Notes under the pieces: generated by a model
The model's database searches: none
Told to the model about the DNA's origin: nothing
The model's input: the letters and a program-made list of their open reading frames with translations, nothing else
Program-made: the position numbers and the translations under genes
Shown here: one piece after another, positions 1 through 48,419 of the stretch
Position numbering within the stretch: position 1 is the first letter of the stretch
How the letters are laid out: the number at the start of each line of letters is the position of its first letter
Origin: a bacterium
GTDB taxonomy: Bacteria; Patescibacteriota; Minisyncoccia; Ryanbacterales; GWA2-47-10b
Reading direction: 5' to 3'
Assembly: GCA_027624915.1 (NCBI GenBank)
Contig: JAQBTR010000005.1
Span: forward strand, 1 to 48,419
DNA length: 48,419 nt

Positions 1-620
1 CCCTTACTAATGTAGGTTGCATGAAAACTTGGTCGTGCACGGTCTGAATTATTAGCATACGAACCGTGTATCATGTTTCCGTGCATAATAAGTAATGTTC
101 CTTGTTTTACTTCAATATCAATGCTTTTTATTGCAGGCATTTCCGTTTTGTTGCCAGGGCGTAATTCATTATCGTATACAGATTCAAAGGGTAGCAATCC
201 GCAGTTCTGAGATTCAGGGTATAAGTAGAGTCCTCCATTTTCTTTATCTGTATTTTCCAAGAAAATGTGTGCGGTTATAAATGCTCCATCTTTAGCTTGA
301 GGATATGCATTATCTTGATGAGGATTCCATGCTTGATTAGCAAATGTGTTCCCAGGACGTTTATACGCATATTGCGTCATCAATCCATCTACCTCTTTCC
401 CTTGCAACATTTCAATCGTGTCTACAATTCGTCTATCACACATCATCTGTCTAAAGTATGGTTGTTCCCTATCGATGTTGTGGTAGATGTTGCCATCCCC
501 AAAGTATGGTTCTGCTATTAACTGTATTTTTTCGCATTCCTCTTTAGTAAAAATTCCTGCTACAAGTATATATCCGTTTTTTTTATAAAAATCTATTAAC
601 TCTTTTAGTGGGTCGTTCAT
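1..620 (-). CDS. Phytanoyl-CoA dioxygenase (PhyH)-family Fe(II)/2-oxoglutarate dioxygenase, 3' end beyond window edge
   Basis: Not in ORF track. Manual translation from ATG 620 is open to position 1: MNDPLKELIDFYKKNGYILVAGIFTKEEC...WNPHQDNAY...ENGGLYLYPESQ...GTLLIMHGNMIHGSYANNSDRARPS. HxD...H triad and the 2OG-binding Arg are typical of PhyH. Confidence 0.85.
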   Translation of the reverse strand, partial: MNDPLKELIDFYKKNGYILVAGIFTKEECEKIQLIAEPYFGDGNIYHNIDREQPYFRQMMCDRRIVDTIEMLQGKEVDGLMTQYAYKRPGNTFANQAWNPHQDNAYPQAKDGAFITAHIFLENTDKENGGLYLYPESQNCGLLPFESVYDNELRPGNKTEMPAIKSIDIEVKQGTLLIMHGNMIHGSYANNSDRARPSFHATYISK

Positions 621-639
621 TTTGTTTTTTGTTTCATAA

Positions 640-831
640 TTACTCTTTCTTTAGCATTTTCAAAATATCTTCTTTGCGATAACGCCTGTCTTTTCTTTCG
701 CCAAAACGAACAGCAACGAGTATGCCTTTATTGTCCCACTGCCGCAAGGTGTTTGGATGGCATTTCAAAATATCACACGCTTCTTGGAGCGTCAGAAGTT
801 CTGGCATTTTTTGGCTTTTCTTGTTATTCAT
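640..831 (-). CDS. MerR-like/HTH_17 excisionase-type DNA-binding protein
   Basis: LLTLQEACDILKCHPNTLRQWDNKG...RRYRKEDI pattern. Confidence 0.85.
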   Translation of the reverse strand: MNNKKSQKMPELLTLQEACDILKCHPNTLRQWDNKGILVAVRFGERKDRRYRKEDILKMLKKE

Positions 832-834
832 AAG

Positions 835-1371
835 CTACTTTTGCGGGTATCTCCTTAAACATTCGGCTTTATCGTCCGCTAACCCCTTATTAAATAAGTT
901 TACATAGGGGTCTATTGCTAAACGGCAAGAACACTCGTTGTCTTGCCTTTCAAAATAGTCTAAAAGCCCCGCAATTTTGCTGGGGTCGGTTATGCTTCTT
1001 TGCTTCTTATACTCCTCGTCTGTTAGTTCGTATTTTGTAAGGTATTCGTCATAACTCAATTCTTTAATATCTATACACTTATTCGTTAGCTCGCCCTGTG
1101 CCTTACACTCGTTATGCCACCTTTTGTGGTATTTTTCCTGTGCGTTGGCTCTACAAGTATTTAATGCCAGCTCGGCTTCCTCTTTGGCTTGTTGCTCTTT
1201 AAGCTCTTTTGCTAATTCCGTCTCTGTTTTAATCTGTTGCTGTCTCTCAATAAAACGCTGTTTATTTACTTGGCTGGCATAGAAAAAGCCCCCCAAAATA
1301 ATGCTGGCTATTAAAATCACTGCTGGTAGTGATAGTTTATTTATTTTGTCCAAAAGATTGTTTTCTTTCAT
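835..1371 (-). CDS. Hypothetical protein with N-terminal membrane anchor, coiled coil and Cys-rich C-terminal domain
   Basis: 178-aa ORF; hydrophobic LSLPAVILIASIILGGFF; six Cys; ends 3 nt before the HTH gene start. Confidence 0.75.
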   Translation of the reverse strand: MKENNLLDKINKLSLPAVILIASIILGGFFYASQVNKQRFIERQQQIKTETELAKELKEQQAKEEAELALNTCRANAQEKYHKRWHNECKAQGELTNKCIDIKELSYDEYLTKYELTDEEYKKQRSITDPSKIAGLLDYFERQDNECSCRLAIDPYVNLFNKGLADDKAECLRRYPQK

Positions 1372-1466
1372 AAGCCGTTGATTTTTTACCTAACATTGCT
1401 TAACATAAGCATATCGCAGATATAAAGTATCTGCAATACCAAAATTACGATTATCCAAACATTAAG

Positions 1467-1640
1467 ATGATAAACACCAAACAAAAAATATCCATTATCC
1501 GTATGGAAACGCTTGAGCATATAGCAGTTCATTTCGGAGAACTTACCTCTGGATGGAGAATTGAACTCCTACTAAAAGATTGGGGTGTGCCCGGAACTCT
1601 CATTAACCGTTCGGACTCAAAATGGCGGCCGGCCGCGTAG
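1467..1640 (+). pseudogene. Short ORF or truncated gene remnant (57 aa, MINTKQKISIIRMETLEHIAVHFGELTSGWRIELLLKDWGVPG...SKWRPAA)
   Basis: Manual translation; looks protein-like and ends abruptly in a GC-rich GGCCGGCCGCG stretch. Confidence 0.35.
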
Positions 1641-1708
1641 GGCTTAATTTATATTCCCAGTTTTTGGCGGAAGCAATCGAAAAATTAAATTCTAAAAAAT
1701 AAGCTCAA

Positions 1709-1740
1709 TTCAAAACGGCTCATGCATGAGCCGTTTTGAA
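1709..1740. repeat. Perfect 32-bp palindrome (possible bidirectional terminator)
   Basis: TTCAAAACGGCTCATG|CATGAGCCGTTTTGAA. Confidence 0.8.
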
Positions 1741-1763
1741 AAACATGATCTCTGGGTCGCAAG

Positions 1764-1783
1764 CCTGCCTACCGGCAGGCAGG
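1764..1783. repeat. REP-like short palindrome CCTGCCTACCGGCAGGCAGG
   Basis: Imperfect palindrome CCTGCC..GGCAGG. I recall this motif as a dispersed repeat in CPR genomes; only one copy is seen here. Confidence 0.55.
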
Positions 1784-1827
1784 TGTGGTGGCATTATAAT
1801 CCTGCTTTCCTCTACAAATACAAAGTC

Positions 1828-2031
1828 CTAAATGTGGTTATCGCGATGTTTTGAGAGCCACGACACTACAGCATATACGAGATAAAAACTATAGAAACTG
1901 AGTGCTGGTCCAAAAACTATTGGAGATATTCCACTCCTCCATTCAACTCCATCTGGTAGGGCGAAATAATGAACATATAAAGTAACGGCAAATATCGCCA
2001 AGTGAACAAAAATCATTCTATACTTGCTCAT
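1828..2031 (-). CDS. Small two-TM membrane protein
   Basis: 67 aa with two hydrophobic segments; TACTAT -10 element 7 nt before ATG. Confidence 0.6.
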   Translation of the reverse strand: MSKYRMIFVHLAIFAVTLYVHYFALPDGVEWRSGISPIVFGPALSFYSFYLVYAVVSWLSKHRDNHI

Positions 2032-2129
2032 ACTTTAAATAGTATCAGAAAGTTATATCAAAACCTATTGGGGTCGGCAACTCGAGGACGTTCGAACCTG
2101 TTTTGTATAGATACCCCACCCCTAGTTCA

Positions 2130-2633
2130 CTATTTCGGACCCAAATCAACTGGAACTTTATTACTAACACAGTAATTAGGGTCATCGCACTGACAGCCCA
2201 ATTGTAAGCCATCTAAATCTTGCCCTACGTGCGTTCCATAGTAGTAATCAGAATCTAGTTTCTGTAAGCTCGCTTTTAATACGTAAGAGCCCCCATTACT
2301 ATCAGAAGAGTATTCATATTGAGACCACCCACTATCTGATAGTGGGTCATCAAAACCAACTGCTAAGCCTCCAAGAACACCAACGTCTGAGCAATCCGTG
2401 GTGATTGGATAGTTTCCATTTTCCTCGTGATAAATTTCCAAGGATATCTGTAGGTTTCGCAAGTCTGTAGTTCGTTTTTTGTTTATAAATTCTGGACCCT
2501 CGTGTCCGTGTCTAAAGACTTTTTGTGTATTAGCTAAAATAAAGCCTGCACCAATAACAATAATAAACGTCACAGCCATTGCCAACATTATCTGCCTTGG
2601 TGTTCCAATATATTTCCACAAGAAACTTAACAT
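2130..2633 (-). CDS. Type IV pilin/GspG-like protein
   Basis: N-terminal TM; KRTTDLRNLQISLEIYHEENGNYP; DPL...YEY..S...SYVLKASL; C-terminal Cys. Confidence 0.75.
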   Translation of the reverse strand: MLSFLWKYIGTPRQIMLAMAVTFIIVIGAGFILANTQKVFRHGHEGPEFINKKRTTDLRNLQISLEIYHEENGNYPITTDCSDVGVLGGLAVGFDDPLSDSGWSQYEYSSDSNGGSYVLKASLQKLDSDYYYGTHVGQDLDGLQLGCQCDDPNYCVSNKVPVDLGPK

Positions 2634-2669
2634 ACCCCCATCTTAAAAGTGATTGTTACTTTTTACCAG

Positions 2670-2742
2670 GGTGAGTGACGGGATTCGAACCCGCGATCTT
2701 CTCTGCCACAGAGAGACGCTTTACCGCTAAGCTACACCCACC
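2670..2742 (-). tRNA. tRNA-His(GTG), encoded G-1, no CCA
   Basis: GGTGGGTGTAGCTTAGCGGTAAAGCGTCTCTCT-GTG-GCAGAGAAGATCGCGGGTTCGAATCCCGTCACTCACC. Confidence 0.95.
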
Positions 2743-2818
2743 ATATGTTAAGGGATTATATACCAAAAACCTCCTTGTATCAATATACTGCCATTAAAAA
2801 AGCCCGCGTGCTAGCGGA

Positions 2819-3826
2819 CTACTTTGACCTGGCCTTTGCTATCAATGACAGGAAAGCCATTCTTGTCATCCAACCGTTATAGACCTGGTCGTCAATGATA
2901 ATTCGATCATCTTCGAGTGGTGGAAATCTTCCGGGTATTTCGAGACCTCGTGGAAGAGGATGAGTTATGAGAGTGTCAGATTTGATTGCCTTTCTAAATT
3001 CTAATGTCGCTCCATATCTTGTTACGTATTCCTTTTCGAACTTTAGGTCTGGTTTTTTCTTGCGTCGTTCTTTTTGAAGTCTCGTAAAATACCAAACATC
3101 AACTTCGCCAGCGATTTCCTGCCAGTTATCAACTTTGATTACCTCAAGATCAAGGCGGACGGCATCAAGAATGTCTTGCGGAAGATTATAATCAGGGAAT
3201 GATACGACATAGACCCTACCACCAAAGTGACGGAGCGCAAGAATATCAGACTTGATAGTACGTGAGTGAGGTAGATCTCCCACAAACGCCCACACTAGAC
3301 CACCTGACTCAAATACCTTTCGTCGCCGTTCCCAGATAGTGTAGAGGTCCAAGAGCATTTGTGTTGGGTGCTCAATATTACCCTCACCCGCACTGATGAT
3401 AGATGTTTTGTATCCGTACGCTTCAACGGTCTCAACAGCACGACGCATTACGTTTGGCTCACTCCCCTCATGACGCAAGATACATATATCGTAATCGTAT
3501 CTAAGCGCCATCAAAATTGTATCTTCATAGCTCTCACCTTTGGCGCGCGAAGAAGTTTTTTCTGCATGCGTATTGCTTCGCCATTTACCACCAAGGAAAT
3601 CTACCGCCTCCAAAAACGAATCGTGCGTCCTGGTGGAGGGTTCATCAAAATGTAACTTCACACGATACGGACTTGAATCATCGTGTTTTAGAACCTCTCC
3701 AAGCTGACGTTTTCCAAGAGGACTCTTCATAGCTCCTTTTATATATGCTGTCTTTTCAAAGATCTCAATCAAGTCACGGTGTGTGAAGTCCCCAGCTGAT
3801 ACTATATGTCTTCTATCCCAGGGCAT
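2819..3826 (-). CDS. pyrB: Aspartate carbamoyltransferase catalytic subunit
   Basis: EPSTRT, KGES, EHPTQMLLD, VGDL, TRLQKER and HPLPR motifs. Confidence 0.9.
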   Translation of the reverse strand: MPWDRRHIVSAGDFTHRDLIEIFEKTAYIKGAMKSPLGKRQLGEVLKHDDSSPYRVKLHFDEPSTRTHDSFLEAVDFLGGKWRSNTHAEKTSSRAKGESYEDTILMALRYDYDICILRHEGSEPNVMRRAVETVEAYGYKTSIISAGEGNIEHPTQMLLDLYTIWERRRKVFESGGLVWAFVGDLPHSRTIKSDILALRHFGGRVYVVSFPDYNLPQDILDAVRLDLEVIKVDNWQEIAGEVDVWYFTRLQKERRKKKPDLKFEKEYVTRYGATLEFRKAIKSDTLITHPLPRGLEIPGRFPPLEDDRIIIDDQVYNGWMTRMAFLSLIAKARSK

Positions 3827-3857
3827 GTAACACCTTTCTTTTAGTTAAACCTCCACC

Positions 3858-3886
3858 ATAATGCTCTTTGCCACCACCTTTGTCAA
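3858..3886 (-). promoter_or_regulatory. Sigma70 promoter of pyrB
   Basis: TTGACA-17 nt-CATTAT; SD-like AAAGGTG before ATG. Confidence 0.55.
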
Positions 3887-3888
3887 AC

Positions 3889-3916
3889 AAAAAGACCGTC
3901 CGTGAACGGTCTTTTT
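3889..3916 (-). terminator. Rho-independent terminator after ECF operon
   Basis: AAAAAGACCGT-CCGTGA-ACGGTCTTTTT. Confidence 0.75.
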
Positions 3917-3933
3917 ATATGAACCCATCAGTA

Positions 3934-4752
3934 TTAACGAATAGCTTTGACTTGTGTGACAATCTCACGAAAAATCTGATAGACATCCTTAATAAGCATC
4001 TTTACTTCCTTGAGCTTAGATTGTATCCGCTTAAGAAAATCGAGGTCTGTTTCATTGTTCTGAATAATCTCCTTTACGTCACTCAGAATATTTTTTGCAG
4101 TTGTTATTTTTTCTCTTGCGCTCGATAGAAGACGTTTTAATTCTGTCACGTCTTTTCCATTCTCTGAGAGGTCGGTTAGATATTGCTCGATTCTATCAGC
4201 ACGAGCCTCAATGGTTGTAATGACTCGATGCTCATAGACACCGATGTGTGCAAGTAACACGAGACCACGAACCTTGGTGTTGTATGCATTTTTTCTATGC
4301 GATGCGAGCTCTTCCTTGATGCGTGCCAACTCTTCAATTGTAGTTGCGCTGTTGGTTTTTTCTTGAAGCTCAGTGAGCTTGGCAATATCACGATCAATTT
4401 CGGCAATAATGCGTGCTTCGAGCTCATCATCTATTACTGGGAGATTTGTGACCCGCTCTTTTAAAAGCTCTGCATGTTTAATAAGTGAGTCTATGGCACG
4501 AAGTAAAAACTGCTTTTGTCGTTCAAAATTATTATTGTCACCTAGTCGCTCACGCGCCTCTTGAAACCTAGTACGAGCCTCTTGGAGATTGCTCTTATCC
4601 ATCTTTTTTTGAAATGCCTCACGCACTTTTAATACACCGGCGCGAGCTGGTACACGCCTATGAGATTCTGCAACAGCGGCAGGCGCAAAGGTTGCGACAC
4701 CTATGGCAACTGCAAGACCCCCTATAATAATTTTTTTGTGTAATGTGTTCAT
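3934..4752 (-). CDS. Secreted alpha-helical/coiled-coil hypothetical protein
   Basis: Signal peptide (KKIIIGGLAVAIGVATFAPAAVA) followed by helical E/K/R-rich body; third gene of ECF operon. Confidence 0.8.
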   Translation of the reverse strand: MNTLHKKIIIGGLAVAIGVATFAPAAVAESHRRVPARAGVLKVREAFQKKMDKSNLQEARTRFQEARERLGDNNNFERQKQFLLRAIDSLIKHAELLKERVTNLPVIDDELEARIIAEIDRDIAKLTELQEKTNSATTIEELARIKEELASHRKNAYNTKVRGLVLLAHIGVYEHRVITTIEARADRIEQYLTDLSENGKDVTELKRLLSSAREKITTAKNILSDVKEIIQNNETDLDFLKRIQSKLKEVKMLIKDVYQIFREIVTQVKAIR

Positions 4753-4754
4753 GA

Positions 4755-5324
4755 TTAAAATTCGGCTAGAGCCGTATCAATCTCGGCCGTACTAAATTCG
4801 TCTAAAAAGAAATCGTCCATGGTACCGCCAAAATCTATGTCTTGTTCTTCTTGGTCTATCTCTGCCACCGTTAGCTTAATGTTCACCAAACTTATTGCGG
4901 GTGCCGCGGTATCTTCTGGTGCGGCCGTACCTCGACTTTTCTTTGTAAGGTCGTCTTGGTTATCAATAAAAGCAACAGTTTGATCCTCATTTACTACTGT
5001 ACTTGAGCGAAACTGGCCAAGAGTTACAGTAACAAGAAGCAATGCCATAGCCCCAACCGGCAATACAACGCGCCACGGAAAGACAAAAGAACCCTCTTTG
5101 ATTGAACGCTTGCCATTAAGCTTTGTGACTATGGAGCCTGAAAGCTTCAATGACGGTTCTATTTGTTTTGCGGTCTCACCCAAGAGATGTGCGGTTGCAA
5201 AAATTTCTTTAAGCTCACCCGAATACTCTGGGAACATGCTTAAAATATCAGATACCGAAGTGCCCTGATCATGCAACATCAGTACCTTATCCAAAATATC
5301 TTCTGTTAGTTCGTTTTTGTTCAT
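4755..5324 (-). CDS. Putative single-TM anti-sigma factor
   Basis: Overlaps ECF sigma stop (ATGA); cytoplasmic N-domain, TM (WRVVLPVGAMALLLVTV), acidic tail. Confidence 0.65.
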   Translation of the reverse strand: MNKNELTEDILDKVLMLHDQGTSVSDILSMFPEYSGELKEIFATAHLLGETAKQIEPSLKLSGSIVTKLNGKRSIKEGSFVFPWRVVLPVGAMALLLVTVTLGQFRSSTVVNEDQTVAFIDNQDDLTKKSRGTAAPEDTAAPAISLVNIKLTVAEIDQEEQDIDFGGTMDDFFLDEFSTAEIDTALAEF

Positions 5325-5881
5325 ATGAGATTATTATTTTTAAATTCGGCTCGCAAAGACTTAAGTGCCCGACTTTGCACTTGTCTTATTGCCGGTTCTG
5401 ACTTGCCTGTCATTTTAGCAATTTCTTTATTGGTAAGCCCATCAATAAATTTTAAAGTCATAATTTCGCGTTGGTCATCCCCCAGACTCGTAAGCGCACC
5501 GTACACCAAACGAGAGGCTTCATTTTGTTCGGCGAGCCGCTCTGTTCTGTCAGGTGCTTCACGTGTGGCAAAAAACACGTCAGGGTCATCAGGTATCAAA
5601 TCCTTTTTCTTTTTCCAATGATCAATAATACTGTTGCGTGCAATGGTATAGAGCCATGCTAAAAAGCGTTCTTCCCTATCATCAAATCGCGGAAGCGCAT
5701 TCCACGCTTTTACAAACACGGTTTGTGTAAGATCTTCGGCATCTGCTCGGTTACGAACACGTATAAATACAAAGCGAAAAATCGGCGTCATAAACTGCCG
5801 ATACAGATCGTCAAATGCGGCACTATCACCGCCTTTTGCCTTTTGTACTAAAGCTATCAATGAAGAGTCATTAAGTGACAT
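5321..5881 (-). CDS. ECF RNA polymerase sigma factor (sigma70 family)
   Basis: GDSAAFDDLY, DAEDLTQTVFVKAW, AWLYTIARN, region 4 GLTNKEIA; start moved to ATG 5881 (MSLNDSS). Confidence 0.93.
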   Translation of the reverse strand: MSLNDSSLIALVQKAKGGDSAAFDDLYRQFMTPIFRFVFIRVRNRADAEDLTQTVFVKAWNALPRFDDREERFLAWLYTIARNSIIDHWKKKKDLIPDDPDVFFATREAPDRTERLAEQNEASRLVYGALTSLGDDQREIMTLKFIDGLTNKEIAKMTGKSEPAIRQVQSRALKSLRAEFKNNNLI

Positions 5882-5916
5882 AAGTACAACGATTATACAC
5901 ATATCTTGTGACAAAT

Positions 5917-5942
5917 AAAAAGGCTGGCCTGTGAGCCAGCTT
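5917..5942 (-). terminator. Hairpin terminator
   Basis: AAAAAGGCTGGC-CTGTGA-GCCAGCTT. Confidence 0.55.
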
Positions 5943-6036
5943 GTCATGATATAAATCCTTTGGGACGCCATCCTTTTTGATAGCAAGGGTCGCACACAGG
6001 AACGTTAACTAGAACGCCATGTTGCTTAGCGATGAG

Positions 6037-6316
6037 TCAAAAAATCACAAACCTAAGTCTGTGATTTTTTGATTGTGCGCGACTTCAAGTCTTCTATCGT
6101 TATAAACAGTCAAAAAAAGCGTGGTGTAAAACACCAGCTTTTTTGATTGTGCGCGAGAGGAGACTTGGTCACAGCTCTTGCTACGCAAGGCCGCTACCCC
6201 GCCTCCTCATGCCTACGGCATATCGTCCGGCCTTCAAGTCCCCACGCAAGCAAAGCAGTTTGCTTGCTCTCGCTTACAAATAAAAATGGCTGGCGAAAAG
6301 CCAGACGTTTTTATTT
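6037..6316 (-). repeat. Array downstream of tRNA-Leu: repeated tRNA 3'-end fragments alternating with terminator hairpins, containing a structured T-loop element
   Basis: TGTGCGCGA at 6075, 6148 and 6316; 18-nt tRNA match 6150-6167; hairpins 6037-6073, 6111-6146, 6283-6312; element 6168-6267. Confidence 0.85.
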
Positions 6317-6317
6317 G

Positions 6318-6401
6318 TGCGCGAGAGGAGACTTGAACTCCTACGGGATTACTCCCACACGCCCCTCAAGCGTGCGCGTCTACCAGTTTCGCCACCCGCG
6401 C
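6318..6401 (-). tRNA. tRNA-Leu(GAG), no CCA
   Basis: GCGCGGGTGGCGAAACTGGTAGACGCGCACGCTT-GAG-GGGCGTG, long variable arm, GGAGTTCAAGTCTCCTCTCGCGCA. Confidence 0.95.
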
Positions 6402-6403
6402 AT

Positions 6404-6901
6404 TTATTTTTTAGTTGCCTCAGCTTTAACAGCCTCAGCTTTTTCTTCCGACGAAACTTCTTGTAAAGTTTTTTCGGACACGTCTACCTTATCTTCGCTT
6501 GAATCAGCTTCATTTCCAACCGCCGGAGTTGCCTTTTGAACTGCAAACTGAACCTGACGCATCTTCTTGCGCATGTCGCGAGCTGCCTTGTGACGGAGAT
6601 AATACAATTTTGCACGACGCAAACGAGATGCACGTCGTACTACTTCAATTTTTTCGATTACTGGTGAATGAAGAGGAAACACTCGTTCAACACCAACACC
6701 CATAGACATCTTACGAACGGTGAATGTTCCTGAGATACCCTTACCATGTTTTTGAGCAAGAATAAGACCCTCGAATGTCTGGAGTCGAGACTTTTCACCT
6801 TCTTTAATTCGTGTGGTTACGCGAACCGTGTCTCCAGGTCGCATATCTACCTCGGATGGTTTCATGAACCCCTTTATATCATAATCTACTGCGATTGACA
6901 A
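6404..6901 (-). CDS. rplS: 50S ribosomal protein L19 with acidic C-terminal extension
   Basis: [37 protein letters not shown]; exact start uncertain. Confidence 0.95.
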
Positions 6902-7587
6902 TGTTTTAAGGTCTTTTCGAGATCTTGTGGCAGTGGAGCCTCCAAGGTCATGTGTTCGCCTGATGGAAGTGCAAAATCAAGCCGAAAGGCATGTAAAAAC
7001 TGCCTTTTTAGTGTGGTTGGGCATACATTGCGCTTGCCTGCATAAAGCTCGTCACAAACAATAGGATAGCCAATGTGAGCTAAATGTGAGCGTATTTGAT
7101 GTGTTCTCCCTGTCTTTGGAGATACCTCGAGAAGCGTAAATTTATTGCCAAATCGTTCTCTTACCTTGTACTCGGTTACGGCATCTCGTGACTTTCCCTG
7201 TTCACCTCCCACAACACGCTTTTCAAAATTTTTGGTTGAACGTGCGAGTGGTTCATCTATTATCCCTGAATCGTCTCGAACAGAACCGACTACAAGTGCC
7301 AAATATATTTTTCTAATCTTTCGCTCTTTAAATAATTCTTTAAAATGACGAAATGCATTTCCGGTTTTTGTAATTAACAAAACGCCCGACGTATCCTTAT
7401 CGAGACGATGCACGATACCAGGGCGCTCGGAGTCTTCGCCTACCCCCTTAATGTCAGGATAATTTTCTAGCAACCAGTTAACTACCGTACCCTTCTTGTG
7501 ATGGTCGTCAGGATGCACCACAACGCCGGCCGGTTTATTGATGACGAGTATTTCCGAGTCTTCAAATATGATTTTCGGTGCTCGCAT
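6886..7587 (-). CDS. RluA/RluD-family pseudouridine synthase (no S4 domain)
   Basis: [26 protein letters not shown]; start at ATG 7587. Confidence 0.93.
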
Positions 7588-7672
7588 AGCCTCTACATAA
7601 TAGCGAAAAACTCGCAAAATTGCGAGCCCTCGGTGTAACGTTATACTGCTCGCTTCGCTCCCAGTATCCTAC

Positions 7673-7712
7673 AATCCGCAAATGAACAATCTATAATTGT
7701 TCAGCGGAATTG
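7673..7712. repeat. 40-bp dispersed palindromic repeat, copy 1
   Basis: AATCCGCAAATGAACAATCTATAATTGTTCAGCGGAATTG; same length and flanks as 23132-23171. Confidence 0.8.
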
Positions 7713-7719
7713 TGGTCAG

Positions 7720-8130
7720 CTACGTTACAGACTTTATCTTCTCAGCAATCACCTCTAATTCTTCGGTTGGTTTGTTAGAAACAACAGACTGTAATGAACT
7801 TCCTCCATCTCCCTTCCAGCGTGGCATAATATGAAAGTGCATATGGTCTACTTCTTGCCCTGATACTCGTCCGTAATTCATCCCGAGCGTAAAACCATCT
7901 GGCACGAGAGCTTTTTTAACTTTGTTGGTTACCAATTGAACCGCTTCAAAAAATGGACCGACATCTTCTTTTGGTAATTCTGATAAGTTTTCTACATGTT
8001 TTTTTGGTATCACCATTGTGTGCCCAGGCGAACGAGGTTGAGCATCCAAAAACGCAAGAACAATATCATCCTCATATACTTTTACTGGTAAAATCTCCTC
8101 TGCTATTATTTTGCAAAATAGACAATCCAT
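7720..8130 (-). CDS. HIT family hydrolase
   Basis: MDCLFCKII, GHTMVIPKKH, HMHFHIMPR. Confidence 0.95.
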   Translation of the reverse strand: MDCLFCKIIAEEILPVKVYEDDIVLAFLDAQPRSPGHTMVIPKKHVENLSELPKEDVGPFFEAVQLVTNKVKKALVPDGFTLGMNYGRVSGQEVDHMHFHIMPRWKGDGGSSLQSVVSNKPTEELEVIAEKIKSVT

Positions 8131-8139
8131 AATAATTTT

Positions 8140-10632
8140 TTATAGTTGAGTAATTTCTTTCGGATCAAATATAAATGTATCTCCTCGCTTGAGTTCGCCT
8201 GAAAGAATTTTTTTGGCGATTACCTGTTCTACATGATCCTGAATTGCGCGGCGCATTGGGCGTGCACCAAATGTCTTGTCATACCCAATCTCTACCACAC
8301 GAGCTGCTAGATCTTCTGTTGGTTCAAAATTAATATCTTTTTCTTTTAATCTCTCACCCAACTCACTGAGCAATATTAATGCTACTTTTGTAAGTTCTTC
8401 TTTGGTAAGTGGATGATACACAATCATGGAATCAAACCGATTCAAAAGTTCTGGCGGAAAACTTCCCTCGGCCCGCACCGCCTCAATAGTTTCTGACTGA
8501 ATTTGTTCTGTGGTCTTATTCGCTTTTAACATGTCCCAAATGGCATTAGAGCCTGCATTTGAAGTCATTATTATCATGCTTTCTCTTGCCGATACTTCAC
8601 GTCCGCCTGCATCAGTAAATCTACCCTCATCCAAAATTTGTAAAAAAAGATTAACAACCTCAGATGAAGCTTTTTCAAACTCATCAAACAAAAGAAGACT
8701 AAACGGTCTTTCGCGCAAGCGAGAGGCTAGTATTCCTGGCTCTTCATGCTCCGCCGACCCTATGAGTTTTTGTATACCTTCGTCTCCCTGATATTCGGAC
8801 ATATCAAAACGAATCATTGATTCAACATCACCAAAATAAACCTCAGCAAGTGTTTTTGCAGTTTCCGTCTTTCCAACACCAGTGGGGCCAAGAAACAAAA
8901 ATGTGCCAAGTGGTCTATCTCCTTCTCTTAGTCCCGAGCGTGCTCTGCGCAATGCGTTTGATACGGCACTTATTGCATGCTCTTGGCCAACAATACGCTG
9001 GTGCAAAATCTTCTCAAGATTTAATAGTTTCTCTTTTTCCTCCCCTTCCGCGTCTAGTGTAGGTATTTTTGTTCTTTTGTTAACGACAGCATCTATATCC
9101 TTTGCTGTAATAAGTGTCGGCGATTTTCCTGCCACTGCTCCCGCACCATCAAGCAAGTCTATGGCCTTCTTTGGCATTGCGCCCTCCGTAATAAAACGTC
9201 TTGCAAGCTCCTCCGCTCGTCTTAGTGCTTGATACGTAAATATATGACCAGTCGTCGCTTCAAGAGTTATAAGGACATCTTCAAGCATACGAATAGTACG
9301 GGCGGGCTTGGGCTCCTCTACTTCAAACTTTTCAAATAGTCTTGCTACCTTTTCGTTTGACTCAAGATGTTTGTGATACGTACTTCTTGTCGCTAATGCT
9401 ATCACCTGTAAATCTGCGCGTGATAAAAACGGTTCTATAACATTTAATATATCAACGCCAAGCTCATGAGCAGACTCAATAAGAGCTGGTAAGTTATTTA
9501 TAACAAGAATAATGTTTCCTGCCTTAATTGAATCTAAAAATATCTTTAAAATAACCTCCTCGTAATTGCCGATGTCCTTTGTTGATGCTACAAGACCCGC
9601 CTCATCCAAAATAATGACACGCTTATCCCAAAGCTCTGGCGCAGAGCGTCCAACATGTATGCTCTCGGCCAATCCTTCAACAATGGTGTGCCTGCCAGAT
9701 CCTTCATCTCCAACCAAAAGAACGTTTGCTTCGTATGACCGTGCCAAAATATCTTGAACTGATTTTATTTCTTGGGTTCTTGCTTCGCGCTCTAAGAGTG
9801 ATCGTGACGATATTACCTCGTTAGAATATGTATCTAAAGTAAATGTATATCCGTACCCAAGGTCTCTTATTAAGCTCGGAAAACGAAGCAGCATATCTTT
9901 TGACCACCAAACACTTCTTCTTCCCTCTTCGTTAAAGGCATGCTCCACCCAAAATGCGGCCTCTATTGCATCCTCATCTTTAATTTTGTTTTTAAACAAA
10001 AAATCTCTAAGAGCTTTGTCGTGAGTTAGTAAGGCAACCAACATATCGCCAACACGAATTGTTATAGCGGCCCTCCTATCAACGTTGTTGAGGGCGGTTT
10101 TAAATAAAATATCGGATGGTAGTACGTCTTCATCGCGCGCTCCATTAACCCAGGCCATAGCATCTCTGCTTGATAGCCCAAGTCTCAGAAAAAAAACTTT
10201 TCCAAAATTTGTTTTTGAAAATAAATCTGCAAACCTTGAGAGTTGTATAGTACCGATAAGTGGCGTCTTTGTGTAAGACACCATACGAAGAGATTCTATG
10301 CTCGCATAGTATGTTGTGTCATTCTTTTGAAAAAGTCGAACATGATTGAGGTTTGAACGGTAATAAAATTCAATAGCAACTATATCAAGCCACAAACCAA
10401 ACAAGACCAGGGTGGCACCATAGAGAATTGTTTCAAACTTTGAGATGGTAACTAAAAAATCTTCAGGAAGAAAAGCGGAAGCAAACATGACTGCAAGAGA
10501 AAGAAGAAGTAAAATACTAAAAAAGACCGTAACAAAAAATGCATATGTACGGCGTACTCGCCAAGAAATCCAGGAATCTAAGCTAAAGGCCTTGATTGCT
10601 GTTGGTTGAGAATTTAAAAGATTATATGTCAT
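8140..10632 (-). CDS. ClpA/ClpB-like AAA+ ATPase with N-terminal transmembrane anchor
   Basis: Two N-terminal TMs; degenerate D1 (GDEGSGRH); intact D2 GPTGVGKTETAK, RFDMSEY, LFDEFEKA, GARPMRRAIQ. Confidence 0.9.
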   Translation of the reverse strand: MTYNLLNSQPTAIKAFSLDSWISWRVRRTYAFFVTVFFSILLLLSLAVMFASAFLPEDFLVTISKFETILYGATLVLFGLWLDIVAIEFYYRSNLNHVRLFQKNDTTYYASIESLRMVSYTKTPLIGTIQLSRFADLFSKTNFGKVFFLRLGLSSRDAMAWVNGARDEDVLPSDILFKTALNNVDRRAAITIRVGDMLVALLTHDKALRDFLFKNKIKDEDAIEAAFWVEHAFNEEGRRSVWWSKDMLLRFPSLIRDLGYGYTFTLDTYSNEVISSRSLLEREARTQEIKSVQDILARSYEANVLLVGDEGSGRHTIVEGLAESIHVGRSAPELWDKRVIILDEAGLVASTKDIGNYEEVILKIFLDSIKAGNIILVINNLPALIESAHELGVDILNVIEPFLSRADLQVIALATRSTYHKHLESNEKVARLFEKFEVEEPKPARTIRMLEDVLITLEATTGHIFTYQALRRAEELARRFITEGAMPKKAIDLLDGAGAVAGKSPTLITAKDIDAVVNKRTKIPTLDAEGEEKEKLLNLEKILHQRIVGQEHAISAVSNALRRARSGLREGDRPLGTFLFLGPTGVGKTETAKTLAEVYFGDVESMIRFDMSEYQGDEGIQKLIGSAEHEEPGILASRLRERPFSLLLFDEFEKASSEVVNLFLQILDEGRFTDAGGREVSARESMIIMTSNAGSNAIWDMLKANKTTEQIQSETIEAVRAEGSFPPELLNRFDSMIVYHPLTKEELTKVALILLSELGERLKEKDINFEPTEDLAARVVEIGYDKTFGARPMRRAIQDHVEQVIAKKILSGELKRGDTFIFDPKEITQL

Positions 10633-10633
10633 A

Positions 10634-11014
10634 TCAGCTTATTGCATATACAAACCCAAATAAAAATGCCAACGGGGCTAGAATAGGGGCAAACAAAACC
10701 AACACAACAAAGAGTCCACCAATCACAAACCCAACAACCTGAGCCATAACACCAATAAACACAAAAACAGTACGTACAACCATACCAACAATACGCATAA
10801 GAGAATTCACTGCTATAACCTCAAAAAAGTCCTGAATATCAAACCCTCGCCTACGTGTCTCTTTTATCCGATAAAGAGGTGAGAAAAAATTACCTAACAG
10901 GGTCGGAATAGAAAACATCCTAAACAAGAACCAATGTATGTTAAACCAAGCGTTAAAAAGAGCTGGAATCCCTACAGAGTACTGCCATGTAATATATCCA
11001 ACGATGCTATTCAT
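10634..11014 (-). CDS. Small membrane protein co-transcribed with the Clp ATPase
   Basis: 126 aa hydrophobic; stop 1 nt from the Clp ATG; TGT-TACAAT 7 nt upstream of start. Confidence 0.8.
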   Translation of the reverse strand: MNSIVGYITWQYSVGIPALFNAWFNIHWFLFRMFSIPTLLGNFFSPLYRIKETRRRGFDIQDFFEVIAVNSLMRIVGMVVRTVFVFIGVMAQVVGFVIGGLFVVLVLFAPILAPLAFLFGFVYAIS

Positions 11015-11056
11015 TGAATATATTGTAACACTCTATTAAAAATGGGTCAGCGTGGA

Positions 11057-11746
11057 TTACGACCCAAGTCTACGCTCACGTCCTTGAAACTCATTAACTG
11101 CGGCTTCAAAGTCCTCAGGCGTAAAATCCGGCCACATTTTATCTGAAAAATGAAGCTGTGCATCCGCTACGTCCCACATCATAAATCCTGCAGATAGGTG
11201 TGGGTCACCACCGGTTCTAATTACCAAATCTACTGGGGGTAAATCTTTTGTATACAAATACTCTTTCGGATCGGCAGACCCAGCTGCACTCGCCTCTTTA
11301 AATGCGTACCTCATCTCACTCTTGCCGTCATAGCAAATCAAAAGATTGAGCACATGCTTTGTACGTGAACGAGTGTCTCCAATCACCTTGTGAAAAAGAT
11401 TGACCAGAGGTTCTGGCAGCATCTCGCGCCACTCACCCATTACTCGGACACGTACATCATTTTCTTTGAGATGGTCACTACCTAGAGCCTTTTGCATCAT
11501 TCGACGAAAAATATTAAAAAGTTCTGCTATCTCACGCTTTTCTCGTTTGCGAATATTATCGATGCTCATGCCCCAAAACGAAAGACAGTAGACATTCATA
11601 TCTACCGATTTTTTTAGGATGTCTTCGAACGCCTTATGGCCGGCACGATGCCCCGCCCAGGGTGAATTCCCACGTGCCTTAGCCCAACGGCGGTTACCGT
11701 CAGGAATGATTGCGATATGTTTAACTTTATAATCGTGATCAGGCAT
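11057..11746 (-). CDS. uppS: Undecaprenyl/polyprenyl diphosphate synthase
   Basis: HIAIIPDGNRRWA, VDLVIRTGG, WPDF, RERRLG. Confidence 0.95.
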   Translation of the reverse strand: MPDHDYKVKHIAIIPDGNRRWAKARGNSPWAGHRAGHKAFEDILKKSVDMNVYCLSFWGMSIDNIRKREKREIAELFNIFRRMMQKALGSDHLKENDVRVRVMGEWREMLPEPLVNLFHKVIGDTRSRTKHVLNLLICYDGKSEMRYAFKEASAAGSADPKEYLYTKDLPPVDLVIRTGGDPHLSAGFMMWDVADAQLHFSDKMWPDFTPEDFEAAVNEFQGRERRLGS

Positions 11747-11769
11747 ATATATGTAACGCAGTGAAAATC

Positions 11770-13014
11770 TTATTCGTATCTGAGGGCTTCTATAGGACTT
11801 CTCTCGCTCGCCTTACGTGCAGGATACAGCCCGAAAACAAGTCCTACAAGTGATGAGATTAAAACTCCGAGTGTCGCTGCAGGAATCGAAAACTGAAAAC
11901 TCCATGCAAACCCTGCGAATGCAGTTATCGCAAGAGACAACAAAAATACTATAAGAGCTCCTGATGCAACACCGAGTATGCCTCCGGCTGATGTAAGTAA
12001 AACTGCCTCCGTCAAAAATTGACGCATAATGTCCTTTGTTGTAGCACCAAGTGCTTTGCGAAGTCCGATCTCGCGCGTTCGTTCTGTTACTGATACAAGC
12101 ATTATATTCATGATGCCCACACCACCAACAAGTAACGCGATTGCGGCAATCGCCGCCACCGCATTGGTCATAATATCGATAATCCCACTTGTTTGATCTA
12201 AAAGATTTGCTTGCGTCAAAACATGAAAATCATCTTTATCGGGGTCGGAGATACCATGAAGCTCGCGTATCGTCGCCTTAATATCTTCTACGGTACTGTC
12301 GGTGTTAGCAACATCCGCGACGCGCACCCAAACTTCGTTATAATGATCCGTTCCTGTTAAATATGTCTGTGCCGTTGAGTACGGAACAATGACAAGTTCT
12401 CCAATATCAAAGAACAGTACTTGACCACCCTCAGCAAGAACACCAGTCACTCTGAAGTTTTGATCTTTTATCTTAACGATTTTACCAACAGCACTATCAG
12501 AGCCAAATAATTCTTCAGCAACACTCGCGCCAAGAACTGCAACACGTTCTTTGTCGGCGATTGCCGCTTCACCAAATAAAAATCCTTCTTTAGGCTCAAG
12601 ATCAAAAACTGTAGACATAAACTCCGCTGAAAATCCCATCATTAGCGGACGGTAAGTCTCTCCCCTATACGATATAGAGCCTGGAATAGAGACTGCCGGA
12701 ACTACTTCTAAAGCTCCTGGTACGTTGGATTTTTTCTGAAGGGCTCGTATGTCTCTTTCTTTGATTGTGTTGGTAAGAGCGGTCTGTGCGAACTCCGTAG
12801 GGCCCTCGGGCTCTCGTCCCGGTTCAATCCAAATAATATCTGAACCGAGGGACTGTAGCTCCCCCGTAATAAGGTGAGTCGCGCTATTGCCAGCTGAAAC
12901 AATAATTGTAATAGACATAATTCCTATAACAATCCCAAGAATAGTTAAGAGCGAACGAGACTTGTGTCGTAGGAGACTCTTTAATGCGCTTTTTAAAATA
13001 TTTTTAAAATTCAT
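11770..13014 (-). CDS. MacB/FtsX-like ABC transporter permease
   Basis: RSLLTILGIVIG, GGVGIMNIMLVSVTERTREIGLRKALGA, PIEALRYE; start ATG 13014. Confidence 0.93.
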   Translation of the reverse strand: MNFKNILKSALKSLLRHKSRSLLTILGIVIGIMSITIIVSAGNSATHLITGELQSLGSDIIWIEPGREPEGPTEFAQTALTNTIKERDIRALQKKSNVPGALEVVPAVSIPGSISYRGETYRPLMMGFSAEFMSTVFDLEPKEGFLFGEAAIADKERVAVLGASVAEELFGSDSAVGKIVKIKDQNFRVTGVLAEGGQVLFFDIGELVIVPYSTAQTYLTGTDHYNEVWVRVADVANTDSTVEDIKATIRELHGISDPDKDDFHVLTQANLLDQTSGIIDIMTNAVAAIAAIALLVGGVGIMNIMLVSVTERTREIGLRKALGATTKDIMRQFLTEAVLLTSAGGILGVASGALIVFLLSLAITAFAGFAWSFQFSIPAATLGVLISSLVGLVFGLYPARKASERSPIEALRYE

Positions 13015-13015
13015 A

Positions 13016-14263
13016 TTAGTCGTAACGCAAGGCTTCAAGTGGACTCTTTTTTGAAGCGCGATTAGCCGGATAAAGACCAAAGACAATACCAACTAGTGCA
13101 GATACAAAAATACCCAAAATCGCGCCCGAGACAGGAAAGGCAAAATCCCACTGGGCATCCATAATATTAGAAAGCAATAGAGATATCCCATATGAAAGTA
13201 TGGCTCCTGCCAAAACACCAATAACACCTCCTACGAGCGTAATTACCAAGGCTTCAATCAAAAACTGAAACAAAATATTTTTGCGAGTAGCACCAAGAGC
13301 TTTGCGAAGGCCTATTTCCTTTGTTCGTTCGGCCACCGCAACCAACATAATATTCATAATTCCAATGCCACCTACCAAAAGAGAGATTGCAGCAACCAAT
13401 ACCAAGAAAGAGGTAAGAACACCTGTAACGGTGCTCACTGTTGAAGTTAACTCATCCTGAGTTCCAACAAAAAAATTATCGTTATCAGGATCAGTAATGC
13501 CATGTGTCTCTCTAAGGGTTCGTTCTATGTCCAAAACAGTTGCATCAATATTTACCGGATCGTCTACTTGTGTAATAAAACGATTAAAATGCTTGATGCC
13601 AAAAATATTACGTTGAGCATACGTATACGGGGTAATAATTGCTTTATCAAAGTTAAAGAAAAGTACCTGCCCCTTCGCAGGGAGCGTCCCAATAACACGG
13701 AGATTGTTTCCTTTGACCTTTATCTTTTTTCCTATCGGGTCATCGTGTGGAAAAAGTTCTTCGCGAACATCTTTTCCAATAACCACCACTGGTGCATATC
13801 CAGTCACTTCGTCCGTTGTAAAAAATCTTCCCTGATCCGTAAATACATCAAAAAGGAAACTTATGAGCTCTGTTGCTCCAATAATCATTGGTGCAAAGGT
13901 CTCTCCTTCGTATGAGATAGTTTCAATTGCAAATACAACAGGCATTACCTCTGTCAGATGAGGAACGTTTGCTTTATTTTTTAACGCATGAAACTGTCGC
14001 TCTTTAAGCGAGTCACCATACAGTGTCTCTATTATTGCGGGGTCTGCGGGTCCTGTTGGTTCTCGTCCAGGTGCGATTGCTATCGTTCGCGCACCAAGTC
14101 CTTCAACCTGATTAAGAATGAGATTTTCGGCAGCCTGACCTACGGACATAACAATCATAATCGCCATGATTCCAACAACAATACCAAGAATTGTAAGAAT
14201 AGTTCGCGACCGATGGAGTGCGAGGCTACGATATGCCGACTGTACTAGGTGAGTCGTCCGCAT
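13016..14263 (-). CDS. MacB/FtsX-like ABC transporter permease (paralog)
   Basis: GGIGIMNIMLVAVAERTKEIGLRKALGA, PLEALRYD; start ATG 14263. Confidence 0.93.
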   Translation of the reverse strand: MRTTHLVQSAYRSLALHRSRTILTILGIVVGIMAIMIVMSVGQAAENLILNQVEGLGARTIAIAPGREPTGPADPAIIETLYGDSLKERQFHALKNKANVPHLTEVMPVVFAIETISYEGETFAPMIIGATELISFLFDVFTDQGRFFTTDEVTGYAPVVVIGKDVREELFPHDDPIGKKIKVKGNNLRVIGTLPAKGQVLFFNFDKAIITPYTYAQRNIFGIKHFNRFITQVDDPVNIDATVLDIERTLRETHGITDPDNDNFFVGTQDELTSTVSTVTGVLTSFLVLVAAISLLVGGIGIMNIMLVAVAERTKEIGLRKALGATRKNILFQFLIEALVITLVGGVIGVLAGAILSYGISLLLSNIMDAQWDFAFPVSGAILGIFVSALVGIVFGLYPANRASKKSPLEALRYD

Positions 14264-14270
14264 AATCGTC

Positions 14271-14996
14271 TTATTTAATAAACTTATCGCCGCGCTTGTG
14301 ACGCCTCGAAACCTTGGAATCTGTTTCCACTCGCCCATCGCGCAATCGAATAATCCTGCTTGCGTAATCTGCTGTATATGTTTCGTGCGTAACCAAAATA
14401 ACCGTATGGCCATGAACCTCGTTTAATTCCTGGAGCGTATCCATAATAATTCGTCCCGAATCCGAATCGAGGTTACCTGTTGGCTCATCCGCAAATATTA
14501 TTGTTGGTTTGTTTACTAGGGCTCGCGCAATAGCGACACGTTGTTTTTCTCCACCTGATAGCTTTGTTGTTTCAAAATTGGCACGATGATCAAGCTGAAC
14601 AAGTTTAATTGCATCCATTGCTCGTTTTTCCCACTCACTTTCTGGAACACTAGAATACATAAGTGGAAGTTTTACGTTTTCAAGCACCGTATGACGTGGC
14701 AAAAGATTAAATGATTGAAAAACAAACCCCATCTTGCTGTTACGCACGCCAGCTACCTGATCGTCAGTTAGGTCCTCAATTGTTTTGCCATCAAATGAAT
14801 ATGTTCCTCCTGTTTGTCGATCCAAAAAACCAAGAATATGAAGAAGTGTAGATTTGCCTGAACCAGACGGGCCCATGATTGCTACAAACTCTCCTTTATT
14901 AATATAAAAAGAGATGCCATGGAGAACCGGGGTTTCTATCTCGTCTGTATAGTATGTTTTTTTAACACCCGAAAGATCTAAAAGTTTCTCGGTCAT
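14271..14996 (-). CDS. ABC transporter ATP-binding protein (LolD/MacB-like)
   Basis: [33 protein letters not shown]. Confidence 0.95.
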
Positions 14997-16543
14997 TCTC
15001 GTACAAACACTATTATCTTGTCGCCCACCGAAAGGCCAGATGTAATTTCTATTGTTCCTTCAGATCCGCGAAGGCCGGTTGTCACCACAACCTCTTCATG
15101 AGAGTCTCCACTAACAACTCGTACAAATTTCTTTCCATCTTTTGAGACAACCGCACGAGCTGGAATTGCAATCACACCCTTTTTCTCATCAGCTCGGATG
15201 TCGATATTTGCCGTCATGCCAGAACGAATTCTTTCATCCCTCTCATCGAATACAAGAGTTACTTTATATGTTGCCACTCCTTCAATTACGGTTTCTGCAG
15301 GATCAATTTTTGATATATGAGCCATAAAAATATCATCACTCGTGTACGCATCTAACGTCACTCGTGCAGAATCTTCTAACTTAAGGTTAGAAATATCAGA
15401 CTCTGGAACATTAGCCTCCATTTCAAATCCACTCGTACCAATAACTGATACGAGATTTATGTTAGCCGCAACAATCTCACCTACTGTGGCATCCTGTCTT
15501 GTAACAATTCCACTAATTGGTGTTCGTATGATTGTTTTGGCGATTTCTGCTCCAATGCCATCGACTCGTGCTTGCGCGCTTTCTACATTTGCTTCTTGTC
15601 TCAATATCTCTTCGGCTGTTGTTCCTGCTTTAGCAAGAATTAACTCTTCTTTTGCTAGTGACAAGCTTGAACTCGCTTGGCGAAACTTTTCTTCTGCAGC
15701 CGACATATTAATAATGCCAGTATTTACTGAGGTGCGCGCAGTAGACGTATCTGTCTGATAGGTAGATTGTGTTGCTGTACTTATACCACCAACAGTTCCA
15801 TTAATCGCAGATGCAATTAGATCGAGTAGATCACGTACGGTACCCATAACTGACTTTGCTTCTTCAAAATACACATTCATATCGCTAGAAGAATTTAAAA
15901 CAAGGAGGTTGTCTTCCCATCTTTCTAAAAGTAACTCTAATAGGAACCTGGCAGTTTCGATATTGATCTCACCCTGAACGCCTGGTGAGAATACTAATTG
16001 AGGATTATCACTTCTCGGTCCTGTAAACATAGAATCAATATTTTTTCTTATTCCATCGTCCGAGCGCGTAAATGCATCTCTCATTTTATCTATCGCATTT
16101 AGTTTTGCGTCCACAAGAACCTGCTCCTGATTAGCAACTTTGACGCGAGCAATTTCTACTTCTTCTGGTCGCGTTCCTCGTTGTAGCTCTGACAATCGTG
16201 CATTTTCTGCTTTCAAGTTTGCTTGTGCCTCTGCCAGGTCTGCACGCAGGTCTGCATTGTTTTGCTGAACCAAAACTGCACCGCGTCCCACGGTATCTCC
16301 AACATCTGCAGAGATTGAAGCGATACGCCCTGACTTTTCAAACGCAAGATTAACGCTTTCAGTTGCTTGCACGCGGCCAGTAACGCTAATCTCCTGAACT
16401 ATATCTGTAAGCTCAATGTCAAGAAATTCATTCGTTGATTCTTCTGGGCTTCTAAACAACATGTAAGTCCCAATAATCAAAAGAATAACTGCTACAATTA
16501 GTACAGCGCGTTTGTGACTAGTGAAAAATCCCATCATGCTCAT
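14993..16543 (-). CDS. MacA/HlyD-family efflux adaptor subunit with long coiled coil
   Basis: TM anchor, SGRIASISADVGDTV, IRTPISGIV, IRSGMTA; start about ATG 16543. Confidence 0.9.
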   Translation of the reverse strand: MSMMGFFTSHKRAVLIVAVILLIIGTYMLFRSPEESTNEFLDIELTDIVQEISVTGRVQATESVNLAFEKSGRIASISADVGDTVGRGAVLVQQNNADLRADLAEAQANLKAENARLSELQRGTRPEEVEIARVKVANQEQVLVDAKLNAIDKMRDAFTRSDDGIRKNIDSMFTGPRSDNPQLVFSPGVQGEINIETARFLLELLLERWEDNLLVLNSSSDMNVYFEEAKSVMGTVRDLLDLIASAINGTVGGISTATQSTYQTDTSTARTSVNTGIINMSAAEEKFRQASSSLSLAKEELILAKAGTTAEEILRQEANVESAQARVDGIGAEIAKTIIRTPISGIVTRQDATVGEIVAANINLVSVIGTSGFEMEANVPESDISNLKLEDSARVTLDAYTSDDIFMAHISKIDPAETVIEGVATYKVTLVFDERDERIRSGMTANIDIRADEKKGVIAIPARAVVSKDGKKFVRVVSGDSHEEVVVTTGLRGSEGTIEITSGLSVGDKIIVFVRE

Positions 16544-16625
16544 ATAATAAGGTATAAAAGGGTTTTCAGGAAGGTTAATTCGTGCTATTATCACTCCCAC
16601 ACTAATATGGAGAGTGTGGCCAAAT

Positions 16626-16697
16626 GGCCCCATCGTCTAACGGTTAGGACGTCAGGTTTTCATCCTGGAAATAGGGGTTCGATTCCCCTTGGGGTCA
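16626..16697 (+). tRNA. tRNA-Glu(TTC), no CCA
   Basis: GGCCCCATCGTCTAACGGTTAGGACGTCAGGTT-TTC-ATCCTGGAAATAGGGGTTCGATTCCCCTTGGGGTCA. Confidence 0.95.
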
Positions 16698-16799
16698 CAT
16701 TCAGAAACTTGGTCGGAAGTAAGCGCAAAATCTGGGCGCGCCGAAGGCGCGCTGTATGGCGAGGGTATGAAATCCGTCTTGCGGGCGCGGGCGAATTCG

Positions 16800-17094
16800 A
16801 TAGAGATCCTTTGGATGGTACATCAAACAAATCGTCATGGCTGTTGCCTCGCCTTAGGTCAAGGTCTCCAGACATTGCCGTACCGTGACATGCGTCAGCG
16901 GTGCAGCCTTGTTGTTCGAAAACGACTTCTTGAATTGCATCAAATGTACTGTCAAAACTTGTATCACATTCTGGATTTTCTGGCGGCGTAGGTGGGGGCG
17001 TATTCTTTACGTCTCCAGAACTACCACTACTACCGCAAGAGATTATAAAAATTGCGACCAATATGCCGCACAGATAGATAATGCGCAGTTTCAT
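16800..17094 (-). pseudogene. Truncated lipoprotein with CxxxxCH heme-like motif; the reading frame runs on into non-coding DNA and antisense tRNA-Glu
   Basis: SD AAGGAG; lipobox IIS-C; Pro linker; FDSTFDAIQEVVFEQQGCTADACHG...LDL; protein-like character ends near KGSL. Confidence 0.65.
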
Positions 17095-17199
17095 CTCGAT
17101 CTCCTTGTTAAGTTGTAAACGTGCGCCTCTTTAATTATCGCACCCCCTCATTGTATTGCAGTGCAATACAATGAGGCTCAATACTTCATCTTTCTCTAC

Positions 17200-17925
17200 C
17201 TACTCACCCTTCTCATCGCTCGGTAGTGGAAAGATGAAAGATAAGACTTTATCCATTCCTCCATATACGGTGTTGACTGCATCATCAACTGCTCGAAATT
17301 TGGGATCTACTTCTCGCATATATGCATTGTTAGCTTGTTCTCGAGCTATTTCAGCATCAATTTGATTGTTACGCGCCATAACTCTATATATCGGCGCCAC
17401 GTCTCGCTGATATCGATATGCTTCAACCCGCGCCTCTCTAGCTCTTGCGCGTGATTCAAGTCTTGCGGTTTCGCTACGGGCTGCTGATTCGACCTGAATA
17501 CGACCTGCCTGTTCCATGCGTAGTATTGCAGCCTCCTGTGCTGCAGGAACTGAAAGTGTGGCGGCTGGCCTCGTAAACCTCATTCGTTGAGCGGCGGCAT
17601 CTTCTGGTTTCATCATTGACCCCATACCTCCCGCAAAAATTGTGCCAAGCATAAAAACACGCAATCCTTTTGCTAAGCCTGGGTAACTATGAGCTAATTT
17701 TTCTAAAGCACCTGGCTCATCTGGATCTTCGCCCGCTCTTTTTGTAAGTTCACGCAACATATCACCCTCCCCTCTTGCGAAGTCAGTTCTAAGACCCTCT
17801 TCCAATTCAGGAAGTGGTTCTTCGGTAATCTCGCGAATAATCTCTTCTTCTTCTGGAGAAAATTCTGGGGTTTTTATTTCTTCTTCGTTTTCTGGACCTG
17901 ATGTGTTCATGCTTTCCATATTCAT
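17200..17925 (-). CDS. Hypothetical protein (acidic N-terminus, central hydrophobic segment, Ala/Arg-rich helix)
   Basis: 241-aa ORF starting 2 nt after the upstream gene. Confidence 0.75.
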   Translation of the reverse strand: MNMESMNTSGPENEEEIKTPEFSPEEEEIIREITEEPLPELEEGLRTDFARGEGDMLRELTKRAGEDPDEPGALEKLAHSYPGLAKGLRVFMLGTIFAGGMGSMMKPEDAAAQRMRFTRPAATLSVPAAQEAAILRMEQAGRIQVESAARSETARLESRARAREARVEAYRYQRDVAPIYRVMARNNQIDAEIAREQANNAYMREVDPKFRAVDDAVNTVYGGMDKVLSFIFPLPSDEKGE

Positions 17926-17927
17926 AT

Positions 17928-18197
17928 CTATTCTTCTAGGTAAGCAAATAATTCCTTTCGTTCGGCCTCAATAATCTCTTCTGTCCCACCATTATCTACT
18001 GCTGCAATCTTTAGCTTCATGTTTTCTGTTACTTCAACAAGCAGTCCTGGATCATTTCCTATGACGCCCACAAAAAGAACCATGGCTTCTGGCGCCATAA
18101 AACCAAAACGCTCCTTCCACAAGGTAACGTCATCCTTGTGAAGCTCACTTCCATCAAGAAGTTCATGCGCTTTTTCTATGACATCATCGTGTTGCAT
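17928..18197 (-). CDS. Small acidic hypothetical protein
   Basis: 89-aa ORF; TACTAT shortly upstream of ATG. Confidence 0.7.
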   Translation of the reverse strand: MQHDDVIEKAHELLDGSELHKDDVTLWKERFGFMAPEAMVLFVGVIGNDPGLLVEVTENMKLKIAAVDNGGTEEIIEAERKELFAYLEE

Positions 18198-18277
18198 ATC
18201 TCTATAGTATGTAGGAGATACAAAATTACAAGCTTCAAATATAATAGAAACGTGGTAAAATCCTAGTTACCTCACTC

Positions 18278-18354
18278 GGGCGTATAGCTCAGCTGGTTAG
18301 AGCGTTGCATTGACATTGCAGAGGTCGGAGGTTCGAGCCCCCCTACGCCCACCA
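18278..18354 (+). tRNA. tRNA-Val(GAC) with CCA
   Basis: GGGCGTATAGCTCAGCTGGTTAGAGCGTTGCATT-GAC-ATTGCAGAGGTCGGAGGTTCGAGCCCCCCTACGCCCACCA. Confidence 0.95.
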
Positions 18355-18374
18355 CCCAGGTTTTATTAAATAAA

Positions 18375-18504
18375 TGGTAGAGTTAAAAAGATCTCCCAGA
18401 TCTTTTTAATGTCTCCACCGATGAAGTCAGAGGTTCATGAAGTGCTGGGAGCACTTCATGCGGTTTGCACTCGAGTCGATAGACGAGACCTATAGTTGCA
18501 AACC
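18375..18504 (+). pseudogene. Degenerate tRNA-Val-like copy interrupted by two palindromic inserts
   Basis: TGGTAGAG-[TTAAAAAGATCT CCC AGATCTTTTTAA]-TGTCTCCACCGATGAAGTCAGAGGTT-[CATGAAGTGCT GGG AGCACTTCATG]; colinear with the reverse complement of 23641-23705. Confidence 0.7.
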
Positions 18505-18531
18505 TATCCTAAACTTCTAGGGCGCACACAA

Positions 18532-19587
18532 ATGACTACAAAATCAACAACAATTCTTGCGATTGAAACAAGCTGTGACGAGACTTCCGTTGCGGTTATT
18601 GATTGTAGTGGCACAAAATCAAAACCAAAATATAAACTTCGTTCAAATATTGTCTCCTCGCAGGTAAAACTTCACGAGCAATATGGTGGTGTCGTACCAA
18701 ACTTAGCCAAACGTGAGCATATAAAAAATTTACCAATGGTTCTTAAAACTGCCCTTGGGGAAGCGTCCGTGTTGACACCGGAAAATGAAATTGATGTTAT
18801 CGCGGTAACCGTAGGGCCAGGACTTGAGCCAGCACTTTGGACGGGTATTACGTTTGCACAGGATCTCGCGCAAAAATGGAAAAAGCCGGTTGTAGCTGCA
18901 AACCATATGGAAGGACATCTAGTTACTCCCCTCCTATCAAAATCACAAAAGGAATATGAGTTTCCTGCAATTGCATTATTAGTATCTGGGGGTCATACGC
19001 AACTCGCACTTGTAAAAAACTTTGGGGATTACAAAATTATTGGAGATACAGTAGATGACGCCGCTGGTGAAGCATTCGATAAGGTGGCGCGTATGCTTGA
19101 TCTTGGATATCCAGGTGGACCTATGATTTCAAAACTTGGTAAAACCGGTAACCGATACACATACTCATTTCCACGACCAATGATTAACCACAAAAACTAT
19201 AACTTCAGTTTTTCGGGACTCAAGACAGCGGTCTTGTATACGCTCAGAGACCTTAATGAGAAAAAAGAACTGTATAGTAAAAACGATATTGCAGCGTCCT
19301 TTGAGGATGCTGTCGTAGACGTGCTTATATCAAAAACAATTAAGGCAGTCAGAGAATACGGTGCCAAGACATGTATCCTTGGAGGTGGTGTTGCGGCCAA
19401 CGAGCTTTTGAGAAAAAGATTGACAGCGGCAATCAAGGAGGATATTACGACAAAGCTTTTCTTGCCAGAGGCAGAATTAACTGGAGATAATGCGGCCATG
19501 ATAGGTGCATCTGCTTATTTTCATGTACTCGATGATGATTTTACCGACTGGAAGAAACTAGTCGCAAATGCTACACTCAGCTTGTGA
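18532..19587 (+). CDS. tsaD: tRNA N6-adenosine threonylcarbamoyltransferase
   Basis: ILAIETSCDETS, NHMEGH, LLVSGGHT, DDAAGEAFDK, DNAAMIG; start ATG 18532. Confidence 0.96.
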   Translation: MTTKSTTILAIETSCDETSVAVIDCSGTKSKPKYKLRSNIVSSQVKLHEQYGGVVPNLAKREHIKNLPMVLKTALGEASVLTPENEIDVIAVTVGPGLEPALWTGITFAQDLAQKWKKPVVAANHMEGHLVTPLLSKSQKEYEFPAIALLVSGGHTQLALVKNFGDYKIIGDTVDDAAGEAFDKVARMLDLGYPGGPMISKLGKTGNRYTYSFPRPMINHKNYNFSFSGLKTAVLYTLRDLNEKKELYSKNDIAASFEDAVVDVLISKTIKAVREYGAKTCILGGGVAANELLRKRLTAAIKEDITTKLFLPEAELTGDNAAMIGASAYFHVLDDDFTDWKKLVANATLSL

Positions 19588-21740
19588 AGTTCGAAGATTT
19601 ACCGAAGGCTTACGAGCCAAAAGAGCACGAGGAGGAGATCTATCGAATCTGGGAAAACTCAGGTTTTTTTAATCCTGATGCACTTCCAAACTCAGACAAA
19701 AGAAAACCATTTTCACTCATGATGGCGCCGCCAAATGTTACGGGTCATATACACGTTGGGCATGCAATGGAAAACACAATGTCTGATGTTTTGGTTCGCT
19801 TAAAACGAATGCAAGGATTTAAACCTCTATTCCTCCCTGGGAAGGACCATGCCGGAATTGCCGGGCAACATGTTGTTGAAAAAGAATTAAAGAAAGAGGG
19901 AAAGTCTAGAACAGCCATTGGCCGAGAAAAATTTGTAGAACGAGTGTGGGATTGGATGGACCAATACGGTTCTGATATAGATCAAGAACTAAAACGTCTT
20001 GGTCTTTCGGTGGACTGGTCACGAAAGCGATTCACCATGGATGAAGGATACCAAAAGGCTGTTGAAGAAGTTTTTATTCACTATCACAAGAAGGGATACA
20101 TATATCGTGGGAAGCGCGTAGTTAATTGGTGTACGCGTTGTCAGACAACTATTTCTGACCTTGAGGTTGAATACAAAGAAGAAAAAGGTAATTTTTATGA
20201 AATAAAATACGGACCATTAACTATTGGTACCGTACGACCAGAGACAAAACTTGGTGACACGGCACTCGCCGTACACCCGGACGACGAACGATACAAAGAA
20301 TATCACAACAAAGAGATCGAAATTGAATCTGTAGACAACACAATACCACGTAATCAACCGCCCAAAAAAGCAAAAATAAATCTAATTGTTATCCCCGACG
20401 AGGAGGCAGACCCAGGGTTTGGTACTGGAGTAATTAAGGTAACCCCTGCTCACAGCATGGCTGACTTCGAGATCTACGAGAGACATCCTGAGGTTCCTGT
20501 TACTAAAATCATAGACGAGTTTGGAAAGATGAATGAAAATGCTGGGGCCAGATACCAAGGACTAAAAGTAAATGAGGCCCGTGAACAGATAGTTAAGGAC
20601 TTGGACGAGCTAGGACTTTTGATAAAAACAGAAGAGTACGATCACTCTGTATCTCATTGTGAACGATGTGGAGCCATTATTGAGCCGCTACTGTCTAACC
20701 AATGGTATGTATCCATGAAAGAGCTTGCGGGAGCTGCGACAAAAGCAATCAAAAAAGACAAAATAGAATTTATCCCACCTACACGAAAGAAAGTCATGCT
20801 TGATTGGATAGACAATATTCGTGATTGGAATATTTCTCGACAACTTTGGTGGGGACACAGAATCCCGGCTTGGCACTGTGCTTGCACGGAGCCAGAATGG
20901 CACATTAGCCACACAAAACCAGACACGCCATGCAAAAAGTGTAAAAAAACTTGGAAACAGACCGAGGATGTTCTTGATACATGGTTCTCTTCTGGTCTTT
21001 GGACTTTTGTGACGCTTGGATGGCCAGATAAGACAGAAGACCTAGAAACATTTTATCCTACGGCACTCATATCTAGTGCACGTGAGATTTTCTTTCTTTG
21101 GATTTTTCGTATGATTTTTTCTGGTATCGAATTCATGGGAGAACCTCCATTTAAAGTCATATACACTCACCCAACGATTCTTGATAGCCAAGGGAAAAAA
21201 ATGTCTAAATCAAAGGGTAATGTAGTAGACCCAATGAAGTTAATTGATGAGGTTGGAATTGATGCAACCCGATTTGGTCTTGTATGGCAAGTTATGTCGA
21301 CGCAGGACATTCAATGGTCTCTTGGAGGTTTTCGTACTGGCAAAAAGTTTCTCAACAAATTATGGAATTCTTGGAGGTTCATTTATGGACAGCTTGGGGA
21401 TGGAGAATATACCCTCGAACGTCCAAAAGTAACGCTCGACCATACTAAGAAAATCATTGCTGAATATGACGAAACAACGGGGACAGTTAATAATATGTTA
21501 GAAAAATTGGAATTTGGTGCAGCCCTCCATGAACTATATGATTTTTATTGGCACCATTTTTGCGATATATTCTTAGAGGGGGCCAAAAAGGACGATTCAG
21601 ATGAAACAAGACAAACACTCATATATGTATTTGCTGGTTGTCTCAAACAACTTCATCCATTTATTCCTTTTATAACGGAATATATTTGGAGCCTTGTCCC
21701 CCTACAAAAGAAAACACTTCTCATTGTAGAGGAGGTCTAG
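19584..21740 (+). CDS. valS: Valine--tRNA ligase (short form lacking C-terminal coiled coil)
   Basis: PPNVTG-HVGH, DHAGIA, DWNISRQLWWGH, DVLDTWFSS, KMSKS. Confidence 0.96.
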   Translation: MKFEDLPKAYEPKEHEEEIYRIWENSGFFNPDALPNSDKRKPFSLMMAPPNVTGHIHVGHAMENTMSDVLVRLKRMQGFKPLFLPGKDHAGIAGQHVVEKELKKEGKSRTAIGREKFVERVWDWMDQYGSDIDQELKRLGLSVDWSRKRFTMDEGYQKAVEEVFIHYHKKGYIYRGKRVVNWCTRCQTTISDLEVEYKEEKGNFYEIKYGPLTIGTVRPETKLGDTALAVHPDDERYKEYHNKEIEIESVDNTIPRNQPPKKAKINLIVIPDEEADPGFGTGVIKVTPAHSMADFEIYERHPEVPVTKIIDEFGKMNENAGARYQGLKVNEAREQIVKDLDELGLLIKTEEYDHSVSHCERCGAIIEPLLSNQWYVSMKELAGAATKAIKKDKIEFIPPTRKKVMLDWIDNIRDWNISRQLWWGHRIPAWHCACTEPEWHISHTKPDTPCKKCKKTWKQTEDVLDTWFSSGLWTFVTLGWPDKTEDLETFYPTALISSAREIFFLWIFRMIFSGIEFMGEPPFKVIYTHPTILDSQGKKMSKSKGNVVDPMKLIDEVGIDATRFGLVWQVMSTQDIQWSLGGFRTGKKFLNKLWNSWRFIYGQLGDGEYTLERPKVTLDHTKKIIAEYDETTGTVNNMLEKLEFGAALHELYDFYWHHFCDIFLEGAKKDDSDETRQTLIYVFAGCLKQLHPFIPFITEYIWSLVPLQKKTLLIVEEV

Positions 21741-21758
21741 ATTAACTTTTTATATGTA

Positions 21759-22481
21759 ATGGATACGCTCGTACTTACAATAGTAGGAGGATTTGTCCCG
21801 GCTCTTTTGTGGTTGTGGTTTTGGCTCAAAGAAGATGAGCACCCCGAACCTAATAGATTTCTCGCGCTCGCATTCATCGGAGGAATGGCGGCAATCCCAG
21901 CAGCTCTTATTTTAGAGTTCTTCTGGTTAAAAATCGTCGAGCACTTTGCTACGGGAGCTGGTAACGGAGTTTTCTCTAGTACTTCGCTTATACTCATAAC
22001 TGGATTTGCATTCGTAGAGGAATACGTTAAATACTTTTTTGCATATGCGCTTGTCTTTTGGCGGAAAGATTATGATGAACCGGTAGATGCAATGGTCTAT
22101 CTTATTACGACAGCGCTTGGTTTTGCTGCAGTTGAAAATGTCTTTTACCTTTTAAATCCCTTTTCTTCCGCACTTCTGCATGGATTTACGACAACAGGAC
22201 TTCGCTTCTTGGGCCCAACCCTCTTACATGCTCTCGCATCTGGTCTTTTGGGGTATTTCATTGCTGGGTCATATTTTAGGACCCGTTTTCGCCGCGAAAC
22301 AGCCCTTGCTTTCGGTCTCCTGTGGGCAACGGTGTTGCACGCGGGCTTTAACATTTCTATAATACTATCAACGAATGATGCAGGGATAACGCGAATAGAA
22401 CCTGTACTGGTTCTCCTAGGTATCGTCGGAATTATTATTCTCTTCTCATTTGAGAGAGTTAAGCATAAGATAATAAGATAA
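21759..22481 (+). CDS. PrsW-family intramembrane protease
   Basis: EHPEP, FVEEYVK, LGFAAVEN, LHA...LHAGFN. Confidence 0.9.
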   Translation: MDTLVLTIVGGFVPALLWLWFWLKEDEHPEPNRFLALAFIGGMAAIPAALILEFFWLKIVEHFATGAGNGVFSSTSLILITGFAFVEEYVKYFFAYALVFWRKDYDEPVDAMVYLITTALGFAAVENVFYLLNPFSSALLHGFTTTGLRFLGPTLLHALASGLLGYFIAGSYFRTRFRRETALAFGLLWATVLHAGFNISIILSTNDAGITRIEPVLVLLGIVGIIILFSFERVKHKIIR

Positions 22482-22482
22482 C

Positions 22483-23037
22483 ATGCCTAGAGATTCACGA
22501 TCATTTTTTGAGAAATTAACCGGATCCGTTCCGGCTGATGAGTATTACGAAGAAGATACAACGGAGGAGGAGGGGCCGGTTACAAACGAGCCACCTCAAG
22601 CACACCTTGCGATGGCAACCGCAACCAAATCTAAAGTTCGCCAAATACGCAAAGTAACACCAGTAAAACAGGAGGGGCGCGAGGATGAAGCATGGCTAAC
22701 CGAAGAGGAAGGTCAGCTCACGGTAGATGTATTTCAAAAAGAAGGCAATATAATTATTCAATCAACAGTTGCTGGCGTACGACCAGATGATTTGGATGTA
22801 CAAATAACCCGCGACATGGTAACCATTCGTGGAAAACGAGAACAAGCACGAGAAACAAGTGGAGATGACTACTACTATCAAGAACTTTATTGGGGATCAT
22901 TTTCTCGCTCGATACTTCTCCCTCACGAAGTTGATGTAGATGGATCAAATGCAACATTAAAAAATGGACTTTTAACAATTACACTACCTCAACTTGATAA
23001 GAATAGAACGGAAAGACTACGAGTAAAGCACGATTAA
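22483..23037 (+). CDS. Hsp20/alpha-crystallin small heat-shock protein
   Basis: VTIRGKR, ELYWGSFSRSILLP, ATLKNGLLTITLP. Confidence 0.93.
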   Translation: MPRDSRSFFEKLTGSVPADEYYEEDTTEEEGPVTNEPPQAHLAMATATKSKVRQIRKVTPVKQEGREDEAWLTEEEGQLTVDVFQKEGNIIIQSTVAGVRPDDLDVQITRDMVTIRGKREQARETSGDDYYYQELYWGSFSRSILLPHEVDVDGSNATLKNGLLTITLPQLDKNRTERLRVKHD

Positions 23038-23073
23038 TAAAAAATATCCAGCACGTGCTGGATATTTTTTATT
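23036..23073. terminator. Perfect 38-bp palindrome, terminator after hsp20
   Basis: AATAAAAAATATCCAGCAC|GTGCTGGATATTTTTTATT. Confidence 0.8.
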
Positions 23074-23131
23074 TGTTTGTGCACTGCTCACTAAGTTCTG
23101 TGTGCAACAGGACAAATCCCCAGCATTTGCG

Positions 23132-23171
23132 AATCCGCGAATGAAAACTCAACGAGTTTTCAGCGGAATTG
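23132..23171. repeat. 40-bp dispersed palindromic repeat, copy 2
   Basis: AATCCGCGAATGAAAACTCAACGAGTTTTCAGCGGAATTG. Confidence 0.8.
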
Positions 23172-23289
23172 GTATCACTTCTCACTAAACTTGCCTATCG
23201 GCATACAAACGACCTAATTTTTGATGACCGAAGGAAATGTAAAAATGGAAATACTCTTGTGGTGCTCCTAGTATACTTAATTTAGCAAA

Positions 23290-23325
23290 TCAAAAAATCC
23301 TAGGTTTAAACCTAGGATTTTTTGA
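23290..23325 (-). terminator. Perfect 36-bp palindrome, terminator after tRNA-Phe
   Basis: TCAAAAAATCCTAGGTTT|AAACCTAGGATTTTTTGA. Confidence 0.8.
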
Positions 23326-23332
23326 GCTAAAT

Positions 23333-23407
23333 TGGTGCCGCGAGTCAGAATTGAACTGACGACACGACGCTCTTCAGGCGTCTGCTCTACCACTGAGCTA
23401 CCGCGGC
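23333..23407 (-). tRNA. tRNA-Phe(GAA) with CCA
   Basis: GCCGCGGTAGCTCAGTGGTAGAGCAGACGCCT-GAA-GAGCGTCGTGTCGTCAGTTCAATTCTGACTCGCGGCACCA. Confidence 0.95.
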
Positions 23408-23442
23408 ATTTCAATTGTCCCATGAATATAACGCAGGACTCG

Positions 23443-23592
23443 GTCACAAATAATTTTTCTAACGAAAAATTTTCTCAGCCCCGCCTCGCGGTGCTCACCT
23501 TGTTCTCCTTTCGGTCGAACAAACTCGCACAACGCTGCGGCCTTCGAGACCCTCTAATTAAGTAAAGCAGTTTACTTAATTAGAGGGTCTCG
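23443..23592 (-). mobile_element. Putative non-autonomous structured element inserted in the T-loop of a tRNA-Val copy
   Basis: Splits GCAGGACTCG|AACCTGCGACATCTTC with CTCG at both ends; shares GTCACA, CCCCGCCTC, CGGCCTTCRAG and AAAGCAGTTT blocks with 6168-6267. Confidence 0.65.
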
Positions 23593-23736
23593 AACCTGCG
23601 ACATCTTCTTAATCAGTACTTTGTGGGCGATGCAGGACTCGAACCTGCGACATCTTCGGTGTAATCGTTAAAAAGACATAACATGTCTTTTTAACTCCAG
23701 CCAACCCCCCCCACATTCTATTGCTTAAAGTCTTAG

Positions 23737-23810
23737 TGGGCGATGCAGGACTCGAACCTGCGACATCTTCGGTGTAAACGAAGCGCTCTAGCCAACTGAG
23801 CTAATCGCCC
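23737..23810 (-). tRNA. tRNA-Val(TAC), no CCA
   Basis: GGGCGATTAGCTCAGTTGGCTAGAGCGCTTCGTT-TAC-ACCGAAGATGTCGCAGGTTCGAGTCCTGCATCGCCCA. Confidence 0.95.
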
Positions 23811-24034
23811 ACTAAGACTTTAAATCTGTCTGTATGTGGGAGAGCTAATCGCCCACAAAGTACTGATTTTTTGGATGTAATCGTTGAAAAGACATGTTAT
23901 GTCTTTTCAACTCTAGCCAAACAGCTAACCGCCCACGAGACAATCGATAACACATCAAGTTTATATATTGTACATATTTTAGAAGAAAATAAAAGCGCCC
24001 AGTACAAAAACTAGGCGCGAACGAGAAGGGTCAA

Positions 24035-24358
24035 TTAGCGAACTCTCTTATATTGGCGAGGAGGTATTGAATCAGAATAACCAAGCTTTATTGCTAAAAA
24101 TTGAGCACGGGCAAGTTTGGACGTAAAGCGGCGACGTAGGTCTTTGGTGCTACCCAAGCGATCTCTAAAATTACGAAGAACCCCAAGACGCCTGCGAACA
24201 GTATCTTGGTTTGCATCCGTTATTGGAAAGCGAAAAATTGTTTCGAACTCTTTTATTTCGGCGGGTGTGAGCAAGCCTCTCCGAGGCAAAAGGGTTGAAA
24301 CAAGCGTACCTGCACCACTAGAAGTAATGAGGCCAGTAATTCGCTCTGCTATGGTCAT
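24035..24358 (-). CDS. Small highly basic hypothetical protein
   Basis: 107 aa Arg-rich; SD GGAGGTG; own promoter; downstream hairpin about 23991-24018. Confidence 0.7.
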   Translation of the reverse strand: MTIAERITGLITSSGAGTLVSTLLPRRGLLTPAEIKEFETIFRFPITDANQDTVRRRLGVLRNFRDRLGSTKDLRRRFTSKLARAQFLAIKLGYSDSIPPRQYKRVR

Positions 24359-24392
24359 GTGTCACCTCCGTGACTATGTTCTATCTGAAACT

Positions 24393-24420
24393 AGTATAGC
24401 GTAAAATCTTTATATGTCAA
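24393..24420 (-). promoter_or_regulatory. Sigma70 promoter
   Basis: TTGACA-16 nt-TATACT. Confidence 0.65.
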
Positions 24421-24560
24421 TCCCCATACTAATAATTGCATTGTTACACGAAGAAACTAGGGTTATATGAAAACTAACTACGTTTAGTAGAGAAGCCCCC
24501 AACGGTGACAATAGGCACGGCACAACAAAAATTTCTAATGCCATTATTTAGTATGGGGGA
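24421..24560. other. ~140-bp element closed by ~22-bp imperfect inverted repeats (ncRNA or MITE candidate)
   Basis: TCCCCATACTAATAATTGCATT ... AATGCCATTATTTAGTATGGGGGA. Confidence 0.55.
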
Positions 24561-25112
24561 TTAGGTGTGCTTGTCAGCGACAACAAATGCCCCATATGAA
24601 TATGGCTTAATAACGGGAGAAAATCCAAATCCTTTTACCATTCCACAAATTCCATCTAAAAGGGTTTTTGTTTGCCCGCCCTCTCCCACATCAAGATGAA
24701 TACACTTAAATTCTATTTTGTCTCCCCAAAACATTTCTTCCCCAAGTTCGTCCTTAATTAAACTTCGAAACTCTTGTGCTAATGTTACAGACAACATTGC
24801 TTCACGCCAAATACGCTCTTTAAAATTAAACGTTCGCTCACGGTGTTTTGTCCAAAAATGAATACCACCATTCCCTATTCGTCTAACCACAACTGCTGTT
24901 ACAAAATTTGTTGTCCCCTTAAGCACAGCGTGCGAATCACTGCCTATAACCACCTCGTATTTAGCATTTGGATATTTTGCTACATATTTTTTTATCTCTG
25001 AGACAACAGAAAAAAGCGAAAGCTCTGTCCCGGCTTCTGTTCTAAAAATTTTATCATCAGATAAGGCTCTGCTGGACGTCGTTTTGTAGTTGATACGATT
25101 CATCAGTAACAA
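24561..25112 (-). CDS. RNase H-like YkuK (DUF458) family protein
   Basis: VVIGSDSH, FVTAVVVRRIGNGG, IHLDVGEGGQT, IKPYSYGAFVVADKHT; start uncertain. Confidence 0.88.
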   Translation of the reverse strand: MLLMNRINYKTTSSRALSDDKIFRTEAGTELSLFSVVSEIKKYVAKYPNAKYEVVIGSDSHAVLKGTTNFVTAVVVRRIGNGGIHFWTKHRERTFNFKERIWREAMLSVTLAQEFRSLIKDELGEEMFWGDKIEFKCIHLDVGEGGQTKTLLDGICGMVKGFGFSPVIKPYSYGAFVVADKHT

Positions 25113-25845
25113 CTACGTTAGCAACTCTAGCCAACTGAAACAAGGCGTGCTTTTGTCGTCCATGACAGTAGCCCTCAAGCGTATCCCTGTTAAGAGTCTG
25201 TATATCAACTGTCTCTTTTTGTTTTGTTTTATCTTTATCCGTATATTCGAGCTCTACTGCTAAGCGCTTATTAAATGCATCCTCAAGAATTTTCTTTAGA
25301 GATGGTGCCGTAACCTTCCAATTAACCATAACTCGCACGCGCCCCCTATCTCTCGTATCTGCCAATACAAAGCCATTCTTTTTTCCAAACTCATACAAAT
25401 CACGGGTTAGTCTAACATCCTGTATACAGTAGTTCTTAACTTTGTCTTTAAGTCCGCGACGCCACCAATCGATCGCCTCTAGCCCTATTCCACTTTTTTG
25501 TGTCCCAAGAGTTGCTCCACACAAATTGTTAAGAGAGACACGGAACCCAAGAGACTTCTCAACCTCCTCCATGAGGTCTAGGTGTGTGAGAGTATCTAGA
25601 TCCTGCTCAACATGTGGCTGCAGTACCGGAAAATCAAAGTGTTTACTGTTAAAACCAATAGCAAGTTGTGAATTTGTCATCAATTCTTCAAGTTTTGGAA
25701 ATTCTTCTTTTTCATATACATAAAAAGAATCGTCAGCATAATTATATACACCGACGACCGTCACCCCTAACATGTGCATATTTTGTTTTCCTCCAACCTC
25801 TCTGAGTTCTTTTTCTGTCTCTATGTCAATTACGAGTGTATTCAT
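25057..25845 (-). CDS. YprB/RNase_H_2-like DEDD exonuclease fused to a C-terminal WYL-like domain
   Basis: DIET, GFNSKHFD, YCIQDV; C-terminal VELEYTD...LEGYCHGRQ...FQLARV; start ATG 25845. Confidence 0.8.
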   Translation of the reverse strand: MNTLVIDIETEKELREVGGKQNMHMLGVTVVGVYNYADDSFYVYEKEEFPKLEELMTNSQLAIGFNSKHFDFPVLQPHVEQDLDTLTHLDLMEEVEKSLGFRVSLNNLCGATLGTQKSGIGLEAIDWWRRGLKDKVKNYCIQDVRLTRDLYEFGKKNGFVLADTRDRGRVRVMVNWKVTAPSLKKILEDAFNKRLAVELEYTDKDKTKQKETVDIQTLNRDTLEGYCHGRQKHALFQLARVANVVVTDESYQLQNDVQQSLI

Positions 25846-25923
25846 GGATATCTTTTTGTACCATGAAATTAACCGCTGGTACATTAATTTTTCCAACAAT
25901 CAAGATAGTGGTACAGTTGTTAT

Positions 25924-26796
25924 ATGAATCCCAATGCGATTTTTGTTGTAATTCTGGTTGTGGCGCTTATTATTGTTGCCTTTATCACAGTAGGAGACCT
26001 TGGGGTAAGTGGTGGGCCCGTTGCACAGGCGCCAAACTCAAATGCCGAATTTGGGGTGGTTGTAGAAAAAAAGACCTTTCTCTCAAGTTTTCGAAAAACA
26101 CCTCCCCCAAGTTCCCAACAACAAACTAAAACCGAGGAGGACATCCTAGAAAAAAACATTACAATCAATCGAAAGAATGCGAAGTTAAGCGACGTTGATA
26201 GAGAGTATATAACAATTCAATATTCTTCGCGTGCCAAGGAGTCTATCGACCTCACAGATTGGAAAGTAGAAAATACTCGTGGTAGTGGCTTTGTGTTAGG
26301 TAGAGTTTCTAATTTACCTGGCCGATCGAGCTCTTCTCTTGATAACGATAGACTCATTGTCCCACCGGGGGGACGTGTTCATGTTATTACCGGCCGTAGT
26401 CCTCGTGGAGAAAACTTTAGAGTCAACAAATGTTCTGGATATTTTAATCAAACAAAGACATATACGCCATTTGTTCCTCATAGTTGTCCAAGCCCAAAAA
26501 ACGAACCTGGGCAAGACGGATTTTCTGACGAATGTTTTAACTACGTAAAACGTCTACCTTCGTGCAAGATTCCATCTCCGCTCCCTACTATTCTGGATGA
26601 CAGGTGTCGTAACTATGTAATAGAAAATATTAGTTATGCTGGATGTATAGACAACCACAAAACAGATGATGATTTTTATAAAGACGAGTGGTGGGTTTAT
26701 CTGAAACGCCCTGACCAACTTTGGTCAGATTCTCGCGACACAATTTATTTAAAGAATTCTTCTGGTGTTCTTATAAAGTCTTACTCTTACCAGTAA
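25924..26796 (+). CDS. Membrane-anchored lamin-tail-domain-like, Cys-rich surface protein
   Basis: N-terminal TM; EYITI...IDLTDWKVEN; W..RDTIYLKNSSGVLI. Confidence 0.7.
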   Translation: MNPNAIFVVILVVALIIVAFITVGDLGVSGGPVAQAPNSNAEFGVVVEKKTFLSSFRKTPPPSSQQQTKTEEDILEKNITINRKNAKLSDVDREYITIQYSSRAKESIDLTDWKVENTRGSGFVLGRVSNLPGRSSSSLDNDRLIVPPGGRVHVITGRSPRGENFRVNKCSGYFNQTKTYTPFVPHSCPSPKNEPGQDGFSDECFNYVKRLPSCKIPSPLPTILDDRCRNYVIENISYAGCIDNHKTDDDFYKDEWWVYLKRPDQLWSDSRDTIYLKNSSGVLIKSYSYQ

Positions 26797-27271
26797 GATA
26801 GTAGGCTATAACACCAAAAGCTACAGAAACATTAAGTGATTCTTTTTTGCCTCTCATTGGTATCTCTACAATATCATCTGCTTTTTTTATGAGTGAAGGC
26901 GACAAACCTTTAACCTCATTTCCCATAATGAAAGCTATTTTAGCTTTCGACTTAAATTTGTTATAAGGCTTTGATGTTTTTGTTTTTTCTATAGCAATTA
27001 TTTTATATCCATCTTTTTTTAAAGATTTGATAAGTTTTCCTATATCAGTCTTTTTACTCCACTCTACATACTCTTCGGCACCGAGTGCTGTTTTTAAAAT
27101 CTCTCTTCTTGTCCTCCCAAGCTCATCAACAGGAGATGGAGTATAGCCAGTTAAATACACCTTGATAATACCTGCGCCGTCAGCGGTACGCAAAACGGAG
27201 CCTACATTATGCAGGCTCCGAACGTTATGTATAATCGCAACTGTAGAGTTCGTGCGAAAATTTGCTTTCAT
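26771..27271 (-). CDS. SpoU/TrmH-family RNA 2'-O-methyltransferase
   Basis: HNVRSLHNVGSVLRTAD, GNEVKG, EIPMRGKKESLNVSVA. Confidence 0.93.
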   Translation of the reverse strand: MKANFRTNSTVAIIHNVRSLHNVGSVLRTADGAGIIKVYLTGYTPSPVDELGRTRREILKTALGAEEYVEWSKKTDIGKLIKSLKKDGYKIIAIEKTKTSKPYNKFKSKAKIAFIMGNEVKGLSPSLIKKADDIVEIPMRGKKESLNVSVAFGVIAYYLTGKSKTL

Positions 27272-27304
27272 GGCGAAATTAATATAATTTTTGCGCGATC
27301 TCCA

Positions 27305-28069
27305 TTATTTGAGTTCAAAAATTATAGTTACGTTTGATGTAATCTCATTCTCTCCTACGGGTATTGATGGAGAAGGGATTGCGTTGCCGCCTACAGAATC
27401 GAGGGTCGCATATGATTTTTCTGCATAATATATACCTCCTCTGCCTCCTTCTGAAAAGCCTACTATACGACCAAGTCTAACGCCAAGATCGCTTGCTAGT
27501 GCCTCTGCTTTTTCTCGTGCGTCCTTAATTGCCTCCTCTCGCGCCTCTCTTTCAAGCGTATCTGGCTCGTCAATTGTAAATGAAAGACTACTAATCTCAT
27601 GTGCGCCGTTTTCTGTGGCTCCCGCAATAATATCTCCGGAGTCATCTAAGTGACGAATTTTAACGCGAAGACTTTGTCGTACCTGCCACCCCTTCAGAAC
27701 CTGTCCATTACTTCTAGTATAATCATATCGTGGGCTGAGCGAATAACCTATTGTTTTTATATCTTCTTCTTTAATGCCCTTATCATTAAGAAAATTGACT
27801 ACATCATCAGATGCAACAGACGCAAGGCGTGTAACGACTTCTGGATCTTGGGCCTCTTTAAAGATAGTAATTGTTATCTCTCCTACATCAGGCTTTGCAA
27901 AAACAGAACCCTCACCTGAAATACTAATTGTATTCTCGGGAACAATAGCTCGTGATTCGCGAACTTCTCTTAATGTTCGTGCACCTAAAAATACAACAAC
28001 CATTACTAAGACAAGTGCAATAAGCACTCTTAGAAAACCCTTTTGATGGATATTTTTTACTTCTTCCAT
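27305..28069 (-). CDS. SIMPL (DUF541) domain protein
   Basis: TISISGEGSVFAKPD, YSLSPRYDY, AREKAEALASDLGVRLG. Confidence 0.9.
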   Translation of the reverse strand: MEEVKNIHQKGFLRVLIALVLVMVVVFLGARTLREVRESRAIVPENTISISGEGSVFAKPDVGEITITIFKEAQDPEVVTRLASVASDDVVNFLNDKGIKEEDIKTIGYSLSPRYDYTRSNGQVLKGWQVRQSLRVKIRHLDDSGDIIAGATENGAHEISSLSFTIDEPDTLEREAREEAIKDAREKAEALASDLGVRLGRIVGFSEGGRGGIYYAEKSYATLDSVGGNAIPSPSIPVGENEITSNVTIIFELK

Positions 28070-28143
28070 GGCGTTATTTTAAACGATTAATTGATAATTG
28101 TGTGACACTTAAACGTTTTTGCTGTATCGGTTTGTAGTTAAAA

Positions 28144-29412
28144 TTAATTCCTAACCGCATCGCGGACAACCTGTCTGTCGTCCCAAGCAATCTTCTTGCC
28201 CCTTGGTCCCATCATTAAAGACTCTGAACCCTTCCCCGTTACAACAACAACATCATCTGCGCGAGCAGACTGAACTGCTCTGGTTACGGCTTCTTTGCGA
28301 TCCAAAATTATTGTTGGCTTCTTTTTTATTATACCACTCTTTATGTCTCCAATAATCTTCTCTGGGTCTTCGTCATAAGGGTCTTCAGTAGTTAAAAAAA
28401 TCTGATCACACCACTCGTCTGCTATTTGTCCCATTTCCGGACGCTTCCATATGTCACGCCCACCACCAGCAGAACCCAAAACACAAATCATTTTCCCTTT
28501 TGAGCCTTTAACCGCTTCATATACATTTAAAAGCGCATCCGGTGTATGAGCATAATCTACCACCACCGAAAATACTGAAAATGGTGGCTTCAATACATAT
28601 TCTATACGCCCAGGAACTCCTGTAATCTTCTCAAATGCATCACGAATCCGTTCTGGGTGTATACCTCGCGATAAAGCAATAGTAAAAGCACAGAGTGCAT
28701 TATACAGATTAAATTTTCCTAGAAGCTTTAGGCGCATCTCTATATTGTTATAAACAAAAGAAACACCTCTCTCGTCAAACGAATAGTGACCTGGTTCGAT
28801 TGTTTTCCCGAACTCTTTCCATCTATGACAGTCGAGGCCATAAATCCAGGCTTCTGACCTTTGGTACTGAAGGAAGTGAGTAGTTGACTCTTCATCATCT
28901 CCATTGAGAATCATTGTCCTTCCCTTCTTCTTAGATTTGGCAACTGCCTTAAACAAACGGGCCTTGGCTCTTCTATATCTTTCAAAACCGCCATGAGCTT
29001 CTATATGCTCTTTTGTAATATTCGTAAATGCTGCTGTATCAAATTGAATAAAACGGTGACGGGATTGCATAATACCTTCGGACGTAACCTCCAAAATTAC
29101 AACATCGCACTTCGCGCGAATAGCATCTCGTAAAAAACGTTGAACAAAAAAACGTCCTGGCATAGTCATTTTTAATTCATTTTTCCACTTCTTGTCTCCT
29201 ATAATAAACCTAATGGATGATGCCGATGCTACTTTATATCCCGCCTCAACAAAAACTTGATGTGTGAGATCAACAACCGTTGTCTTTCCATTGGTTCCAG
29301 TAACACCTATAACGATTAGTTCTCTTGAGGGAAAACGGTACAAAAGAGCTGCAAAAAGCGCAAACAAAAAATGATATACATGCAGTAAAGGCTTTGGAAT
29401 TAATTTTTTCAT
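28144..29412 (-). CDS. murE: MurE-like Mur ligase
   Basis: GVTGTNGKTT, LEVTS, FTNITKEH, DYAHTPDAL, EDPYDE, GKG. Confidence 0.85.
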   Translation of the reverse strand: MKKLIPKPLLHVYHFLFALFAALLYRFPSRELIVIGVTGTNGKTTVVDLTHQVFVEAGYKVASASSIRFIIGDKKWKNELKMTMPGRFFVQRFLRDAIRAKCDVVILEVTSEGIMQSRHRFIQFDTAAFTNITKEHIEAHGGFERYRRAKARLFKAVAKSKKKGRTMILNGDDEESTTHFLQYQRSEAWIYGLDCHRWKEFGKTIEPGHYSFDERGVSFVYNNIEMRLKLLGKFNLYNALCAFTIALSRGIHPERIRDAFEKITGVPGRIEYVLKPPFSVFSVVVDYAHTPDALLNVYEAVKGSKGKMICVLGSAGGGRDIWKRPEMGQIADEWCDQIFLTTEDPYDEDPEKIIGDIKSGIIKKKPTIILDRKEAVTRAVQSARADDVVVVTGKGSESLMMGPRGKKIAWDDRQVVRDAVRN

Positions 29413-29981
29413 GAGTGTCTCCCTAACAACTTGAGCGCCTCCCGAACCCTCTCATCAGCACCCCCTATGGTGTTTGGAATCTTGTGGAGAATTTCACGCG
29501 ACTCTGAAAGAGAGTACCCAAGAGAAACAAGGGCGTCGATTGCATCGGCATCTTCGCTTGATACAGACACGCTCTCCATTCCCCCAAGCTTGTCTCTAAG
29601 TTCCATAACAATCTTTTCGGCAATCTTTTTGCCTATCCCAGATATTTTAGTTAGGTAGGCGACCTCTCCCGATGCAATGGCATGTTTTAATGTATCGAGA
29701 GGTGCTACAGATAGAACACCCAGTGCCGATCTTGGGCCAATACCAGAAATAGTAATAAGCATTTCAAAAAGCTCCAATTCTGCCATGGAGTTGAACCCAT
29801 AAAGTTCGAGCGCTGTTTCGCGTACATGCAGGTGCGTAAAAAGAGAAGCCTTATCCCCTTTTTTAGGAATAGACTTTAGAGTTTCTAGCGATGTGAATAA
29901 TTTATATCCAACACCCCCAACGTCGATCAAGGCAAAGCGTGAGCCACGAAAGAGTACTGTACCTTCTATGTGTGCTATCAT
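29409..29981 (-). CDS. ruvA: Holliday junction branch migration protein RuvA
   Basis: VGGVGY, HLHVRE..LYGF, SGIGPRSAL, GIGKKIAEKIVMELRDK. Confidence 0.96.
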   Translation of the reverse strand: MIAHIEGTVLFRGSRFALIDVGGVGYKLFTSLETLKSIPKKGDKASLFTHLHVRETALELYGFNSMAELELFEMLITISGIGPRSALGVLSVAPLDTLKHAIASGEVAYLTKISGIGKKIAEKIVMELRDKLGGMESVSVSSEDADAIDALVSLGYSLSESREILHKIPNTIGGADERVREALKLLGRHS

Positions 29982-29998
29982 ACTCGCACTTATATAAT

Positions 29999-31945
29999 AT
30001 GTCTTTTAAACTTGTTTCTCAATTCGAGCCATCGGGAGACCAGCCACGCGCTATCAAAACATTAACCGATGGGCTGCGTGAGGGCAAACGTTCTCAAACA
30101 CTTTTAGGGGTTACGGGGTCTGGTAAAACCTTCTCAATGGCACAAGTAATAGCTGCGACTAATCGTCCTGCGCTTGTTTTATCTCACAACAAAACACTCG
30201 CCGCACAGCTGTATGAAGAATTTCGTGATTTTTTTCCTCAAAACTCAGTACACTACTTTGTTTCATATTATGACTACTATCAGCCAGAGGCCTACATTCC
30301 AAACACAGATACCTATATAGAAAAAGACGCAAAGATAAACTCTTTTATAGACGAGCTTCGCCACGCAACAACACAAGCAGCCCTCACACGCAAAGACCTT
30401 ATTATTGTTGCTTCTGTTTCGGCGATTTATGGAATTGGAGAGCCAGAAACATATCTAGATTTTTCTCTTAACCTAGAAGAAGGAAAAAGGATGGACGTTA
30501 AAGAATTTACTAGCTCACTCGCTGACATGCAATACATTCGTAACGACATTGAGCGAACACCGGGAACTTGGGGGCGAACTGGAGAGGCCATTACTGTAGT
30601 TCTTCCTTCTGGAGAGCGCGTGGTGCGAATTATCTTTTTTGGGGGCGAAATAGAAGAAATCCAAGAGAGCCTTAACAGTCCAGATATTAATTTTTCGCGA
30701 GTAAAAAACTATAAAATATTTCCAGCAAAGCATTTTGTGACACCACTCGATACCTTAGAAACTGCTACAAAAAATATAGAAAAAGAACTTAAGGATCGTG
30801 TCTTGGAACTCAAAAAGAGCGGTAAAGAGTTTGAGGCTGAACGCCTTTTGCGCCGAGCACGATATGATATAAAAATGCTTCGAGAAACCGGGTACACCCA
30901 AGGAATAGAAAATTACTCAAGACATTTAACTGGTCGTGCCGCTGGCGAACCACCTGCTACACTTCTCGAATATCTACCCGACAACTTTCTTACATTTGTT
31001 GATGAGTCACATATTACACTTCCTCAAATTAGGGGCATGTTCGCCGGAGACCGGGCGCGCAAAGAAACTCTTGTAGAACATGGATTTCGATTACCATCTG
31101 CGCTTGATAACCGTCCTCTTACATTTGAAGAATTTGAAAAAAATATTGGGGACGCCATATTTGTTTCAGCAACCCCAGGGCTATATGAACGAGCACGTGG
31201 CAATATAGCCGAACAACTTATTAGACCAACTGGACTTCTTGATCCAACAATAGAGGTCAGAGGAGCTGAACATCAAGTGAAAGACGTTGAGAAGGAGATT
31301 GTGAAGCGTGCTAAGAAAAATGAGAGGACTCTTGTTATTGCTCTTACAAAACGCATGGCTGAGGATATAGCCGAGTACCTATCTGATCGAGGGTTAAAAG
31401 TCGCCTGGCTTCATTCTGAAGTTAAAACAATAGAACGACATGACATATTGCGTAGCCTAAGAGATGGTACTGTTGATGCTATTGTTGGTATCAATCTATT
31501 ACGTGAGGGTTTGGACCTGCCAGAGGTGTCTCTCATCTGTATTTTAGACGCAGACAAAGAGGGGTTCTTAAGAAACGAAACAACTCTCATACAAACAGCT
31601 GGTCGCGCAAGTAGAAACCCAGAAGGCCATGTTATCTTTTATGCTGACAAAATTACCGAATCTATGAAAAAGACAATAGACGAGACCTCTCGGCGGAGAA
31701 AGTACCAAGAGTTGTATAATAAGAAAAATAAAATAACTCCAACAGCAATACATAAAGATATCAAGCCGTCTTTGTTTGCTGGCATGAAAAAATTAAAGAA
31801 GGAAAATGTGTTGAGGGAGCTCTCTAAGGAAAAGAGGTCAAAAATTGAACAGAGACGCGAAATCGAGGATGAAATGCTTGAAGCCGCCTCCCGTCTCGAC
31901 TTCGAACGGGCAGCAGAACTCCGCGACATACTCAAATCTCTTTAG
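29999..31945 (+). CDS. uvrB: Excinuclease ABC subunit B
   Basis: GDQP, GVTGSGKT, YYDYYQPEAY, DESH, GINLLREGLDLPEV; start ATG 29999. Confidence 0.97.
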   Translation: MSFKLVSQFEPSGDQPRAIKTLTDGLREGKRSQTLLGVTGSGKTFSMAQVIAATNRPALVLSHNKTLAAQLYEEFRDFFPQNSVHYFVSYYDYYQPEAYIPNTDTYIEKDAKINSFIDELRHATTQAALTRKDLIIVASVSAIYGIGEPETYLDFSLNLEEGKRMDVKEFTSSLADMQYIRNDIERTPGTWGRTGEAITVVLPSGERVVRIIFFGGEIEEIQESLNSPDINFSRVKNYKIFPAKHFVTPLDTLETATKNIEKELKDRVLELKKSGKEFEAERLLRRARYDIKMLRETGYTQGIENYSRHLTGRAAGEPPATLLEYLPDNFLTFVDESHITLPQIRGMFAGDRARKETLVEHGFRLPSALDNRPLTFEEFEKNIGDAIFVSATPGLYERARGNIAEQLIRPTGLLDPTIEVRGAEHQVKDVEKEIVKRAKKNERTLVIALTKRMAEDIAEYLSDRGLKVAWLHSEVKTIERHDILRSLRDGTVDAIVGINLLREGLDLPEVSLICILDADKEGFLRNETTLIQTAGRASRNPEGHVIFYADKITESMKKTIDETSRRRKYQELYNKKNKITPTAIHKDIKPSLFAGMKKLKKENVLRELSKEKRSKIEQRREIEDEMLEAASRLDFERAAELRDILKSL

Positions 31946-31948
31946 GAA

Positions 31949-31977
31949 TTGACTTATGGTGTAAAAACCATTACTGT
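31949..31977 (+). promoter_or_regulatory. Sigma70 promoter positioned to give leaderless rpsT mRNA
   Basis: TTGACT-17 nt-TACTGT, 7 nt before ATG 31985. Confidence 0.6.
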
Positions 31978-31984
31978 AGAGTCC

Positions 31985-32239
31985 ATGCCTAATACAAAAG
32001 CCGCAACAAAAGCTTTACGACAGTCGCAGAGGCGACGTCTTTTAAATATCCGCCGAAAGCGTGCCATGACTGGACCCCTAAAGGCAATCGAAAAGGCACT
32101 GAAGGCTGGCAATAAGGATGAGGCCCTAAAACTCCTTCCAAAGGTACAGAAAGAGCTCGACAAATCTGCAAGGCGGAACATTATTACAAAAAACACAGCA
32201 AGTCGCACAAAATCACGGCTTTCTAAACGACTTAAGTAA
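31985..32239 (+). CDS. rpsT: 30S ribosomal protein S20
   Basis: MPNTKAATKALRQSQRRR...LDKSARRNIITKNTASRTKSRL. Confidence 0.95.
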   Translation: MPNTKAATKALRQSQRRRLLNIRRKRAMTGPLKAIEKALKAGNKDEALKLLPKVQKELDKSARRNIITKNTASRTKSRLSKRLK

Positions 32240-32243
32240 GCGC

Positions 32244-33116
32244 CTAGTGAGCTAGAAGAAAATAAAGAAGCCCTGTCTCCAGGTCTTCTTTTTTTCTTGG
32301 ATCAGACCACATAACAAGAGCTTCTTGAGCTCTCTCTAGTTCTTCATGAGAAAAGTTTCTCGCTTGATTACTGGCCTTAGACAAAACAAAGGAACTCATT
32401 CCTTTTATATTCCCAACCTCGGCTGAACATATATTGCGTACATGCCACAATAGAGTACGCAACACCCCGTCAGGTTTAAATCCTGCCATCATTAGTTTCT
32501 CGAAATGAAAAAATGCCTTCTCGCGCTCACCTCTTCCCCAATAGTCTCCAAGTAAAAAAAGCTCTTTATCCTGCATGTTGGTGACTATCCTATTTGCCTC
32601 CCCCCCAAGTAAAATTTTTTCAAACTCGCCAGTAAATTTTTCTGGACTATCTTGATAGAGTCTCGTTAAGTGTTCTTTTACCTCGGCAGATATTTTTGTC
32701 TTTGTGCGAACGGCCTCGCTCTCAATATAATCTCTTAACTTAACTATTGAGATATAATTAAACTCCTGAACTTGTTTTGCCCTCTTTTTAATCGCATCAA
32801 AAAGCTTACCCTTCTTTGGTATACCCTCTTCATAAAAAACAATAATAGAATCGTCCCCTTCCCATCCTTTTATAAAATCTTTTAGTATTTCCTCTGCTCC
32901 ACTGTCTGCTTTTGAGAGATTTTTAATTATAAGATATGATTTTTTACCAAAAAGTGTATCTCCACCAATAGACTCAAGAAGTGTGTCAAATCCGTTCTCG
33001 TTATCACAACGAATCTGGTGCCATGCAAACGGCACTTCACTTTCAAATCTATCAATAAATTTTTGTAAGTTGCGGGAAGATGCCTGTCTGTCTTCTCCGA
33101 ATAACAAATAGATCAT
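32244..33116 (-). CDS. holA: DNA polymerase III delta subunit
   Basis: MIYLLFGED, TLFG, C-terminal FV..KA..QARNFS; classical adjacency to rpsT. Confidence 0.8.
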   Translation of the reverse strand: MIYLLFGEDRQASSRNLQKFIDRFESEVPFAWHQIRCDNENGFDTLLESIGGDTLFGKKSYLIIKNLSKADSGAEEILKDFIKGWEGDDSIIVFYEEGIPKKGKLFDAIKKRAKQVQEFNYISIVKLRDYIESEAVRTKTKISAEVKEHLTRLYQDSPEKFTGEFEKILLGGEANRIVTNMQDKELFLLGDYWGRGEREKAFFHFEKLMMAGFKPDGVLRTLLWHVRNICSAEVGNIKGMSSFVLSKASNQARNFSHEELERAQEALVMWSDPRKKEDLETGLLYFLLAH

Positions 33117-33278
33117 GTTTTTGAATTTGCTTTTGTTATGAGATGTATTCTATTTTGTACGAGAACAACGAAGCGAGAGGAAACAATATACGGAGTATGC
33201 GTTGATGAGAGGTTCGTTGTTCGTAGCCAAAATGAGTGCATCGTAATAAAAATGAAATATAAAATTATGATCCAAGAA

Positions 33279-33719
33279 TCATCGTTTGAGTGAGTGTTTT
33301 TCGAGCAATTTGCGCACACGATCAACAATCTCTTGTGGCGTATTATTTGCCTTTACTAAATAATCTTTCGCTCCAAGTGAGTCTGCTCGCTCCATAAATT
33401 CTGGAGAACTCTGATTAGAAAGAACCATAACGAGAGTCTCTGCAATCTTAGGCTTCGCTCGAACTTCCGAAAGATAATCAAATCCGTTCATTTTACCTGG
33501 GAGGGTTATATCAAGGAGAACTAAGTGGGGTTTCTCTTTTTCTGTGAGCGACATACCTATCTCCCCATCTTCGGCTTCAAGCACCGTATATCCCTCTTGT
33601 TTAAAACGACCAACTAATATATTACGCAAAAATTTATCATCTTCTACTATAAGAATCTTAGCTTCGCTTCGCTTTAACATTGAGGCTATAGGAATGTCCG
33701 GAGTCTTGTCATCAATCAT
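33279..33719 (-). CDS. Single-domain response regulator (receiver)
   Basis: KILIVEDD, LVLLDITLP, LSN, DYLVK. Confidence 0.92.
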   Translation of the reverse strand: MIDDKTPDIPIASMLKRSEAKILIVEDDKFLRNILVGRFKQEGYTVLEAEDGEIGMSLTEKEKPHLVLLDITLPGKMNGFDYLSEVRAKPKIAETLVMVLSNQSSPEFMERADSLGAKDYLVKANNTPQEIVDRVRKLLEKHSLKR

Positions 33720-33720
33720 A

Positions 33721-36249
33721 TTATTTCCATTCTTTCATATCGCCCCAGTTATGACCAATCTTTACATCCACAACTATTGGTATATCAAGTTCGGGCACAT
33801 CTTCCATAATTTTCTTTATTTTAGGGATTATAATCTTTATTTTGTCTTTCTTCATCTCAAAAACTAGCTCATCGTGTACCTGCAACAACATATAAAAATT
33901 GTCTGATTTGTCCACCTCATTATCAATCCTAATCATCGCTCTCTTGATTATGTCTGCGTTGGTCCCTTGAAATGGAGCATTAACCGCCATTCGTTCCGCT
34001 TCTTTCCTTACAAAATCAAAAGATGCCTTCAGATTTGGCAAAAAACGTTTCCGTCCAAAGATTGTTTCAACATACCCTCTTTCTCTCCCATCTTCTATTA
34101 TCTTTTCTCTAAAATCTCTTATAGCTGGAAACTTTTCAAAGTATAAATCAAGATACTCTTGTGCCTCCCCTGCTGAAACCTTAATGCTTGCCGCAAGAGC
34201 GCGAGCACCCATGCCATACAAAATACCAAAGTTTATGGACTTGGCCTTGAAACGAATATCTGGCGTTACTTTATCGAGTGCTACGTGAAATACTTCAGAT
34301 GCGGTTCGTTGATGAATGTCTTCGTTATTTTTAAAAGTCTCTAACATTTTCTTATCTTTTGAAAGGGCTGCTGCAATTCGAAGTTCGATTTGAGAATAAT
34401 CGAGTGCTACAAGTTCATATCCTGGACGCGCGATAAAAACACTCCGTACTTCGCGGCCTCTCTCGCTACGATTTGGTATATTTTGGAGATTGGGGTTTGT
34501 TGATGAAAAACGCCCAGTGGCAGCTCCAATCTGGTTGAATGTTGTGTGGACTCTACCGTCATTGGCTATTAATTCTGGTAGTGCCTTAATGTATGTGGAG
34601 TACAATTTACTTACCTCGCGGTACTCTATGAGTGGCTCTATTATAGGATGAAGGTCTTGTAGTTTTAATAATTCGGAAAATTTCGTAGAGATGCTTTTTG
34701 TTGATGTTTTTTTAATGCCTTTTGTTGGAAGTCCCAGAACCTCAAACAAAATATGAGAAAGTTGTTTCGGAGAATTTATATCAAACTTTTCGCCAGCATG
34801 GTCTAAAATTATTTTTTCAAGTTTTTTTATTTCTTTTGAAACCTCTTTTTCTAATACACCTAAATGTTTCTCGTCCACCAAAACCCCATCTCTCTCCATT
34901 TTGTACAAGACGGGTATGAGTGGTAGCTCAAACTCATAGTATGTTTTTTCTAACTTGTGTTTTATAAGCTTCTTCTTTAAATCATCAACAAGCTCAAGAA
35001 TATTCTTTGTTGTTTTAGCTCTATCTTCAAGAAGCAACCCAAGATCAAACGCTCGTTTCTCAGAATCAATAACCCACTCCGCGACCCTAAGATCAAACTC
35101 AACAGAAAACAAAAACCCCAATGTATGAAATAAAGATTTTGCATCGTCGGTTATGATTCGCCCGTGCAGAGACAGTAACTCCTCAAGACCCTCAAAAGAC
35201 TCAAAAGAAAATAATTTATCTTTTACCCCAACAACCACCTTCTCTTCCTCTTTATATAAAACGATTGTTTCTGTTTTTTTTATTACCTTCTCTAGTTCTT
35301 TTATCTCCCCTTTCTTTATGTTTGTTGCTGGCTTTAATTCCTCAAAACCCTGTGGGGCCTCAAGTCTATTTATTAAACTAGGAAAATGAAACTCGCGAAA
35401 AGTAGCAACGGCACTCTCATATGGAATCCCCTTAAATTCAATATCTTTTAGCTTTAGCTCTACTGGGGCATCCAATCTAATAGTCGCCAACTCCTTTGAA
35501 AATAAGGCTTCTTCTTCATTTTCTAATAAAAGATTTTTAATCCTTTCGGTAAGCCATTTTGGGTGTTTTTTCTCTTTTTTTATTTTTTTATAAATATCCT
35601 CTACGGTTCCATAGTTATTTATAAGGCTAGTTGCGGTTTTGTCGCCGATGCCCCTTACTCCGATAATGTTATCTGATGGGTCACCCTTAAGACCCTTAAA
35701 ATCAATTACAAAGTTCGGCTTAAACGAATACCGCTCAACAACCTTGTCCTCATCGTACAAAATCGTATCATCTATTCCTTTTCGGAGGGTATAGACCCTT
35801 ACTCTCTTTCCGCTTACTAATTGCATCGTATCCATGTCGCCTGATGCAATAATTAACTCAATATCTTTTTCTTTTTTTAATTTTTCAACGATTGTCCCAA
35901 TAATATCATCGGCCTCAAATCCGGCCACTTCAAACATTGGTATATTAAATGCTTTAAAAATCTCTTTTACTTTTGCAAACTGTGGAATCAAGTCATCTTT
36001 TGTCTTTTCTCTCGTTGCCTTATATTCCTTATATGCCTTGTGCCTAAAAGTTGGTTCTGCGCGATCAAAGGCTGCTGCAATATGTGTCGGACCTAAATCA
36101 CGAATAAGTTTTAATAAAATAGATGCAGTTCCATAAACCGCCCCCATCGGCTCGCCAGAGGACGATGTAAAAGAAGGGAGCGCGTGATACGCACGATGTA
36201 TAAATGCGTGAGCATCAATAATAACAAGTTTGTTTTTCTTTTTTGTCAT
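33721..36249 (-). CDS. polA: DNA polymerase I
   Basis: HRAYHALP, EADDIIG, GDPSDNI, NPNLQNIP, DYSQIELR, KSINFGILYG, QVHDEL. Confidence 0.97.
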   Translation of the reverse strand: MTKKKNKLVIIDAHAFIHRAYHALPSFTSSSGEPMGAVYGTASILLKLIRDLGPTHIAAAFDRAEPTFRHKAYKEYKATREKTKDDLIPQFAKVKEIFKAFNIPMFEVAGFEADDIIGTIVEKLKKEKDIELIIASGDMDTMQLVSGKRVRVYTLRKGIDDTILYDEDKVVERYSFKPNFVIDFKGLKGDPSDNIIGVRGIGDKTATSLINNYGTVEDIYKKIKKEKKHPKWLTERIKNLLLENEEEALFSKELATIRLDAPVELKLKDIEFKGIPYESAVATFREFHFPSLINRLEAPQGFEELKPATNIKKGEIKELEKVIKKTETIVLYKEEEKVVVGVKDKLFSFESFEGLEELLSLHGRIITDDAKSLFHTLGFLFSVEFDLRVAEWVIDSEKRAFDLGLLLEDRAKTTKNILELVDDLKKKLIKHKLEKTYYEFELPLIPVLYKMERDGVLVDEKHLGVLEKEVSKEIKKLEKIILDHAGEKFDINSPKQLSHILFEVLGLPTKGIKKTSTKSISTKFSELLKLQDLHPIIEPLIEYREVSKLYSTYIKALPELIANDGRVHTTFNQIGAATGRFSSTNPNLQNIPNRSERGREVRSVFIARPGYELVALDYSQIELRIAAALSKDKKMLETFKNNEDIHQRTASEVFHVALDKVTPDIRFKAKSINFGILYGMGARALAASIKVSAGEAQEYLDLYFEKFPAIRDFREKIIEDGRERGYVETIFGRKRFLPNLKASFDFVRKEAERMAVNAPFQGTNADIIKRAMIRIDNEVDKSDNFYMLLQVHDELVFEMKKDKIKIIIPKIKKIMEDVPELDIPIVVDVKIGHNWGDMKEWK

Positions 36250-36701
36250 GAGCTAAAAGTTATGTTTCTTGCTGTAGGAGAAGAGTGAAAAAAGGTAATC
36301 CAAAGAGTGTCTTTTGGTAAAAGTTTTGAAACGCGCTCCGCCCACTCTATAACAACAATATTATTTGGCTCAGCTATAATATCTTTAAAACTCAAGGATT
36401 TTAGTTCTGATTGTTTTTTAATTCTATATAAATCTATGTGCCACAGATTTTTGAAAACTGAACGTGTAATAGTATAACGTTTTGCAATAACAAAAGTTGG
36501 TGACTGTATCTTAGATTTAGTCCCGAGGCCACGAGCTAGGTGTGTAGCAAAGAATGTTTTTCCAGATCCTAGCTCACCAGAAAGAGCAATAACAAATGAA
36601 CTCTTTCTTTTTCCACTATAGACTCGAAGTTCTTCACCAAGCAATCTGGCTAATTTTCTTGTATCCTTGGTGCTTTTTGATATATAAGACTTATTCATCA
36701 T
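36246..36701 (-). CDS. tsaE: tRNA threonylcarbamoyladenosine biosynthesis ATPase
   Basis: LSGELGSGKT, IQSPTF, HIDLYR, IEWAE; start at ATG 36701 or 36698. Confidence 0.94.
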   Translation of the reverse strand: MMNKSYISKSTKDTRKLARLLGEELRVYSGKRKSSFVIALSGELGSGKTFFATHLARGLGTKSKIQSPTFVIAKRYTITRSVFKNLWHIDLYRIKKQSELKSLSFKDIIAEPNNIVVIEWAERVSKLLPKDTLWITFFHSSPTARNITFSS

Positions 36702-36782
36702 TACGTCTAGACTAGCATAAAAATAAAATGGCCCCGCCTCATCCATTATGGATTATAGCGGAGCCGTTGGGTGTGTTTCTTC

Positions 36783-37388
36783 TCATTCAAAGGTATCGGG
36801 TGGCCTCCTGAACTGAACCACGCCAGATCTACGAGCTCGTTGATACCCATCTTCTTCTGCGGCCTCGGCCGTTTCAACCTCATGTTCGTAAGTGCCGCGC
36901 TCCTCGCCGCGCATACCCCTGCATTCAACGTCGTCTTCGTTACACCACCGTTCACCAGTTTCTAGATCAACAACAGGACCGTAGGACTCTTCAATGCCGC
37001 CAAAAGCTTCGAAGCCTTGCCCAATACCATCCAAGGTACCACCAACGGCATCCCCTACAAATTCCAGGGGTTTGCCGATTATGGTCTTGAATATCTTGCC
37101 AAGTGGACCACGTTTGCGATGAGTAAGTTGGTAGGGACCACGAACCCTTGCGCGAGGTTGTACGAGAACCTGGGGCTGATTATATCCCTGCCAGCCACCA
37201 TAACCGCCGTAGCCGCTATAGGGATAGGGGTACATACGCACCGGGTCGCGTCTGATGATGGTAACGTTGGGGCCGCGAGTAACTGTCCCGTACCCAAAAT
37301 CAAATGTTCTAATCTGTGAGTATGCGGCCGTTGGTAAGGCGATGAGAACGCCCACCAAGATGAGAATTGTGTAGATTGCCGTCTTCAT
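36783..37388 (-). CDS. Secreted hypothetical protein (Gly/Tyr/Pro-rich segment)
   Basis: Signal peptide ending AYS; SD AAAGGAG; consensus promoter. Confidence 0.75.
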   Translation of the reverse strand: MKTAIYTILILVGVLIALPTAAYSQIRTFDFGYGTVTRGPNVTIIRRDPVRMYPYPYSGYGGYGGWQGYNQPQVLVQPRARVRGPYQLTHRKRGPLGKIFKTIIGKPLEFVGDAVGGTLDGIGQGFEAFGGIEESYGPVVDLETGERWCNEDDVECRGMRGEERGTYEHEVETAEAAEEDGYQRARRSGVVQFRRPPDTFE

Positions 37389-37423
37389 GAGTGTTCTCCT
37401 TTTCGGTATTTATTCTAAAAGGA

Positions 37424-37452
37424 ATTATACAGGTAAATATGCTATTTGTCAA
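37424..37452 (-). promoter_or_regulatory. Perfect consensus sigma70 promoter
   Basis: TTGACA-AATAGCATATTTACCTG(17)-TATAAT. Confidence 0.8.
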
Positions 37453-37518
37453 TCCTTTATTTAATCCACTCATTATCCCCTAGACCATAGTGAAACCCGC
37501 GTGTTACGAATGTATATT

Positions 37519-38406
37519 ATGGAAGAGTTAAAAAATGCAATTAAAGAATCCTCCTCGGCAATTATTGTTTTGCCAGACCACGCCTCTGATAAAGACTATT
37601 TGGCGGCTCTTCAACTACAAAAAATTGCTGAAGATAAAATACATGTGTTGGCACCATCAGACAAAGAAGAGTCTTGGCAACAAATTTTTAACACCGAATC
37701 TCGTAAAAAAGAATTCGCAATAACCATTGATACAAAAGTTACGCCCGTTGAGGAGCTTCGTTATGAAAAAAATGGAACAAGTCTTATCATCTACCTATCT
37801 CATAGACAAAAGTTCGATCAGAAAGCTATTTCTTGTGCTGCCCATCTACCACCAAGCGACCTTTTTGTAACGATTGGATTTAGCTCTCAAGAAGAAGCAG
37901 AGGTGGCGCTCGAGCCACTTCCTCATAAGGGTGTTGCACGCCATCTCTGGATAGAAGACAAGAATACTGCGCCAGCGCTCACCGCAGAAACACCTGGAGA
38001 TTATGTATATGATGCGCCTGTGCGATCTAAGCTAGCTCCCGCACAAGCAGCGCTTCTTGGTAGATTTATGGTTAGGTCTCGAGAGGATTTTGAAAACGAT
38101 ATTCTTTGGTCATTTATCACTCGAGAAGATTTTTCTAAAACCGGTACAAGTATGCGAGAAATACTTCTTGTAATACAGTCATATGTAGAAATAGCTTCTC
38201 ACCCACCAACCTTAGCTATTTTCTGGCAACATGAAGACCAAAAAGGTACTCATGGGATTGTATGGTCTACAAACGAACAATTACTAGAAAACATGGCTGA
38301 TGAATTTGACATTGTAATTAAAACCCAACATGTAGAGCTCCCAGAATTCGCAAACTTCATAGAAGCAGAAACAACTGTACGTAAATTGCTGCGACTAGCT
38401 CTCTAG
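37519..38406 (+). CDS. Degenerate DHH/NrnA-like phosphoesterase-fold protein
   Basis: IIVLP....D..AAL, FAITID, ELRYEK..LIIYL, DLFVTIG, LLGR..R, WSFITREDF resemble CPR DHH-like proteins from recall; DHH motif absent. Confidence 0.55.
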   Translation: MEELKNAIKESSSAIIVLPDHASDKDYLAALQLQKIAEDKIHVLAPSDKEESWQQIFNTESRKKEFAITIDTKVTPVEELRYEKNGTSLIIYLSHRQKFDQKAISCAAHLPPSDLFVTIGFSSQEEAEVALEPLPHKGVARHLWIEDKNTAPALTAETPGDYVYDAPVRSKLAPAQAALLGRFMVRSREDFENDILWSFITREDFSKTGTSMREILLVIQSYVEIASHPPTLAIFWQHEDQKGTHGIVWSTNEQLLENMADEFDIVIKTQHVELPEFANFIEAETTVRKLLRLAL

Positions 38407-38420
38407 GGTAACATAAGGGT

Positions 38421-40091
38421 GTGGCAGAATTTGATAAAGAAAAACGAGAAGAAAAATTAGCTAATATACGATCAAGGGAGGAAGAAGACCTTGCTCGTAT
38501 TTTGTCTAAGCGTTATAAAATCCCATACCTTGATCTTACACGAGTTTCAATTGATCTTGACGCCCTAAAAAAAATTCCCGAAGAAAAGTCTCGAGCCGCT
38601 GGCGTGGCTATTGTACAGGCAACTGGACGAAAACTACAGGTTGCTGTAAAAAATCCAAACATTGCATCCGTAAGAGAAATTATTGAAGAACTCCATAGAG
38701 AAGGTTATGAGCCTCAACTTTTCCTAGCTTCAATTCAAAGCCTTGAACGAGCATGGGTGCGATATAAAGAAATAGCAAAAGAAAGCATACAAACTGGAGA
38801 TATTATAGATATCTACAAAGACGATGTTCGTGATTTTCGAAATAAATTAAAAAATTCTAAAGATTTTCAAAAAGAACTGTCTACAAAAATCGCACAGGGT
38901 GCCTCTAGAAGGGCAACGGACCTTTTAGACTTAGTATTGGCTGGCGCATATGAACTCGAAGCTTCTGATATTCATATCGAACCAGAAGAGACTCTTGCTA
39001 AATTTCGATTAAGGCTCGATGGAATTCTGCACAATATCTTAGACTTAACACACGAAGCCCATAGAATACTCTTATCGCGCATCAAGCTTACATCTGGTTT
39101 AAAACTCAATATACATAAACGGGCGCAAGATGGAAGGTTTACAATTCGCAATAACGATGTAGACATTGAAATCCGTGTTTCTACATTGCCAGGACCATAC
39201 GGCGAATCTATTGTTATGCGTTTGTTGCACCCTAATGCAATCTCAACAACTTTTGACGAACTTGGTATGTTAAAACCTGTCCGTGAAATGATTGAAAAAG
39301 AAATTCATCGTCCTAACGGAATGGTAATAACGACAGGCCCTACCGGCTCTGGTAAAACAACTACACTGTATGCTTTTTTGAAAAAGCTTCGTAGCTCAGA
39401 AATAAAAATAATCACAATTGAAGACCCTATCGAGTATCACCTACAAGGAATTACACAAACTCAGGTGAGTCATTCGGCAGAATACACATTTGAAACTGGT
39501 CTTTCTGCGATTGTTCGTCAGGACCCTGATATCATCTTAGTTGGTGAGATTAGAAACAAAGAGACTGCGGAAATTGCTATGCATGCATCACTAACAGGAC
39601 ACTTGGTATTCTCTACATTACACACAAACAACGCCCCAGGAACAATACCTCGTTTGGTTGACCTTGGTGTACAGCCAAATATTATAGCGCCAGCAATCAA
39701 CGTAGCTATTGCACAACGACTTGTGCGCAAGCTTTGTGCTCACTGTCGTCAGGAAACAAGAGTAACGGAGGAGGAGGAGCAAATCATTATAAAAGCGGTA
39801 GAGGCTCTACCAAAGACCTATAAAAAACCAGACTTAACAAATATAAAAACTTTTGGATCAAACGCATGTGATAAATGTAACTACACAGGATACAAGGGGC
39901 GTATTGGTGTGTTTGAGGCCTTCTTGATTGATGATGAGATTGAGCAATTAATTTTAAAAAATCCTTCTGAGGCGGCTGTCAGAGAGGCGGCGGTTAGGAA
40001 GGGTATGGCAAGTATGCTTCAGGATGGTATCTTAAAGCTTCTCCTTGGCCTAACAACATTCTCTGAACTTAAAAGAACTGTGGGAATTTAA
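38421..40091 (+). CDS. pilB: Type IV pilus assembly ATPase PilB/GspE family
   Basis: ASDIHIEP, QDGR, GPTGSGKTTTLY, EDPIEY, RQDPD, TGHLVFSTLHTN, CxxC pairs. Confidence 0.9.
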   Translation: MAEFDKEKREEKLANIRSREEEDLARILSKRYKIPYLDLTRVSIDLDALKKIPEEKSRAAGVAIVQATGRKLQVAVKNPNIASVREIIEELHREGYEPQLFLASIQSLERAWVRYKEIAKESIQTGDIIDIYKDDVRDFRNKLKNSKDFQKELSTKIAQGASRRATDLLDLVLAGAYELEASDIHIEPEETLAKFRLRLDGILHNILDLTHEAHRILLSRIKLTSGLKLNIHKRAQDGRFTIRNNDVDIEIRVSTLPGPYGESIVMRLLHPNAISTTFDELGMLKPVREMIEKEIHRPNGMVITTGPTGSGKTTTLYAFLKKLRSSEIKIITIEDPIEYHLQGITQTQVSHSAEYTFETGLSAIVRQDPDIILVGEIRNKETAEIAMHASLTGHLVFSTLHTNNAPGTIPRLVDLGVQPNIIAPAINVAIAQRLVRKLCAHCRQETRVTEEEEQIIIKAVEALPKTYKKPDLTNIKTFGSNACDKCNYTGYKGRIGVFEAFLIDDEIEQLILKNPSEAAVREAAVRKGMASMLQDGILKLLLGLTTFSELKRTVGI

Positions 40092-40125
40092 AAAAACACC
40101 CCGCTAATAGGGGAGTGTTTTTTTA
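40089..40125. terminator. Bidirectional terminator between pilB and the candidate ncRNA
   Basis: TAAAAAAACAC-CCC..GGG-AGTGTTTTTTTA. Confidence 0.75.
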
Positions 40126-40132
40126 AACAAAA

Positions 40133-40370
40133 GTTCTCTCTAAAAGTCTCCAGGCAATGTGCCCGGGCATGGGTACCACGGGCTGAGAGCCCCTTCGAGG
40201 AACAACCGAGCGACCCCCTCCTTTCAAAAAAGATATCACTGGCATACAAGACAAAATATGTCATAGTACCCATATATCCTTCCTGAAAGGAAAGGGACCA
40301 GGTTGCCCAATGACTAAAAGAAGGCCCAGATAAGGTAAACCTCACTTGCCTAGAGACTCCTAGAGAGAAC
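40133..40370 (-). ncRNA. Unassigned highly structured ncRNA candidate (~238 nt)
   Basis: Ends form a ~25-bp stem; inner stems TCTGGGC/GCCCGGG and ATGGGTACTATG/CGTGGTACCCAT; non-WC pairs are G-U on the minus strand; terminator directly downstream. Confidence 0.7.
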
Positions 40371-40421
40371 AATTATAGATATATCAAACAAGCGGACATA
40401 TTGTAGCGTAAAATTACTAAG

Positions 40422-41423
40422 ATGTCAATACCCAAAAAAAAACAAGAGGAATTTGCCCTAGATAGTACATTACGACCAAATCAATGGGATGATTACGTGG
40501 GTCAGCAATCTATAAAGGAAAATCTACAGATTCTTATTGAGGCTGCAAAAAAAAGGAAAGAACCTTTGGAACACCTTCTTTTTTATGGTCCTCCTGGTCT
40601 TGGAAAGACAACTCTCGCACACCTTATACGCTCAGAAATGGGGGCACAAATGAAAATTACCTCTGGGCCTGCAATAGAAAAAGTTGGTGATTTAGCATCC
40701 ATTCTCACAAACCTACAAGACAATGATATTTTGTTTATTGATGAGGTGCATCGACTAAATAAGCTGGTTGAAGAGATTTTATATCCAGCAATGGAGGCGC
40801 GGAGCCTAGATATTATTATAGGAAAAGGTCCTGCGGCACGCACTATCCAAATAGAGCTCCCAAAATTTTCACTGGTTGCAGCAACAACTCGTATAGCCCT
40901 TTTGTCTTCCCCTCTTCGTTCTCGTTTTTCTGGAGGAATATACAGATTAGAATATTATACCGAAGAAAATATACAAAAAATCTTAGCTCGTTCGGCAATG
41001 TTGCTTGGAGTGACAGCGGAGGATTCAGCTCTTATGGAAATAGCCAAAAGAAGTAGGTTTACGCCACGCATGGCAAATCATCTACTAAAACGCTGTCGTG
41101 ACGTTGCAATAGTTAGAGGAGATGGTATTATTTCTCAACGTATAGCAAAGATGGCTTTAGATCTTCTTGATATAGACGAACTTGGTTTAGAGGCAGAGGA
41201 TAGAAGAATTTTGGATATATTAGTAAATAAATTTAATGGTGGTCCTGTTGGACTCGGAACTCTTGCGGCAGCTGCATCAGAGGAAGTAAGCACTATTGAA
41301 GAAATACACGAACCATATCTTTTACGTCTAGGATTTATCGAACGCACACCAAGAGGTCGCATAGCCACAAACAAAGCTTATGAACACTTAGGCCTATCCG
41401 TTAATGATGGCCAGTTATTCTAA
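40422..41423 (+). CDS. ruvB: Holliday junction helicase RuvB
   Basis: LRP, GPPGLGKTTLA, FIDEVHRL, GGPVGL, RTPRGR. Confidence 0.97.
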   Translation: MSIPKKKQEEFALDSTLRPNQWDDYVGQQSIKENLQILIEAAKKRKEPLEHLLFYGPPGLGKTTLAHLIRSEMGAQMKITSGPAIEKVGDLASILTNLQDNDILFIDEVHRLNKLVEEILYPAMEARSLDIIIGKGPAARTIQIELPKFSLVAATTRIALLSSPLRSRFSGGIYRLEYYTEENIQKILARSAMLLGVTAEDSALMEIAKRSRFTPRMANHLLKRCRDVAIVRGDGIISQRIAKMALDLLDIDELGLEAEDRRILDILVNKFNGGPVGLGTLAAAASEEVSTIEEIHEPYLLRLGFIERTPRGRIATNKAYEHLGLSVNDGQLF

Positions 41424-41437
41424 TCATAAAACTATCT

Positions 41438-41986
41438 ATGTCAGGACATTCAAAGTGGTCTACAATAAAACACAAAAAGGCAGTGACTGATGTAAAAAGA
41501 GGAAAGTTGTTTTCAAAACTAGGTAAGGCTATTACTGTCGCCGCACGAGAGAAGGGTGGCGATCCAGAAATGAACCCAACATTACGTACGGCTATTCAAA
41601 AAGCAAAAGAAGTTAGTATGCCTCAAGAGAATATAGATAGAGCAGTTTCAAGGGGCGCTGGTGGTGATGGAGACACAATACTACAAGAGTGTGTGTACGA
41701 AGCTTATGGGCCCGGGGGTGTCGCTCTTATTATTACAGGAATTACAGATAATAATAACCGTACATCAAATGAATTAAAACATCTTTTATCTCAAAACAAC
41801 TCTAAACTCGCAAGCCCCGGTAGTGTTCTCTGGGCTTTTGAAAAAAAAGATGGAGAGTGGTTTCCTCAAGAATATAGCCTCGTTGCTCTTTCTAAATCAG
41901 ACAACGACTCTCTTTTAAAACTTATGAATACTATTGATGACCACGATGACGTACAGGATATTTATACAAACAACAAAGAAGAATGA
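41438..41986 (+). CDS. yebC: YebC/PmpR family protein (short form)
   Basis: MSGHSKWSTIKHKK, YEAYGPGG, TDNNNRT, DDHDDVQDIYTN. Confidence 0.95.
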   Translation: MSGHSKWSTIKHKKAVTDVKRGKLFSKLGKAITVAAREKGGDPEMNPTLRTAIQKAKEVSMPQENIDRAVSRGAGGDGDTILQECVYEAYGPGGVALIITGITDNNNRTSNELKHLLSQNNSKLASPGSVLWAFEKKDGEWFPQEYSLVALSKSDNDSLLKLMNTIDDHDDVQDIYTNNKEE

Positions 41987-42444
41987 GGGTATTAGGAATC
42001 GATCCTGGTATTGAACGTGTCGGATGGGGAATAACGGTTTCTCATGGAAATGATGCAACATATATAAATTGTGGTTGCATAAAAACTTCTAAAAAATTGT
42101 CACACTATGAACGACTAACTTTAGTTGCTGACAAATTAAAACAGGTTATCATTCGAGAAAAACCAGATAAGGCGAGTGTCGAAAAACTTTTCTTTTCTAC
42201 AAACAAAAAAACAGCCCTTACTGTTGCCGAGGCTCGTGGTGTTATCTTATATACAATACACAAAGAGGGTCTTCCTATAGAAGAGTTCACACCTTTAGAG
42301 GTAAAAATGGCTATAACAGGAAACGGAAAGGCTGATAAGAAACAGGTTGCGTGGATGGTAAAAAACATATTAAAAATAAAAGAAGATATAACTCAGGATG
42401 ATGCTTTAGACGCTCTCGCGCTCTCACTTATGATAAGGAGTTGA
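41983..42444 (+). CDS. ruvC: Crossover junction endodeoxyribonuclease RuvC
   Basis: VLGIDPG, VEKLFF, EARG, GKADKKQV, DDALDALA. Confidence 0.96.
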   Translation: MRVLGIDPGIERVGWGITVSHGNDATYINCGCIKTSKKLSHYERLTLVADKLKQVIIREKPDKASVEKLFFSTNKKTALTVAEARGVILYTIHKEGLPIEEFTPLEVKMAITGNGKADKKQVAWMVKNILKIKEDITQDDALDALALSLMIRS

Positions 42445-42445
42445 G

Positions 42446-42454
42446 TTATCCACA
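42446..42454 (+). promoter_or_regulatory. Perfect DnaA box
   Basis: TTATCCACA in intergenic DNA. Confidence 0.55.
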
Positions 42455-42561
42455 TTTATTTTATTGCGAGAGTATTCATAGTGGGTGTATGTTCTTCTTA
42501 TTAGCGACATAAAGAGAATAGGACAAAAAAGGTCACCATTTAAAGGGTAATAGTTGACACA

Positions 42562-42705
42562 ATGGACTTTGTAAAAAACACTTGGGATTTGGAACAAGAA
42601 GAGCTCGTTGACGAAGAAGACGATGGTCTTTATGGAGAAGATAAAGAAAATGAACAGGATGTTGAGTTCGATGATGATGACACATTTAGCGAAGAGGGTA
42701 TGTAA
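42562..42705 (+). CDS. 47-aa hyper-acidic small protein
   Basis: MDFVKNTWDLEQEELVDEEDDGLYGEDKENEQDVEFDDDDTFSEEGM; below the ORF-track cutoff; terminator immediately follows. Confidence 0.65.
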   Translation: MDFVKNTWDLEQEELVDEEDDGLYGEDKENEQDVEFDDDDTFSEEGM

Positions 42706-42707
42706 TT

Positions 42708-42743
42708 AATCAAAAAACACCGCTAAAACGGTGTTTTTTGATT
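42708..42743 (+). terminator. Rho-independent terminator
   Basis: AATCAAAAAACACCG-CTAAAA-CGGTGTTTTTTGATT. Confidence 0.8.
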
Positions 42744-42790
42744 TTTAAAAAACCTAGCCAAAATAGCTTTTATGTGGTACTTTTTAAAAC

Positions 42791-45265
42791 GTGTCTAAAA
42801 GAAAAAAATATAGTAGAAAGTTCTTTTTAACTCTTTTTTTTGGGGGCGGTTTTGTGGCCTCTGTATTTATATTTTGGCTCCTGTTTCTTATAGTAGAAAT
42901 TCCTAGTGTAGACGATTTTGAAAGTCGTGTAGTACCAGAATCAACTAAAATTTTTGATAGTACTGGAGAAACGTTGCTTTGGGAAATACATGGGGATCAA
43001 AAAAGAACAACTATTCCTTTGGAAGAGATCTCTCGTAACGCGAGAAATGCGACTATAGCAATAGAAGATAACTCTTTTTATACTCATCATGGAATTCGAC
43101 TTTTGTCTCTTTTCCGTGTTATTTTTCTAAACACCCTTCAAGGAAAATCAATTGGAAGTGGAGGCTCAACAATAACTCAACAACTCGTAAAAAACACATT
43201 ACTTACGCCTGAGCGAACGATAACGAGAAAAATAAAAGAAGTAGTTATTGCATTTAAACTAGAGACGGCACTTACAAAAGATGAAATTCTAACTCTTTAT
43301 CTAAATGAAATTCCTTATGGTTCTAATGCTTATGGTATTGAAGCAGCTTCCCAAAATTATTTTGGGAAATCTGCTTCCAAATTAAGTTTAGCTGAGTCTG
43401 CCTACCTAGCAGCCCTTCCAAAAGCCCCTACATATTTTTCACCTTATGGGAGCCGTAGTAATGAACTCGAGTCTAGAAAAAACTTAGTGCTAACACGGAT
43501 GAAAGAAATTCAGTATATAACAGAAGATGAGTATGAAAGCGCAAAAAATGAACTTGTAGAGTTTTTACCACAGAGCCGATTGGGAATCCGTGCTCCTCAT
43601 TTTGTAATTTATGTTAGAGAGGAGTTAATTGAAAAATATGGGGAAGAGTTTGTTGAGCGTGGCGGACTTACCGTAATAACAACTCTCGATATAGAACTTC
43701 AGGAAAAGGCCGAGGAAATTGTAGCAAGAAAAGTAGAAGAAAATACAGAGAGGTTTAATGCAACAAACGCGAGTCTCATAGCAATAGATCCAAAAACAGG
43801 TCGGATTATTACTATGGTTGGTTCTAAAGACTATTTTGATATTGAAAATAATGGAAACTTTAATGTCTCACTTGGTTTACGTCAGCCAGGGTCTTCGTTT
43901 AAGCCATTGGTTTATGCAACAGCGTTTAAACAAGGATATACGCCTGAGACTGTTGTTTTTGACCTAGAAACACAGTTTGCAGCCTACGGTGAGGATTATA
44001 CCCCACAAAACTATGATGAGGTCTTTAGAGGCCCTATAACACTTAGGAATGCGTTGGCTCAATCTATAAATGTACCTGCTGTAAAGACCCTTTACTTAAG
44101 TGGGGTTCGAGAGGCAATAGAAACGGCTCGAGATTTTGGAATTAGTACACTTGTTGATCCTTCTCGGTATGGATTATCTCTTGTTCTCGGTGGTGGTGAA
44201 GTAAAACTTTTAGAGCTTACATCTGCTTATAGTGTTTTTGCAAATAAGGGAATAAGAACAGATTATCACCCAATAATCGAGGTTAGAGATAGTTCTGGAA
44301 AAATTCTAGAACAAGAGCGTATTTCTTCAAGGCGAGTTCTTGATGAGAATATATCAAACCTTGTAACAGACATTCTTTCTGATAATAAAGCTCGTACACC
44401 AGCTTTTGGTGCACGCTCCCCTTTATATTTTGATAATCATGACGTTGCTGCAAAAACTGGTACTACAAATGATTTTCGTGATGCATGGACTATTGGATAT
44501 AATCCAAATCTTGTTGTTGGAGCCTGGGCTGGAAACAACGACAACTCGTCAATGAAAAAGAAGGTGGCTGGATTTATTATCACGCCATTATGGCGCGAAT
44601 TTATGGATATAGCATTAGCTAAGTTAGATGGTGGTGGAAATGCAAAATTTACAACACCAGACTTTCCAAACCCTAAAAAACCAGTTCTTCGTGGTGAATG
44701 GAAAGGCTCTCAAAGTTTTATGGTTGATAAGTTATCAGGAAAAATAGCTACAGAATATACACCACTAAATCAACAGGAGGAAAAAATTATTCAATCTATT
44801 CATTCAATTCTTTACTGGGTAGACAAAGATGATCCTGATGGTGATTTTCCTAAAGAACCAATGAATGATATTCAATTTGGGCGTTGGGAAGAACCTGTAC
44901 GCAAGTGGGCAAAAGAACAAAACCTTAAAGATGAGGAGATTCCTGAAGGGTTTTTTGAAATTGATATTTCTCATAACCCTGAAAATTGGCCTGTAGTAAT
45001 ATTCACTCATACAGGAGAAAAAATATCATTTAGAAAAGATGAAAAATTAATATTTTATCCTCAAATAATTTCAAAGTTTTCTGTTTCTCAAGTAGATGTC
45101 TTTATTGATGGTAACTTTGTTAGGTCAGAACGACAAAGCATCTCTCAACTACAAATAAACCAAGATTCGTTACACCTTACTCTTGGTGATCACTTATTAA
45201 CACTTCGTGTATATGACGTACTTGGTAACAAAAACGAAGGTGTTCTTGGGTTTTCTATTAATTAG
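42791..45265 (+). CDS. Class A penicillin-binding protein (transglycosylase + transpeptidase)
   Basis: EDNSFY, GGSTITQQLVKN, RKIKE, SSFK, SIN, KTGT. Confidence 0.95.
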   Translation: MSKRKKYSRKFFLTLFFGGGFVASVFIFWLLFLIVEIPSVDDFESRVVPESTKIFDSTGETLLWEIHGDQKRTTIPLEEISRNARNATIAIEDNSFYTHHGIRLLSLFRVIFLNTLQGKSIGSGGSTITQQLVKNTLLTPERTITRKIKEVVIAFKLETALTKDEILTLYLNEIPYGSNAYGIEAASQNYFGKSASKLSLAESAYLAALPKAPTYFSPYGSRSNELESRKNLVLTRMKEIQYITEDEYESAKNELVEFLPQSRLGIRAPHFVIYVREELIEKYGEEFVERGGLTVITTLDIELQEKAEEIVARKVEENTERFNATNASLIAIDPKTGRIITMVGSKDYFDIENNGNFNVSLGLRQPGSSFKPLVYATAFKQGYTPETVVFDLETQFAAYGEDYTPQNYDEVFRGPITLRNALAQSINVPAVKTLYLSGVREAIETARDFGISTLVDPSRYGLSLVLGGGEVKLLELTSAYSVFANKGIRTDYHPIIEVRDSSGKILEQERISSRRVLDENISNLVTDILSDNKARTPAFGARSPLYFDNHDVAAKTGTTNDFRDAWTIGYNPNLVVGAWAGNNDNSSMKKKVAGFIITPLWREFMDIALAKLDGGGNAKFTTPDFPNPKKPVLRGEWKGSQSFMVDKLSGKIATEYTPLNQQEEKIIQSIHSILYWVDKDDPDGDFPKEPMNDIQFGRWEEPVRKWAKEQNLKDEEIPEGFFEIDISHNPENWPVVIFTHTGEKISFRKDEKLIFYPQIISKFSVSQVDVFIDGNFVRSERQSISQLQINQDSLHLTLGDHLLTLRVYDVLGNKNEGVLGFSIN

Positions 45266-45552
45266 TTTTTAAAAATTATACGAGAAATAGAAAGCGAAGG
45301 ATTTAAATCTTTCGCTCTTTGTTTTATTCTTTCTTGTGAAAGAATTATTTGTTGTTTAACAGAGCTTGATTGGGAATGAATAATAAGTACACCTTCTTTA
45401 TAAGAAACGGTGAAATTTTTTATATTTTTTGGCAAACACGAGAAAACAACAGAATATAGAGTATTGGATTCTTTTGTGTTTTTAACGGTGTTTGTCTTGT
45501 CTATCCTTTCAAAGGCAGCTGTAAGTAAAGATTGAATCTTTATAAGACTCAT
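45262..45552 (-). CDS. dciA: DciA/DUF721-like helicase-loading protein
   Basis: GVLIIHSQSSSVKQQI...RI pattern; overlaps dnaN stop. Confidence 0.55.
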   Translation of the reverse strand: MSLIKIQSLLTAAFERIDKTNTVKNTKESNTLYSVVFSCLPKNIKNFTVSYKEGVLIIHSQSSSVKQQIILSQERIKQRAKDLNPSLSISRIIFKN

Positions 45553-46667
45553 ATAACACCTTTCATTGGCATAACAACATAAAGTGATTTCTCATTTTTT
45601 AATGGACGAACGAGAAGGGGTTGAGATTCTCCATTAAAACCAAACATAATTTTTTCATCTGTAAAAGATTCAAGTCCATCCAAAAAATAGTGATAATTAA
45701 AAACAATAGAAAGACCCTCTCCATCTATATCTATTGGAATATCAGCCTTATATTCACCAACTGATATATTATTACTCTCAATAGAACATGTTTTTTTATC
45801 TGAATTAAAAGAAAAAGAGATCCCTTGTAGTTTATTAGTAAATAAACTTGCTCTACGTATATGTCCTATAAAATCTGTTTTTGAAATAGTTATTTTTGTT
45901 TCAAATTTTTTAGGAATTATTTGTCCGTAATTAGGAAAAGATCCTTCTGTGAGGCGCGAATAAAGTCTTATATCATCATATATAACTGTTATTTCTCCTT
46001 TTCCTACATCAAAGAGTATTTCTTCTTTTTCTCCAAAATCTAAAAGTTTAATAATTTCTTCAGTAGTTCTTAAGGGTAAAAGAAAATTTTCCTCTCCTCC
46101 CTTAGAAGACAAAGACACGGGTTTTATAATTTCCTCTGAGAGTCTAAAACTATCAGTTGAGGCTATACGTACATTTTCTTTTTCTAATGAAATATAAATA
46201 CTTGCAAGCTCTGGTTTAATTGAATTTTTTGAAATAGATATAAGACTCTTAGAAAAAACACGTAAAATATCTTTTTTGTTGAAAGATATTTTATAAGACC
46301 CCTTCATTACAGGAAATGGAGGAAAATCATCTTGAGGATATCCTTTAAATAAAGTACGTCCAGATTCTGTCCCTACATAAAGGTCATTTTTTTCTACTTC
46401 AAGTGAAATTTTTTCATCTTTAGGAAGGGTAGATATAAAAGAAGTAAGTGTTTTTGCTGGTATAACAACCTTACCTGGACTAGATATATTAGCTCTAAGA
46501 GAAATCTCTATTCCTATTTCTAAGTTGGTTGCTATTATTTTTAATAAACCATTTTCAGCGGTAATTAAAAGAGAACCAAGTATTGGTAAAGTTAAATCTT
46601 TTCCGGTATTTCTTTCAGAAAGAGATAATGCTTTTTTTAGATTGTCTGTAAGAACGGTGCACCTCAT
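45549..46667 (-). CDS. dnaN: DNA polymerase III beta clamp
   Basis: LPILG, ATNLEIG, STDSFRL, GSFPNYGQIIP, YVVMPM. Confidence 0.96.
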   Translation of the reverse strand: MRCTVLTDNLKKALSLSERNTGKDLTLPILGSLLITAENGLLKIIATNLEIGIEISLRANISSPGKVVIPAKTLTSFISTLPKDEKISLEVEKNDLYVGTESGRTLFKGYPQDDFPPFPVMKGSYKISFNKKDILRVFSKSLISISKNSIKPELASIYISLEKENVRIASTDSFRLSEEIIKPVSLSSKGGEENFLLPLRTTEEIIKLLDFGEKEEILFDVGKGEITVIYDDIRLYSRLTEGSFPNYGQIIPKKFETKITISKTDFIGHIRRASLFTNKLQGISFSFNSDKKTCSIESNNISVGEYKADIPIDIDGEGLSIVFNYHYFLDGLESFTDEKIMFGFNGESQPLLVRPLKNEKSLYVVMPMKGVI

Positions 46668-46842
46668 AAGTAATAAATAGTTTTTATATATATATTATTA
46701 GTAGTTATAGTTGTAAGAGGGATAAAATGGATAACTCTAGTTTGTTTTATTGGCTAATGATTTTTAGGAGATTTCAAACTTAAGTATGTGTGGAAAAGCT
46801 TGGGTGAAACTGTTGGATAAAAAAGAAGAAAAATATTTTTTT
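46668..46842. other. oriC: Probable oriC unwinding region
   Basis: dnaA-dnaN spacer; AT-rich tract 46681-46700; TAG-like trios to ~46717; degenerate DnaA boxes at 46726, 46789, 46812. Confidence 0.75.
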
Positions 46843-48204
46843 TTAGCTTTCATAAATCTTTGCACGGATTAACTTCAGTTCTTCCACAAGTTTTACATCT
46901 GTTTTTAATTCACGCGCAATTTTTTCATAAGCATGAAGTGCTGTTGTATGATCTCTCCCACCAAGTTTTTGTCCAATAAATGGATATGAGCCATGATAAT
47001 CTTCACGTAAAAGATACATTGTAATTTGTCGTGGTTTTACCACCTCACGTCGCCGAGATCTTTCATAAAGTCCTTCACCCCCAAGATCATAAAACTCTGA
47101 TACAGCCTTGATTATTTGAGCTGTTGTAACTATCTTCTTCGCACGAGCATTAAGTTGTTCTAGTGCAATTTTAGCCTCCTCAAGCCCTAATAATTTACCT
47201 TTTAACTTTGATTTGGCAAGAATAAGATTAAGAGCTCCTTCAAGCTCTCTTATATTTTTTTGGATAATGGATGCTATATACTCTAAAACCTCAATTGGAG
47301 GCTCAAAATCTTTAGTAGCAGCTTTTAATTTAAGAATAGCTAAACGCGCTTCAAACTCAGGCTCACTAATATCGGCCGTTAAACCAGCCTCAAACCTTGA
47401 ACGTAAACGCTCTTCCAGTTTTGATATAGCTCCAGGTGGTTTGTCTGAAGAAAATACGATTTGTTTACCTCTTTCGTGAAGAGAATTAAATGTGTGAAAA
47501 AATTCTTCTTCGCTTTTTGCCTTACCAGCTATAAATTGAACATCGTCAATTATAAAGAGATCTATGCTTCGATATTTTTCTTTAAAAAATTGTAATGGTT
47601 CTCGGTTTTGTAATACAGAAATAAGCTCATTAACAAACTTTTCAGAAGTTATATATAGAATCTTATATCCCGGGTTGTCTTTTTTAACTTGATTGCCAAT
47701 AGCATGCAAAAGATGTGTCTTACCTAGACCAACACCACCATATACAAAAAATGGATTATATAGTGAACCAAGGTTTTTAGTTATAGATAGCGCTGCCGCA
47801 TGTGCAAACTCATTAAAAGTTCCAACAATAAAAGTATCAAAAGTATATTTAGGATTAAGGTTTGTTTCCCTATCAATAGAGAACTCCTTAAACTCAAGTT
47901 GTTCATCAGCTGTCTCTAGTTGTGGCTCCCGCTTCTTTATTACAGGGGCTGGAGTATCTCCAGCGACAACAAGATAAGAAGCATTACGAATTAAGGGTGA
48001 GTTTGTACGTAATGAACGAAGGATTTGTTTATGAAACTTTTTTTCTAACCACTCTTTAGCAAATGCGTTGGGTACAGAGATTATCACCGTACCCTCCTGT
48101 ACGTCTTGGATGGCCGTATGTTTAAACCAAGTGGCAAAGTTGGCACGGGATACCTCAAATTCAATCTCTCCTAAAACTGATTGCCACAATTCGTTATGGT
48201 TCAT
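46843..48204 (-). CDS. dnaA: Chromosomal replication initiator DnaA
   Basis: LNPKYTFDTF, GGVGLGKTHL, DDVQF, NIRELEGAL, GRDHTT. Confidence 0.98.
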   Translation of the reverse strand: MNHNELWQSVLGEIEFEVSRANFATWFKHTAIQDVQEGTVIISVPNAFAKEWLEKKFHKQILRSLRTNSPLIRNASYLVVAGDTPAPVIKKREPQLETADEQLEFKEFSIDRETNLNPKYTFDTFIVGTFNEFAHAAALSITKNLGSLYNPFFVYGGVGLGKTHLLHAIGNQVKKDNPGYKILYITSEKFVNELISVLQNREPLQFFKEKYRSIDLFIIDDVQFIAGKAKSEEEFFHTFNSLHERGKQIVFSSDKPPGAISKLEERLRSRFEAGLTADISEPEFEARLAILKLKAATKDFEPPIEVLEYIASIIQKNIRELEGALNLILAKSKLKGKLLGLEEAKIALEQLNARAKKIVTTAQIIKAVSEFYDLGGEGLYERSRRREVVKPRQITMYLLREDYHGSYPFIGQKLGGRDHTTALHAYEKIARELKTDVKLVEELKLIRAKIYES

Positions 48205-48335
48205 AAATACACTATACGGACTTGGTAACGATTTTCCAAGATTGAAAAATTAAGGCTAATATGTTCTAATTGTTTATAACCTGTTCACTTCTTGTGTACA
48301 GTAAATTAGGCCTCCGGGCGCTATACTAGGAATAT

Positions 48336-48419
48336 ATGTCAGTAACCTATCAGCCAAAAAAACGAAAACGAGCACGAACACACGGTTTTCTTAAACGAAA
48401 ACAAACTCCGGGTGGACGG
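48336..48419 (+). CDS. rpmH: 50S ribosomal protein L34 (partial, runs off window)
   Basis: MSVTYQPKKRKRARTHGFLKRKQTPGGR; divergent from dnaA. Confidence 0.95.
   Translation, partial: MSVTYQPKKRKRARTHGFLKRKQTPGGR

Follow-up and report, generated by a model that had tools for sequence, protein, structure and literature searches.

Organization of the locus

The window (by which we mean the whole 48,419-nt stretch of DNA analysed) carries an intact tRNA-Leu(gag) gene at 6317..6401 on the minus strand, detected by ARAGORN and matching the Rfam tRNA model with 47.1 bits. It is the sole Leu(gag) gene in the genome and, as the tRNA on the side of the element described here, is full length. The element follows the tRNA 3′ end behind a spacer (6274..6316, minus strand) in which direct reading of the sequence places a bidirectional terminator-like hairpin at about 6281-6312.

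All further parts of this Leu copy are likewise assigned to the minus strand, the sense strand of the tRNA. A short segment at 6268..6273, read directly as GCGAGA on the sense strand, is complementary to the acceptor 3′ strand of a tRNA fragment at the far end of the element, and is paired in the minimum-energy fold of that strand. Next comes hairpin H3 (6246..6267; direct reading and sense-strand fold), with the apex AAAGCAGTTT on the plus strand and the loop CUGC on the sense strand; it is an accessory part, missing from the minimal copy L056. The internal guide at 6233..6243 repeats, in inverted orientation, the T-loop and the T-stem 3′ strand of the host (TTCAAGTCCCC when read on the plus strand) and forms helix P1 with the fragment, an assignment based on covariation in P1 and on the match to the host at T-loop positions 57-58. 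The arm HP-A (6201..6231), defined from an alignment of 102 sequences and from folds, has invariant GCC/GGC closing pairs, a variable hairpin (hp2) and conserved GGA and GA bases in an internal loop. The arm HP-B (6167..6198), defined by covariation, consists of a covarying stem (hp1) on a near-invariant foot, GGUCGCG/UGUGACC, that contains two G.U pairs; in the Leu copy the foot reads GGUAGCG. The 3′ end of HP-B is the joint with the displaced tRNA-Leu 3′ fragment (6148..6166), which begins at T-loop position 57, includes a few flank bases beyond the tRNA 3′ end, matches the 3′ terminus of the intact gene without a difference and is followed by its own terminator at 6107-6146. By direct reading, the stretch 6035..6146 (minus strand) forms an older layer with two more terminator hairpins and a shortened tRNA-Leu 3′ end (6074-6095), which look like the remains of earlier events at the same tRNA. 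One long imperfect palindrome is made up by the inverted copy of the element together with the spacer loop and tRNA 3′ end.

A preliminary description, made from the letters of the window, had reported the same ordered blocks at a Leu and a Val copy, and both copies were located at the places described. In the Leu copy the blocks are GGTCACA (6167-6173), CCCCGCCTC (6197-6205), CGGCCTTC (6228-6235) and the hairpin with the AAAGCAGTTT apex (6246-6267). These blocks had been read on the plus strand, whereas the strand that folds is the tRNA-sense strand, i.e. the minus strand of the window. The end of the Leu copy had been set at 6267 and has to be moved: the unit runs on to 6273, and the spacer with its terminator then extends up to the tRNA at 6317.

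The second copy (23442..23595, minus strand), recognized by direct reading and by a match of 53.1 bits to the covariance model R1 (see below), consists of a core at 23442-23545 and a long, guide-containing hairpin at 23543-23595, with GGTCACA at 23442, CCCCGCCTC at 23479 and CGGCCTTC at 23538. Its insertion site is the T-loop of a tRNA-Val remnant that lies between tRNA-Phe and tRNA-Val(tac). Direct reading assigns the 3′ side of the remnant (T-loop 3′ half and T-stem 3′ strand, with the acceptor part lost) to 23432..23441 and its 5′ side (variable region, T-stem 5′ strand and TTCGAG) to 23590..23608, both on the minus strand; the intact tRNA-Val(tac), found by ARAGORN and Rfam, lies upstream of the remnants at 23736..23810 (minus strand). 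As a correction to the preliminary description, the host of this copy is the partial remnant and not an intact tRNA-Val. Another integration scar, a tRNA-Val 3′ half starting in the anticodon loop, is present nearby (23624-23662).

Detection and spread of the element family

The ordered two-block pattern has two matches in the window versus 0.00 expected, and none of 100 shuffled sequences reached two, which excludes chance as the source of the blocks. The covariance-model search that had been proposed earlier was run on the source genome: model R1 found four copies genome-wide, beside tRNA-Leu, the tRNA-Val remnant, tRNA-Met and tRNA-Ala, so that all four adjoin tRNA genes or their remnants. 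A three-block pattern used in a public sequence search gave 109 matches on 106 contigs, mostly from Patescibacteria; 105 of the 109 were taken as credible and four loci were judged to be chance matches. The AAAGCAGTTT-type apex, present in the Leu copy, is not a universal trait of the family (GCAG-type apex in 25 of the 105 copies).

Within the class of the source genome the element is present in 30 of 201 genomes and in 24 of 158 genera, with zero to six copies per genome. Among 10 family-level genomes the two-block pattern was found in one, the source genome itself, and a search of viral contigs gave no matches, arguing against a phage origin. Rfam 15, run over the whole window at gathering thresholds, returned tRNAs only; with E-values up to 10 at both loci, there were only hairpin-type matches far below the cut-offs, with no ribozyme among them. 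A hit to a known family, the outcome that the preliminary description had named as contrary to its reading, was thus not obtained. Inspection by eye against consensus features found no fit to the folds of HDV-like, hammerhead, twister or hairpin ribozymes, nor to those of group I or group II introns, archaeal bulge-helix-bulge introns, SRP RNA or tmRNA. The elements are described here as protein-less units of about 100-230 bp residing in tRNA and tmRNA genes of Patescibacteria (CPR).

Insertion point and match to the host

Copies randomly placed and lacking a T-loop junction had likewise been named as contrary to the earlier reading. Of the 105 credible copies, 88 have a tRNA or tmRNA no more than 300 nt away on the other strand, with hosts spanning 15 tRNA amino-acid types and two tmRNAs. 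The displaced fragment begins right after the T-loop GTTC in 80 of these 88 loci, the other eight being unmappable; since C is the last base of the element, the joint is resolved only to within a single position (T55|C56 or C56|R57). The host gene is restored, and its 3′ part from the T-loop onwards is present as a direct repeat. In 79 copies no more than 140 nt separate the core from the tRNA, and the median spacer measures 61 nt; L056, the minimal copy, directly follows the CCA end of its tRNA. A terminator-like hairpin with a T-run was scored in 24 of these 79 spacers, including that of the Leu copy, and 55 spacers have none.

The claim that the TTCRAG block mirrors the T-loop of the host holds across the family. 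At T-loop positions 57-58 the inverted block equals the adjacent fragment in 86 of 105 copies (GA with GA in 68 and AA with AA in 18); 16 copies have a TC variant, from which tandem G.A pairs would result, and three have other combinations. Cross mismatches, GA with AA or AA with GA, do not occur at these positions among the 105 credible copies. On the sense strand the guide is ordered as a host-specific part followed by an invariant GAA able to pair with TTC.

Secondary structure and covariation

The tRNA-sense strand folds into a three-way junction of P1, HP-A and HP-B, in which the insertion joint is the point where HP-B stacks on P1. It is the more stable strand in 98 of 99 distinct cores (mean −37.2 versus −27.4 kcal/mol). 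In the set of 102 sequences P1 is 82.4% paired and seven of its eight pairs change on both sides, which, together with the 86 of 105 matches at positions 57-58, bears out the expected covariation of the element with the host T-loop. HP-B is 94.6% paired and also has seven pairs that change on both sides, so the variable hairpins do keep their pairing, as had been noticed in the two copies of the window; the three closing pairs of HP-A are invariant in all 102 sequences. The covariation score is 0.427 versus 0.144 in shuffles, with none of 500 reaching it, and slid controls score 0.06-0.13; the score is computed over related copies, whose kinship can overstate structural constraint. At the two wobble positions of the HP-B foot, GU is found 100 times and AU twice, and GU 84 times and AU 18 times, respectively. 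These two conserved G.U pairs favour the tRNA-sense strand, since the opposite strand would give A.C.

Pairing of the segment before H3 with the acceptor 3′ strand lends the Leu and Met copies of the source genome an outline like that of a tRNA; this pseudo-acceptor pairing is imperfect or missing in many copies (e.g. L008 and L056). Of the 198 hairpin loops on the sense strand, 33 are GNA triloops, too small a share to favour DNA over RNA.

Evidence bearing on mobility

The element is missing beside the orthologous tRNA-Leu(gag) in two relatives (G007 and G004) and occurs in tandem arrays at four loci (L009, L053, L078 and L109). In one genome, G102, four hosts share five copies, two of them at Leu and one each at Arg, Tyr and a tmRNA-like 3′ end; among these sister copies the variable hairpins are nearly identical, while each guide is fitted to its own host. 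Together with the patchy distribution, these observations support the earlier proposal of a non-autonomous, structure-recognized mobile element or recombination site of T-loops, and we infer that the element moves as a unit. The comparisons with REPINs and attC sites made at the same time are analogies only. At locus L130 the new tRNA 3′ end and flank differ from the old flank; the matching parts are therefore not a simple target duplication.

Near-identical copies lie beside tRNA-Gly(tcc) in three species, each adjoining a decayed fragment (L006, L060 and L083), the core being nearly unchanged across species while the fragment next to it decays. Such copies could reflect selection at the level of the host rather than selfish spread. 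Contigs of four DNA runs gave, for window positions 5800-24000, only cross-mapping tRNA pieces from other organisms; none joins across either element, and they are hence uninformative on empty sites. In the data examined, neither excised nor circular forms nor empty sites came to light.

Search for a mobilizing enzyme

The preliminary description had seen no mobilizing enzyme in the window. A search of the contig for recombinase, reverse transcriptase and HUH families agrees, its sole signal being a DEDD transposase (PF01548) match of 17.8 bits at C7:4279-4431, below the 29-bit cut-off. Genes neighbouring the elements are housekeeping genes, and inspection by eye of the ORFs of 12 loci with the tRNA distant or missing found no recurrent recombinase-like gene.

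At the genome level the Y1 transposase/RAYT family (PF01797) has no matches in the source genome (G000). Reverse transcriptase (PF00078) has none in G000, G102, G051 and G033, is present in G153 and is weak in G049. Priming of reverse transcription by a tRNA was rejected as the source of the fragments: the Leu fragment runs into genomic flank and not into CCA, and the genome has no reverse transcriptase. A tyrosine recombinase of about 300-320 aa occurs at least once in all six genomes tested (the source genome and five other copy-bearing ones), and its presence does not discriminate between readings, among them a folded attC-like or Xer-exploiting site recombined by IntI or Xer. In G051, which has four copies and is rated 100% complete, there is one tyrosine recombinase, with serine recombinase, reverse transcriptase and Y2 transposase all absent; G102, with six copies, also has one tyrosine recombinase.

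Interpretation and alternative explanations

Our preferred reading, held with moderate confidence, is a new non-autonomous, site-specific mobile element of tRNA and tmRNA T-loops that restores the tRNA 3′ end. The element would enter the T-loop directly after G53-T54-T55-C56, bringing a fresh tRNA part, from position 57 to the 3′ end, and a spacer that in some cases is a terminator; since the fresh 3′ part is supplied by the element, the host gene would stay intact. At the Leu locus the R57-to-3′-end part of tRNA-Leu(gag) 6317..6401 would be of this origin. The old 3′ part would be pushed downstream and decay there. In P1 the guide, complementary to the 3′ half of the host T-loop and to the 3′ strand of its T-stem, would pair with the tRNA 3′ part and so place the target T-loop beside the joint. 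The folded single strand, most likely DNA exposed in replication or transfer, would be the substrate of a cutting-and-joining enzyme acting in trans and either encoded elsewhere or lost.

The serious rival to a mobile element is a functional tRNA-like RNA transcribed with the tRNA, or just after it, from the same strand, a possibility that we regard as real although unlikely. The pseudo-acceptor and P1 would mimic the acceptor/T-arm stack, tRNA-processing enzymes would release the RNA, and the three-way junction would replace the T-loop and carry the function, which might be that of a ribozyme, of a decoy for proteins or of a factor regulating its tRNA; the duplicated tRNA end would then mark the origin of the gene and not ongoing mobility. 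The folding of the tRNA-sense strand, its conserved G.U pairs and tandem G.A motifs, the tRNA-like outline of the Leu and Met copies and a core almost constant between species beside a decaying fragment all agree with this. As a scored terminator is present in only 24 of the 79 spacers, read-through with the tRNA is possible in the remaining 55, L056 even lying directly after a CCA end, and an RNA role is conceivable. The 24 copies behind a terminator-like hairpin, the Leu copy among them, speak against it, as do the imperfect or missing pseudo-acceptor pairing in many copies and the lack of an Rfam ribozyme match at E-values up to 10. Presence in 30 of 201 genomes, absence from the orthologous locus in relatives and copy numbers from zero to six are more readily reconciled with an element that is accessory or selfish than with a housekeeping RNA. 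We also considered, as a doubtful variant, that the three-way-junction molecule is itself active, as a guide-bearing nucleic acid, possibly a ribozyme or a guide for a host enzyme; it would recognize the universal T-loop by pairing, through GAA:TTC and the host-specific guide, and attach its 3′ end to position 57, amounting to a ‘tRNA-homing’ element free of protein genes, whose guide is rewritten for each new tRNA by a copying step.

It is improbable, in our view, that the element is a miniature derivative of IS91-family rolling-circle transposons (HUH Y2), with the enzyme nicking single-stranded DNA after the T-loop GTTC, HP-B acting as the subterminal palindrome and a single-stranded circle as intermediate. 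According to published work (PMC13181058), IS91-family elements insert next to 5′-GTTC or 5′-CTTG without target duplication, have imperfect subterminal palindromes at their ends and form a single-stranded circular intermediate; the present joint follows GTTC in all 80 mappable loci. The source genome moreover encodes one protein with Zn_Tnp_IS91 and Y2_Tnp domains (128.6 and 91.8 bits, contig C23), with a tyrosine-recombinase gene upstream and, by eye, a tRNA-Leu-like 3′ fragment just after the transposase gene. The link of this transposase to the element is nevertheless weak: Y2_Tnp occurs in two of 30 element-positive genomes (and in none of 36 element-negative ones), R1 finds no core-like sequence on the two IS91 contigs (best 7.4 bits, E 0.37), and blastn between these contigs reveals no shared ends. 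In IS91 the tetranucleotide comes after the oriIS end, as the strand is written (PMC13181058). On the folding strand of the present element GTTC stands before the inserted segment, in no clear agreement with that orientation rule; the 3′ end of the element is GACC and not GTTC or CTCG.

Two further explanations were considered. Very improbably, the copies are relics, or attP-only mini-versions, of tRNA-integrating islands or phages, the blocks being double-stranded arm sites of a P4-type tyrosine integrase. The direct repeat of the tRNA 3′ part from the T-loop with restoration of the gene, the tmRNA targets, the tandem arrays and the further scars at these loci (among them the tRNA-Val 3′ half at 23624-23662) are what such relics would leave. 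Against them stand the 79 copies with a tRNA within 140 nt, whose median spacer of 61 nt offers no room for cargo or integrase; the lack of matches in viral contigs and of a recurrent gene in loci without a nearby tRNA; the single tyrosine recombinase in genomes with four (G051) and six (G102) copies; and the inverted host-matched copy, for which a standard att site has no use. In addition, the compensatory changes seen in the hairpins, like the asymmetry between the strands, point to folding of a single strand and not to duplex sites. Template switching at quasi-palindromes is an established mutational process, and it could have extended the tRNA terminator hairpin into the tRNA 3′ end next to a core that is an unrelated small repeat. 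The single imperfect palindrome formed by inverted copy, spacer loop and tRNA 3′ end suits such a by-product of replication, but the invariant core, the fixed GTTC joint and the direct repeat of the tRNA end are left unexplained, and the same architecture recurs at 15 tRNA amino-acid types and tmRNA in many lineages, so that we give this account hardly any credence.

Large mobile islands classically land in tRNA genes. Under the preferred reading of a mobile T-loop element, the same landing-site logic would operate in an element of about 100-230 bp without a gene of its own, in many lineages of Patescibacteria, whose genomes are otherwise very small and repeat-poor. Guides that differ from host to host, and among sister copies of one genome, imply a mechanism of retargeting, which is explained by none of the transposon or integrase families compared below. 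If the enzyme or catalytic nucleic acid is found, it would provide a new programmable site-specific insertion system and would account for the numerous tRNA-end fragments of these genomes as well. For annotation, the elements create tRNA pseudo-fragments and tRNA-like folds, which gene callers may misread.

Comparison with known systems

The apparent likeness to IS91/ISCR elements lies in the GTTC target, the absence of a short duplication, the subterminal palindrome by the cleavage site and the single-strand logic; the GTTC orientation does not clearly agree with the published rule (PMC13181058), and the GACC end does not fit it. The IS91 transposase is, besides, encoded in only two of 30 element-bearing genomes, and the element has no ends in common with the IS91 copies examined.

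In P4-like islands and phages a tyrosine integrase carries out crossover in the T-loop, and a direct repeat of the tRNA 3′ end, restoration of the gene and arrays are the classical signs. The element shares with them the tRNA and tmRNA targets, the T-loop joint, the new 3′ end, the old end left as a direct repeat and the arrays. It differs in its size of 100-230 bp without integrase or cargo, in its inverted guide and covarying hairpins, and in that one conserved core serves many tRNA types.

Guide pairing is known from several systems. IS608 carries short internal guide sequences that pair with its cleavage site and its target site, and pairing of this kind, in non-autonomous hairpin elements, is the likeness to the IS200/IS605, PATE and REPIN/RAYT group; PF01797 is absent from the source genome, and the present element has a guide of 8-11 nt, an acceptor-matching segment and a replacement gene end. 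The bridge (seek) RNAs of IS110/IS1111 and the guides of group I introns are structured non-coding parts complementary to the insertion site, as is the short guide stretch here. The DEDD transposase of IS110/IS1111 is missing (17.8 bits versus a 29-bit cut-off). As to group I introns, the part of the guide that pairs with the downstream side lies 5′ of the GAA that pairs with the upstream TTC, an arrangement reminiscent of P10-P1 in a group I guide; the element has neither an intron core nor an Rfam intron match, and its upstream pairing would span only 3 nt.

Finally, attC sites and the attP(+) of CTX phage are strand-specific imperfect hairpins recognized by shape by an enzyme supplied in trans. 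An integron integrase context is lacking here, and the target is the T-loop and not attI or dif. The element shares with these sites strand-specific hairpins, conservation confined to short blocks and arrays arising by repeated insertion at the same site, and it differs from their single hairpins in being a three-way junction with a helix matched to the target.

Copies of the element in the window and in the host genome

The Leu copy of the element, a short protein-less folded unit in the T-loop of tRNA and tmRNA genes, is read on the plus strand from 6148, with its intact host, tRNA-Leu(gag), on the minus strand at 6317-6401. The first 19 bases repeat the tRNA-Leu(gag) 3′ end without a mismatch, the cut being in the T-loop. 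They are followed by GGTCACA and a hairpin (6167), by CCCCGCCTC and a hairpin (6197), and by CGGCCTTC (6228), which continues into TTCAAGTCCCC, where the host T-loop and the 3′ strand of the T-stem stand in reversed orientation. A hairpin with apex AAAGCAGTTT occupies 6246-6267, the TCTCGC after it copies part of the acceptor 3′ strand, and next in order are a bidirectional terminator-like hairpin and the intact tRNA. The same set of blocks forms the Val copy (23442-23595), which interrupts a tRNA-Val remnant in its T-loop, the remnant lying between the genes for tRNA-Phe and tRNA-Val(tac). The two-block pattern was observed twice in the window versus 0.00 expected.

Motif scanning of the genome gave a third copy, adjoining tRNA-Met(cat) on contig C10. 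The covariance model R1, built on 102 sequences, had four matches in the 839-kb genome: the Leu (69.6 bits), Val (53.1 bits) and Met (32.4 bits) copies and a new, divergent Ala copy (30.7 bits) at C6:45443-45579, downstream of tRNA-Ala(tgc). Every one of them is placed 3′ of a tRNA gene or tRNA remnant, and their orientation relative to it is uniform.

Other scars and repeats were seen near these genes. At the Val locus, 23624-23662 holds a 3′ half of tRNA-Val from the anticodon loop to the 3′ end, a second type of scar, which suggests a separate integration event of anticodon-loop type in the same gene. Downstream of tRNA-Leu, 6035-6146 carries three successive units of the form terminator hairpin plus TTG(A/T)TTGTGCGCGA, with a shortened tRNA-Leu end (6074-6095) among them; judged by sequence, they look like layers of earlier tRNA 3′-end replacements. 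T-arm fragments without a core trail other tRNAs of the genome (on C17 after tRNA-Lys(ttt) at 88196, on C20 after tRNA-Asn at 24921), and a 95-nt tRNA-Ile(aat) called by ARAGORN at C8 7705-7799 may contain an insertion. Another family of repeats, (ATTTTTAAYG...)AAAATGGAAATRCTCTTGTGGTGC, with 11 genome copies at ≤3 mismatches (window 23242-23265, C10:20096 and nine elsewhere), has the look of a promoter or leader; one of these copies sits within the element's Met copy.

Distribution

In the species-representative genome collection the three-block pattern had 109 matches in 106 stretches, against a chance expectation of ∼3 by our own arithmetic. Four loci (L018, L027, L044 and L084) look like chance, being high in G+C and lacking both the other conserved bases and a nearby tRNA. 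Most of the 105 credible matches belong to MAGs that bear the label Saccharibacteria, Paceibacterota/Parcubacteria, Nomurabacteria, Kaiserbacteria, Berkelbacteria or ‘Patescibacteria group’, and a few to MAGs labelled Elusimicrobia, WS2, Nanoarchaeia or Gammaproteobacteria (labels as given, binning unchecked). Typical copies at five loci under these latter labels (L010, L022, L032, L034 and L071) mean either that the element has spread horizontally outside Patescibacteria or that contigs were mis-binned; the 1.8-kb L010 locus has no tRNA. Viral contigs yielded zero copies. Within the class, the two-block pattern was present in 30 of 201 sampled genomes (24 of 158 genera), at 1 to 6 copies per genome, with one of the 30 positives, G129, looking like chance to us.

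Target site and host matching

Of the 105 copies, 88 have a gene for a tRNA or tmRNA no more than 300 nt beyond CGGCCTTC, on the opposite strand; several of the other 17 stop at a contig edge. The hosts are Gly (23), Leu (13), Ser (9), Arg (7), Met (6), Tyr, Pro, Asp and Val (4 each), Glu (3), Phe, Ala, Trp, His and tmRNA (2 each) and Gln (1). The bases flanking GGTCACA map directly after GTTC (G53-C56) of the intact tRNA in 80 of the 88, the joint being unmappable in the remaining eight. Counted from the joint, exact identity extends over a median of 17 nt; because the last base of the element is C, the joint can be placed only to within one base.

The preliminary description had claimed that the TTCRAG block mirrors the host T-loop, and the larger set bears this out. 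In 86 of 105 copies (GA/GA 68, AA/AA 18) the inverted block and the fragment beside it carry identical bases at T-loop positions 57-58, and not one of the 105 has a GA-with-AA or AA-with-GA cross mismatch. These positions are TC in 16 copies, where tandem G.A would replace two Watson-Crick pairs, and show other combinations in three. What shows as TTCRAG is thus a section of a longer helix matched to the host.

Folding and covariation

The tRNA-sense strand has the more stable fold in 98 of 99 distinct cores (mean −37.2 versus −27.4 kcal/mol), and individual folds and the alignment give a single architecture on it. In the 5′-to-3′ direction, the intact tRNA is followed by a spacer, often a short complement of the acceptor 3′ strand, often a hairpin, H3, and then the guide, which is complementary to the T-stem 3′ strand and the T-loop 3′ half and has an invariant GAA at its end. 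Next come G, the arm HP-A (GCC-GGA-hairpin-GA-GGC), GG and the arm HP-B (GGUCGCG-stem-loop-UGUGACC). The displaced tRNA end, from position 57 onward, abuts HP-B and forms helix P1 with the guide. The predicted fold is a three-way junction with the insertion joint at the stacking point of HP-B and P1. By eye, recurrent CTCGC-TTCG-CTCG motifs, unpaired on the plus strand, fold on the sense strand into hairpins that contain tandem G.A pairs.

Over the 102 sequences, 91.3% of cells were paired versus 75.4% in shuffles. The covariation score was 0.427 versus 0.144 shuffled, a value reached by none of 500 shuffles; kinship among sequences can beat shuffles without any constraint, and such an artefact is made less likely here by the slid controls (0.06-0.13) and by how many pair types occur. 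HP-B is 94.6% paired, with two-sided changes at seven pairs, and P1 82.4% paired, with two-sided changes at seven of eight. Two wobble positions are conserved in HP-B (GU 100/AU 2 and GU 84/AU 18), and these G.U pairs would become A.C mismatches if the other strand folded.

Signs of mobility

The orthologous tRNA-Leu(gag) genes of two relatives, G007 and G004, lack the element. In both (L118 1000-1420 and L119 1000-1500, respectively) an ORF whose C-terminal part resembles, by eye, a large serine recombinase terminates at, or inside, the 3′ end of this tRNA; in these relatives the tRNA seems to be a hot spot where another element inserts.

Tandem arrays occur at L009, L053, L078 and L109 and in genome G102. 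The variable hairpins are almost alike in five of the six G102 copies, hosted by a tmRNA-like 3′ end (assigned by likeness to L068), tRNA-Arg, tRNA-Tyr and, twice, tRNA-Leu, every guide being matched to the host beside it. In the window's genome, the Leu and Met copies are mutually closest in the second hairpin. At L130 the 3′ flank of the old fragment differs from that of the new tRNA end, so the new end and spacer were brought in by the element, not copied from the target. A minimal copy, L056, has neither H3 nor spacer, its guide and core standing directly after the tRNA CCA end.

Search for a mobilizing enzyme

The neighbouring genes in the window are housekeeping ones (sigma factor, L19, pseudouridine synthase, carbamoyltransferase, Hsp20 and PrsW protease). 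The genome encodes two tyrosine recombinases, an Xer-like one on C12 and another on C23, and the search of it returned no serine recombinase, reverse transcriptase or Y1 transposase, and for DEDD transposases only a sub-threshold match. The latter (IS110 domain, 16.4 bits in one scan and 17.8 in another) falls in a 272-aa ORF of no clear family (3934-4752, minus strand) and is probably noise.

The single IS91-family transposase lies on C23 just downstream of the second tyrosine recombinase, the recombinase gene and the Zn_Tnp_IS91 plus Y2_Tnp gene forming an IS91-family unit at 106-2150. What follows it (about 2150-2200) resembles, on reading, a tRNA-Leu 3′ fragment, shortened and with its cut in the T-loop, so that a T-loop GTTC may have been the landing site of this transposon too. 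In PMC13181058, IS91-family elements are described with GTTC/CTTG-adjacent insertion, subterminal palindromes and a single-stranded circle, features that make a rolling-circle origin attractive. That origin is weakened by the rarity of the transposase (two of 30 element-bearing versus none of 36 element-free genomes, the latter taken as the lowest-numbered negatives), by R1 finding nothing over two IS91 contigs and by the element's GTTC orientation, which has no clear fit to the published IS91 rule.

Among other multi-copy genomes, G051 (four copies) has one tyrosine recombinase and no serine recombinase, reverse transcriptase or Y2 enzyme, and G102 (six copies) has one tyrosine and one large serine recombinase. 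Candidates for the enzyme are an unrecognised protein, a lost partner and the host's one Xer-type recombinase, which would then act on a folded strand.

Nature of the element and comparison with known systems

The element family is real, widespread, conserved and structured, specific for the T-loop and paired in a host-matched manner. Its accessory, multi-copy, site-specific insertion behaviour speaks for mobile DNA, as does the terminator-like hairpin that precedes some copies, the Leu copy included; we consider this reading evenly poised between right and wrong. That the element is an RNA we think rather improbable, though a hairpin with a T-run was found in only 24 of 79 spacers (a crude test), and conservation of the G.U pairs, like the resemblance in outline to a tRNA, would fit a transcript freed by tRNA-processing enzymes. 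At three loci beside tRNA-Gly(tcc) in three species (L006, L060 and L083), moreover, the core is almost constant and the fragment decayed. Most likely the family is a new kind of non-autonomous mobile element; the full texts searched (supplements excluded, subscription journals mostly uncovered) hold no description of it.

The membership tests run for islands, IS91, IS608, bridge RNAs and group I introns placed the element in none of these. It differs from a tRNA-integrating island in having neither the defining integrase nor cargo, and resembles one in its targets, in gene restoration and in displacement of the old end. Its target tetranucleotide, orientation apart, and its single-strand logic recall IS91, and its guide logic is common to IS608, bridge RNAs and group I introns.

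Follow-up and report, generated by a model that had tools for sequence, protein, structure and literature searches.

The locus between tRNA-Val(GAC) and tsaD

The window, a stretch of 48,419 nucleotides, belongs to a CPR-type genome of 839 kb (31 contigs, 98.6% complete, 43 tRNA genes), in which a functional tRNA-Val(GAC) gene is followed on its strand by tsaD and valS (Table 1). The original prediction placed tsaD-valS directly downstream of a tRNA pseudo-copy, and the matches to Pfam TsaD and NCBIfam valS bear this out; both genes are neighbours and lie outside the element. The intervening DNA holds a tRNA-Val pseudo-copy that is, as predicted, interrupted at two defined places, the junction between D-arm and anticodon arm and the T loop after GTTC. 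Its acceptor 5′ strand is gone, hairpin 1 occupies the expected place of the anticodon-stem 5′ strand, and the anticodon position reads TCC instead of TAC. The final stretch is unrecognisable as tRNA and leads into the tsaD start. No copy of tRNA-Val(GAC) of at least 14 nt was found within 450 nt of that gene.

Table 1. Features of the two tRNA-Val loci in the window
Feature	Positions	Strand	Basis or remark
Promoter-like site for tRNA-Val(GAC)	18234-18261		promoter scan
tRNA-Val(GAC), functional, encoded CCA	18278-18354	+	ARAGORN; Rfam tRNA 64.7 bits
D-loop/D-stem remnant of pseudo-tRNA, TGGTAGAG	18375-18382	+	alignment to Val(TAC) pseudo-copies A and C
Hairpin 1 (P1 type), 12-bp perfect arms, loop CCC	18383-18409	+	repeat search, folds, homology
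tRNA-Val-like stretch (anticodon loop, variable region, T-stem 5′ strand, GTTC)	18410-18436	+	ungapped alignment to pseudo-copy C and real Val(TAC)
Hairpin 2, candidate "hpA" helix of T-loop module, 11-bp perfect arms, loop GGG	18436-18460	+	
GCGG linker, then putative second module helix	18461-18506	+	R1 and R2 matches; folds
Decayed remainder (expected T-loop 3′ half, T-stem and acceptor 3′ strands)	18507-18531	+	
tsaD	18532-19587	+	Pfam TsaD 293 bits
valS	19584-21740	+	NCBIfam valS 830-874 bits, above cut-offs
Sister locus, nested pseudo-tRNA layers around tRNA-Val(TAC)	23433-23940	-	
24-bp-arm hairpin after T-loop GTTC of 3′ fragment	23543-23594	-	
3′ fragment of Val(TAC) locus	23589-23608	-	resumes at 23433-23442
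Pseudo-copy C	23619-23716	-	hairpin 23667-23695
tRNA-Val(TAC), functional	23736-23810	-	
5′ fragment of Val(TAC) locus	23842-23860	-	
Pseudo-copy A	23871-23940	-	hairpin 23883-23911

Hairpin 1 is bordered by an A run and a T run in the manner of a terminator; its 6-bp core has only two G-C pairs, and the consensus terminator scan did not call it. Comparable hairpins sit between tRNA and module in other units of the family described below. The predicted second hairpin within the T loop is likewise present, beginning on the C of the GGTTC remnant, and its apex, GC-TGGGA-GC, is the family consensus in covariance models R1 and R2 and in the family alignments. In the helix that follows, GGTTTGCA (18462-18469) is paired with TGCAAACC (18497-18504), and a 27-nt insert that keeps the family loop motif CGATAGA at 18477-18483 replaces the usual 7-nt loop. 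A repeat search reproduced the exact reverse complementarity of the hairpin apices, CTCCCAG and CTGGGAG, and over their apical 17 nt the hairpins show 76% complementarity. Both apices are the family's common motif, CTGGGAG, which hairpin 1 carries in flipped orientation. We set aside the suggested kissing interaction, as each apex leaves just 3 nt unpaired; it is unlikely to be the point.

Kinship with the Val(TAC) locus and probable kinship with a family of T-loop modules

The locus is related to the nested pseudo-tRNA layers around tRNA-Val(TAC), where pseudo-copy C holds an exact 42-nt copy of tRNA positions 34-75. The predicted colinearity stands: comparison of 18355-18510 with pseudo-copy C gave a 57-nt ungapped local alignment with a score of 39, which none of 1000 dinucleotide shuffles reached (mean 14.7, maximum 25), and the gap-free alignment covers 18375-18436; for pseudo-copy A, 2 of 1000 shuffles reached the alignment score. 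An nhmmer search of the whole genome returned the same match to the Val(TAC) pseudo-copies (E = 8.4e-4). No match between the two Val loci appeared in blastn-short at E <= 1; Smith-Waterman alignment and nhmmer recover one. Hairpin 1 is homologous to the hairpins of pseudo-copies A and C, and the exchange foreseen in its inner stem is seen: the outer 9 bp are identical at both Val loci, and the swap affects the inner 3 bp, which still pair, and the loop. The palindrome loops occur in flipped forms: one Val(TAC) pseudo-copy has GTT and the other AAC, and the CCC of hairpin 1 is GGG elsewhere. Of the proposal that the scaffold is nearer Val(TAC) than Val(GAC), the direction survives, weakly, with 17 of 21 positions identical to real Val(TAC) (score 22, reached by 6 of 1000 shuffles) and 12 of 14 to Val(GAC) (score 18, reached by 60 of 1000).

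The description of the copy as independent does not hold, as hairpin 1 and its flanks are homologous to the Val(TAC) pseudo-copies and hairpin 2 appears to belong, in degenerate form, to a module family that recurs downstream of numerous tRNAs and in numerous genomes. By sequence comparison, then, the Val pseudo-copies and their hairpins are copies of shared elements, not parallel hits. Similar structures were expected at other tRNAs, and 11 of the 43 tRNA genes have an exact self-copy of at least 14 nt, of the 5′ or 3′ end, within 450 nt, separated from the gene by conserved hairpin modules. Outside annotated genes, partial tRNA matches number 14; every one is a cognate fragment, and 12 lie on the strand of their own gene and within 270 nt of it. 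The 5′ self-copies end at the D-loop GG and the 3′ self-copies begin in the T loop.

The T-loop module consists of a T-arm closing stem, an hpA helix with a YGGGR apex, a GCGG linker, a second helix with a YGAWRRG loop, and a tRNA 3′ part. A search with model R1 gave 29 copies, spread over 11 of the 22 genomes of the order; with model R2, 21 of the 151 genomes in the class sample proved to carry copies. Among 63 distinct copies, 53 have a tRNA at most 250 nt upstream, in every case on the same strand, and behind 39 stands an exact 14-24-nt copy of the 3′ part of the upstream tRNA. The tRNAs concerned span 13 amino-acid families and have unrelated neighbours. On the left of the module, the arm reproduces the T loop and T-stem 3′ strand in reverse complement, an inverted and not a direct copy; GAAC or GAAG precedes the first module helix, the junction lies after the T-loop GTTC, and the last bases of the module hold no conserved GTTC. 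Within the modules, pairing is kept in 97% of cells, and both sides vary in 18 of the 19 pairs, a result matched by none of 500 shuffles. The covariation is almost purely Watson-Crick, the two inner helices showing 3 G-T and 9 A-C pairs among ~450, in counts from model-fitted alignments, which favour standard pairs.

The structure models point, if weakly, to the second hairpin and 18462-18504 as a degenerate member of this three-helix family. R1 matches 18437-18506 with 22.8 bits (E 0.002 genome-wide), and R2, which was built without the hairpin-2 copy, matches 18429-18513 with 16.6 bits (E 0.006 in 8 kb; runner-up 8.1 bits); genome-wide at E <= 10, R2 does not list the 18429-18513 copy. The hpA helix, linker and second stem are present, and the closing stem and tRNA 3′ part are decayed. 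Only the structure models tie the hairpin-2 part to the family, and nhmmer with 18425-18520 found no second match in the genome at E <= 100.

Possible origins of the pseudo-tRNA and the modules

We consider it reasonably probable that 18375-18531 is a decayed and displaced copy of tRNA-Val, the attachment-site scar of small non-coding insertions, and not a regulator of the genes downstream. Such insertions would target tRNA genes at the anticodon-loop region and in the T loop right after G53-T-T-C56, each bringing its own copy of the displaced tRNA part, often with a terminator, and leaving the gene intact; the old tRNA part would be moved outward beside the structured module, and successive insertions would pile up as layers. 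Hairpin 1 would then be the terminator-like palindrome of one inserted unit, and hairpin 2 with 18462-18504 the two-helix core of a T-loop module. Against this reading, the 3′ end at the tsaD side is decayed, and the pseudo-copy is not an exact copy of tRNA-Val(GAC). The scar itself is probably functionless, though hairpin 1 may attenuate read-through from the tRNA into tsaD-valS.

An empty and a filled site, a cargo-bearing version and the Watson-Crick covariation lead us to suggest DNA insertions that regenerate the tRNA. In genome G004, tRNA-Arg(TCG) and tRNA-Lys lie 19 nt apart, and in the congeneric genome G007 a 78-nt unit and a 22-nt tRNA-end duplicate lie between them; this pair comes from another locus, in a collection of relatives without a genome of the Val(GAC) host's genus. 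The cargo form, also in G004, consists of a tRNA 3′ half, a terminator and module, a 434-aa open reading frame and a near-identical terminator and module, with the same 18-nt tRNA end after each module; tandem module copies are also present in loci L107, L177, L196 and L174. G004 also has a 31-kb island of 56-64% G+C that carries TraG-like genes and genes for two large serine recombinases; its end falls exactly on a module and a 20-nt tRNA-end copy, and the full tRNA gene stands at the end of another contig. With its two att ends on different contigs, this junction could be an assembly chimera. None of the 51 loci related to the island's serine recombinase, mostly from high-G+C phyla, has a module within 10 kb at E < 0.5, and for this reason the link between island and module rests on the one two-contig junction. 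We infer that the modules act as DNA rather than RNA, probably through a folded single strand that forms the recombination site, on which the enzyme would act in trans.

It is unlikely, in our judgement, that the modules are functional structured RNAs of tRNA precursors, serving processing, stability or quality control with the duplicated ends as pairing partners and the pseudo-copy as a tsaD-valS leader. Such a role would fit the strand bias of the 53 copies with a nearby tRNA, the class-wide conservation of the YGGGR and YGAWRRG loops and of the three-helix plan with its strong covariation, and the folding of the region, which as RNA is far better than that of shuffles (z -4.2). Many modules may be co-transcribed with their tRNA because they begin only 2-30 nt behind it without a terminator, and read-through is plausible at the present locus, where no promoter-like site was found between tRNA-Val(GAC) and tsaD. 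In many other units, however, a strong terminator parts tRNA from module, different genomes carry modules behind different tRNAs, congeneric genomes differ at the same tRNA, and loops are flipped between copies. G-U pairs in the inner helices are moreover as rare as A-C (3 versus 9), whereas the tRNA stems of the host genome have 6% G-U; a Fisher test of G-T versus A-C against tRNAs was discarded, as the ARAGORN brackets may leave out A-C by design. Rfam, searched at gathering and at relaxed thresholds, gave only tRNA, 5S and a 23S piece for the window and for ten further module loci. That the module loop motifs are kept on the tRNA sense strand fits RNA and single-stranded DNA alike. The original prediction had raised, more narrowly, a regulatory tRNA-Val mimic in the tsaD-valS leader, binding ValRS or sensing charging as in the thrS operator or a T-box. 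We regard this as very improbable, despite the position between a tRNA-Val gene and valS, the Val-like stretch kept from anticodon loop to T-stem, and a distant metagenome locus (L213) in which a co-oriented tRNA-Val(GAC) and an insert that looks module-like by eye precede tsaD. TCC is no Val anticodon, the anticodon and acceptor stems are gone, and neither a T-box nor any other Rfam family matches. The DNA is not conserved in 40 relatives, in which only the tRNA part matches, and the genes downstream of Val(GAC) differ among relatives. Conservation upstream of tsaD was also wanting, as among 25 metagenome loci with TsaD relatives tRNA-Val(GAC) lies at most 800 nt upstream in three and is co-oriented in only one, and the closest TsaD relative (64% identity) has its tRNA on the opposite strand, 44 nt off, without a pseudo-copy. 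The same modules also follow tRNAs from 13 amino-acid families.

Footprints of double-strand-break repair or homing, left by a free-standing nuclease through template switching or snap-back synthesis with no transposable module, are in our view a poor explanation. They would agree with the perfection of the palindromes and their 3-4-nt centres, with the inverted T-loop copy on the left of the module, with the 11-17-bp perfect inverted repeats that flank functional tRNAs and lengthen their acceptor stems, and with two small GIY-YIG open reading frames in the genome. Yet the sequence of the hairpins and their loop motifs are common to genomes of four families and beyond, and therefore speak for descent from common elements and against separate de novo synthesis at every site; units with cargo and units without it end in almost the same sequence, and the modules examined have no nuclease gene beside them, none of the three GIY-YIG matches in the genome being near them. 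An artefact, by chance similarity or by misassembly at tRNA repeats in a metagenome-assembled genome, can hardly be entertained. The assembly is in 31 contigs, depth is ~6x in the only run holding the genome, and tRNAs and palindromes do break assemblers; the shuffle controls nevertheless speak against chance, and the same architecture recurs in dozens of other genomes. Contigs made from one DNA run by an independent assembler match most of both loci without difference, being identical over 18400-20764, 23337-23712 and 23781-24100, pieces that leave out 18311-18399; the DNA run may stem from the original sample. A search for runs containing the stretch returned this one DNA run and no RNA run, and its contigs showed no joints over modules.

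Beyond the scar reading, we offer only as a tentative possibility that these are class-wide, integrase-less mini-cassettes of CPR bacteria, with or without cargo, that would insert as folded single-stranded DNA and rebuild tRNA genes each time. In tRNA genes they would target the T loop, D loop or anticodon loop; 5S rRNA genes may be targets as well. Recognition would depend on a conserved three-helix junction made from the end of the element and the tRNA's own T-arm. Were this so, the nested pseudo-tRNA layers would be a readable record of serial insertions.

Known systems and the search for an enzyme

tRNA genes are classic landing sites of mobile DNA, and the tRNA-targeting elements known to us carry their own integrase. 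In the Islander paper (Hudson, Lau and Williams 2015, PMC4383910), anticodon-loop and T-loop subsites are described as the crossover sites in tRNA genes, and these are the two interrupted positions of the pseudo-tRNA. The module-associated 3′ copies start between T54 and A58, and the Val(TAC) copy starts at position 34. The islands resemble the modules in pairing an intact tRNA gene with a co-oriented displaced fragment, in an insert that restores the gene, in 3′ fragments that are far commoner than 5′ ones, and in tandem arrays (PMC4383910). An intact tRNA with a co-oriented fragment of the same tRNA was found across the family, and only loosely at Val(GAC), where the fragment is nearer Val(TAC). 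Unlike the islands, the units here are of 80-150 bp or a single open reading frame and lack an integrase, a conserved three-helix structure with covarying stems adjoins the displaced fragment, 5′ fragments are frequent and have a module type of their own, and about a quarter of the tRNA genes are affected in one 0.84-Mb genome. Serine recombinases are carried only by the 31-kb island of G004, and the other inserts have no integrase.

In integron attC sites, and in CTX-type phages that use the host Xer recombinases, structure and not sequence is conserved. The units resemble such elements in being small, promoter-less and cassette-like, serially added at one site and without a recombinase in cis; the R-box order of attC does not fit the hairpins, however, and the target is a tRNA gene instead of attI or dif. 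The mini-cassettes, if real, would correspond to integron cassettes or Xer-exploiting elements, but with a tRNA gene as their anchor. For the tRNA-Thr of Caldiarchaeum (Sugahara et al. 2012), the report describes the integration of a mobile element that leaves a tRNA fragment beside a rearranged functional copy (PMC3293823). That element, of 1.8 kb, encodes a recombinase, and its outcome is introns and split genes (PMC3293823). The uncultured lineage and the tRNA fragment beside a functional copy are common to that case, on the account given there, and to ours (PMC3293823); here, by contrast, the host is bacterial, the tRNA is uninterrupted and structured inserts occur only in dead copies. The RtT repeats of the E. 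coli tyrT operon (RF00391) are also repeated structured units behind a tRNA with tRNA-like 3′ parts, but differ in architecture, show no sequence relation and have no Rfam match in the window or the ten module loci. The literature searched held no description of these modules, and one consensus module pattern had no exact match in a viral contig collection.

No recombinase, by Pfam domain, was found inside or beside the short units, whether of 80-150 bp or with a single open reading frame. The host genome encodes only two tyrosine recombinases, an Xer-like one on contig C12 and another on C23, away from the units, both below the NCBIfam cut-offs for integron integrase. It holds no resolvase domain and, at 98.6% completeness, no Y1 transposase (RAYT/IS200, PF01797), which led us to reject REP/RAYT palindromic elements as a source. 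One IS91-family transposase lies on contig C23, with the tyrosine recombinase before it. In Fauconnier et al. (2026), IS91/ISCR elements are described as using an HUH transposase and rolling-circle mechanism to insert beside GTTC/CTTG, with subterminal palindromes, a single-stranded circular intermediate and no true target duplication (PMC13181058). On that description, the modules may share the GTTC, contained in all T loops, and the palindromes at the element ends (PMC13181058); by analogy, read-through of the IS91 type that picks up flanking DNA could explain the carried tRNA ends. The GTTC junction carries little weight, since every T loop holds this motif. Co-occurrence did not support an IS91 origin: of the 151 class genomes only 2 were found to have the NF033538 transposase, and 1 of the 21 module-bearing genomes has it. 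No module copy adjoins a transposase.

If the modules are mobile, they would represent a new minimal type of site-specific element without an enzyme in cis, and would suggest that a recombinase acts in trans in organisms that have hardly any genes of this kind. A loose descriptor scan for D-loop motifs with a palindrome behind them lacked the specificity to be informative. The modules account for many odd hairpins beside tRNAs in CPR genomes, and the tRNA look-alikes that arise from them confuse tRNA annotation and break assemblies.

The locus behind tRNA-Val(GAC)

The genome in which the window is contig C7 (839 kb on 31 contigs) has a tmRNA and 47 tRNA genes, and is therefore that of a small bacterium of the CPR/Patescibacteria type. 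Every element claimed by the original prediction for the stretch behind tRNA-Val(GAC), namely two hairpins, a tRNA-like stretch and reverse-complementary apices (CTCCCAG in hairpin 1, CTGGGAG in hairpin 2), was found in the sequence. Both Val loci are mostly reproduced exactly by another assembler's contigs from the one DNA run containing the stretch, which is possibly the sample of origin.

The proposed colinearity with the tRNA-Val(TAC) locus held as well. From the GAG before hairpin 1 through GGTTC, the stretch aligns without a gap over 57 nt to pseudo-copy C, a displaced tRNA-Val copy at Val(TAC), with a score of 39 that none of 1000 shuffles reached (mean 14.7, maximum 25). A genome-wide nhmmer search recovered a match to the Val(TAC) pseudo-copy at E 8.4e-4; blastn-short missed it. 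That the locus is closer to Val(TAC) than to Val(GAC) was borne out somewhat, the tRNA-like part being 17/21 identical as against 12/14. Hairpin 1 falls into one group with its counterparts in pseudo-copies A and C. By eye it also resembles hairpins that open with GTT and close with AAC, which lie in the 5' modules of Trp, Asn and Leu(CAG) in the same genome, and likewise in those of Tyr in G003 and Asn in G004, two genomes of other genera in the same family.

Coordinates of features in the window, elsewhere in the same genome and in relative G004
Feature	Contig	Position	Strand	Remarks
tRNA-Val(GAC)	window	18278-18354	+	
Hairpin 1	window	18383-18409		12-bp perfect arms, loop CCC
Hairpin 2	window	18436-18460		11-bp perfect arms, loop GGG; first base is the C of GGTTC
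tsaD	window	18532-19587		downstream of tRNA-Val(GAC)
valS	window	19584-21740		after tsaD
tRNA-Val(TAC)	window	23736-23810	-	
Bracketing inverted repeats	window	23725-23744 with 23804-23823		
Bracketing inverted repeats	C17	88083-88215		
Bracketing inverted repeats	C20	24832-24937		
Tyrosine recombinase	C23 (3.6 kb; L199)	154-1077		
IS91-family transposase	C23	1074-2153		above NCBIfam cut-off
hsdM-like methyltransferase	C23			
G004 island	G004 C2 (L120, L121)	1-31343		31 kb, 56-64% G+C; host ~45%

A family of T-loop modules

Similar structures are present at other tRNAs, and 18375-18531 is one of many such loci. Read from 5' to 3', the T-loop module begins with a left arm, reverse-complementary to the T loop and T-stem 3' strand and ending in GAAC or GAAG. 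There follow a helix (hpA, consensus GGAATGC-YGGGR-GCATTCC), a GCGG linker, a second helix with loop YGAWRRG, and the part of the tRNA between T loop and 3' end, in some copies with a trailer of 3-8 nt. Covariance model R1, built on three copies, found 29 copies, distributed over 11 of the order's 22 genomes; R2, built on 34 copies with the locus under study left out, had matches in 21 of the 151 genomes of a class-wide sample (19 of 124 genera). A tRNA lies within 250 nt upstream of 53 of 63 distinct copies, on the same strand in all 53, and 39 of the 63 are followed by an exact 14-24-nt copy of the upstream tRNA's 3' part. The neighbouring tRNAs belong to 13 amino-acid families.

R1 matches the locus at 18437-18506 (22.8 bits, E 0.002 for the whole genome). 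With R2 run on 8 kb with filters off, 18429-18513 ranks first (16.6 bits, E 0.006; runner-up 8.1 bits), and the locus is absent from the genome-wide R2 matches at E <= 10. Three parts are intact in it, namely hpA including its consensus apex, the linker, and the second stem (18462-18469 with 18497-18504). The second-helix loop has given way to a 27-nt insert in which CGATAGA survives, and the closing stem and tRNA 3' part have decayed; because of this pattern we call the hairpin 2 region a putative degenerate member of the family.

When the 47 tRNAs were compared with their own genome by BLAST, 14 partial matches fell outside annotated genes, every one a cognate-tRNA fragment; 12 share the strand of their own gene and are at most 270 nt away from it, and the remaining two are at contig ends. 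Among the 43 tRNAs with enough flank, 11 have an exact self-copy of at least 14 nt within 450 nt. The 5' self-copies stop at the D-loop GG (positions 18-20) and the 3' self-copies start in the T loop, while one at Val(TAC) starts at the anticodon. Perfect hairpins between fragment and gene have variable stems and recurrent loops (CTGGGAG, YGATRGG), and near tRNAs YGATRGG loops occur six times on the sense strand and never on the antisense strand. Overall, perfect hairpins with stems of at least 8 bp are about threefold enriched near tRNAs, 56 of 424 falling within 400 nt of one, a zone that makes up 4.0% of the genome. The same designs occur in G003 (at Phe, two Met, Tyr and Gln) and G004 (at Asn and Tyr).

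Two proposed readings: insertion of small units or a regulatory leader

In a module alignment that was fitted to the covariance model, paired cells make up 97%, both sides change in 18 of 19 pairs, and there are 161 double-change cells against 34 in shuffles, a number matched by none of 500. The two inner helices hold 3 G-T and 9 A-C among ~450 pairs, and all helices in two alignments 20 G-T and 16 A-C among ~1060; G-U makes up 6% in the tRNA stems of the window's genome. In this respect the non-standard pairs of the module are unlike what an RNA would show. Palindrome loops occur flipped from copy to copy. Between tRNA-Arg(TCG) and tRNA-Lys, G004 has a gap of 19 nt, in which its congener G007 holds a 78-nt unit and a 22-nt tRNA-end duplicate: a clean indel. 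Elsewhere in G004, a cargo-less unit (terminator plus module) precedes a unit with a 434-aa ORF that ends in a nearly identical terminator and module, the same 18-nt tRNA end following each module. Tandem units are present in several genomes, and orphan modules sit behind ORFs, one of them for a cytosine methylase.

Most simply, these observations can be read as site-specific insertion of small units, each bringing a replacement for the displaced tRNA part. Each unit would carry a substitute for the part it displaces, the old part would come to rest beside the unit's structured end, and later insertions would shift earlier ones outward, so that serial insertion could produce the layered Val(TAC) locus as well as the composite scar at 18375-18531. 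The original prediction had instead considered a regulatory tRNA mimic of tsaD-valS, for which we found no support. The pseudo-copy has neither acceptor stem nor anticodon stem and carries TCC at the anticodon position, it matched no known RNA family (Rfam), and its DNA is not conserved among 40 relatives. Nor is the arrangement upstream of tsaD conserved: across 25 metagenome TsaD loci (relatives 43-64% identical), tRNA-Val(GAC) lies within 800 nt upstream in three, one of them co-oriented, and at the closest relative it is 44 nt away on the opposite strand. By eye, the co-oriented case (L213) has a terminator and module-like insert behind the tRNA, which is better explained by a hot spot for insertion than by a leader under conservation. 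A scan between tRNA-Val(GAC) and tsaD found no promoter-like site, and hairpin 1 may therefore incidentally damp read-through into tsaD.

The positions interrupted at 18375-18531 coincide with the anticodon-loop and T-loop subsites of tRNA-integrating islands, which are listed in an excerpt of PMC4383910, where fragments are left mostly 3' and tandems sometimes occur. Unlike those islands, the units described here are without an integrase in cis and carry a conserved, strictly Watson-Crick three-helix junction, which suggests that the substrate may be a folded single strand. The literature searched contained no description of such modules in CPR bacteria, the closest printed cases being, from the portions consulted, island att scars (PMC4383910; PMC9897764) and the Caldiarchaeum tRNA-Thr (PMC3293823).

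Contig C23 encodes a tyrosine recombinase followed by an IS91-family transposase, which was assessed as a candidate enzyme. In an excerpt of PMC13181058, IS91 relatives insert beside GTTC or CTTG, have subterminal palindromes and move as single-stranded circles. Co-occurrence does not support the transposase as the enzyme, since it was found in only 2 of 151 class genomes, and in 1 of 21 module-holding genomes. Neither a Y1 transposase nor a resolvase domain was found in the genome, and none of its three GIY-YIG matches is near the modules examined.

The G004 island and unusual tRNA and rRNA loci

Besides two TraG/VirD4-like genes and NHL-repeat proteins, the G004 island carries two large serine recombinases; it ends exactly at a T-loop module plus a 20-nt tRNA 3' end. 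The full gene of that tRNA is at the end of another contig, and the junction could be chimeric. Binatia, Acidobacteriota and Planctomycetota have recombinases that share 55-79% identity with that of the island; its relatives are mostly in high-G+C phyla and have no module within 10 kb. Either an ICE was recently transferred into a CPR genome here, or the contig is chimeric.

Functional Val-TAC, Lys-TTT and Asn genes are bracketed by perfect 11-17-bp inverted repeats that lengthen the acceptor stem into leader and trailer, as is tRNA-Val(GAC) in relative G026 (L003); these may form a processing stem or mark where an inserted unit begins and ends. The T stem of tRNA-Thr(TGT) (C17:42192-42266) contains a T-T mismatch (GTGGG / CCCTC); in the displaced copy behind it, pairing to the left arm of the module is perfect (AGAGGG / CCCTCT), which would fit a 3' part supplied by an inserted unit. 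In the window, two neighbouring ORFs at 24561-25899 (minus strand) contain an RNase H-like domain (PF04308) and a 3'-5' exonuclease-like domain; the nested Val(TAC) locus is 0.6 kb away. Behind the 5S rRNA gene at C8:3700-3910 (L022) come a hairpin that has the family apex (ATGC-TGGGA-GCAT) and a second copy (~25 nt) of the 5S 3' region, so insertions may not be restricted to tRNA genes. On the same contig, a tRNA at 7705-7799 (L021 107-199, minus strand; Rfam tRNA model 59.6 bits; tRNA-Ile(AAT) of 95 nt by ARAGORN) has ~20 extra nt in its anticodon loop and adjoins tRNA-Gly(TCC) and a 73-nt 23S rRNA piece (model positions 1133-1205); an interrupted tRNA is one possibility, tRNAs inside a 23S intervening sequence another.

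What the first reader, a model, noticed from the sequence alone, without database searches (positions are those of the whole stretch)
23433..23936. Three-layer nested ('matryoshka') tRNA-Val(TAC) locus
Seen, innermost layer: the intact tRNA (23737-23810) has its acceptor stem extended to a perfect 20-bp inverted repeat (23725-23744/23804-23823). Seen, second layer: that unit sits in the D-loop region of a second tRNA copy (23623-23705 plus 23842-23856), which has its own perfect 21-bp inverted repeat with different outer flanks (23611-23631/23848-23868) and a CCCACAT/ATGTGGG pair at the junctions. Seen, third layer: the second copy in turn splits a more decayed third copy between CATCTTC and G(A)TGTAA; the third copy also carries T-loop and anticodon-arm inserts. 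Inference: repeated cycles in which a stem-closed tRNA cassette inserts into the resident tRNA, or a tRNA is rescued by a fresh copy after being hit by palindromic elements. Ordinary attL/attR duplication gives a tandem 3' fragment, not nesting. I know no described system with this architecture.
Basis: partly seen in the sequence, partly recalled or inferred. Interest (0 to 1): 0.9.

Follow-up and report, generated by a model that had tools for sequence, protein, structure and literature searches.

The report
Nested relics around a tRNA gene
One working valine tRNA gene sits inside the broken remains of two older copies of itself, apparently the fossil record of small selfish DNA elements that repeatedly land in tRNA genes of these tiny-genome bacteria and bring a spare copy of what they interrupt.

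Summary
One intact tRNA-Val(UAC) (23737-23810, minus strand) lies inside a second copy split in its D-loop, and that copy lies inside a third, decayed copy split just after its anticodon loop. Perfect 20-, 21- and 24-bp inverted repeats are present. It is not a one-off. tRNA-Asn and tRNA-Lys of the same genome are built the same way. tRNA-Val loci in at least eight related genomes carry flanking fragments, four of them a full nest. The "T-loop insert" of copy 3 belongs to a structured element of about 140 nt, found in 62 of 151 genomes of the class. It follows a tRNA and is followed by a repeat of that tRNA's last ~20 nt. In relatives, small GIY-YIG nuclease genes, some bounded by inverted repeats, sit where this locus has only 18-31 nt spacers, and versions without the gene exist. 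Within one genus the same tRNA-Tyr locus occurs empty, with a small relic, and with two layers plus the nuclease gene. Best reading (about 0.55): a fossil stack left by self-complementing, tRNA-targeting selfish elements akin to phage SegB. No nuclease gene remains in this locus. The mechanism is inferred. The origin of the hairpins and of the perfect flank repeats is unresolved.

The parts
23737..23810 (-). Copy 1: the intact tRNA-Val(UAC). It is the only tRNA-Val(UAC) gene found in the genome.
   Evidence: ARAGORN. Rfam tRNA 71.5 bits. Genome-wide tRNA list.
23811..23823 (-). 5' flank arm of the 20-bp perfect inverted repeat. It extends the acceptor stem of copy 1 by 13 bp.
   Evidence: I4; a 13-bp extension, against 0-1 bp in 44 of the 47 tRNAs.
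23725..23736 (-). 3' flank arm of the same inverted repeat. The discriminator A pairs with position -1.
23824..23841 (-). Outer spacer between the copy-2 5' fragment and the copy-1 unit. On the sense strand it starts TCCCACAT, and it pairs with 23710-23716.
   Evidence: Read.
23706..23724 (-). Outer spacer between the copy-1 unit and the rest of copy 2. On the sense strand it ends ATGTGGGGGGG.
   Evidence: Read.
23842..23854 (-). Copy 2, 5' fragment (tRNA nt 1-13). With 6 nt of flank it is a 19-nt direct repeat of the start of copy 1.
   Evidence: D4, 95%..
23623..23705 (-). Copy 2, remainder (tRNA nt 15-76), carrying a hairpin insert. 42 nt are identical to copy 1. It is not a valid tRNA.
   Evidence: 42 nt at 100%. 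(21.5 bits, below 29)..
23667..23695 (.). 13-3-13 perfect hairpin in copy 2. It replaces the end of the D stem and the 5' strand of the anticodon stem.
   Evidence: I5.. No other copy in the genome.
23611..23631 (.). One arm of the 21-bp perfect inverted repeat that closes copy 2. The partner arm is 23848-23868.
   Evidence: I3.
23848..23868 (.). Partner arm of the 21-bp inverted repeat that closes copy 2.
   Evidence: I3.
23871..23934 (-). Copy 3, 5' part (acceptor strand, D arm, hairpin, anticodon loop). It lies next to the presumed promoter region.
   Evidence: D2, 84% to copy 2..
23883..23911 (.). Hairpin in copy 3, homologous to the hairpin of copy 2. One compensated stem change, and the loop is reverse-complemented.
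   Evidence: I1 at 93%, I6.
23586..23608 (-). Copy 3, 3' fragment, running from the 3' strand of the anticodon stem to the T-loop.
   Evidence: D3. (20 nt at 100%)..
23435..23583 (-). T-loop element: a structured unit of about 140 nt belonging to a family widespread in this class. Its 5' hairpin, together with the decayed 3' end of copy 3, forms the 24-bp perfect palindrome 23543-23594.
   Evidence: Model R1, 133.2 bits. Covariation. Alignment.
23433..23442 (-). Remnant of the repeat of the tRNA 3' end that follows every T-loop element (T-loop and 3' strand of the T stem).
   Evidence: D5. Family pattern.
23333..23407 (-). tRNA-Phe(GAA), same orientation, 26 nt downstream of the stack. Probably transcribed together with it.
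   Evidence: The Val-Phe order is also seen in L002 and L019.
23995..24018 (-). Terminator-like hairpin of the upstream gene. It bounds the region that must hold the promoter of the stack.
6160..6271 (-). Second T-loop element of the window. It follows tRNA-Leu(GAG) (6317-6401) and is followed by a 19-nt repeat of that tRNA's 3' end.
   Evidence: 54.2 bits. Sequence read.

Best explanation
The locus is a fossil stack. It was left by repeated invasions of one tRNA gene by small selfish elements that target tRNA genes in this lineage of small-genome bacteria. These elements avoid killing the cell because each insertion comes with a replacement for the tRNA sequence it interrupts.

Three forms of the replacement are seen:
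- A whole tRNA closed by inverted-repeat flanks (this locus, and G018, G019, G002, G033).
- A duplicated 5' segment next to a GIY-YIG nuclease gene (relatives).
- A duplicated 3' segment after the structured T-loop element.

How the stack is read:
- Copy 3 is the original resident gene. It still sits next to the promoter region and next to tRNA-Phe.
- Copy 3 first acquired a T-loop element. It was then split after its anticodon loop by the unit that carries copy 2.
- Copy 2 was in turn split in its D-loop by the unit that carries copy 1.
- Only copy 1 is functional.

Inferred steps:
- Copy 1 is transcribed from the promoter of copy 3 as part of a long precursor that folds into concentric stems. 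It is released by RNase P and the 3' processing enzymes, perhaps after RNase III cuts the extended stems.
- The likely driver is a small GIY-YIG homing-type nuclease that breaks tRNA genes at loop-coding positions, with repair that copies or captures an occupied allele. In this genome the nuclease genes have been lost from the nests, leaving only ORF-less spacers.

Shown: the anatomy, its recurrence, its polarity, the element families, and the empty and filled states in relatives.
Inferred: the order of events, the nuclease as driver, and the processing.
For: (1) Anatomy
- The nesting is confirmed, and only copy 1 is a valid tRNA.

(2) It is systematic within this genome
- tRNA-Asn (C20) and tRNA-Lys (C17) have the same nested build.
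- These three are the only tRNAs of 47 whose acceptor stem is extended by 6 bp or more.

(3) It recurs in relatives
- Nested tRNA-Val with a hairpin at the same place and a break at position 38/39 occurs in G018, G019 and G002. G033 is also nested.
- Flanking fragments occur in G017, G015, G016, G011 and G202.
- Plain loci occur in G020, G021, G030 and G039.

(4) Polarity
- Among 95 distinct tRNAs in the fetched loci (a biased sample), a copy of the first 14 nt lies upstream on the same strand in 7, downstream in 0 and antisense in 0.
- A copy of the 3' end lies downstream in 28, upstream in 1 and antisense in 3.

(5) The outer copies were once working alleles, different from the inner one
- In G018, G019 and G033 the two outer halves keep 7 of 7 complementary acceptor strands.
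- They differ from the inner tRNA by 2-4 compensated base pairs (read).

(6) The T-loop element
- Found in 62 of 151 genomes.
- 25 of 29 loci have a same-strand tRNA just upstream and a repeat of that tRNA's 3' end after the element.
- 34 of 39 pairs show compensatory change.

(7) GIY-YIG genes
- Pfam E-values 7.5e-13 to 2.1e-15.
- They lie between a 5' fragment and the intact tRNA in L046, L074, L077, L158, L175, L179 and L169.
- 10 of 30 small GIY-YIG loci have a same-strand tRNA within 200 nt and 0 have an opposite-strand one. My own estimate of the chance rate is about 1.3% per locus.
- In L184 and L185 the gene is bounded by 20-22-bp inverted repeats. It sits after nt 11 of a tRNA that starts GGGYGATTAGC, with that segment duplicated.
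- ORF-less versions exist at tRNA-Val(UAC) in L188 and in L194.
- Layer 1 of the window has the same direct repeat (19 nt) followed by a C-rich stretch.

(8) States within one genus, at the same tRNA-Tyr locus
- Empty in G008, a small relic in G007, and two layers plus the nuclease gene in G004.

(9) Precedent
- Phage SegB (GIY-YIG) cuts inside tRNA genes at a motif that is the T-loop read on the other strand. It drives duplication of tRNA genes through recombination.

(10) Processing
- RNase III and RNase P RNA are present in the genome.
Against: - No GIY-YIG gene or remnant lies in any of the three nests of this genome. Its two small GIY-YIG genes are not next to tRNAs.
- The link from the ORF-bearing elements to the ORF-less cassettes with inverted-repeat flanks rests on architecture, not on sequence homology. 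The hairpin's resemblance to an element end is at chance level.
- The spacers and hairpins of this locus are single-copy in the genome, so nothing shows that they move.
- An intact inner tRNA should itself be a target of a nuclease that recognises the tRNA gene. How an occupied allele escapes is unexplained.
- The hairpin at the same position in outer copies of several genomes, and the perfection of the flank repeats, are not accounted for by simple homing.
- Only 6 of 35 GIY-YIG genes have clear flanking inverted repeats.
- GIY-YIG genes lie near T-loop elements in only 2 of 36 loci.
- The strict pattern for hairpin-bearing Val 5' halves matched only 4 of 401 genomes.
Confidence: 0.55

Rival explanations
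1. No mobile element is involved. The tRNA gene is a fragile, highly structured site. Breaks or stalled forks at loop-coding positions are repaired by out-of-register strand invasion and intrastrand template switching. This gives local partial duplications and palindromes, layer after layer.
For: - Breakpoints lie at stem-loop boundaries: 13/14, 38/39 or 39/40, and the T-loop.
- Copies 1 and 2 are identical over 13 + 42 nt and share 6 nt of flank on each side.
- The flanks of the three layers look homologous.
- Palindrome "perfecting" evidently operates here. The decayed 3' end of copy 3 has become a perfect 24-bp mirror of the element next to it. The two hairpins differ by a compensated change and a flipped loop.
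- The genome holds 344 perfect hairpin records against 23 in a shuffle.
- G202 shows tandem 5' fragments without inverted repeats.
Against: - In G018, G019 and G033 the outer and inner copies are different, internally compensated alleles. This is hard to obtain from local duplication followed by neutral decay.
- Nuclease genes and a conserved structured element occupy the junctions in relatives.
- The same element families recur across families of the class.
Confidence: 0.2
2. The locus holds ordinary attachment-site debris. Larger integrative elements (phages, plasmids) with tyrosine integrases integrated serially into the tRNA and were later deleted, leaving duplicated tRNA pieces.
For: - The T-loop element is followed by an exact repeat running from the T-loop to the 3' end of the tRNA. 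This is the classic signature of T-loop crossover sites (the classification is recalled from Williams 2002, which was not read here).
- Tandem arrays occur.
Against: - The inserts are 18-150 nt long and conserved as such.
- Five element-rich genomes each hold a single PF00589 recombinase, and it is not next to any element.
- The housekeeping neighbourhood holds no mobile-element gene.
- 5' fragments upstream and exactly complementary breakpoints without a duplicated crossover region do not fit integrase products.
- Only 1 of 24 viral-contig pattern hits was a real element, and it lay in a contig that looks cellular.
Confidence: 0.08
3. The architecture is functional and selected. The outer pieces and extended stems would form a processing scaffold, a decoy, or a split or intron-bearing tRNA system.
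For: - Very stable concentric fold, z = -11.3.
- A hairpin sits at the same position in outer copies of several genomes, with a shared core in G000, G002 and G018.
- RNase III is present.
- The T-loop element has strand-specific covariation with conserved G-U pairs.
Against: - Outer copies decay progressively. Copy 3 has lost its acceptor 3' strand.
- Removing the hairpin does not restore an anticodon stem.
- Related genomes do well with plain loci.
- The layers differ in break position between loci.
Confidence: 0.07
4. The nest is an assembly artefact caused by repeated tRNA k-mers in a metagenome.
For: - Low depth, 3-8x in contigs of run X1.
- A 42-nt exact repeat lies inside the locus.
- No listed contig spans the whole stretch.
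Against: - The unique junctions on both sides are reproduced with 0 differences by a second assembler, although probably from the same reads.
- The same architecture occurs at two other loci of this genome, and in many genomes from other assemblies.
Confidence: 0.03

Closest known systems
Free-standing GIY-YIG homing endonucleases of T4-like phages, above all SegB in the tRNA gene cluster (PMC13096335: abstract and sections 9 and 10 read)
   Same: - A GIY-YIG nuclease gene sits among or next to tRNA genes.
- SegB cuts inside tRNA genes at a motif that is the T-loop sequence read on the other strand.
- Its breaks lead, through recombination, to duplication of tRNA-containing segments.
- Its homologues are enriched near tRNAs of many isotypes.
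   Different: - Here the host is a cellular genome, not a phage.
- The nuclease genes are about 80-140 aa, catalytic domain only, with no DNA-binding tail.
- The duplications are partial and nested or flanking rather than tandem whole segments.
- Some elements carry inverted-repeat ends.
- The locus under study has no nuclease gene at all.
- Cleavage has not been tested.
Integrative elements that target tRNA genes and duplicate the tRNA 3' end (attL/attR). The classification by crossover site is recalled (Williams 2002) and was not read here.
   Same: - The T-loop element is followed by a repeat of the tRNA from the T-loop to its 3' end.
- The tRNA stays intact.
- Tandem arrays occur.
   Different: - The unit is 120-150 nt and has no recombinase.
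- It has RNA-like covariation.
- The genomes carry a single tyrosine recombinase.
- 5' fragments and whole-tRNA nesting are not produced by such integration.
Archaeal disrupted tRNA genes: introns at many positions, and split, tri-split and permuted tRNAs (PMC10714607 passages read; PMC3218864 and PMC2237900 seen in a search listing with abstracts only)
   Same: - tRNA genes are interrupted at loop and stem positions.
- Complementary leader sequences bring the pieces together.
- A link between tRNA introns and mobility has been proposed.
   Different: - Those pieces are spliced into one working tRNA.
- Here the interrupted copies are dead and a complete extra copy does the work.
- No bulge-helix-bulge motif is evident.
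- The organism is bacterial (it has tmRNA and bacterial RNase P RNA).
Small palindromic repeat elements (MITE, REP and Rickettsia palindromic element types; recalled, not read here) and hairpin elements of mitochondrial genomes (seen only in the search listing)
   Same: - Short perfect hairpins are inserted into structured or coding sequence.
- They are multi-copy in some relatives (27 and 16 copies).
- They often sit at the tips of other hairpins.
   Different: - In this genome the hairpins of the locus are single-copy.
- No transposase partner is known.
- Cargo consisting of a whole tRNA is not a described feature.

Membership tests
tRNA (Rfam RF00005) | Score at or above the gathering threshold (29 bits) with a full cloverleaf. 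| tested here: met
   Copy 1 scores 71.5 bits and is called by ARAGORN.
tRNA (Rfam RF00005), outer copies | Score at or above the gathering threshold. | tested here: not met
   The copy-2 remainder scores 21.5 bits, E = 0.19. Copy 3 gave no hit at E <= 10.
Free-standing GIY-YIG homing-endonuclease element | A GIY-YIG gene at the insertion. | tested here: not met
   Window:
- The neighbouring ORFs are an aaRS, PrsW, Hsp20, an RNase H-like protein and an exonuclease.
- The 107-aa ORF has no Pfam hit at E <= 1.
- tblastn on the three nests found nothing.

Relatives: the feature is met in L046, L074, L077, L158, L175, L179, L184 and L185.
Free-standing GIY-YIG homing-endonuclease element | Empty and occupied alleles at the same locus among close relatives. 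| tested here: met
   Met for tRNA-Tyr in genus g5: empty in G008, a relic in G007, occupied in G004. Not testable for the window's own locus, because no same-genus genome is held and the metagenome scan found only chance hits.
Free-standing GIY-YIG homing-endonuclease element | The nuclease cleaves the empty allele, and repair copies the element. | not testable with these tools
   Needs protein biochemistry and a homing assay.
Integrase-type integrative element at a tRNA | Direct repeat of the tRNA 3' segment on both sides of the insert. | tested here: met
   Met for the T-loop element family: in 25 of 29 loci a tRNA lies upstream and its 3' end is repeated after the element. In the window's copy 3 only a 10-nt remnant is left (D5).
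Integrase-type integrative element at a tRNA | A recombinase gene carried by the element. | tested here: not met
   The element is 120-150 nt. There is one PF00589 match per genome in 5 element-rich genomes, and none is adjacent. The two matches in G000 lie on C12 and C23.
MITE-like transposon | Terminal inverted repeats, a target-site duplication of fixed length, and many copies. | tested here: inconclusive
   - Inverted repeats: present, 20 and 21 bp perfect.
- Duplication: a 19-nt direct repeat on one side of layer 1 only (D4).
- Copy number: single in this genome.
Split or intron-bearing tRNA (archaeal type) | Removing the inserts restores a complete cloverleaf. | tested here: not met
   The hairpin replaces 5 nt of the D stem, position 26 and the anticodon stem, so the anticodon stem cannot form. 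Copy 3 lacks its acceptor 3' strand. The splicing endonuclease was not searched for.
Any Rfam 15 family (for the T-loop element) | A match to a curated model. | tested here: not met
   cmscan of 22800-24500 at E <= 10 gave only tRNA and spurious microRNA-type hits. The whole window at gathering thresholds gave only 5 tRNAs.
TnpB/IscB guide-RNA (omega RNA) elements | A partner RNA-guided nuclease in the genome. | tested here: not met
   PF07282 has 0 matches in 5 genomes, G000 included. Other nuclease families were not searched.

The most novel reading that the evidence does not exclude
These small-genome bacteria may host an undescribed class of structure-targeting mobile elements: stem-closed cassettes that insert at loop-coding positions of tRNA genes.
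- Their cargo can be a minimal GIY-YIG nuclease, a whole replacement tRNA, or a structured RNA.
- The T-loop element, a conserved scaffold followed by a tail of about 20 nt identical to the tRNA's 3' end, may act as an RNA that recognises or guides action on tRNA genes or tRNAs.
- The matryoshka locus would then be the first described record of tRNA genes being serially replaced from the inside by such cassettes.
Probability: 0.2. Interest if true: 0.9.

Novelty: new variant of a known kind. Interest (0 to 1): 0.78.

Why it matters
tRNA genes are among the most conserved and essential sequences in any cell, and these bacteria have some of the smallest known genomes. A systematic process that repeatedly breaks and replaces tRNA genes, and leaves readable layers, gives three things:
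- A natural timeline of selfish-element invasions.
- A route by which foreign tRNA alleles can replace resident ones.
- A set of very small nucleases (about 85 aa) that appear to home on conserved tRNA-gene features and could be tested directly.

The work also yielded a new, widespread structured RNA-like element tied to tRNA 3' ends (62 of 151 genomes), with strong covariation and no known function. For genome annotation it explains odd "pseudo-tRNA" fragments and very stable hairpins around tRNA genes in such genomes.

Tried and rejected
Dead ends and negative results:
- Hairpins as a mobile family in this genome: rejected. The two hairpins, the 24-bp palindrome and the spacers have no other copy in G000.
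- Hairpin as a leftover pair of element ends: the hairpin resembles the inner ends of the L184 element (8 shared bases). Matches of 11-12 nt to the hairpin occur at chance level in 752 kb of fetched loci. The idea is not supported.
- Reverse transcriptase or HUH Y1 transposase as driver: PF00078 and PF01797 have no match in G000. Contig C23 carries a tyrosine recombinase next to an ORF I read as an IS91-like HUH transposase. That reading is recalled from the HxH motif and was not tested by Pfam. No link to the locus was found.
- Integron-type or Xer-type sites: considered from memory only. The order of the core-like motifs does not fit, and I did not pursue it.
- Phage origin of the T-loop element: a viral-contig pattern scan gave 24 hits. 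Only 1 (L084) was confirmed by the model. Its neighbours are ordinary cell-envelope genes, and no tRNA lies in the held part.
- TnpB-like partner: none in 5 genomes.
- GIY-YIG next to T-loop elements: 2 of 36 loci only.
- Closely related strains in metagenome contigs: 47 hits to a 17-mer of the copy-2 flank. None shares more than 24 nt with the locus.
- Strict pattern for hairpin-bearing Val 5' halves: 4 of 401 genomes. The pattern misses G000 and G002 themselves, so it undercounts.
- Expression: no RNA holder was listed among the sequencing runs. Only contigs were available, not raw reads. Nothing can therefore be said about expression, processing or minor alleles. No joint that skips a layer was seen in X1. 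The joints in X10 and X24 have short sides and come from other organisms' tRNAs.
- Promoter scan: 0 sigma-70-like sites in 23200-24200. The promoter is assumed, not found.

Literature. Searches were. None returned a description of nested tRNA genes in bacteria or of the T-loop element. This holds only for the library searched.

Tools.
Full report
**What is there**

The window is contig C7 of an 839,310-bp genome in 31 contigs, with 47 tRNA genes and one tmRNA.

On the minus strand, ARAGORN and Rfam call one intact tRNA-Val(UAC) at 23736/23737-23810, scoring 71.5 bits against a threshold of 29. It is the only tRNA-Val(UAC) in the genome.

Read on the sense strand, the locus runs in this order:
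- Copy-3 5' part: acceptor strand, D arm, a 13-3-13 hairpin, then CG plus the anticodon loop.
- An 18-nt spacer.
- Copy-2 nt 1-13.
- A 31-nt spacer.
- Copy 1, intact.
- A 31-nt spacer.
- Copy-2 nt 15-76, with the same kind of hairpin.
- A 15-nt spacer.
- Copy-3 from the 3' strand of the anticodon stem to the T-loop.
- A unit of about 148 nt.
- A 10-nt T-arm fragment.
- 26 nt further on, tRNA-Phe.

The repeat finder gives perfect inverted repeats of 20 bp around copy 1 and 21 bp around copy 2, and a perfect 24-bp palindrome at the T-loop of copy 3. It also gives direct repeats of 49 nt (96%), 50 nt (84%), 23 nt (three copies) and 19 nt.

Copy 2 is identical to copy 1 over 13 + 42 nt, yet it scores only 21.5 bits as a tRNA. 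The hairpin replaces the end of the D stem, position 26 and most of the 5' strand of the anticodon stem, so no anticodon stem can form. The two hairpins differ by one compensated pair and by a reverse-complemented loop.

Folded as RNA, 23596-23880 forms concentric stems with the cloverleaf of copy 1 at the tip: -131.4 kcal/mol, z = -11.3.

**Is it an artefact?**

Only assembled contigs of public runs were available. In run X1, which holds 0.86 of the sampled words and may be the source sample, contigs from another assembler cover 23337-23712 and 23781-24116 with no difference. They break only at the 42-nt exact repeat.

This is weak on its own. The stronger argument is recurrence, described next.

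**It is systematic**

I measured how far each of the 47 tRNAs' acceptor stems extends into the flanks. Three stand out: Val(UAC) with 13 bp, Asn(GUU) with 8 bp (16 with one mismatch), and Lys(UUU) with 6 bp. The other 44 have 0-1 bp.

Those two other loci are nested too.
- tRNA-Asn on C20 has a 5' fragment about 150 nt upstream and a T-arm-to-3'-end fragment 16 nt downstream.
- tRNA-Lys on C17 sits between a 5' part and a 3' part of a second copy, with pieces of a third around them. The 5' part carries a hairpin at the same junction of D arm and anticodon arm.

In related genomes, tRNA-Val(UAC) loci show the following.
- Full nest in G018, G019, G002 and G033. In the first three there is a hairpin at the same position and a break right after the anticodon loop. 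The core of the hairpin is shared by G000, G002 and G018.
- Flanking fragments in G017, G015, G016, G011 and G202.
- Plain loci in G020, G021, G030 and G039.

A strict pattern for hairpin-bearing Val 5' halves matched 4 of 401 genomes of the class. It misses known cases, so it undercounts.

Across 95 distinct tRNAs in the fetched loci (a biased sample), the polarity is strict.
- 5' copies lie upstream in 7, downstream in 0, antisense in 0.
- 3' copies lie downstream in 28, upstream in 1, antisense in 3.

In G018, G019 and G033 the two halves of the outer copy still have fully complementary acceptor strands. These differ from the inner tRNA by 2-4 compensated pairs (read). The outer copies were therefore working alleles of a different lineage, not decayed duplicates of the inner one.

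**The T-loop insert is a family**

The 148-nt unit in the T-loop of copy 3 aligned with units in other genomes.

A covariance model built from 7 sequences found it in 62 of 151 genomes of the class, with up to 9 copies per genome and often in tandem. It also found a second copy in this window at 6160-6271, after tRNA-Leu(GAG).

In 25 of 29 fetched loci a same-strand tRNA lies just upstream: 2-34 nt in 23 loci, and 179 and 203 nt in two tandem cases. The element ends in GTGAC and is followed by a repeat of that tRNA from T-loop position 56 to its 3' end. At least 12 different amino-acid types of tRNA are involved.

An internal stretch is complementary to the T-loop and the 3' strand of the T stem of the adjacent tRNA. 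It co-varies with that tRNA and closes the element by pairing with the downstream repeat.

On 37 distinct sequences:
- 94.6% of cells pair.
- 34 of 39 pairs show compensatory change (slid controls give 14-22).
- Two G-U pairs are conserved, which makes the structure strand-specific and RNA-like.

Rfam has no such family.

No partner was found.
- There is one tyrosine recombinase per genome in five element-rich genomes, not adjacent to any element.
- There is no TnpB-type domain.
- GIY-YIG genes lie nearby in only 2 of 36 loci.
- Only 1 of 24 viral-contig hits was real, and it sat in a cellular-looking context.

In copy 3 the tRNA's own 3' end has been converted into a perfect mirror of the element's 5' part. 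That is the 24-bp palindrome, and it shows that palindromes are "perfected" here.

**Nuclease genes at the junctions in relatives**

Three loci with a 5' fragment upstream of an intact tRNA hold a small ORF between the two. Pfam calls it GIY-YIG, E = 7.5e-13 to 2.1e-15.

Such ORFs (80-140 aa) occur at 1-10 per genome in 40 of 41 relatives. One of these per genome is the size of UvrC.

Of 30 fetched loci:
- 10 have a same-strand tRNA within 200 nt, and none has an opposite-strand one.
- My estimate of the chance rate is about 1.3% per locus, from 47 tRNAs in 839 kb.
- Where the tRNA follows the ORF, a 16-23-nt exact copy of the tRNA's start lies upstream of the ORF.

The anatomy matches the outer Val copies.
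- L158: tRNA-Asn nt 1-22, a GC hairpin, nt 23-38 through the anticodon loop, then the ORF, whose stop codon lies in the intact tRNA.
- L175: a tRNA-Tyr 5' pseudo-copy whose anticodon arm is replaced by a hairpin, the ORF, the same pseudo-copy again, the intact tRNA, then a T-loop-type element with its repeat.
- L184 (tRNA-Ile in an rRNA spacer) and L185 (tRNA-Val CAC): the ORF is bounded by 20-22-bp inverted repeats. It sits after nt 11 of a tRNA that starts GGGYGATTAGC, and that segment plus some flank is duplicated.

A scan of one genome per species for that junction gave 15 hits.
- Two re-found the loci already held.
- Two show the same junction without an ORF: L188, 63 nt between inverted repeats in front of a tRNA-Val(UAC), and L194.
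- The other 11 are unrelated contexts.

Layer 1 of the window has the same logic: a 19-nt direct repeat (6 nt of flank plus tRNA nt 1-13) followed by a C-rich stretch complementary to the start of the repeat. The complementary stretch is only 5-6 nt, so this last point is suggestive only.

Overall, 6 of 35 GIY-YIG ORFs have flanking inverted repeats of 13 bp or more.

**States within one genus**

The tRNA-Tyr locus of genus g5 shares the same upstream flank in three genomes.
- G008: the flank abuts the intact tRNA, and tRNA-Thr follows 14 nt later. This is the empty state.
- G007: the flank is followed by 5 nt of tRNA start, 28 nt, and then the tRNA.
- G004: the flank is followed by the two-layer stack with the nuclease gene.

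**How it most likely works**

Shown: the layers, their polarity, the element families and the polymorphism.

Inferred:
- Nucleases of the GIY-YIG type break tRNA genes at conserved, loop-coding positions.
- Repair from, or capture of, an occupied allele leaves the recipient's own tRNA pieces on the outside and a complete tRNA on the inside.
- The nuclease gene later decays, leaving short spacers.
- A new round starts in the currently intact copy or in an older one.

Phage SegB provides the precedent. It is a GIY-YIG enzyme that cuts within tRNA genes at RAWTSGAAC, which is the T-loop on the other strand. It drives recombination-dependent amplification of tRNA genes, and its homologues cluster with tRNAs.

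Expression of copy 1 must come from upstream of copy 3, because a terminator-like hairpin of the preceding gene lies at 24018-23995. RNase III and RNase P RNA are present.

**What does not fit**

- No nuclease gene or remnant lies in the three nests of this genome.
- The spacers and hairpins are single-copy.
- The hairpin's similarity to element ends is at chance level.
- How an occupied allele with an intact tRNA escapes the nuclease is unknown.
- Why outer copies carry a hairpin at the same place is unknown.
- Why the flanks of the inner tRNA are perfect inverted repeats is unknown.
- Local repair errors without any mobile element remain a serious rival.

**Verdict**

This is a real and recurrent structure. 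It is best read as a new variant of nuclease- or element-driven tRNA gene duplication. It came with a new structured element family as a by-product.

Noticed in passing
G000 C20:24683-24963 and C17:87990-88335: tRNA-Asn(GUU) and tRNA-Lys(UUU) of the same genome are nested in the same way as the window's tRNA-Val. They have extended acceptor stems and hairpin-bearing outer copies. The Asn locus holds a hairpin with the same GTTAAAA...TTTTAAC ends as the Val hairpin.
   Followed up: partly
window 6160-6271 (-), after tRNA-Leu(GAG) 6317-6401: A second copy of the T-loop element (54.2 bits). It has a terminator-like hairpin before it and a 19-nt repeat of the tRNA-Leu 3' end after it.
   Followed up: partly
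L160, L167, L174, L178 (G012, G022, G037, G007), around locus positions 1450-1800: A second family of small GIY-YIG genes is bounded by a shared 14-16-bp inverted repeat (ATCCCGTTAGAGAT / ATCTCTAACGGGAT). It is inserted exactly at the ATG start codon of different host genes. The right end reads ...GGGATG and so supplies a new start codon. This is another "self-complementing" insertion.
   Followed up: partly
G015 and G017 genome-wide (for example L028-L047): The hairpin TCCGCC-N4-GGCGGA occurs 27 and 16 times, against 0 for the reversed control. It often sits at the tip of terminator-like hairpins and in the D-loops of tRNA 5' fragments. G011, G038, G003, G004 and G081 have their own GC-rich hairpin variants in tRNA fragments.
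   Followed up: partly
G000 C8:7705-7799 (-): ARAGORN calls a 95-nt "tRNA-Ile(aat)" with an insert of about 18 nt in the anticodon loop, 19 nt downstream of an odd tRNA-Gly(tcc). It may be another interrupted tRNA.
   Followed up: no
G000 C24:13503-14037 (+): The RNase P RNA match spans 535 nt for a 367-position model. The gene therefore carries about 170 nt of extra sequence, possibly hairpin inserts.
   Followed up: no
G000 C23 (3,627-bp contig): A tyrosine recombinase lies next to an ORF with an HxH motif, which I read from memory as an IS91-like rolling-circle transposase. A fragment of a DNA methylase follows. This may be a small mobile element. No link to the tRNA nests was found.
   Followed up: no
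G000 genome-wide; window 23290-23325 and 23036-23073: There is a large excess of long perfect hairpins: 344 records against 23 in a shuffle. Many are A-tract/T-tract terminator-like. One sub-family is built on CCTAGG...TTAAACC.
   Followed up: no
L205 (G007:C2), locus positions 1852-3126: About 1.27 kb, including an ORF, lies between tRNA-Tyr and tRNA-Thr. In the congener G008 the two tRNAs are 14 nt apart. The insert was not characterised.
   Followed up: no

Follow-up and report, generated by a model that had tools for sequence, protein, structure and literature searches.

Several described bacterial RNAs resemble the RNA reported here in one respect or another. 6S RNA (SsrS; RF00013) is alike in size, likewise has a gene of its own with a strong promoter, is widely kept as a single copy, and has long closing and apical helices around an irregular centre. 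The present RNA differs from it in having no RF00013 match, in forming a junction rather than a bubble, and in occurring together with canonical 6S in seven out of seven genomes of its class that carry the latter. Ms1 RNA of mycobacteria reportedly has a 6S-like fold without being a true 6S RNA and is said to bind RNA polymerase differently; it thereby offers a precedent for a second class of polymerase-binding RNA, although it belongs to a different taxon and is likened to the present RNA by its reported description rather than by sequence or model. OLE, ROOL, GOLLD and raiA are large conserved bacterial non-coding RNAs held in Rfam. Like the RNA described here, they were discovered through covariation, are lineage-restricted and highly structured, and have no known function; the present RNA is smaller, is tied to one syntenic site and has no match in Rfam 15. 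Bacterial SRP RNAs (RF00169, RF01854) resemble it as hairpin RNAs of housekeeping type whose internal loops are conserved. Unlike them, the present RNA matches neither model, belongs to a lineage without Ffh and FtsY, and varies at its tip. Paceibacteria and their relatives, whose genomes are very small, represent a large uncultivated share of bacterial diversity, and features that all of them keep are likely to be important. An RNA of about 170 nt that is single-copy, preceded by a near-consensus promoter, found class-wide and possibly beyond, outside every universal RNA family, and co-existing with 6S is therefore a candidate for a new class of housekeeping RNA, with a standing comparable to that of the orphan RNAs OLE, ROOL and raiA at their first report.

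The window analyzed here is a stretch of 48,419 nucleotides from a Paceibacteria-type genome (hereafter G000; 839,310 bases in 31 contigs, 98.6% complete). A structured RNA element of 242 nt lies on its minus strand between pilB, which encodes a type IV pilus ATPase, and ruvB, both of which are on the plus strand; yebC and ruvC come after ruvB (Table 1). The closest named RuvB records were from Paceibacteria, Paceibacterota or Parcubacteria MAGs. The RNA is antisense to pilB and ruvB and overlaps neither coding sequence, and on its own strand there is no coding gene ahead of the terminator. It is not a cis-regulatory leader or a riboswitch, as its functional strand runs opposite to that of the two neighbouring genes. 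A genome-wide search of G000 recovered the element once, and no second copy was present within the window. A preliminary description of this DNA had proposed a structured non-coding RNA on the minus strand, encoded by an independent gene. The proposal was borne out by the fold z-score, covariation, covariance-model matches and the promoter, and it is considered highly probable that the locus holds a genuine RNA gene whose family is uncatalogued. The overall reading adopted here, held with confidence slightly better than even, is that of an independently transcribed, single-copy Paceibacteria RNA gene whose product would act in trans by binding protein, as a scaffold or a decoy.

Table 1 Positions of the RNA gene, its parts and its neighbours in the window, with related loci in other genomes (prefix L, loci)
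Feature	Position	Strand	Evidence or remark
pilB (type IV pilus ATPase)	38421..40091	+	Pfam T2SSE 377 bits; opposite-strand neighbour, downstream of the RNA
A7-hairpin-U7, terminator-like both ways	about 40086-40132	both	-18.7 kcal/mol minus, -18.1 kcal/mol plus, z about -5
RNA core (covariance-model match, 242 nt)	40131..40372	-	207.5 bits, MFE z -10.6, single copy in G000
P1, closing helix, 26 bp	40371-40345 with 40158-40132	-	all 26 pairs with double changes, 93.1% of cells paired (35 sequences)
P2, small 5' hairpin UGAGG-UUUA-CCUUA	40344-40340 with 40335-40331	-	5/5 pairs covary, class level
P3, long irregular arm	40327-40279 with 40230-40187	-	three helices of 12, 9 and 14 pairs; 89.9-93.5% of cells paired
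P4, 3' hairpin GCCCG-UGGU-ACCC-AUGCC-CGGGC	40183-40174 with 40169-40161	-	9/9 pairs with double changes, 94.2% paired
RNA promoter TTGACA-17-TACAAT (predicted)	40428..40400	-	11/12 consensus matches; about 27 nt upstream of P1
ruvB	40422..41423	+	Pfam RuvB_N, AAA_lid_4, RuvB_C; head-to-head with the RNA
6S-type RNAs in seven genomes of the class (G030, G073, G117, G067, G089, G065, G043)	L093-L099		
Folded elements upstream of ruvB in other classes	L125:2715-2990; L124:933-1239; L110:865-1030	+; -; -	

The two strands of the element differed in predicted folding. The minimum free energy of the minus strand was -125.7 kcal/mol (z -10.6), a value equalled by none of 200 shuffles, and that of the plus strand was -85.7 kcal/mol (z -5.8). 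A covariance model (R1) was built from 10 family sequences, namely the G000 element and those of nine relatives. At the window locus it matched the minus strand over the full model with an E-value of 9.7e-61, and scored 207.5 bits on this strand versus 26.8 bits on the plus strand. This difference, together with the abundance of G-U pairs, settled the minus strand as the functional one; many pairs are G-U on the minus strand and A-C on the plus strand, as the preliminary description had noticed. The 25-26-nt ends of the element pair perfectly or with G-U, and the 25-nt end pairing seen earlier corresponds to helix P1, with 26 pairs.

Four helices, P1 to P4, were backed by covariation across the aligned homologues. 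RNAalifold applied to MAFFT alignments returned the same four helices from 10 sequences, with double compensatory changes in 22 out of 70 pairs, and from 22 sequences, with such changes in 38 out of 60. An alignment of 35 order and class sequences was fitted to the structure of the model and is biased toward that structure, of which the MAFFT and RNAalifold runs are independent; in it, 92.7% of paired cells could pair versus 70.8% in shuffles, and double changes were seen in 70 of the 75 pairs, values that 0 of 500 shuffles reached. As a control, sliding the partners by 1-3 columns lowered pairing to 41-54%. The highest mutual-information pairs were helix pairs; mutual information gave no convincing pseudoknot or tertiary helix, only a single extra U-A pair beside P4. 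These patterns point to a stable, folded RNA under purifying selection both on its structure and on specific letters of its duplex and bulge.

The core of the predicted RNA is a four-way junction with short linkers, and homologues range from 140 to 240 nt. Class-wide, the inner 13 bp of P1 are conserved in sequence, as AGYCUCYAGGCAAU on the 5' strand and AUUGCCURGAGRCU on the 3' strand. In P2 the letters themselves change, for example from UAAGG/CCUUA to AUCCC/GGGAU. P3 has a conserved segment in which CUUAG, a bulge of 0-5 nt and GGA stand opposite UCC-UCGRAG, and two conserved G-C pairs flank the next internal loop; its invariant positions are G65, G66, G75, C163 and C174. The tip of P3 (40231-40278) is variable and contains an insertion of about 40 nt seen only in G000. 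P4 is capped by a conserved loop of CCYA type. P2 is absent from one genome of the class (G024) and from f83 relatives, and members without it form a three-way junction in which the 5' linker of about 8 nt is unpaired and the 3' side is a hairpin. The inner stems drawn in the preliminary description did not survive this comparison. For the stem UCUGGGC/GCCCGGG, relatives instead pair CUGGGCC with the GGCUCUCAG side of P3, and the GCCCGGG side, GCCCGGGC, is the 3' half of the covarying hairpin P4. For the stem AUGGGUACUAUG/CGUGGUACCCAU, the first half falls within the tip insertion unique to G000, and relatives do not keep the pairing. Relatives likewise do not keep the local hairpins GGGCU-CUC-AGCCC and UUCCU-UUC-AGGAA.

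Two features of the G000 element could be read in terms other than an RNA gene. Its 25-nt ends resemble terminal inverted repeats, as expected of a MITE or other repeat, and a 94-aa ORF (40088-40372) spans it, as would a small protein gene. However, the element occurs in one copy in G000 and in every relative, at a fixed syntenic site, and phage and plasmid collections contained no match to it. The ORF across the element exists only in G000, and frames and lengths vary among the 20 relatives examined. The probability of a mobile repeat, which the preliminary description had named as a possible outcome, or of a small protein gene is thus considered negligible, and the absence of a conserved reading frame in 20 relatives indicates a non-coding RNA gene.

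A sigma-70-type promoter was predicted ahead of the RNA, and TTGACA (with at most one mismatch)-17-TAnnnT preceded it in 40 out of 46 homologous loci. The preliminary description had pointed to a TATAAT just upstream; the literal box is present at 40377-40372 but is not conserved in homologues, and the conserved promoter is the one farther upstream listed in Table 1. Its -35 hexamer is complementary to ATGTCAA, with which ruvB begins (40422-40428, plus strand). In 18 of the 46 loci, including the window, the -35 box and the ruvB start codon overlap, and 28 of the 46 have no such overlap. No Shine-Dalgarno-like sequence was visible in the 50 nt before the ruvB start, so the ruvB mRNA may have a very short leader or lack one. 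At the other end, the terminator described as directly following the RNA was seen as a hairpin with U7, although a stricter terminator pattern scan called none there because the loop of the A7-hairpin-U7 exceeds 8 nt. By its motifs, this structure would end both the RNA and the pilB transcripts, and in many homologues a U-run directly follows P1. The RNA is thus predicted to be its own transcription unit, with ends and abundance judged from promoter and terminator motifs only. Among three listed sequencing runs of one study, the stretch was present in only one (share 0.82), possibly as DNA, and none of the listed runs that contain it is recorded as RNA.

The element was detected by blastn in nine out of nine same-family genomes at about 70% identity, and the covariance model found exactly one locus in each of 22 order genomes. 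With strict batch filters, one locus each was found in 29 out of 151 class genomes, and these counts for the class (29/151) and for the phylum (1/151) are lower bounds because the model is insensitive at distance. A filters-off scan of the ruvB locus turned six out of six further class genomes, previously scored negative, into positives with 34-71 bits; G067, for instance, was missed by the filtered search and scored 55 bits at the locus with filters off. The order pilB-RNA-ruvB was seen in 21 of the 22 order loci and in 19 of 23 class loci. By sequence and model searches, the RNA family appears to be kept throughout class Paceibacteria (Parcubacteria, CPR) as a single copy. The linkage between the RNA and ruvB could have a mechanical cause in the placement of the promoter over the ruvB start codon, which also makes an effect on ruvB expression testable.

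Given this tight linkage to the ruvB start codon, the act of transcription could matter rather than the RNA product. In that case the RNA would be incidental, and divergent transcription would tune ruvB-yebC-ruvC through promoter occlusion or supercoiling. The head-to-head arrangement with ruvB and the loci in which the -35 box covers its start codon, the window among them, are consistent with this. However, about 170 nt of helices are under compensatory change, for which transcription alone would not select, and the -35 box is clear of the start codon in the larger number of loci. A further point comes from G024, which belongs to the same class and is 100% complete by markers. No RuvB was found in its 541,665-base assembly, and ruvC is retained. 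In its contig C5 (L162:1310-3415), the place of ruvB is occupied by an ORF of 241 aa that carries a Lamin Tail Domain (PF00932, 59 bits) and lies between the RNA gene and yebC-ruvC, at the syntenic pilB-to-yebC-ruvC site. A shortened RNA without P2 persists there (23 bits with the covariance model, E 9e-7). This single case argues against a RuvB-dependent function of the RNA, and with the preceding points it makes an incidental transcript quite improbable. The same genome bears on the idea that the RNA could mimic a four-way (Holliday) DNA junction and titrate junction-binding enzymes (RuvA, RuvC) whose genes are adjacent. The four-way core with its short linkers would suit such a mimic, as would the position of the gene beside ruvB-yebC-ruvC across the class and the similar RNA upstream of ruvB in another class. 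Yet the loss of the P2 arm in G024 and the f83 relatives leaves a three-way junction, the RNA outlasts ruvB in G024, though ruvC is still present there, and RNA helices are A-form; a junction mimic is accordingly rated as very unlikely.

Known RNA families were searched for with Rfam 15 (4227 models). At gathering score, the element had no match, in agreement with the preliminary description, and the whole window yielded five tRNAs and nothing else. At E<=10, matches at this locus were noise (the top one, mir-553, had 21.9 bits against a cut-off of 82), and at E<=1 the only match among 20 homologous loci was a chance snoRNA hit of 25.7 bits. Y RNA models (YrlA type) matched neither the locus (E<=10) nor the 20 homologous loci (E<=1). 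The signatures of RNase P RNA and tmRNA had been reported as absent from the element, and both were rejected as its identity, since each was found elsewhere in G000 (RF00010, 140.8 bits, contig C24; RF00023, 98.3 bits, contig C13). The RNase P RNA match (C24:13503-14037) covers 535 nt for a model of 367 positions, which suggests large insertions in the RNase P RNA of this lineage. Literature full text (supplements apart) on RNA topics in CPR, Patescibacteria and Parcubacteria contained no paper describing the RNA. The earlier suggestion of a new class fits an RNA family that is uncatalogued and new relative to Rfam 15 and the searchable literature.

SRP RNA, whose signature had likewise been reported as absent, was considered because both bacterial models were blank in G000 and, were an SRP present in the cell, its RNA would be unaccounted for. 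Neither RF00169 nor RF01854 matched in G000 or at the element locus. The protein partners were also absent: Ffh and FtsY were not found in G000, which had no SRP_SPB (M) domain, no TIGR00959 (ffh) match and, in ORFs of at least 150 aa, no DT[AS]GR motif, which we take to be a motif of SRP54-type GTPases. The SRP54 GTPase was over cut-off in 0 of 22 order genomes, in three of 81 class genomes, where the matches were only P-loop stretches of 22-24 bits, and it had a match in 0 of 61 genomes of the phylum sample. Since SRP54 GTPases were not found in any of these 61 phylum-wide genomes, a link between SRP loss and the RNA was rejected as a class-specific correlation. The present searches agree with what two publications state, namely SRP loss in Parcubacteria (Nelson & Stegen 2015, PMC4508563) and missing SRP subunits in many CPR bacteria (PMC8080830), so that SRP loss in the lineage is already published. 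In the element, the tip of P3, where the conserved tetraloop and loops would be expected, varies freely. With no model match, absent partners and a variable tip, SRP RNA was rejected, and even a highly divergent 4.5S-type RNA is considered extremely improbable.

The main rival to the reading adopted here is a divergent or second 6S-like RNA that would bind the holoenzyme as a mimic of an open promoter, the junction taking the part of the bubble, P1 that of the duplex downstream of it and P3 that of the duplex upstream. The size of 140-240 nt, the rod-like outline, the long closing and apical helices and the strong promoter of its own would all be expected of such an RNA, and the template-side strand of inner P1 is conserved in sequence. 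Members without P2, with their unpaired 5' linker of about 8 nt, come closer to a bubble, and to this extent there is a partial likeness to 6S. In addition, canonical 6S was not found in G000, in any of the 22 order genomes or, at E<=0.01, in 144 of the 151 class genomes. A 6S-signature look-alike in an intergenic region of G000 contig C19 was rejected because no Rfam family matched it and its fold z-score was 0.0.

Against a 6S-like RNA, RF00013 (gathering score 46.4 bits) gave no match at the element at E<=10, elsewhere in G000, or at 20 homologous loci at E<=1. No order genome had a match over cut-off (0/22), and the weak matches there were located elsewhere. In other parts of the phylum the model did recover canonical 6S-type RNAs, seven out of 151 genomes being over cut-off and 20 out of 151 having a match at E<=0.001. 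Within the class, seven out of 151 genomes had a match at E<=0.01 with 23.9-52.1 bits, that of G030 (52.1 bits) being above cut-off. In all seven of these genomes the ruvB-adjacent RNA is present as well, on a different contig or at a different position, as detected by the class-wide model search in G117 and by filters-off locus scans in the other six. The seven 6S-type RNAs share a separate conserved core of their own, UGGGUCAAA ... GGGAGYC ... CACCCACCUGGA, and 14 6S-type loci (13 from other classes plus that of G067) had no pilB, ruvB or yebC nearby. The centre of the present RNA is predicted to be a compact junction with no large open bubble, holding two hairpins, P2 with 5 pairs and P4 with 9, all with double changes. 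Finally, no covariation was seen for an alternative 'release' pairing of J3/4 with the P1 3' strand, which was rejected. The model mismatch, the shape of the junction and the co-occurrence with canonical 6S indicate that the RNA is not a 6S orthologue, contrary to the earlier proposal of a divergent 6S RNA, and a 6S-like polymerase-binding RNA, as modelled above, is regarded as rather unlikely.

For the trans-acting scaffold or decoy adopted here, the following course is proposed. Transcription of the RNA would start from the near-consensus promoter with its -35 box on the ruvB start codon, and the transcript would end at P1 and the U-run or at the downstream hairpin. The RNA would then act in trans, presenting to a protein a surface formed by the sequence-conserved inner part of P1 and the junction, plus the bulge region of P3. 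A role in trans is suggested because the RNA is not positioned for action in cis, and binding of a protein because there is no long unpaired stretch for base-pairing and because the conserved letters are found where protein-recognition sites have them, in helices and bulges. The protein-binding part draws only on this pattern of conserved letters at paired and bulged positions, and taken by itself the trans-acting protein-binding mechanism is put forward tentatively, as a possibility somewhat short of even. A more specific version, to which only a low probability is given, would be a CPR-specific system in which the RNA is a non-6S nucleic-acid mimic or RNP scaffold for RNA polymerase or a DNA-junction enzyme, its transcription being coupled to the recombination operon through the ruvB start codon. 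The conserved duplex and bulge could provide handles for pull-downs.

Candidates for related RNAs were also seen beyond the class. Across 25 ruvB loci of other classes, the covariance model with filters off gave weak matches only. The best of these, in G174, had 20.8 bits and lay on the opposite strand upstream of ruvB, with a fold z-score of -8.4, and a 78%-identical copy occupies the same position in a genus-mate (G201). The layout of this G174/G201 element comprises a long P1 whose inner part is of the UGUAGGCGG type, P3, P4 and a UCCUCGG segment, without P2; its P3 has a variable tip and four double changes. A rod-shaped element upstream of ruvB in G187, again on the opposite strand, scored 14.3 bits, with z -7.4. 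In other classes, scanning the region ahead of ruvB for the loose motif YNAGGY...RCCUNR proved uninformative. By their sequence and layout, the G174/G201 and G187 elements are probable remote relatives of the RNA in one or more further classes of the phylum.

Elsewhere in the window, two minus-strand tRNA genes lie at 23336-23407 and 23737-23810. The 3' part of a tRNA is directly duplicated (23619-23667 versus 23732-23780, 96%), and several perfect inverted repeats of 19-24 nt surround the tRNA genes between 23540 and 23915, a region that may be a cluster of duplicated or partial tRNA genes.
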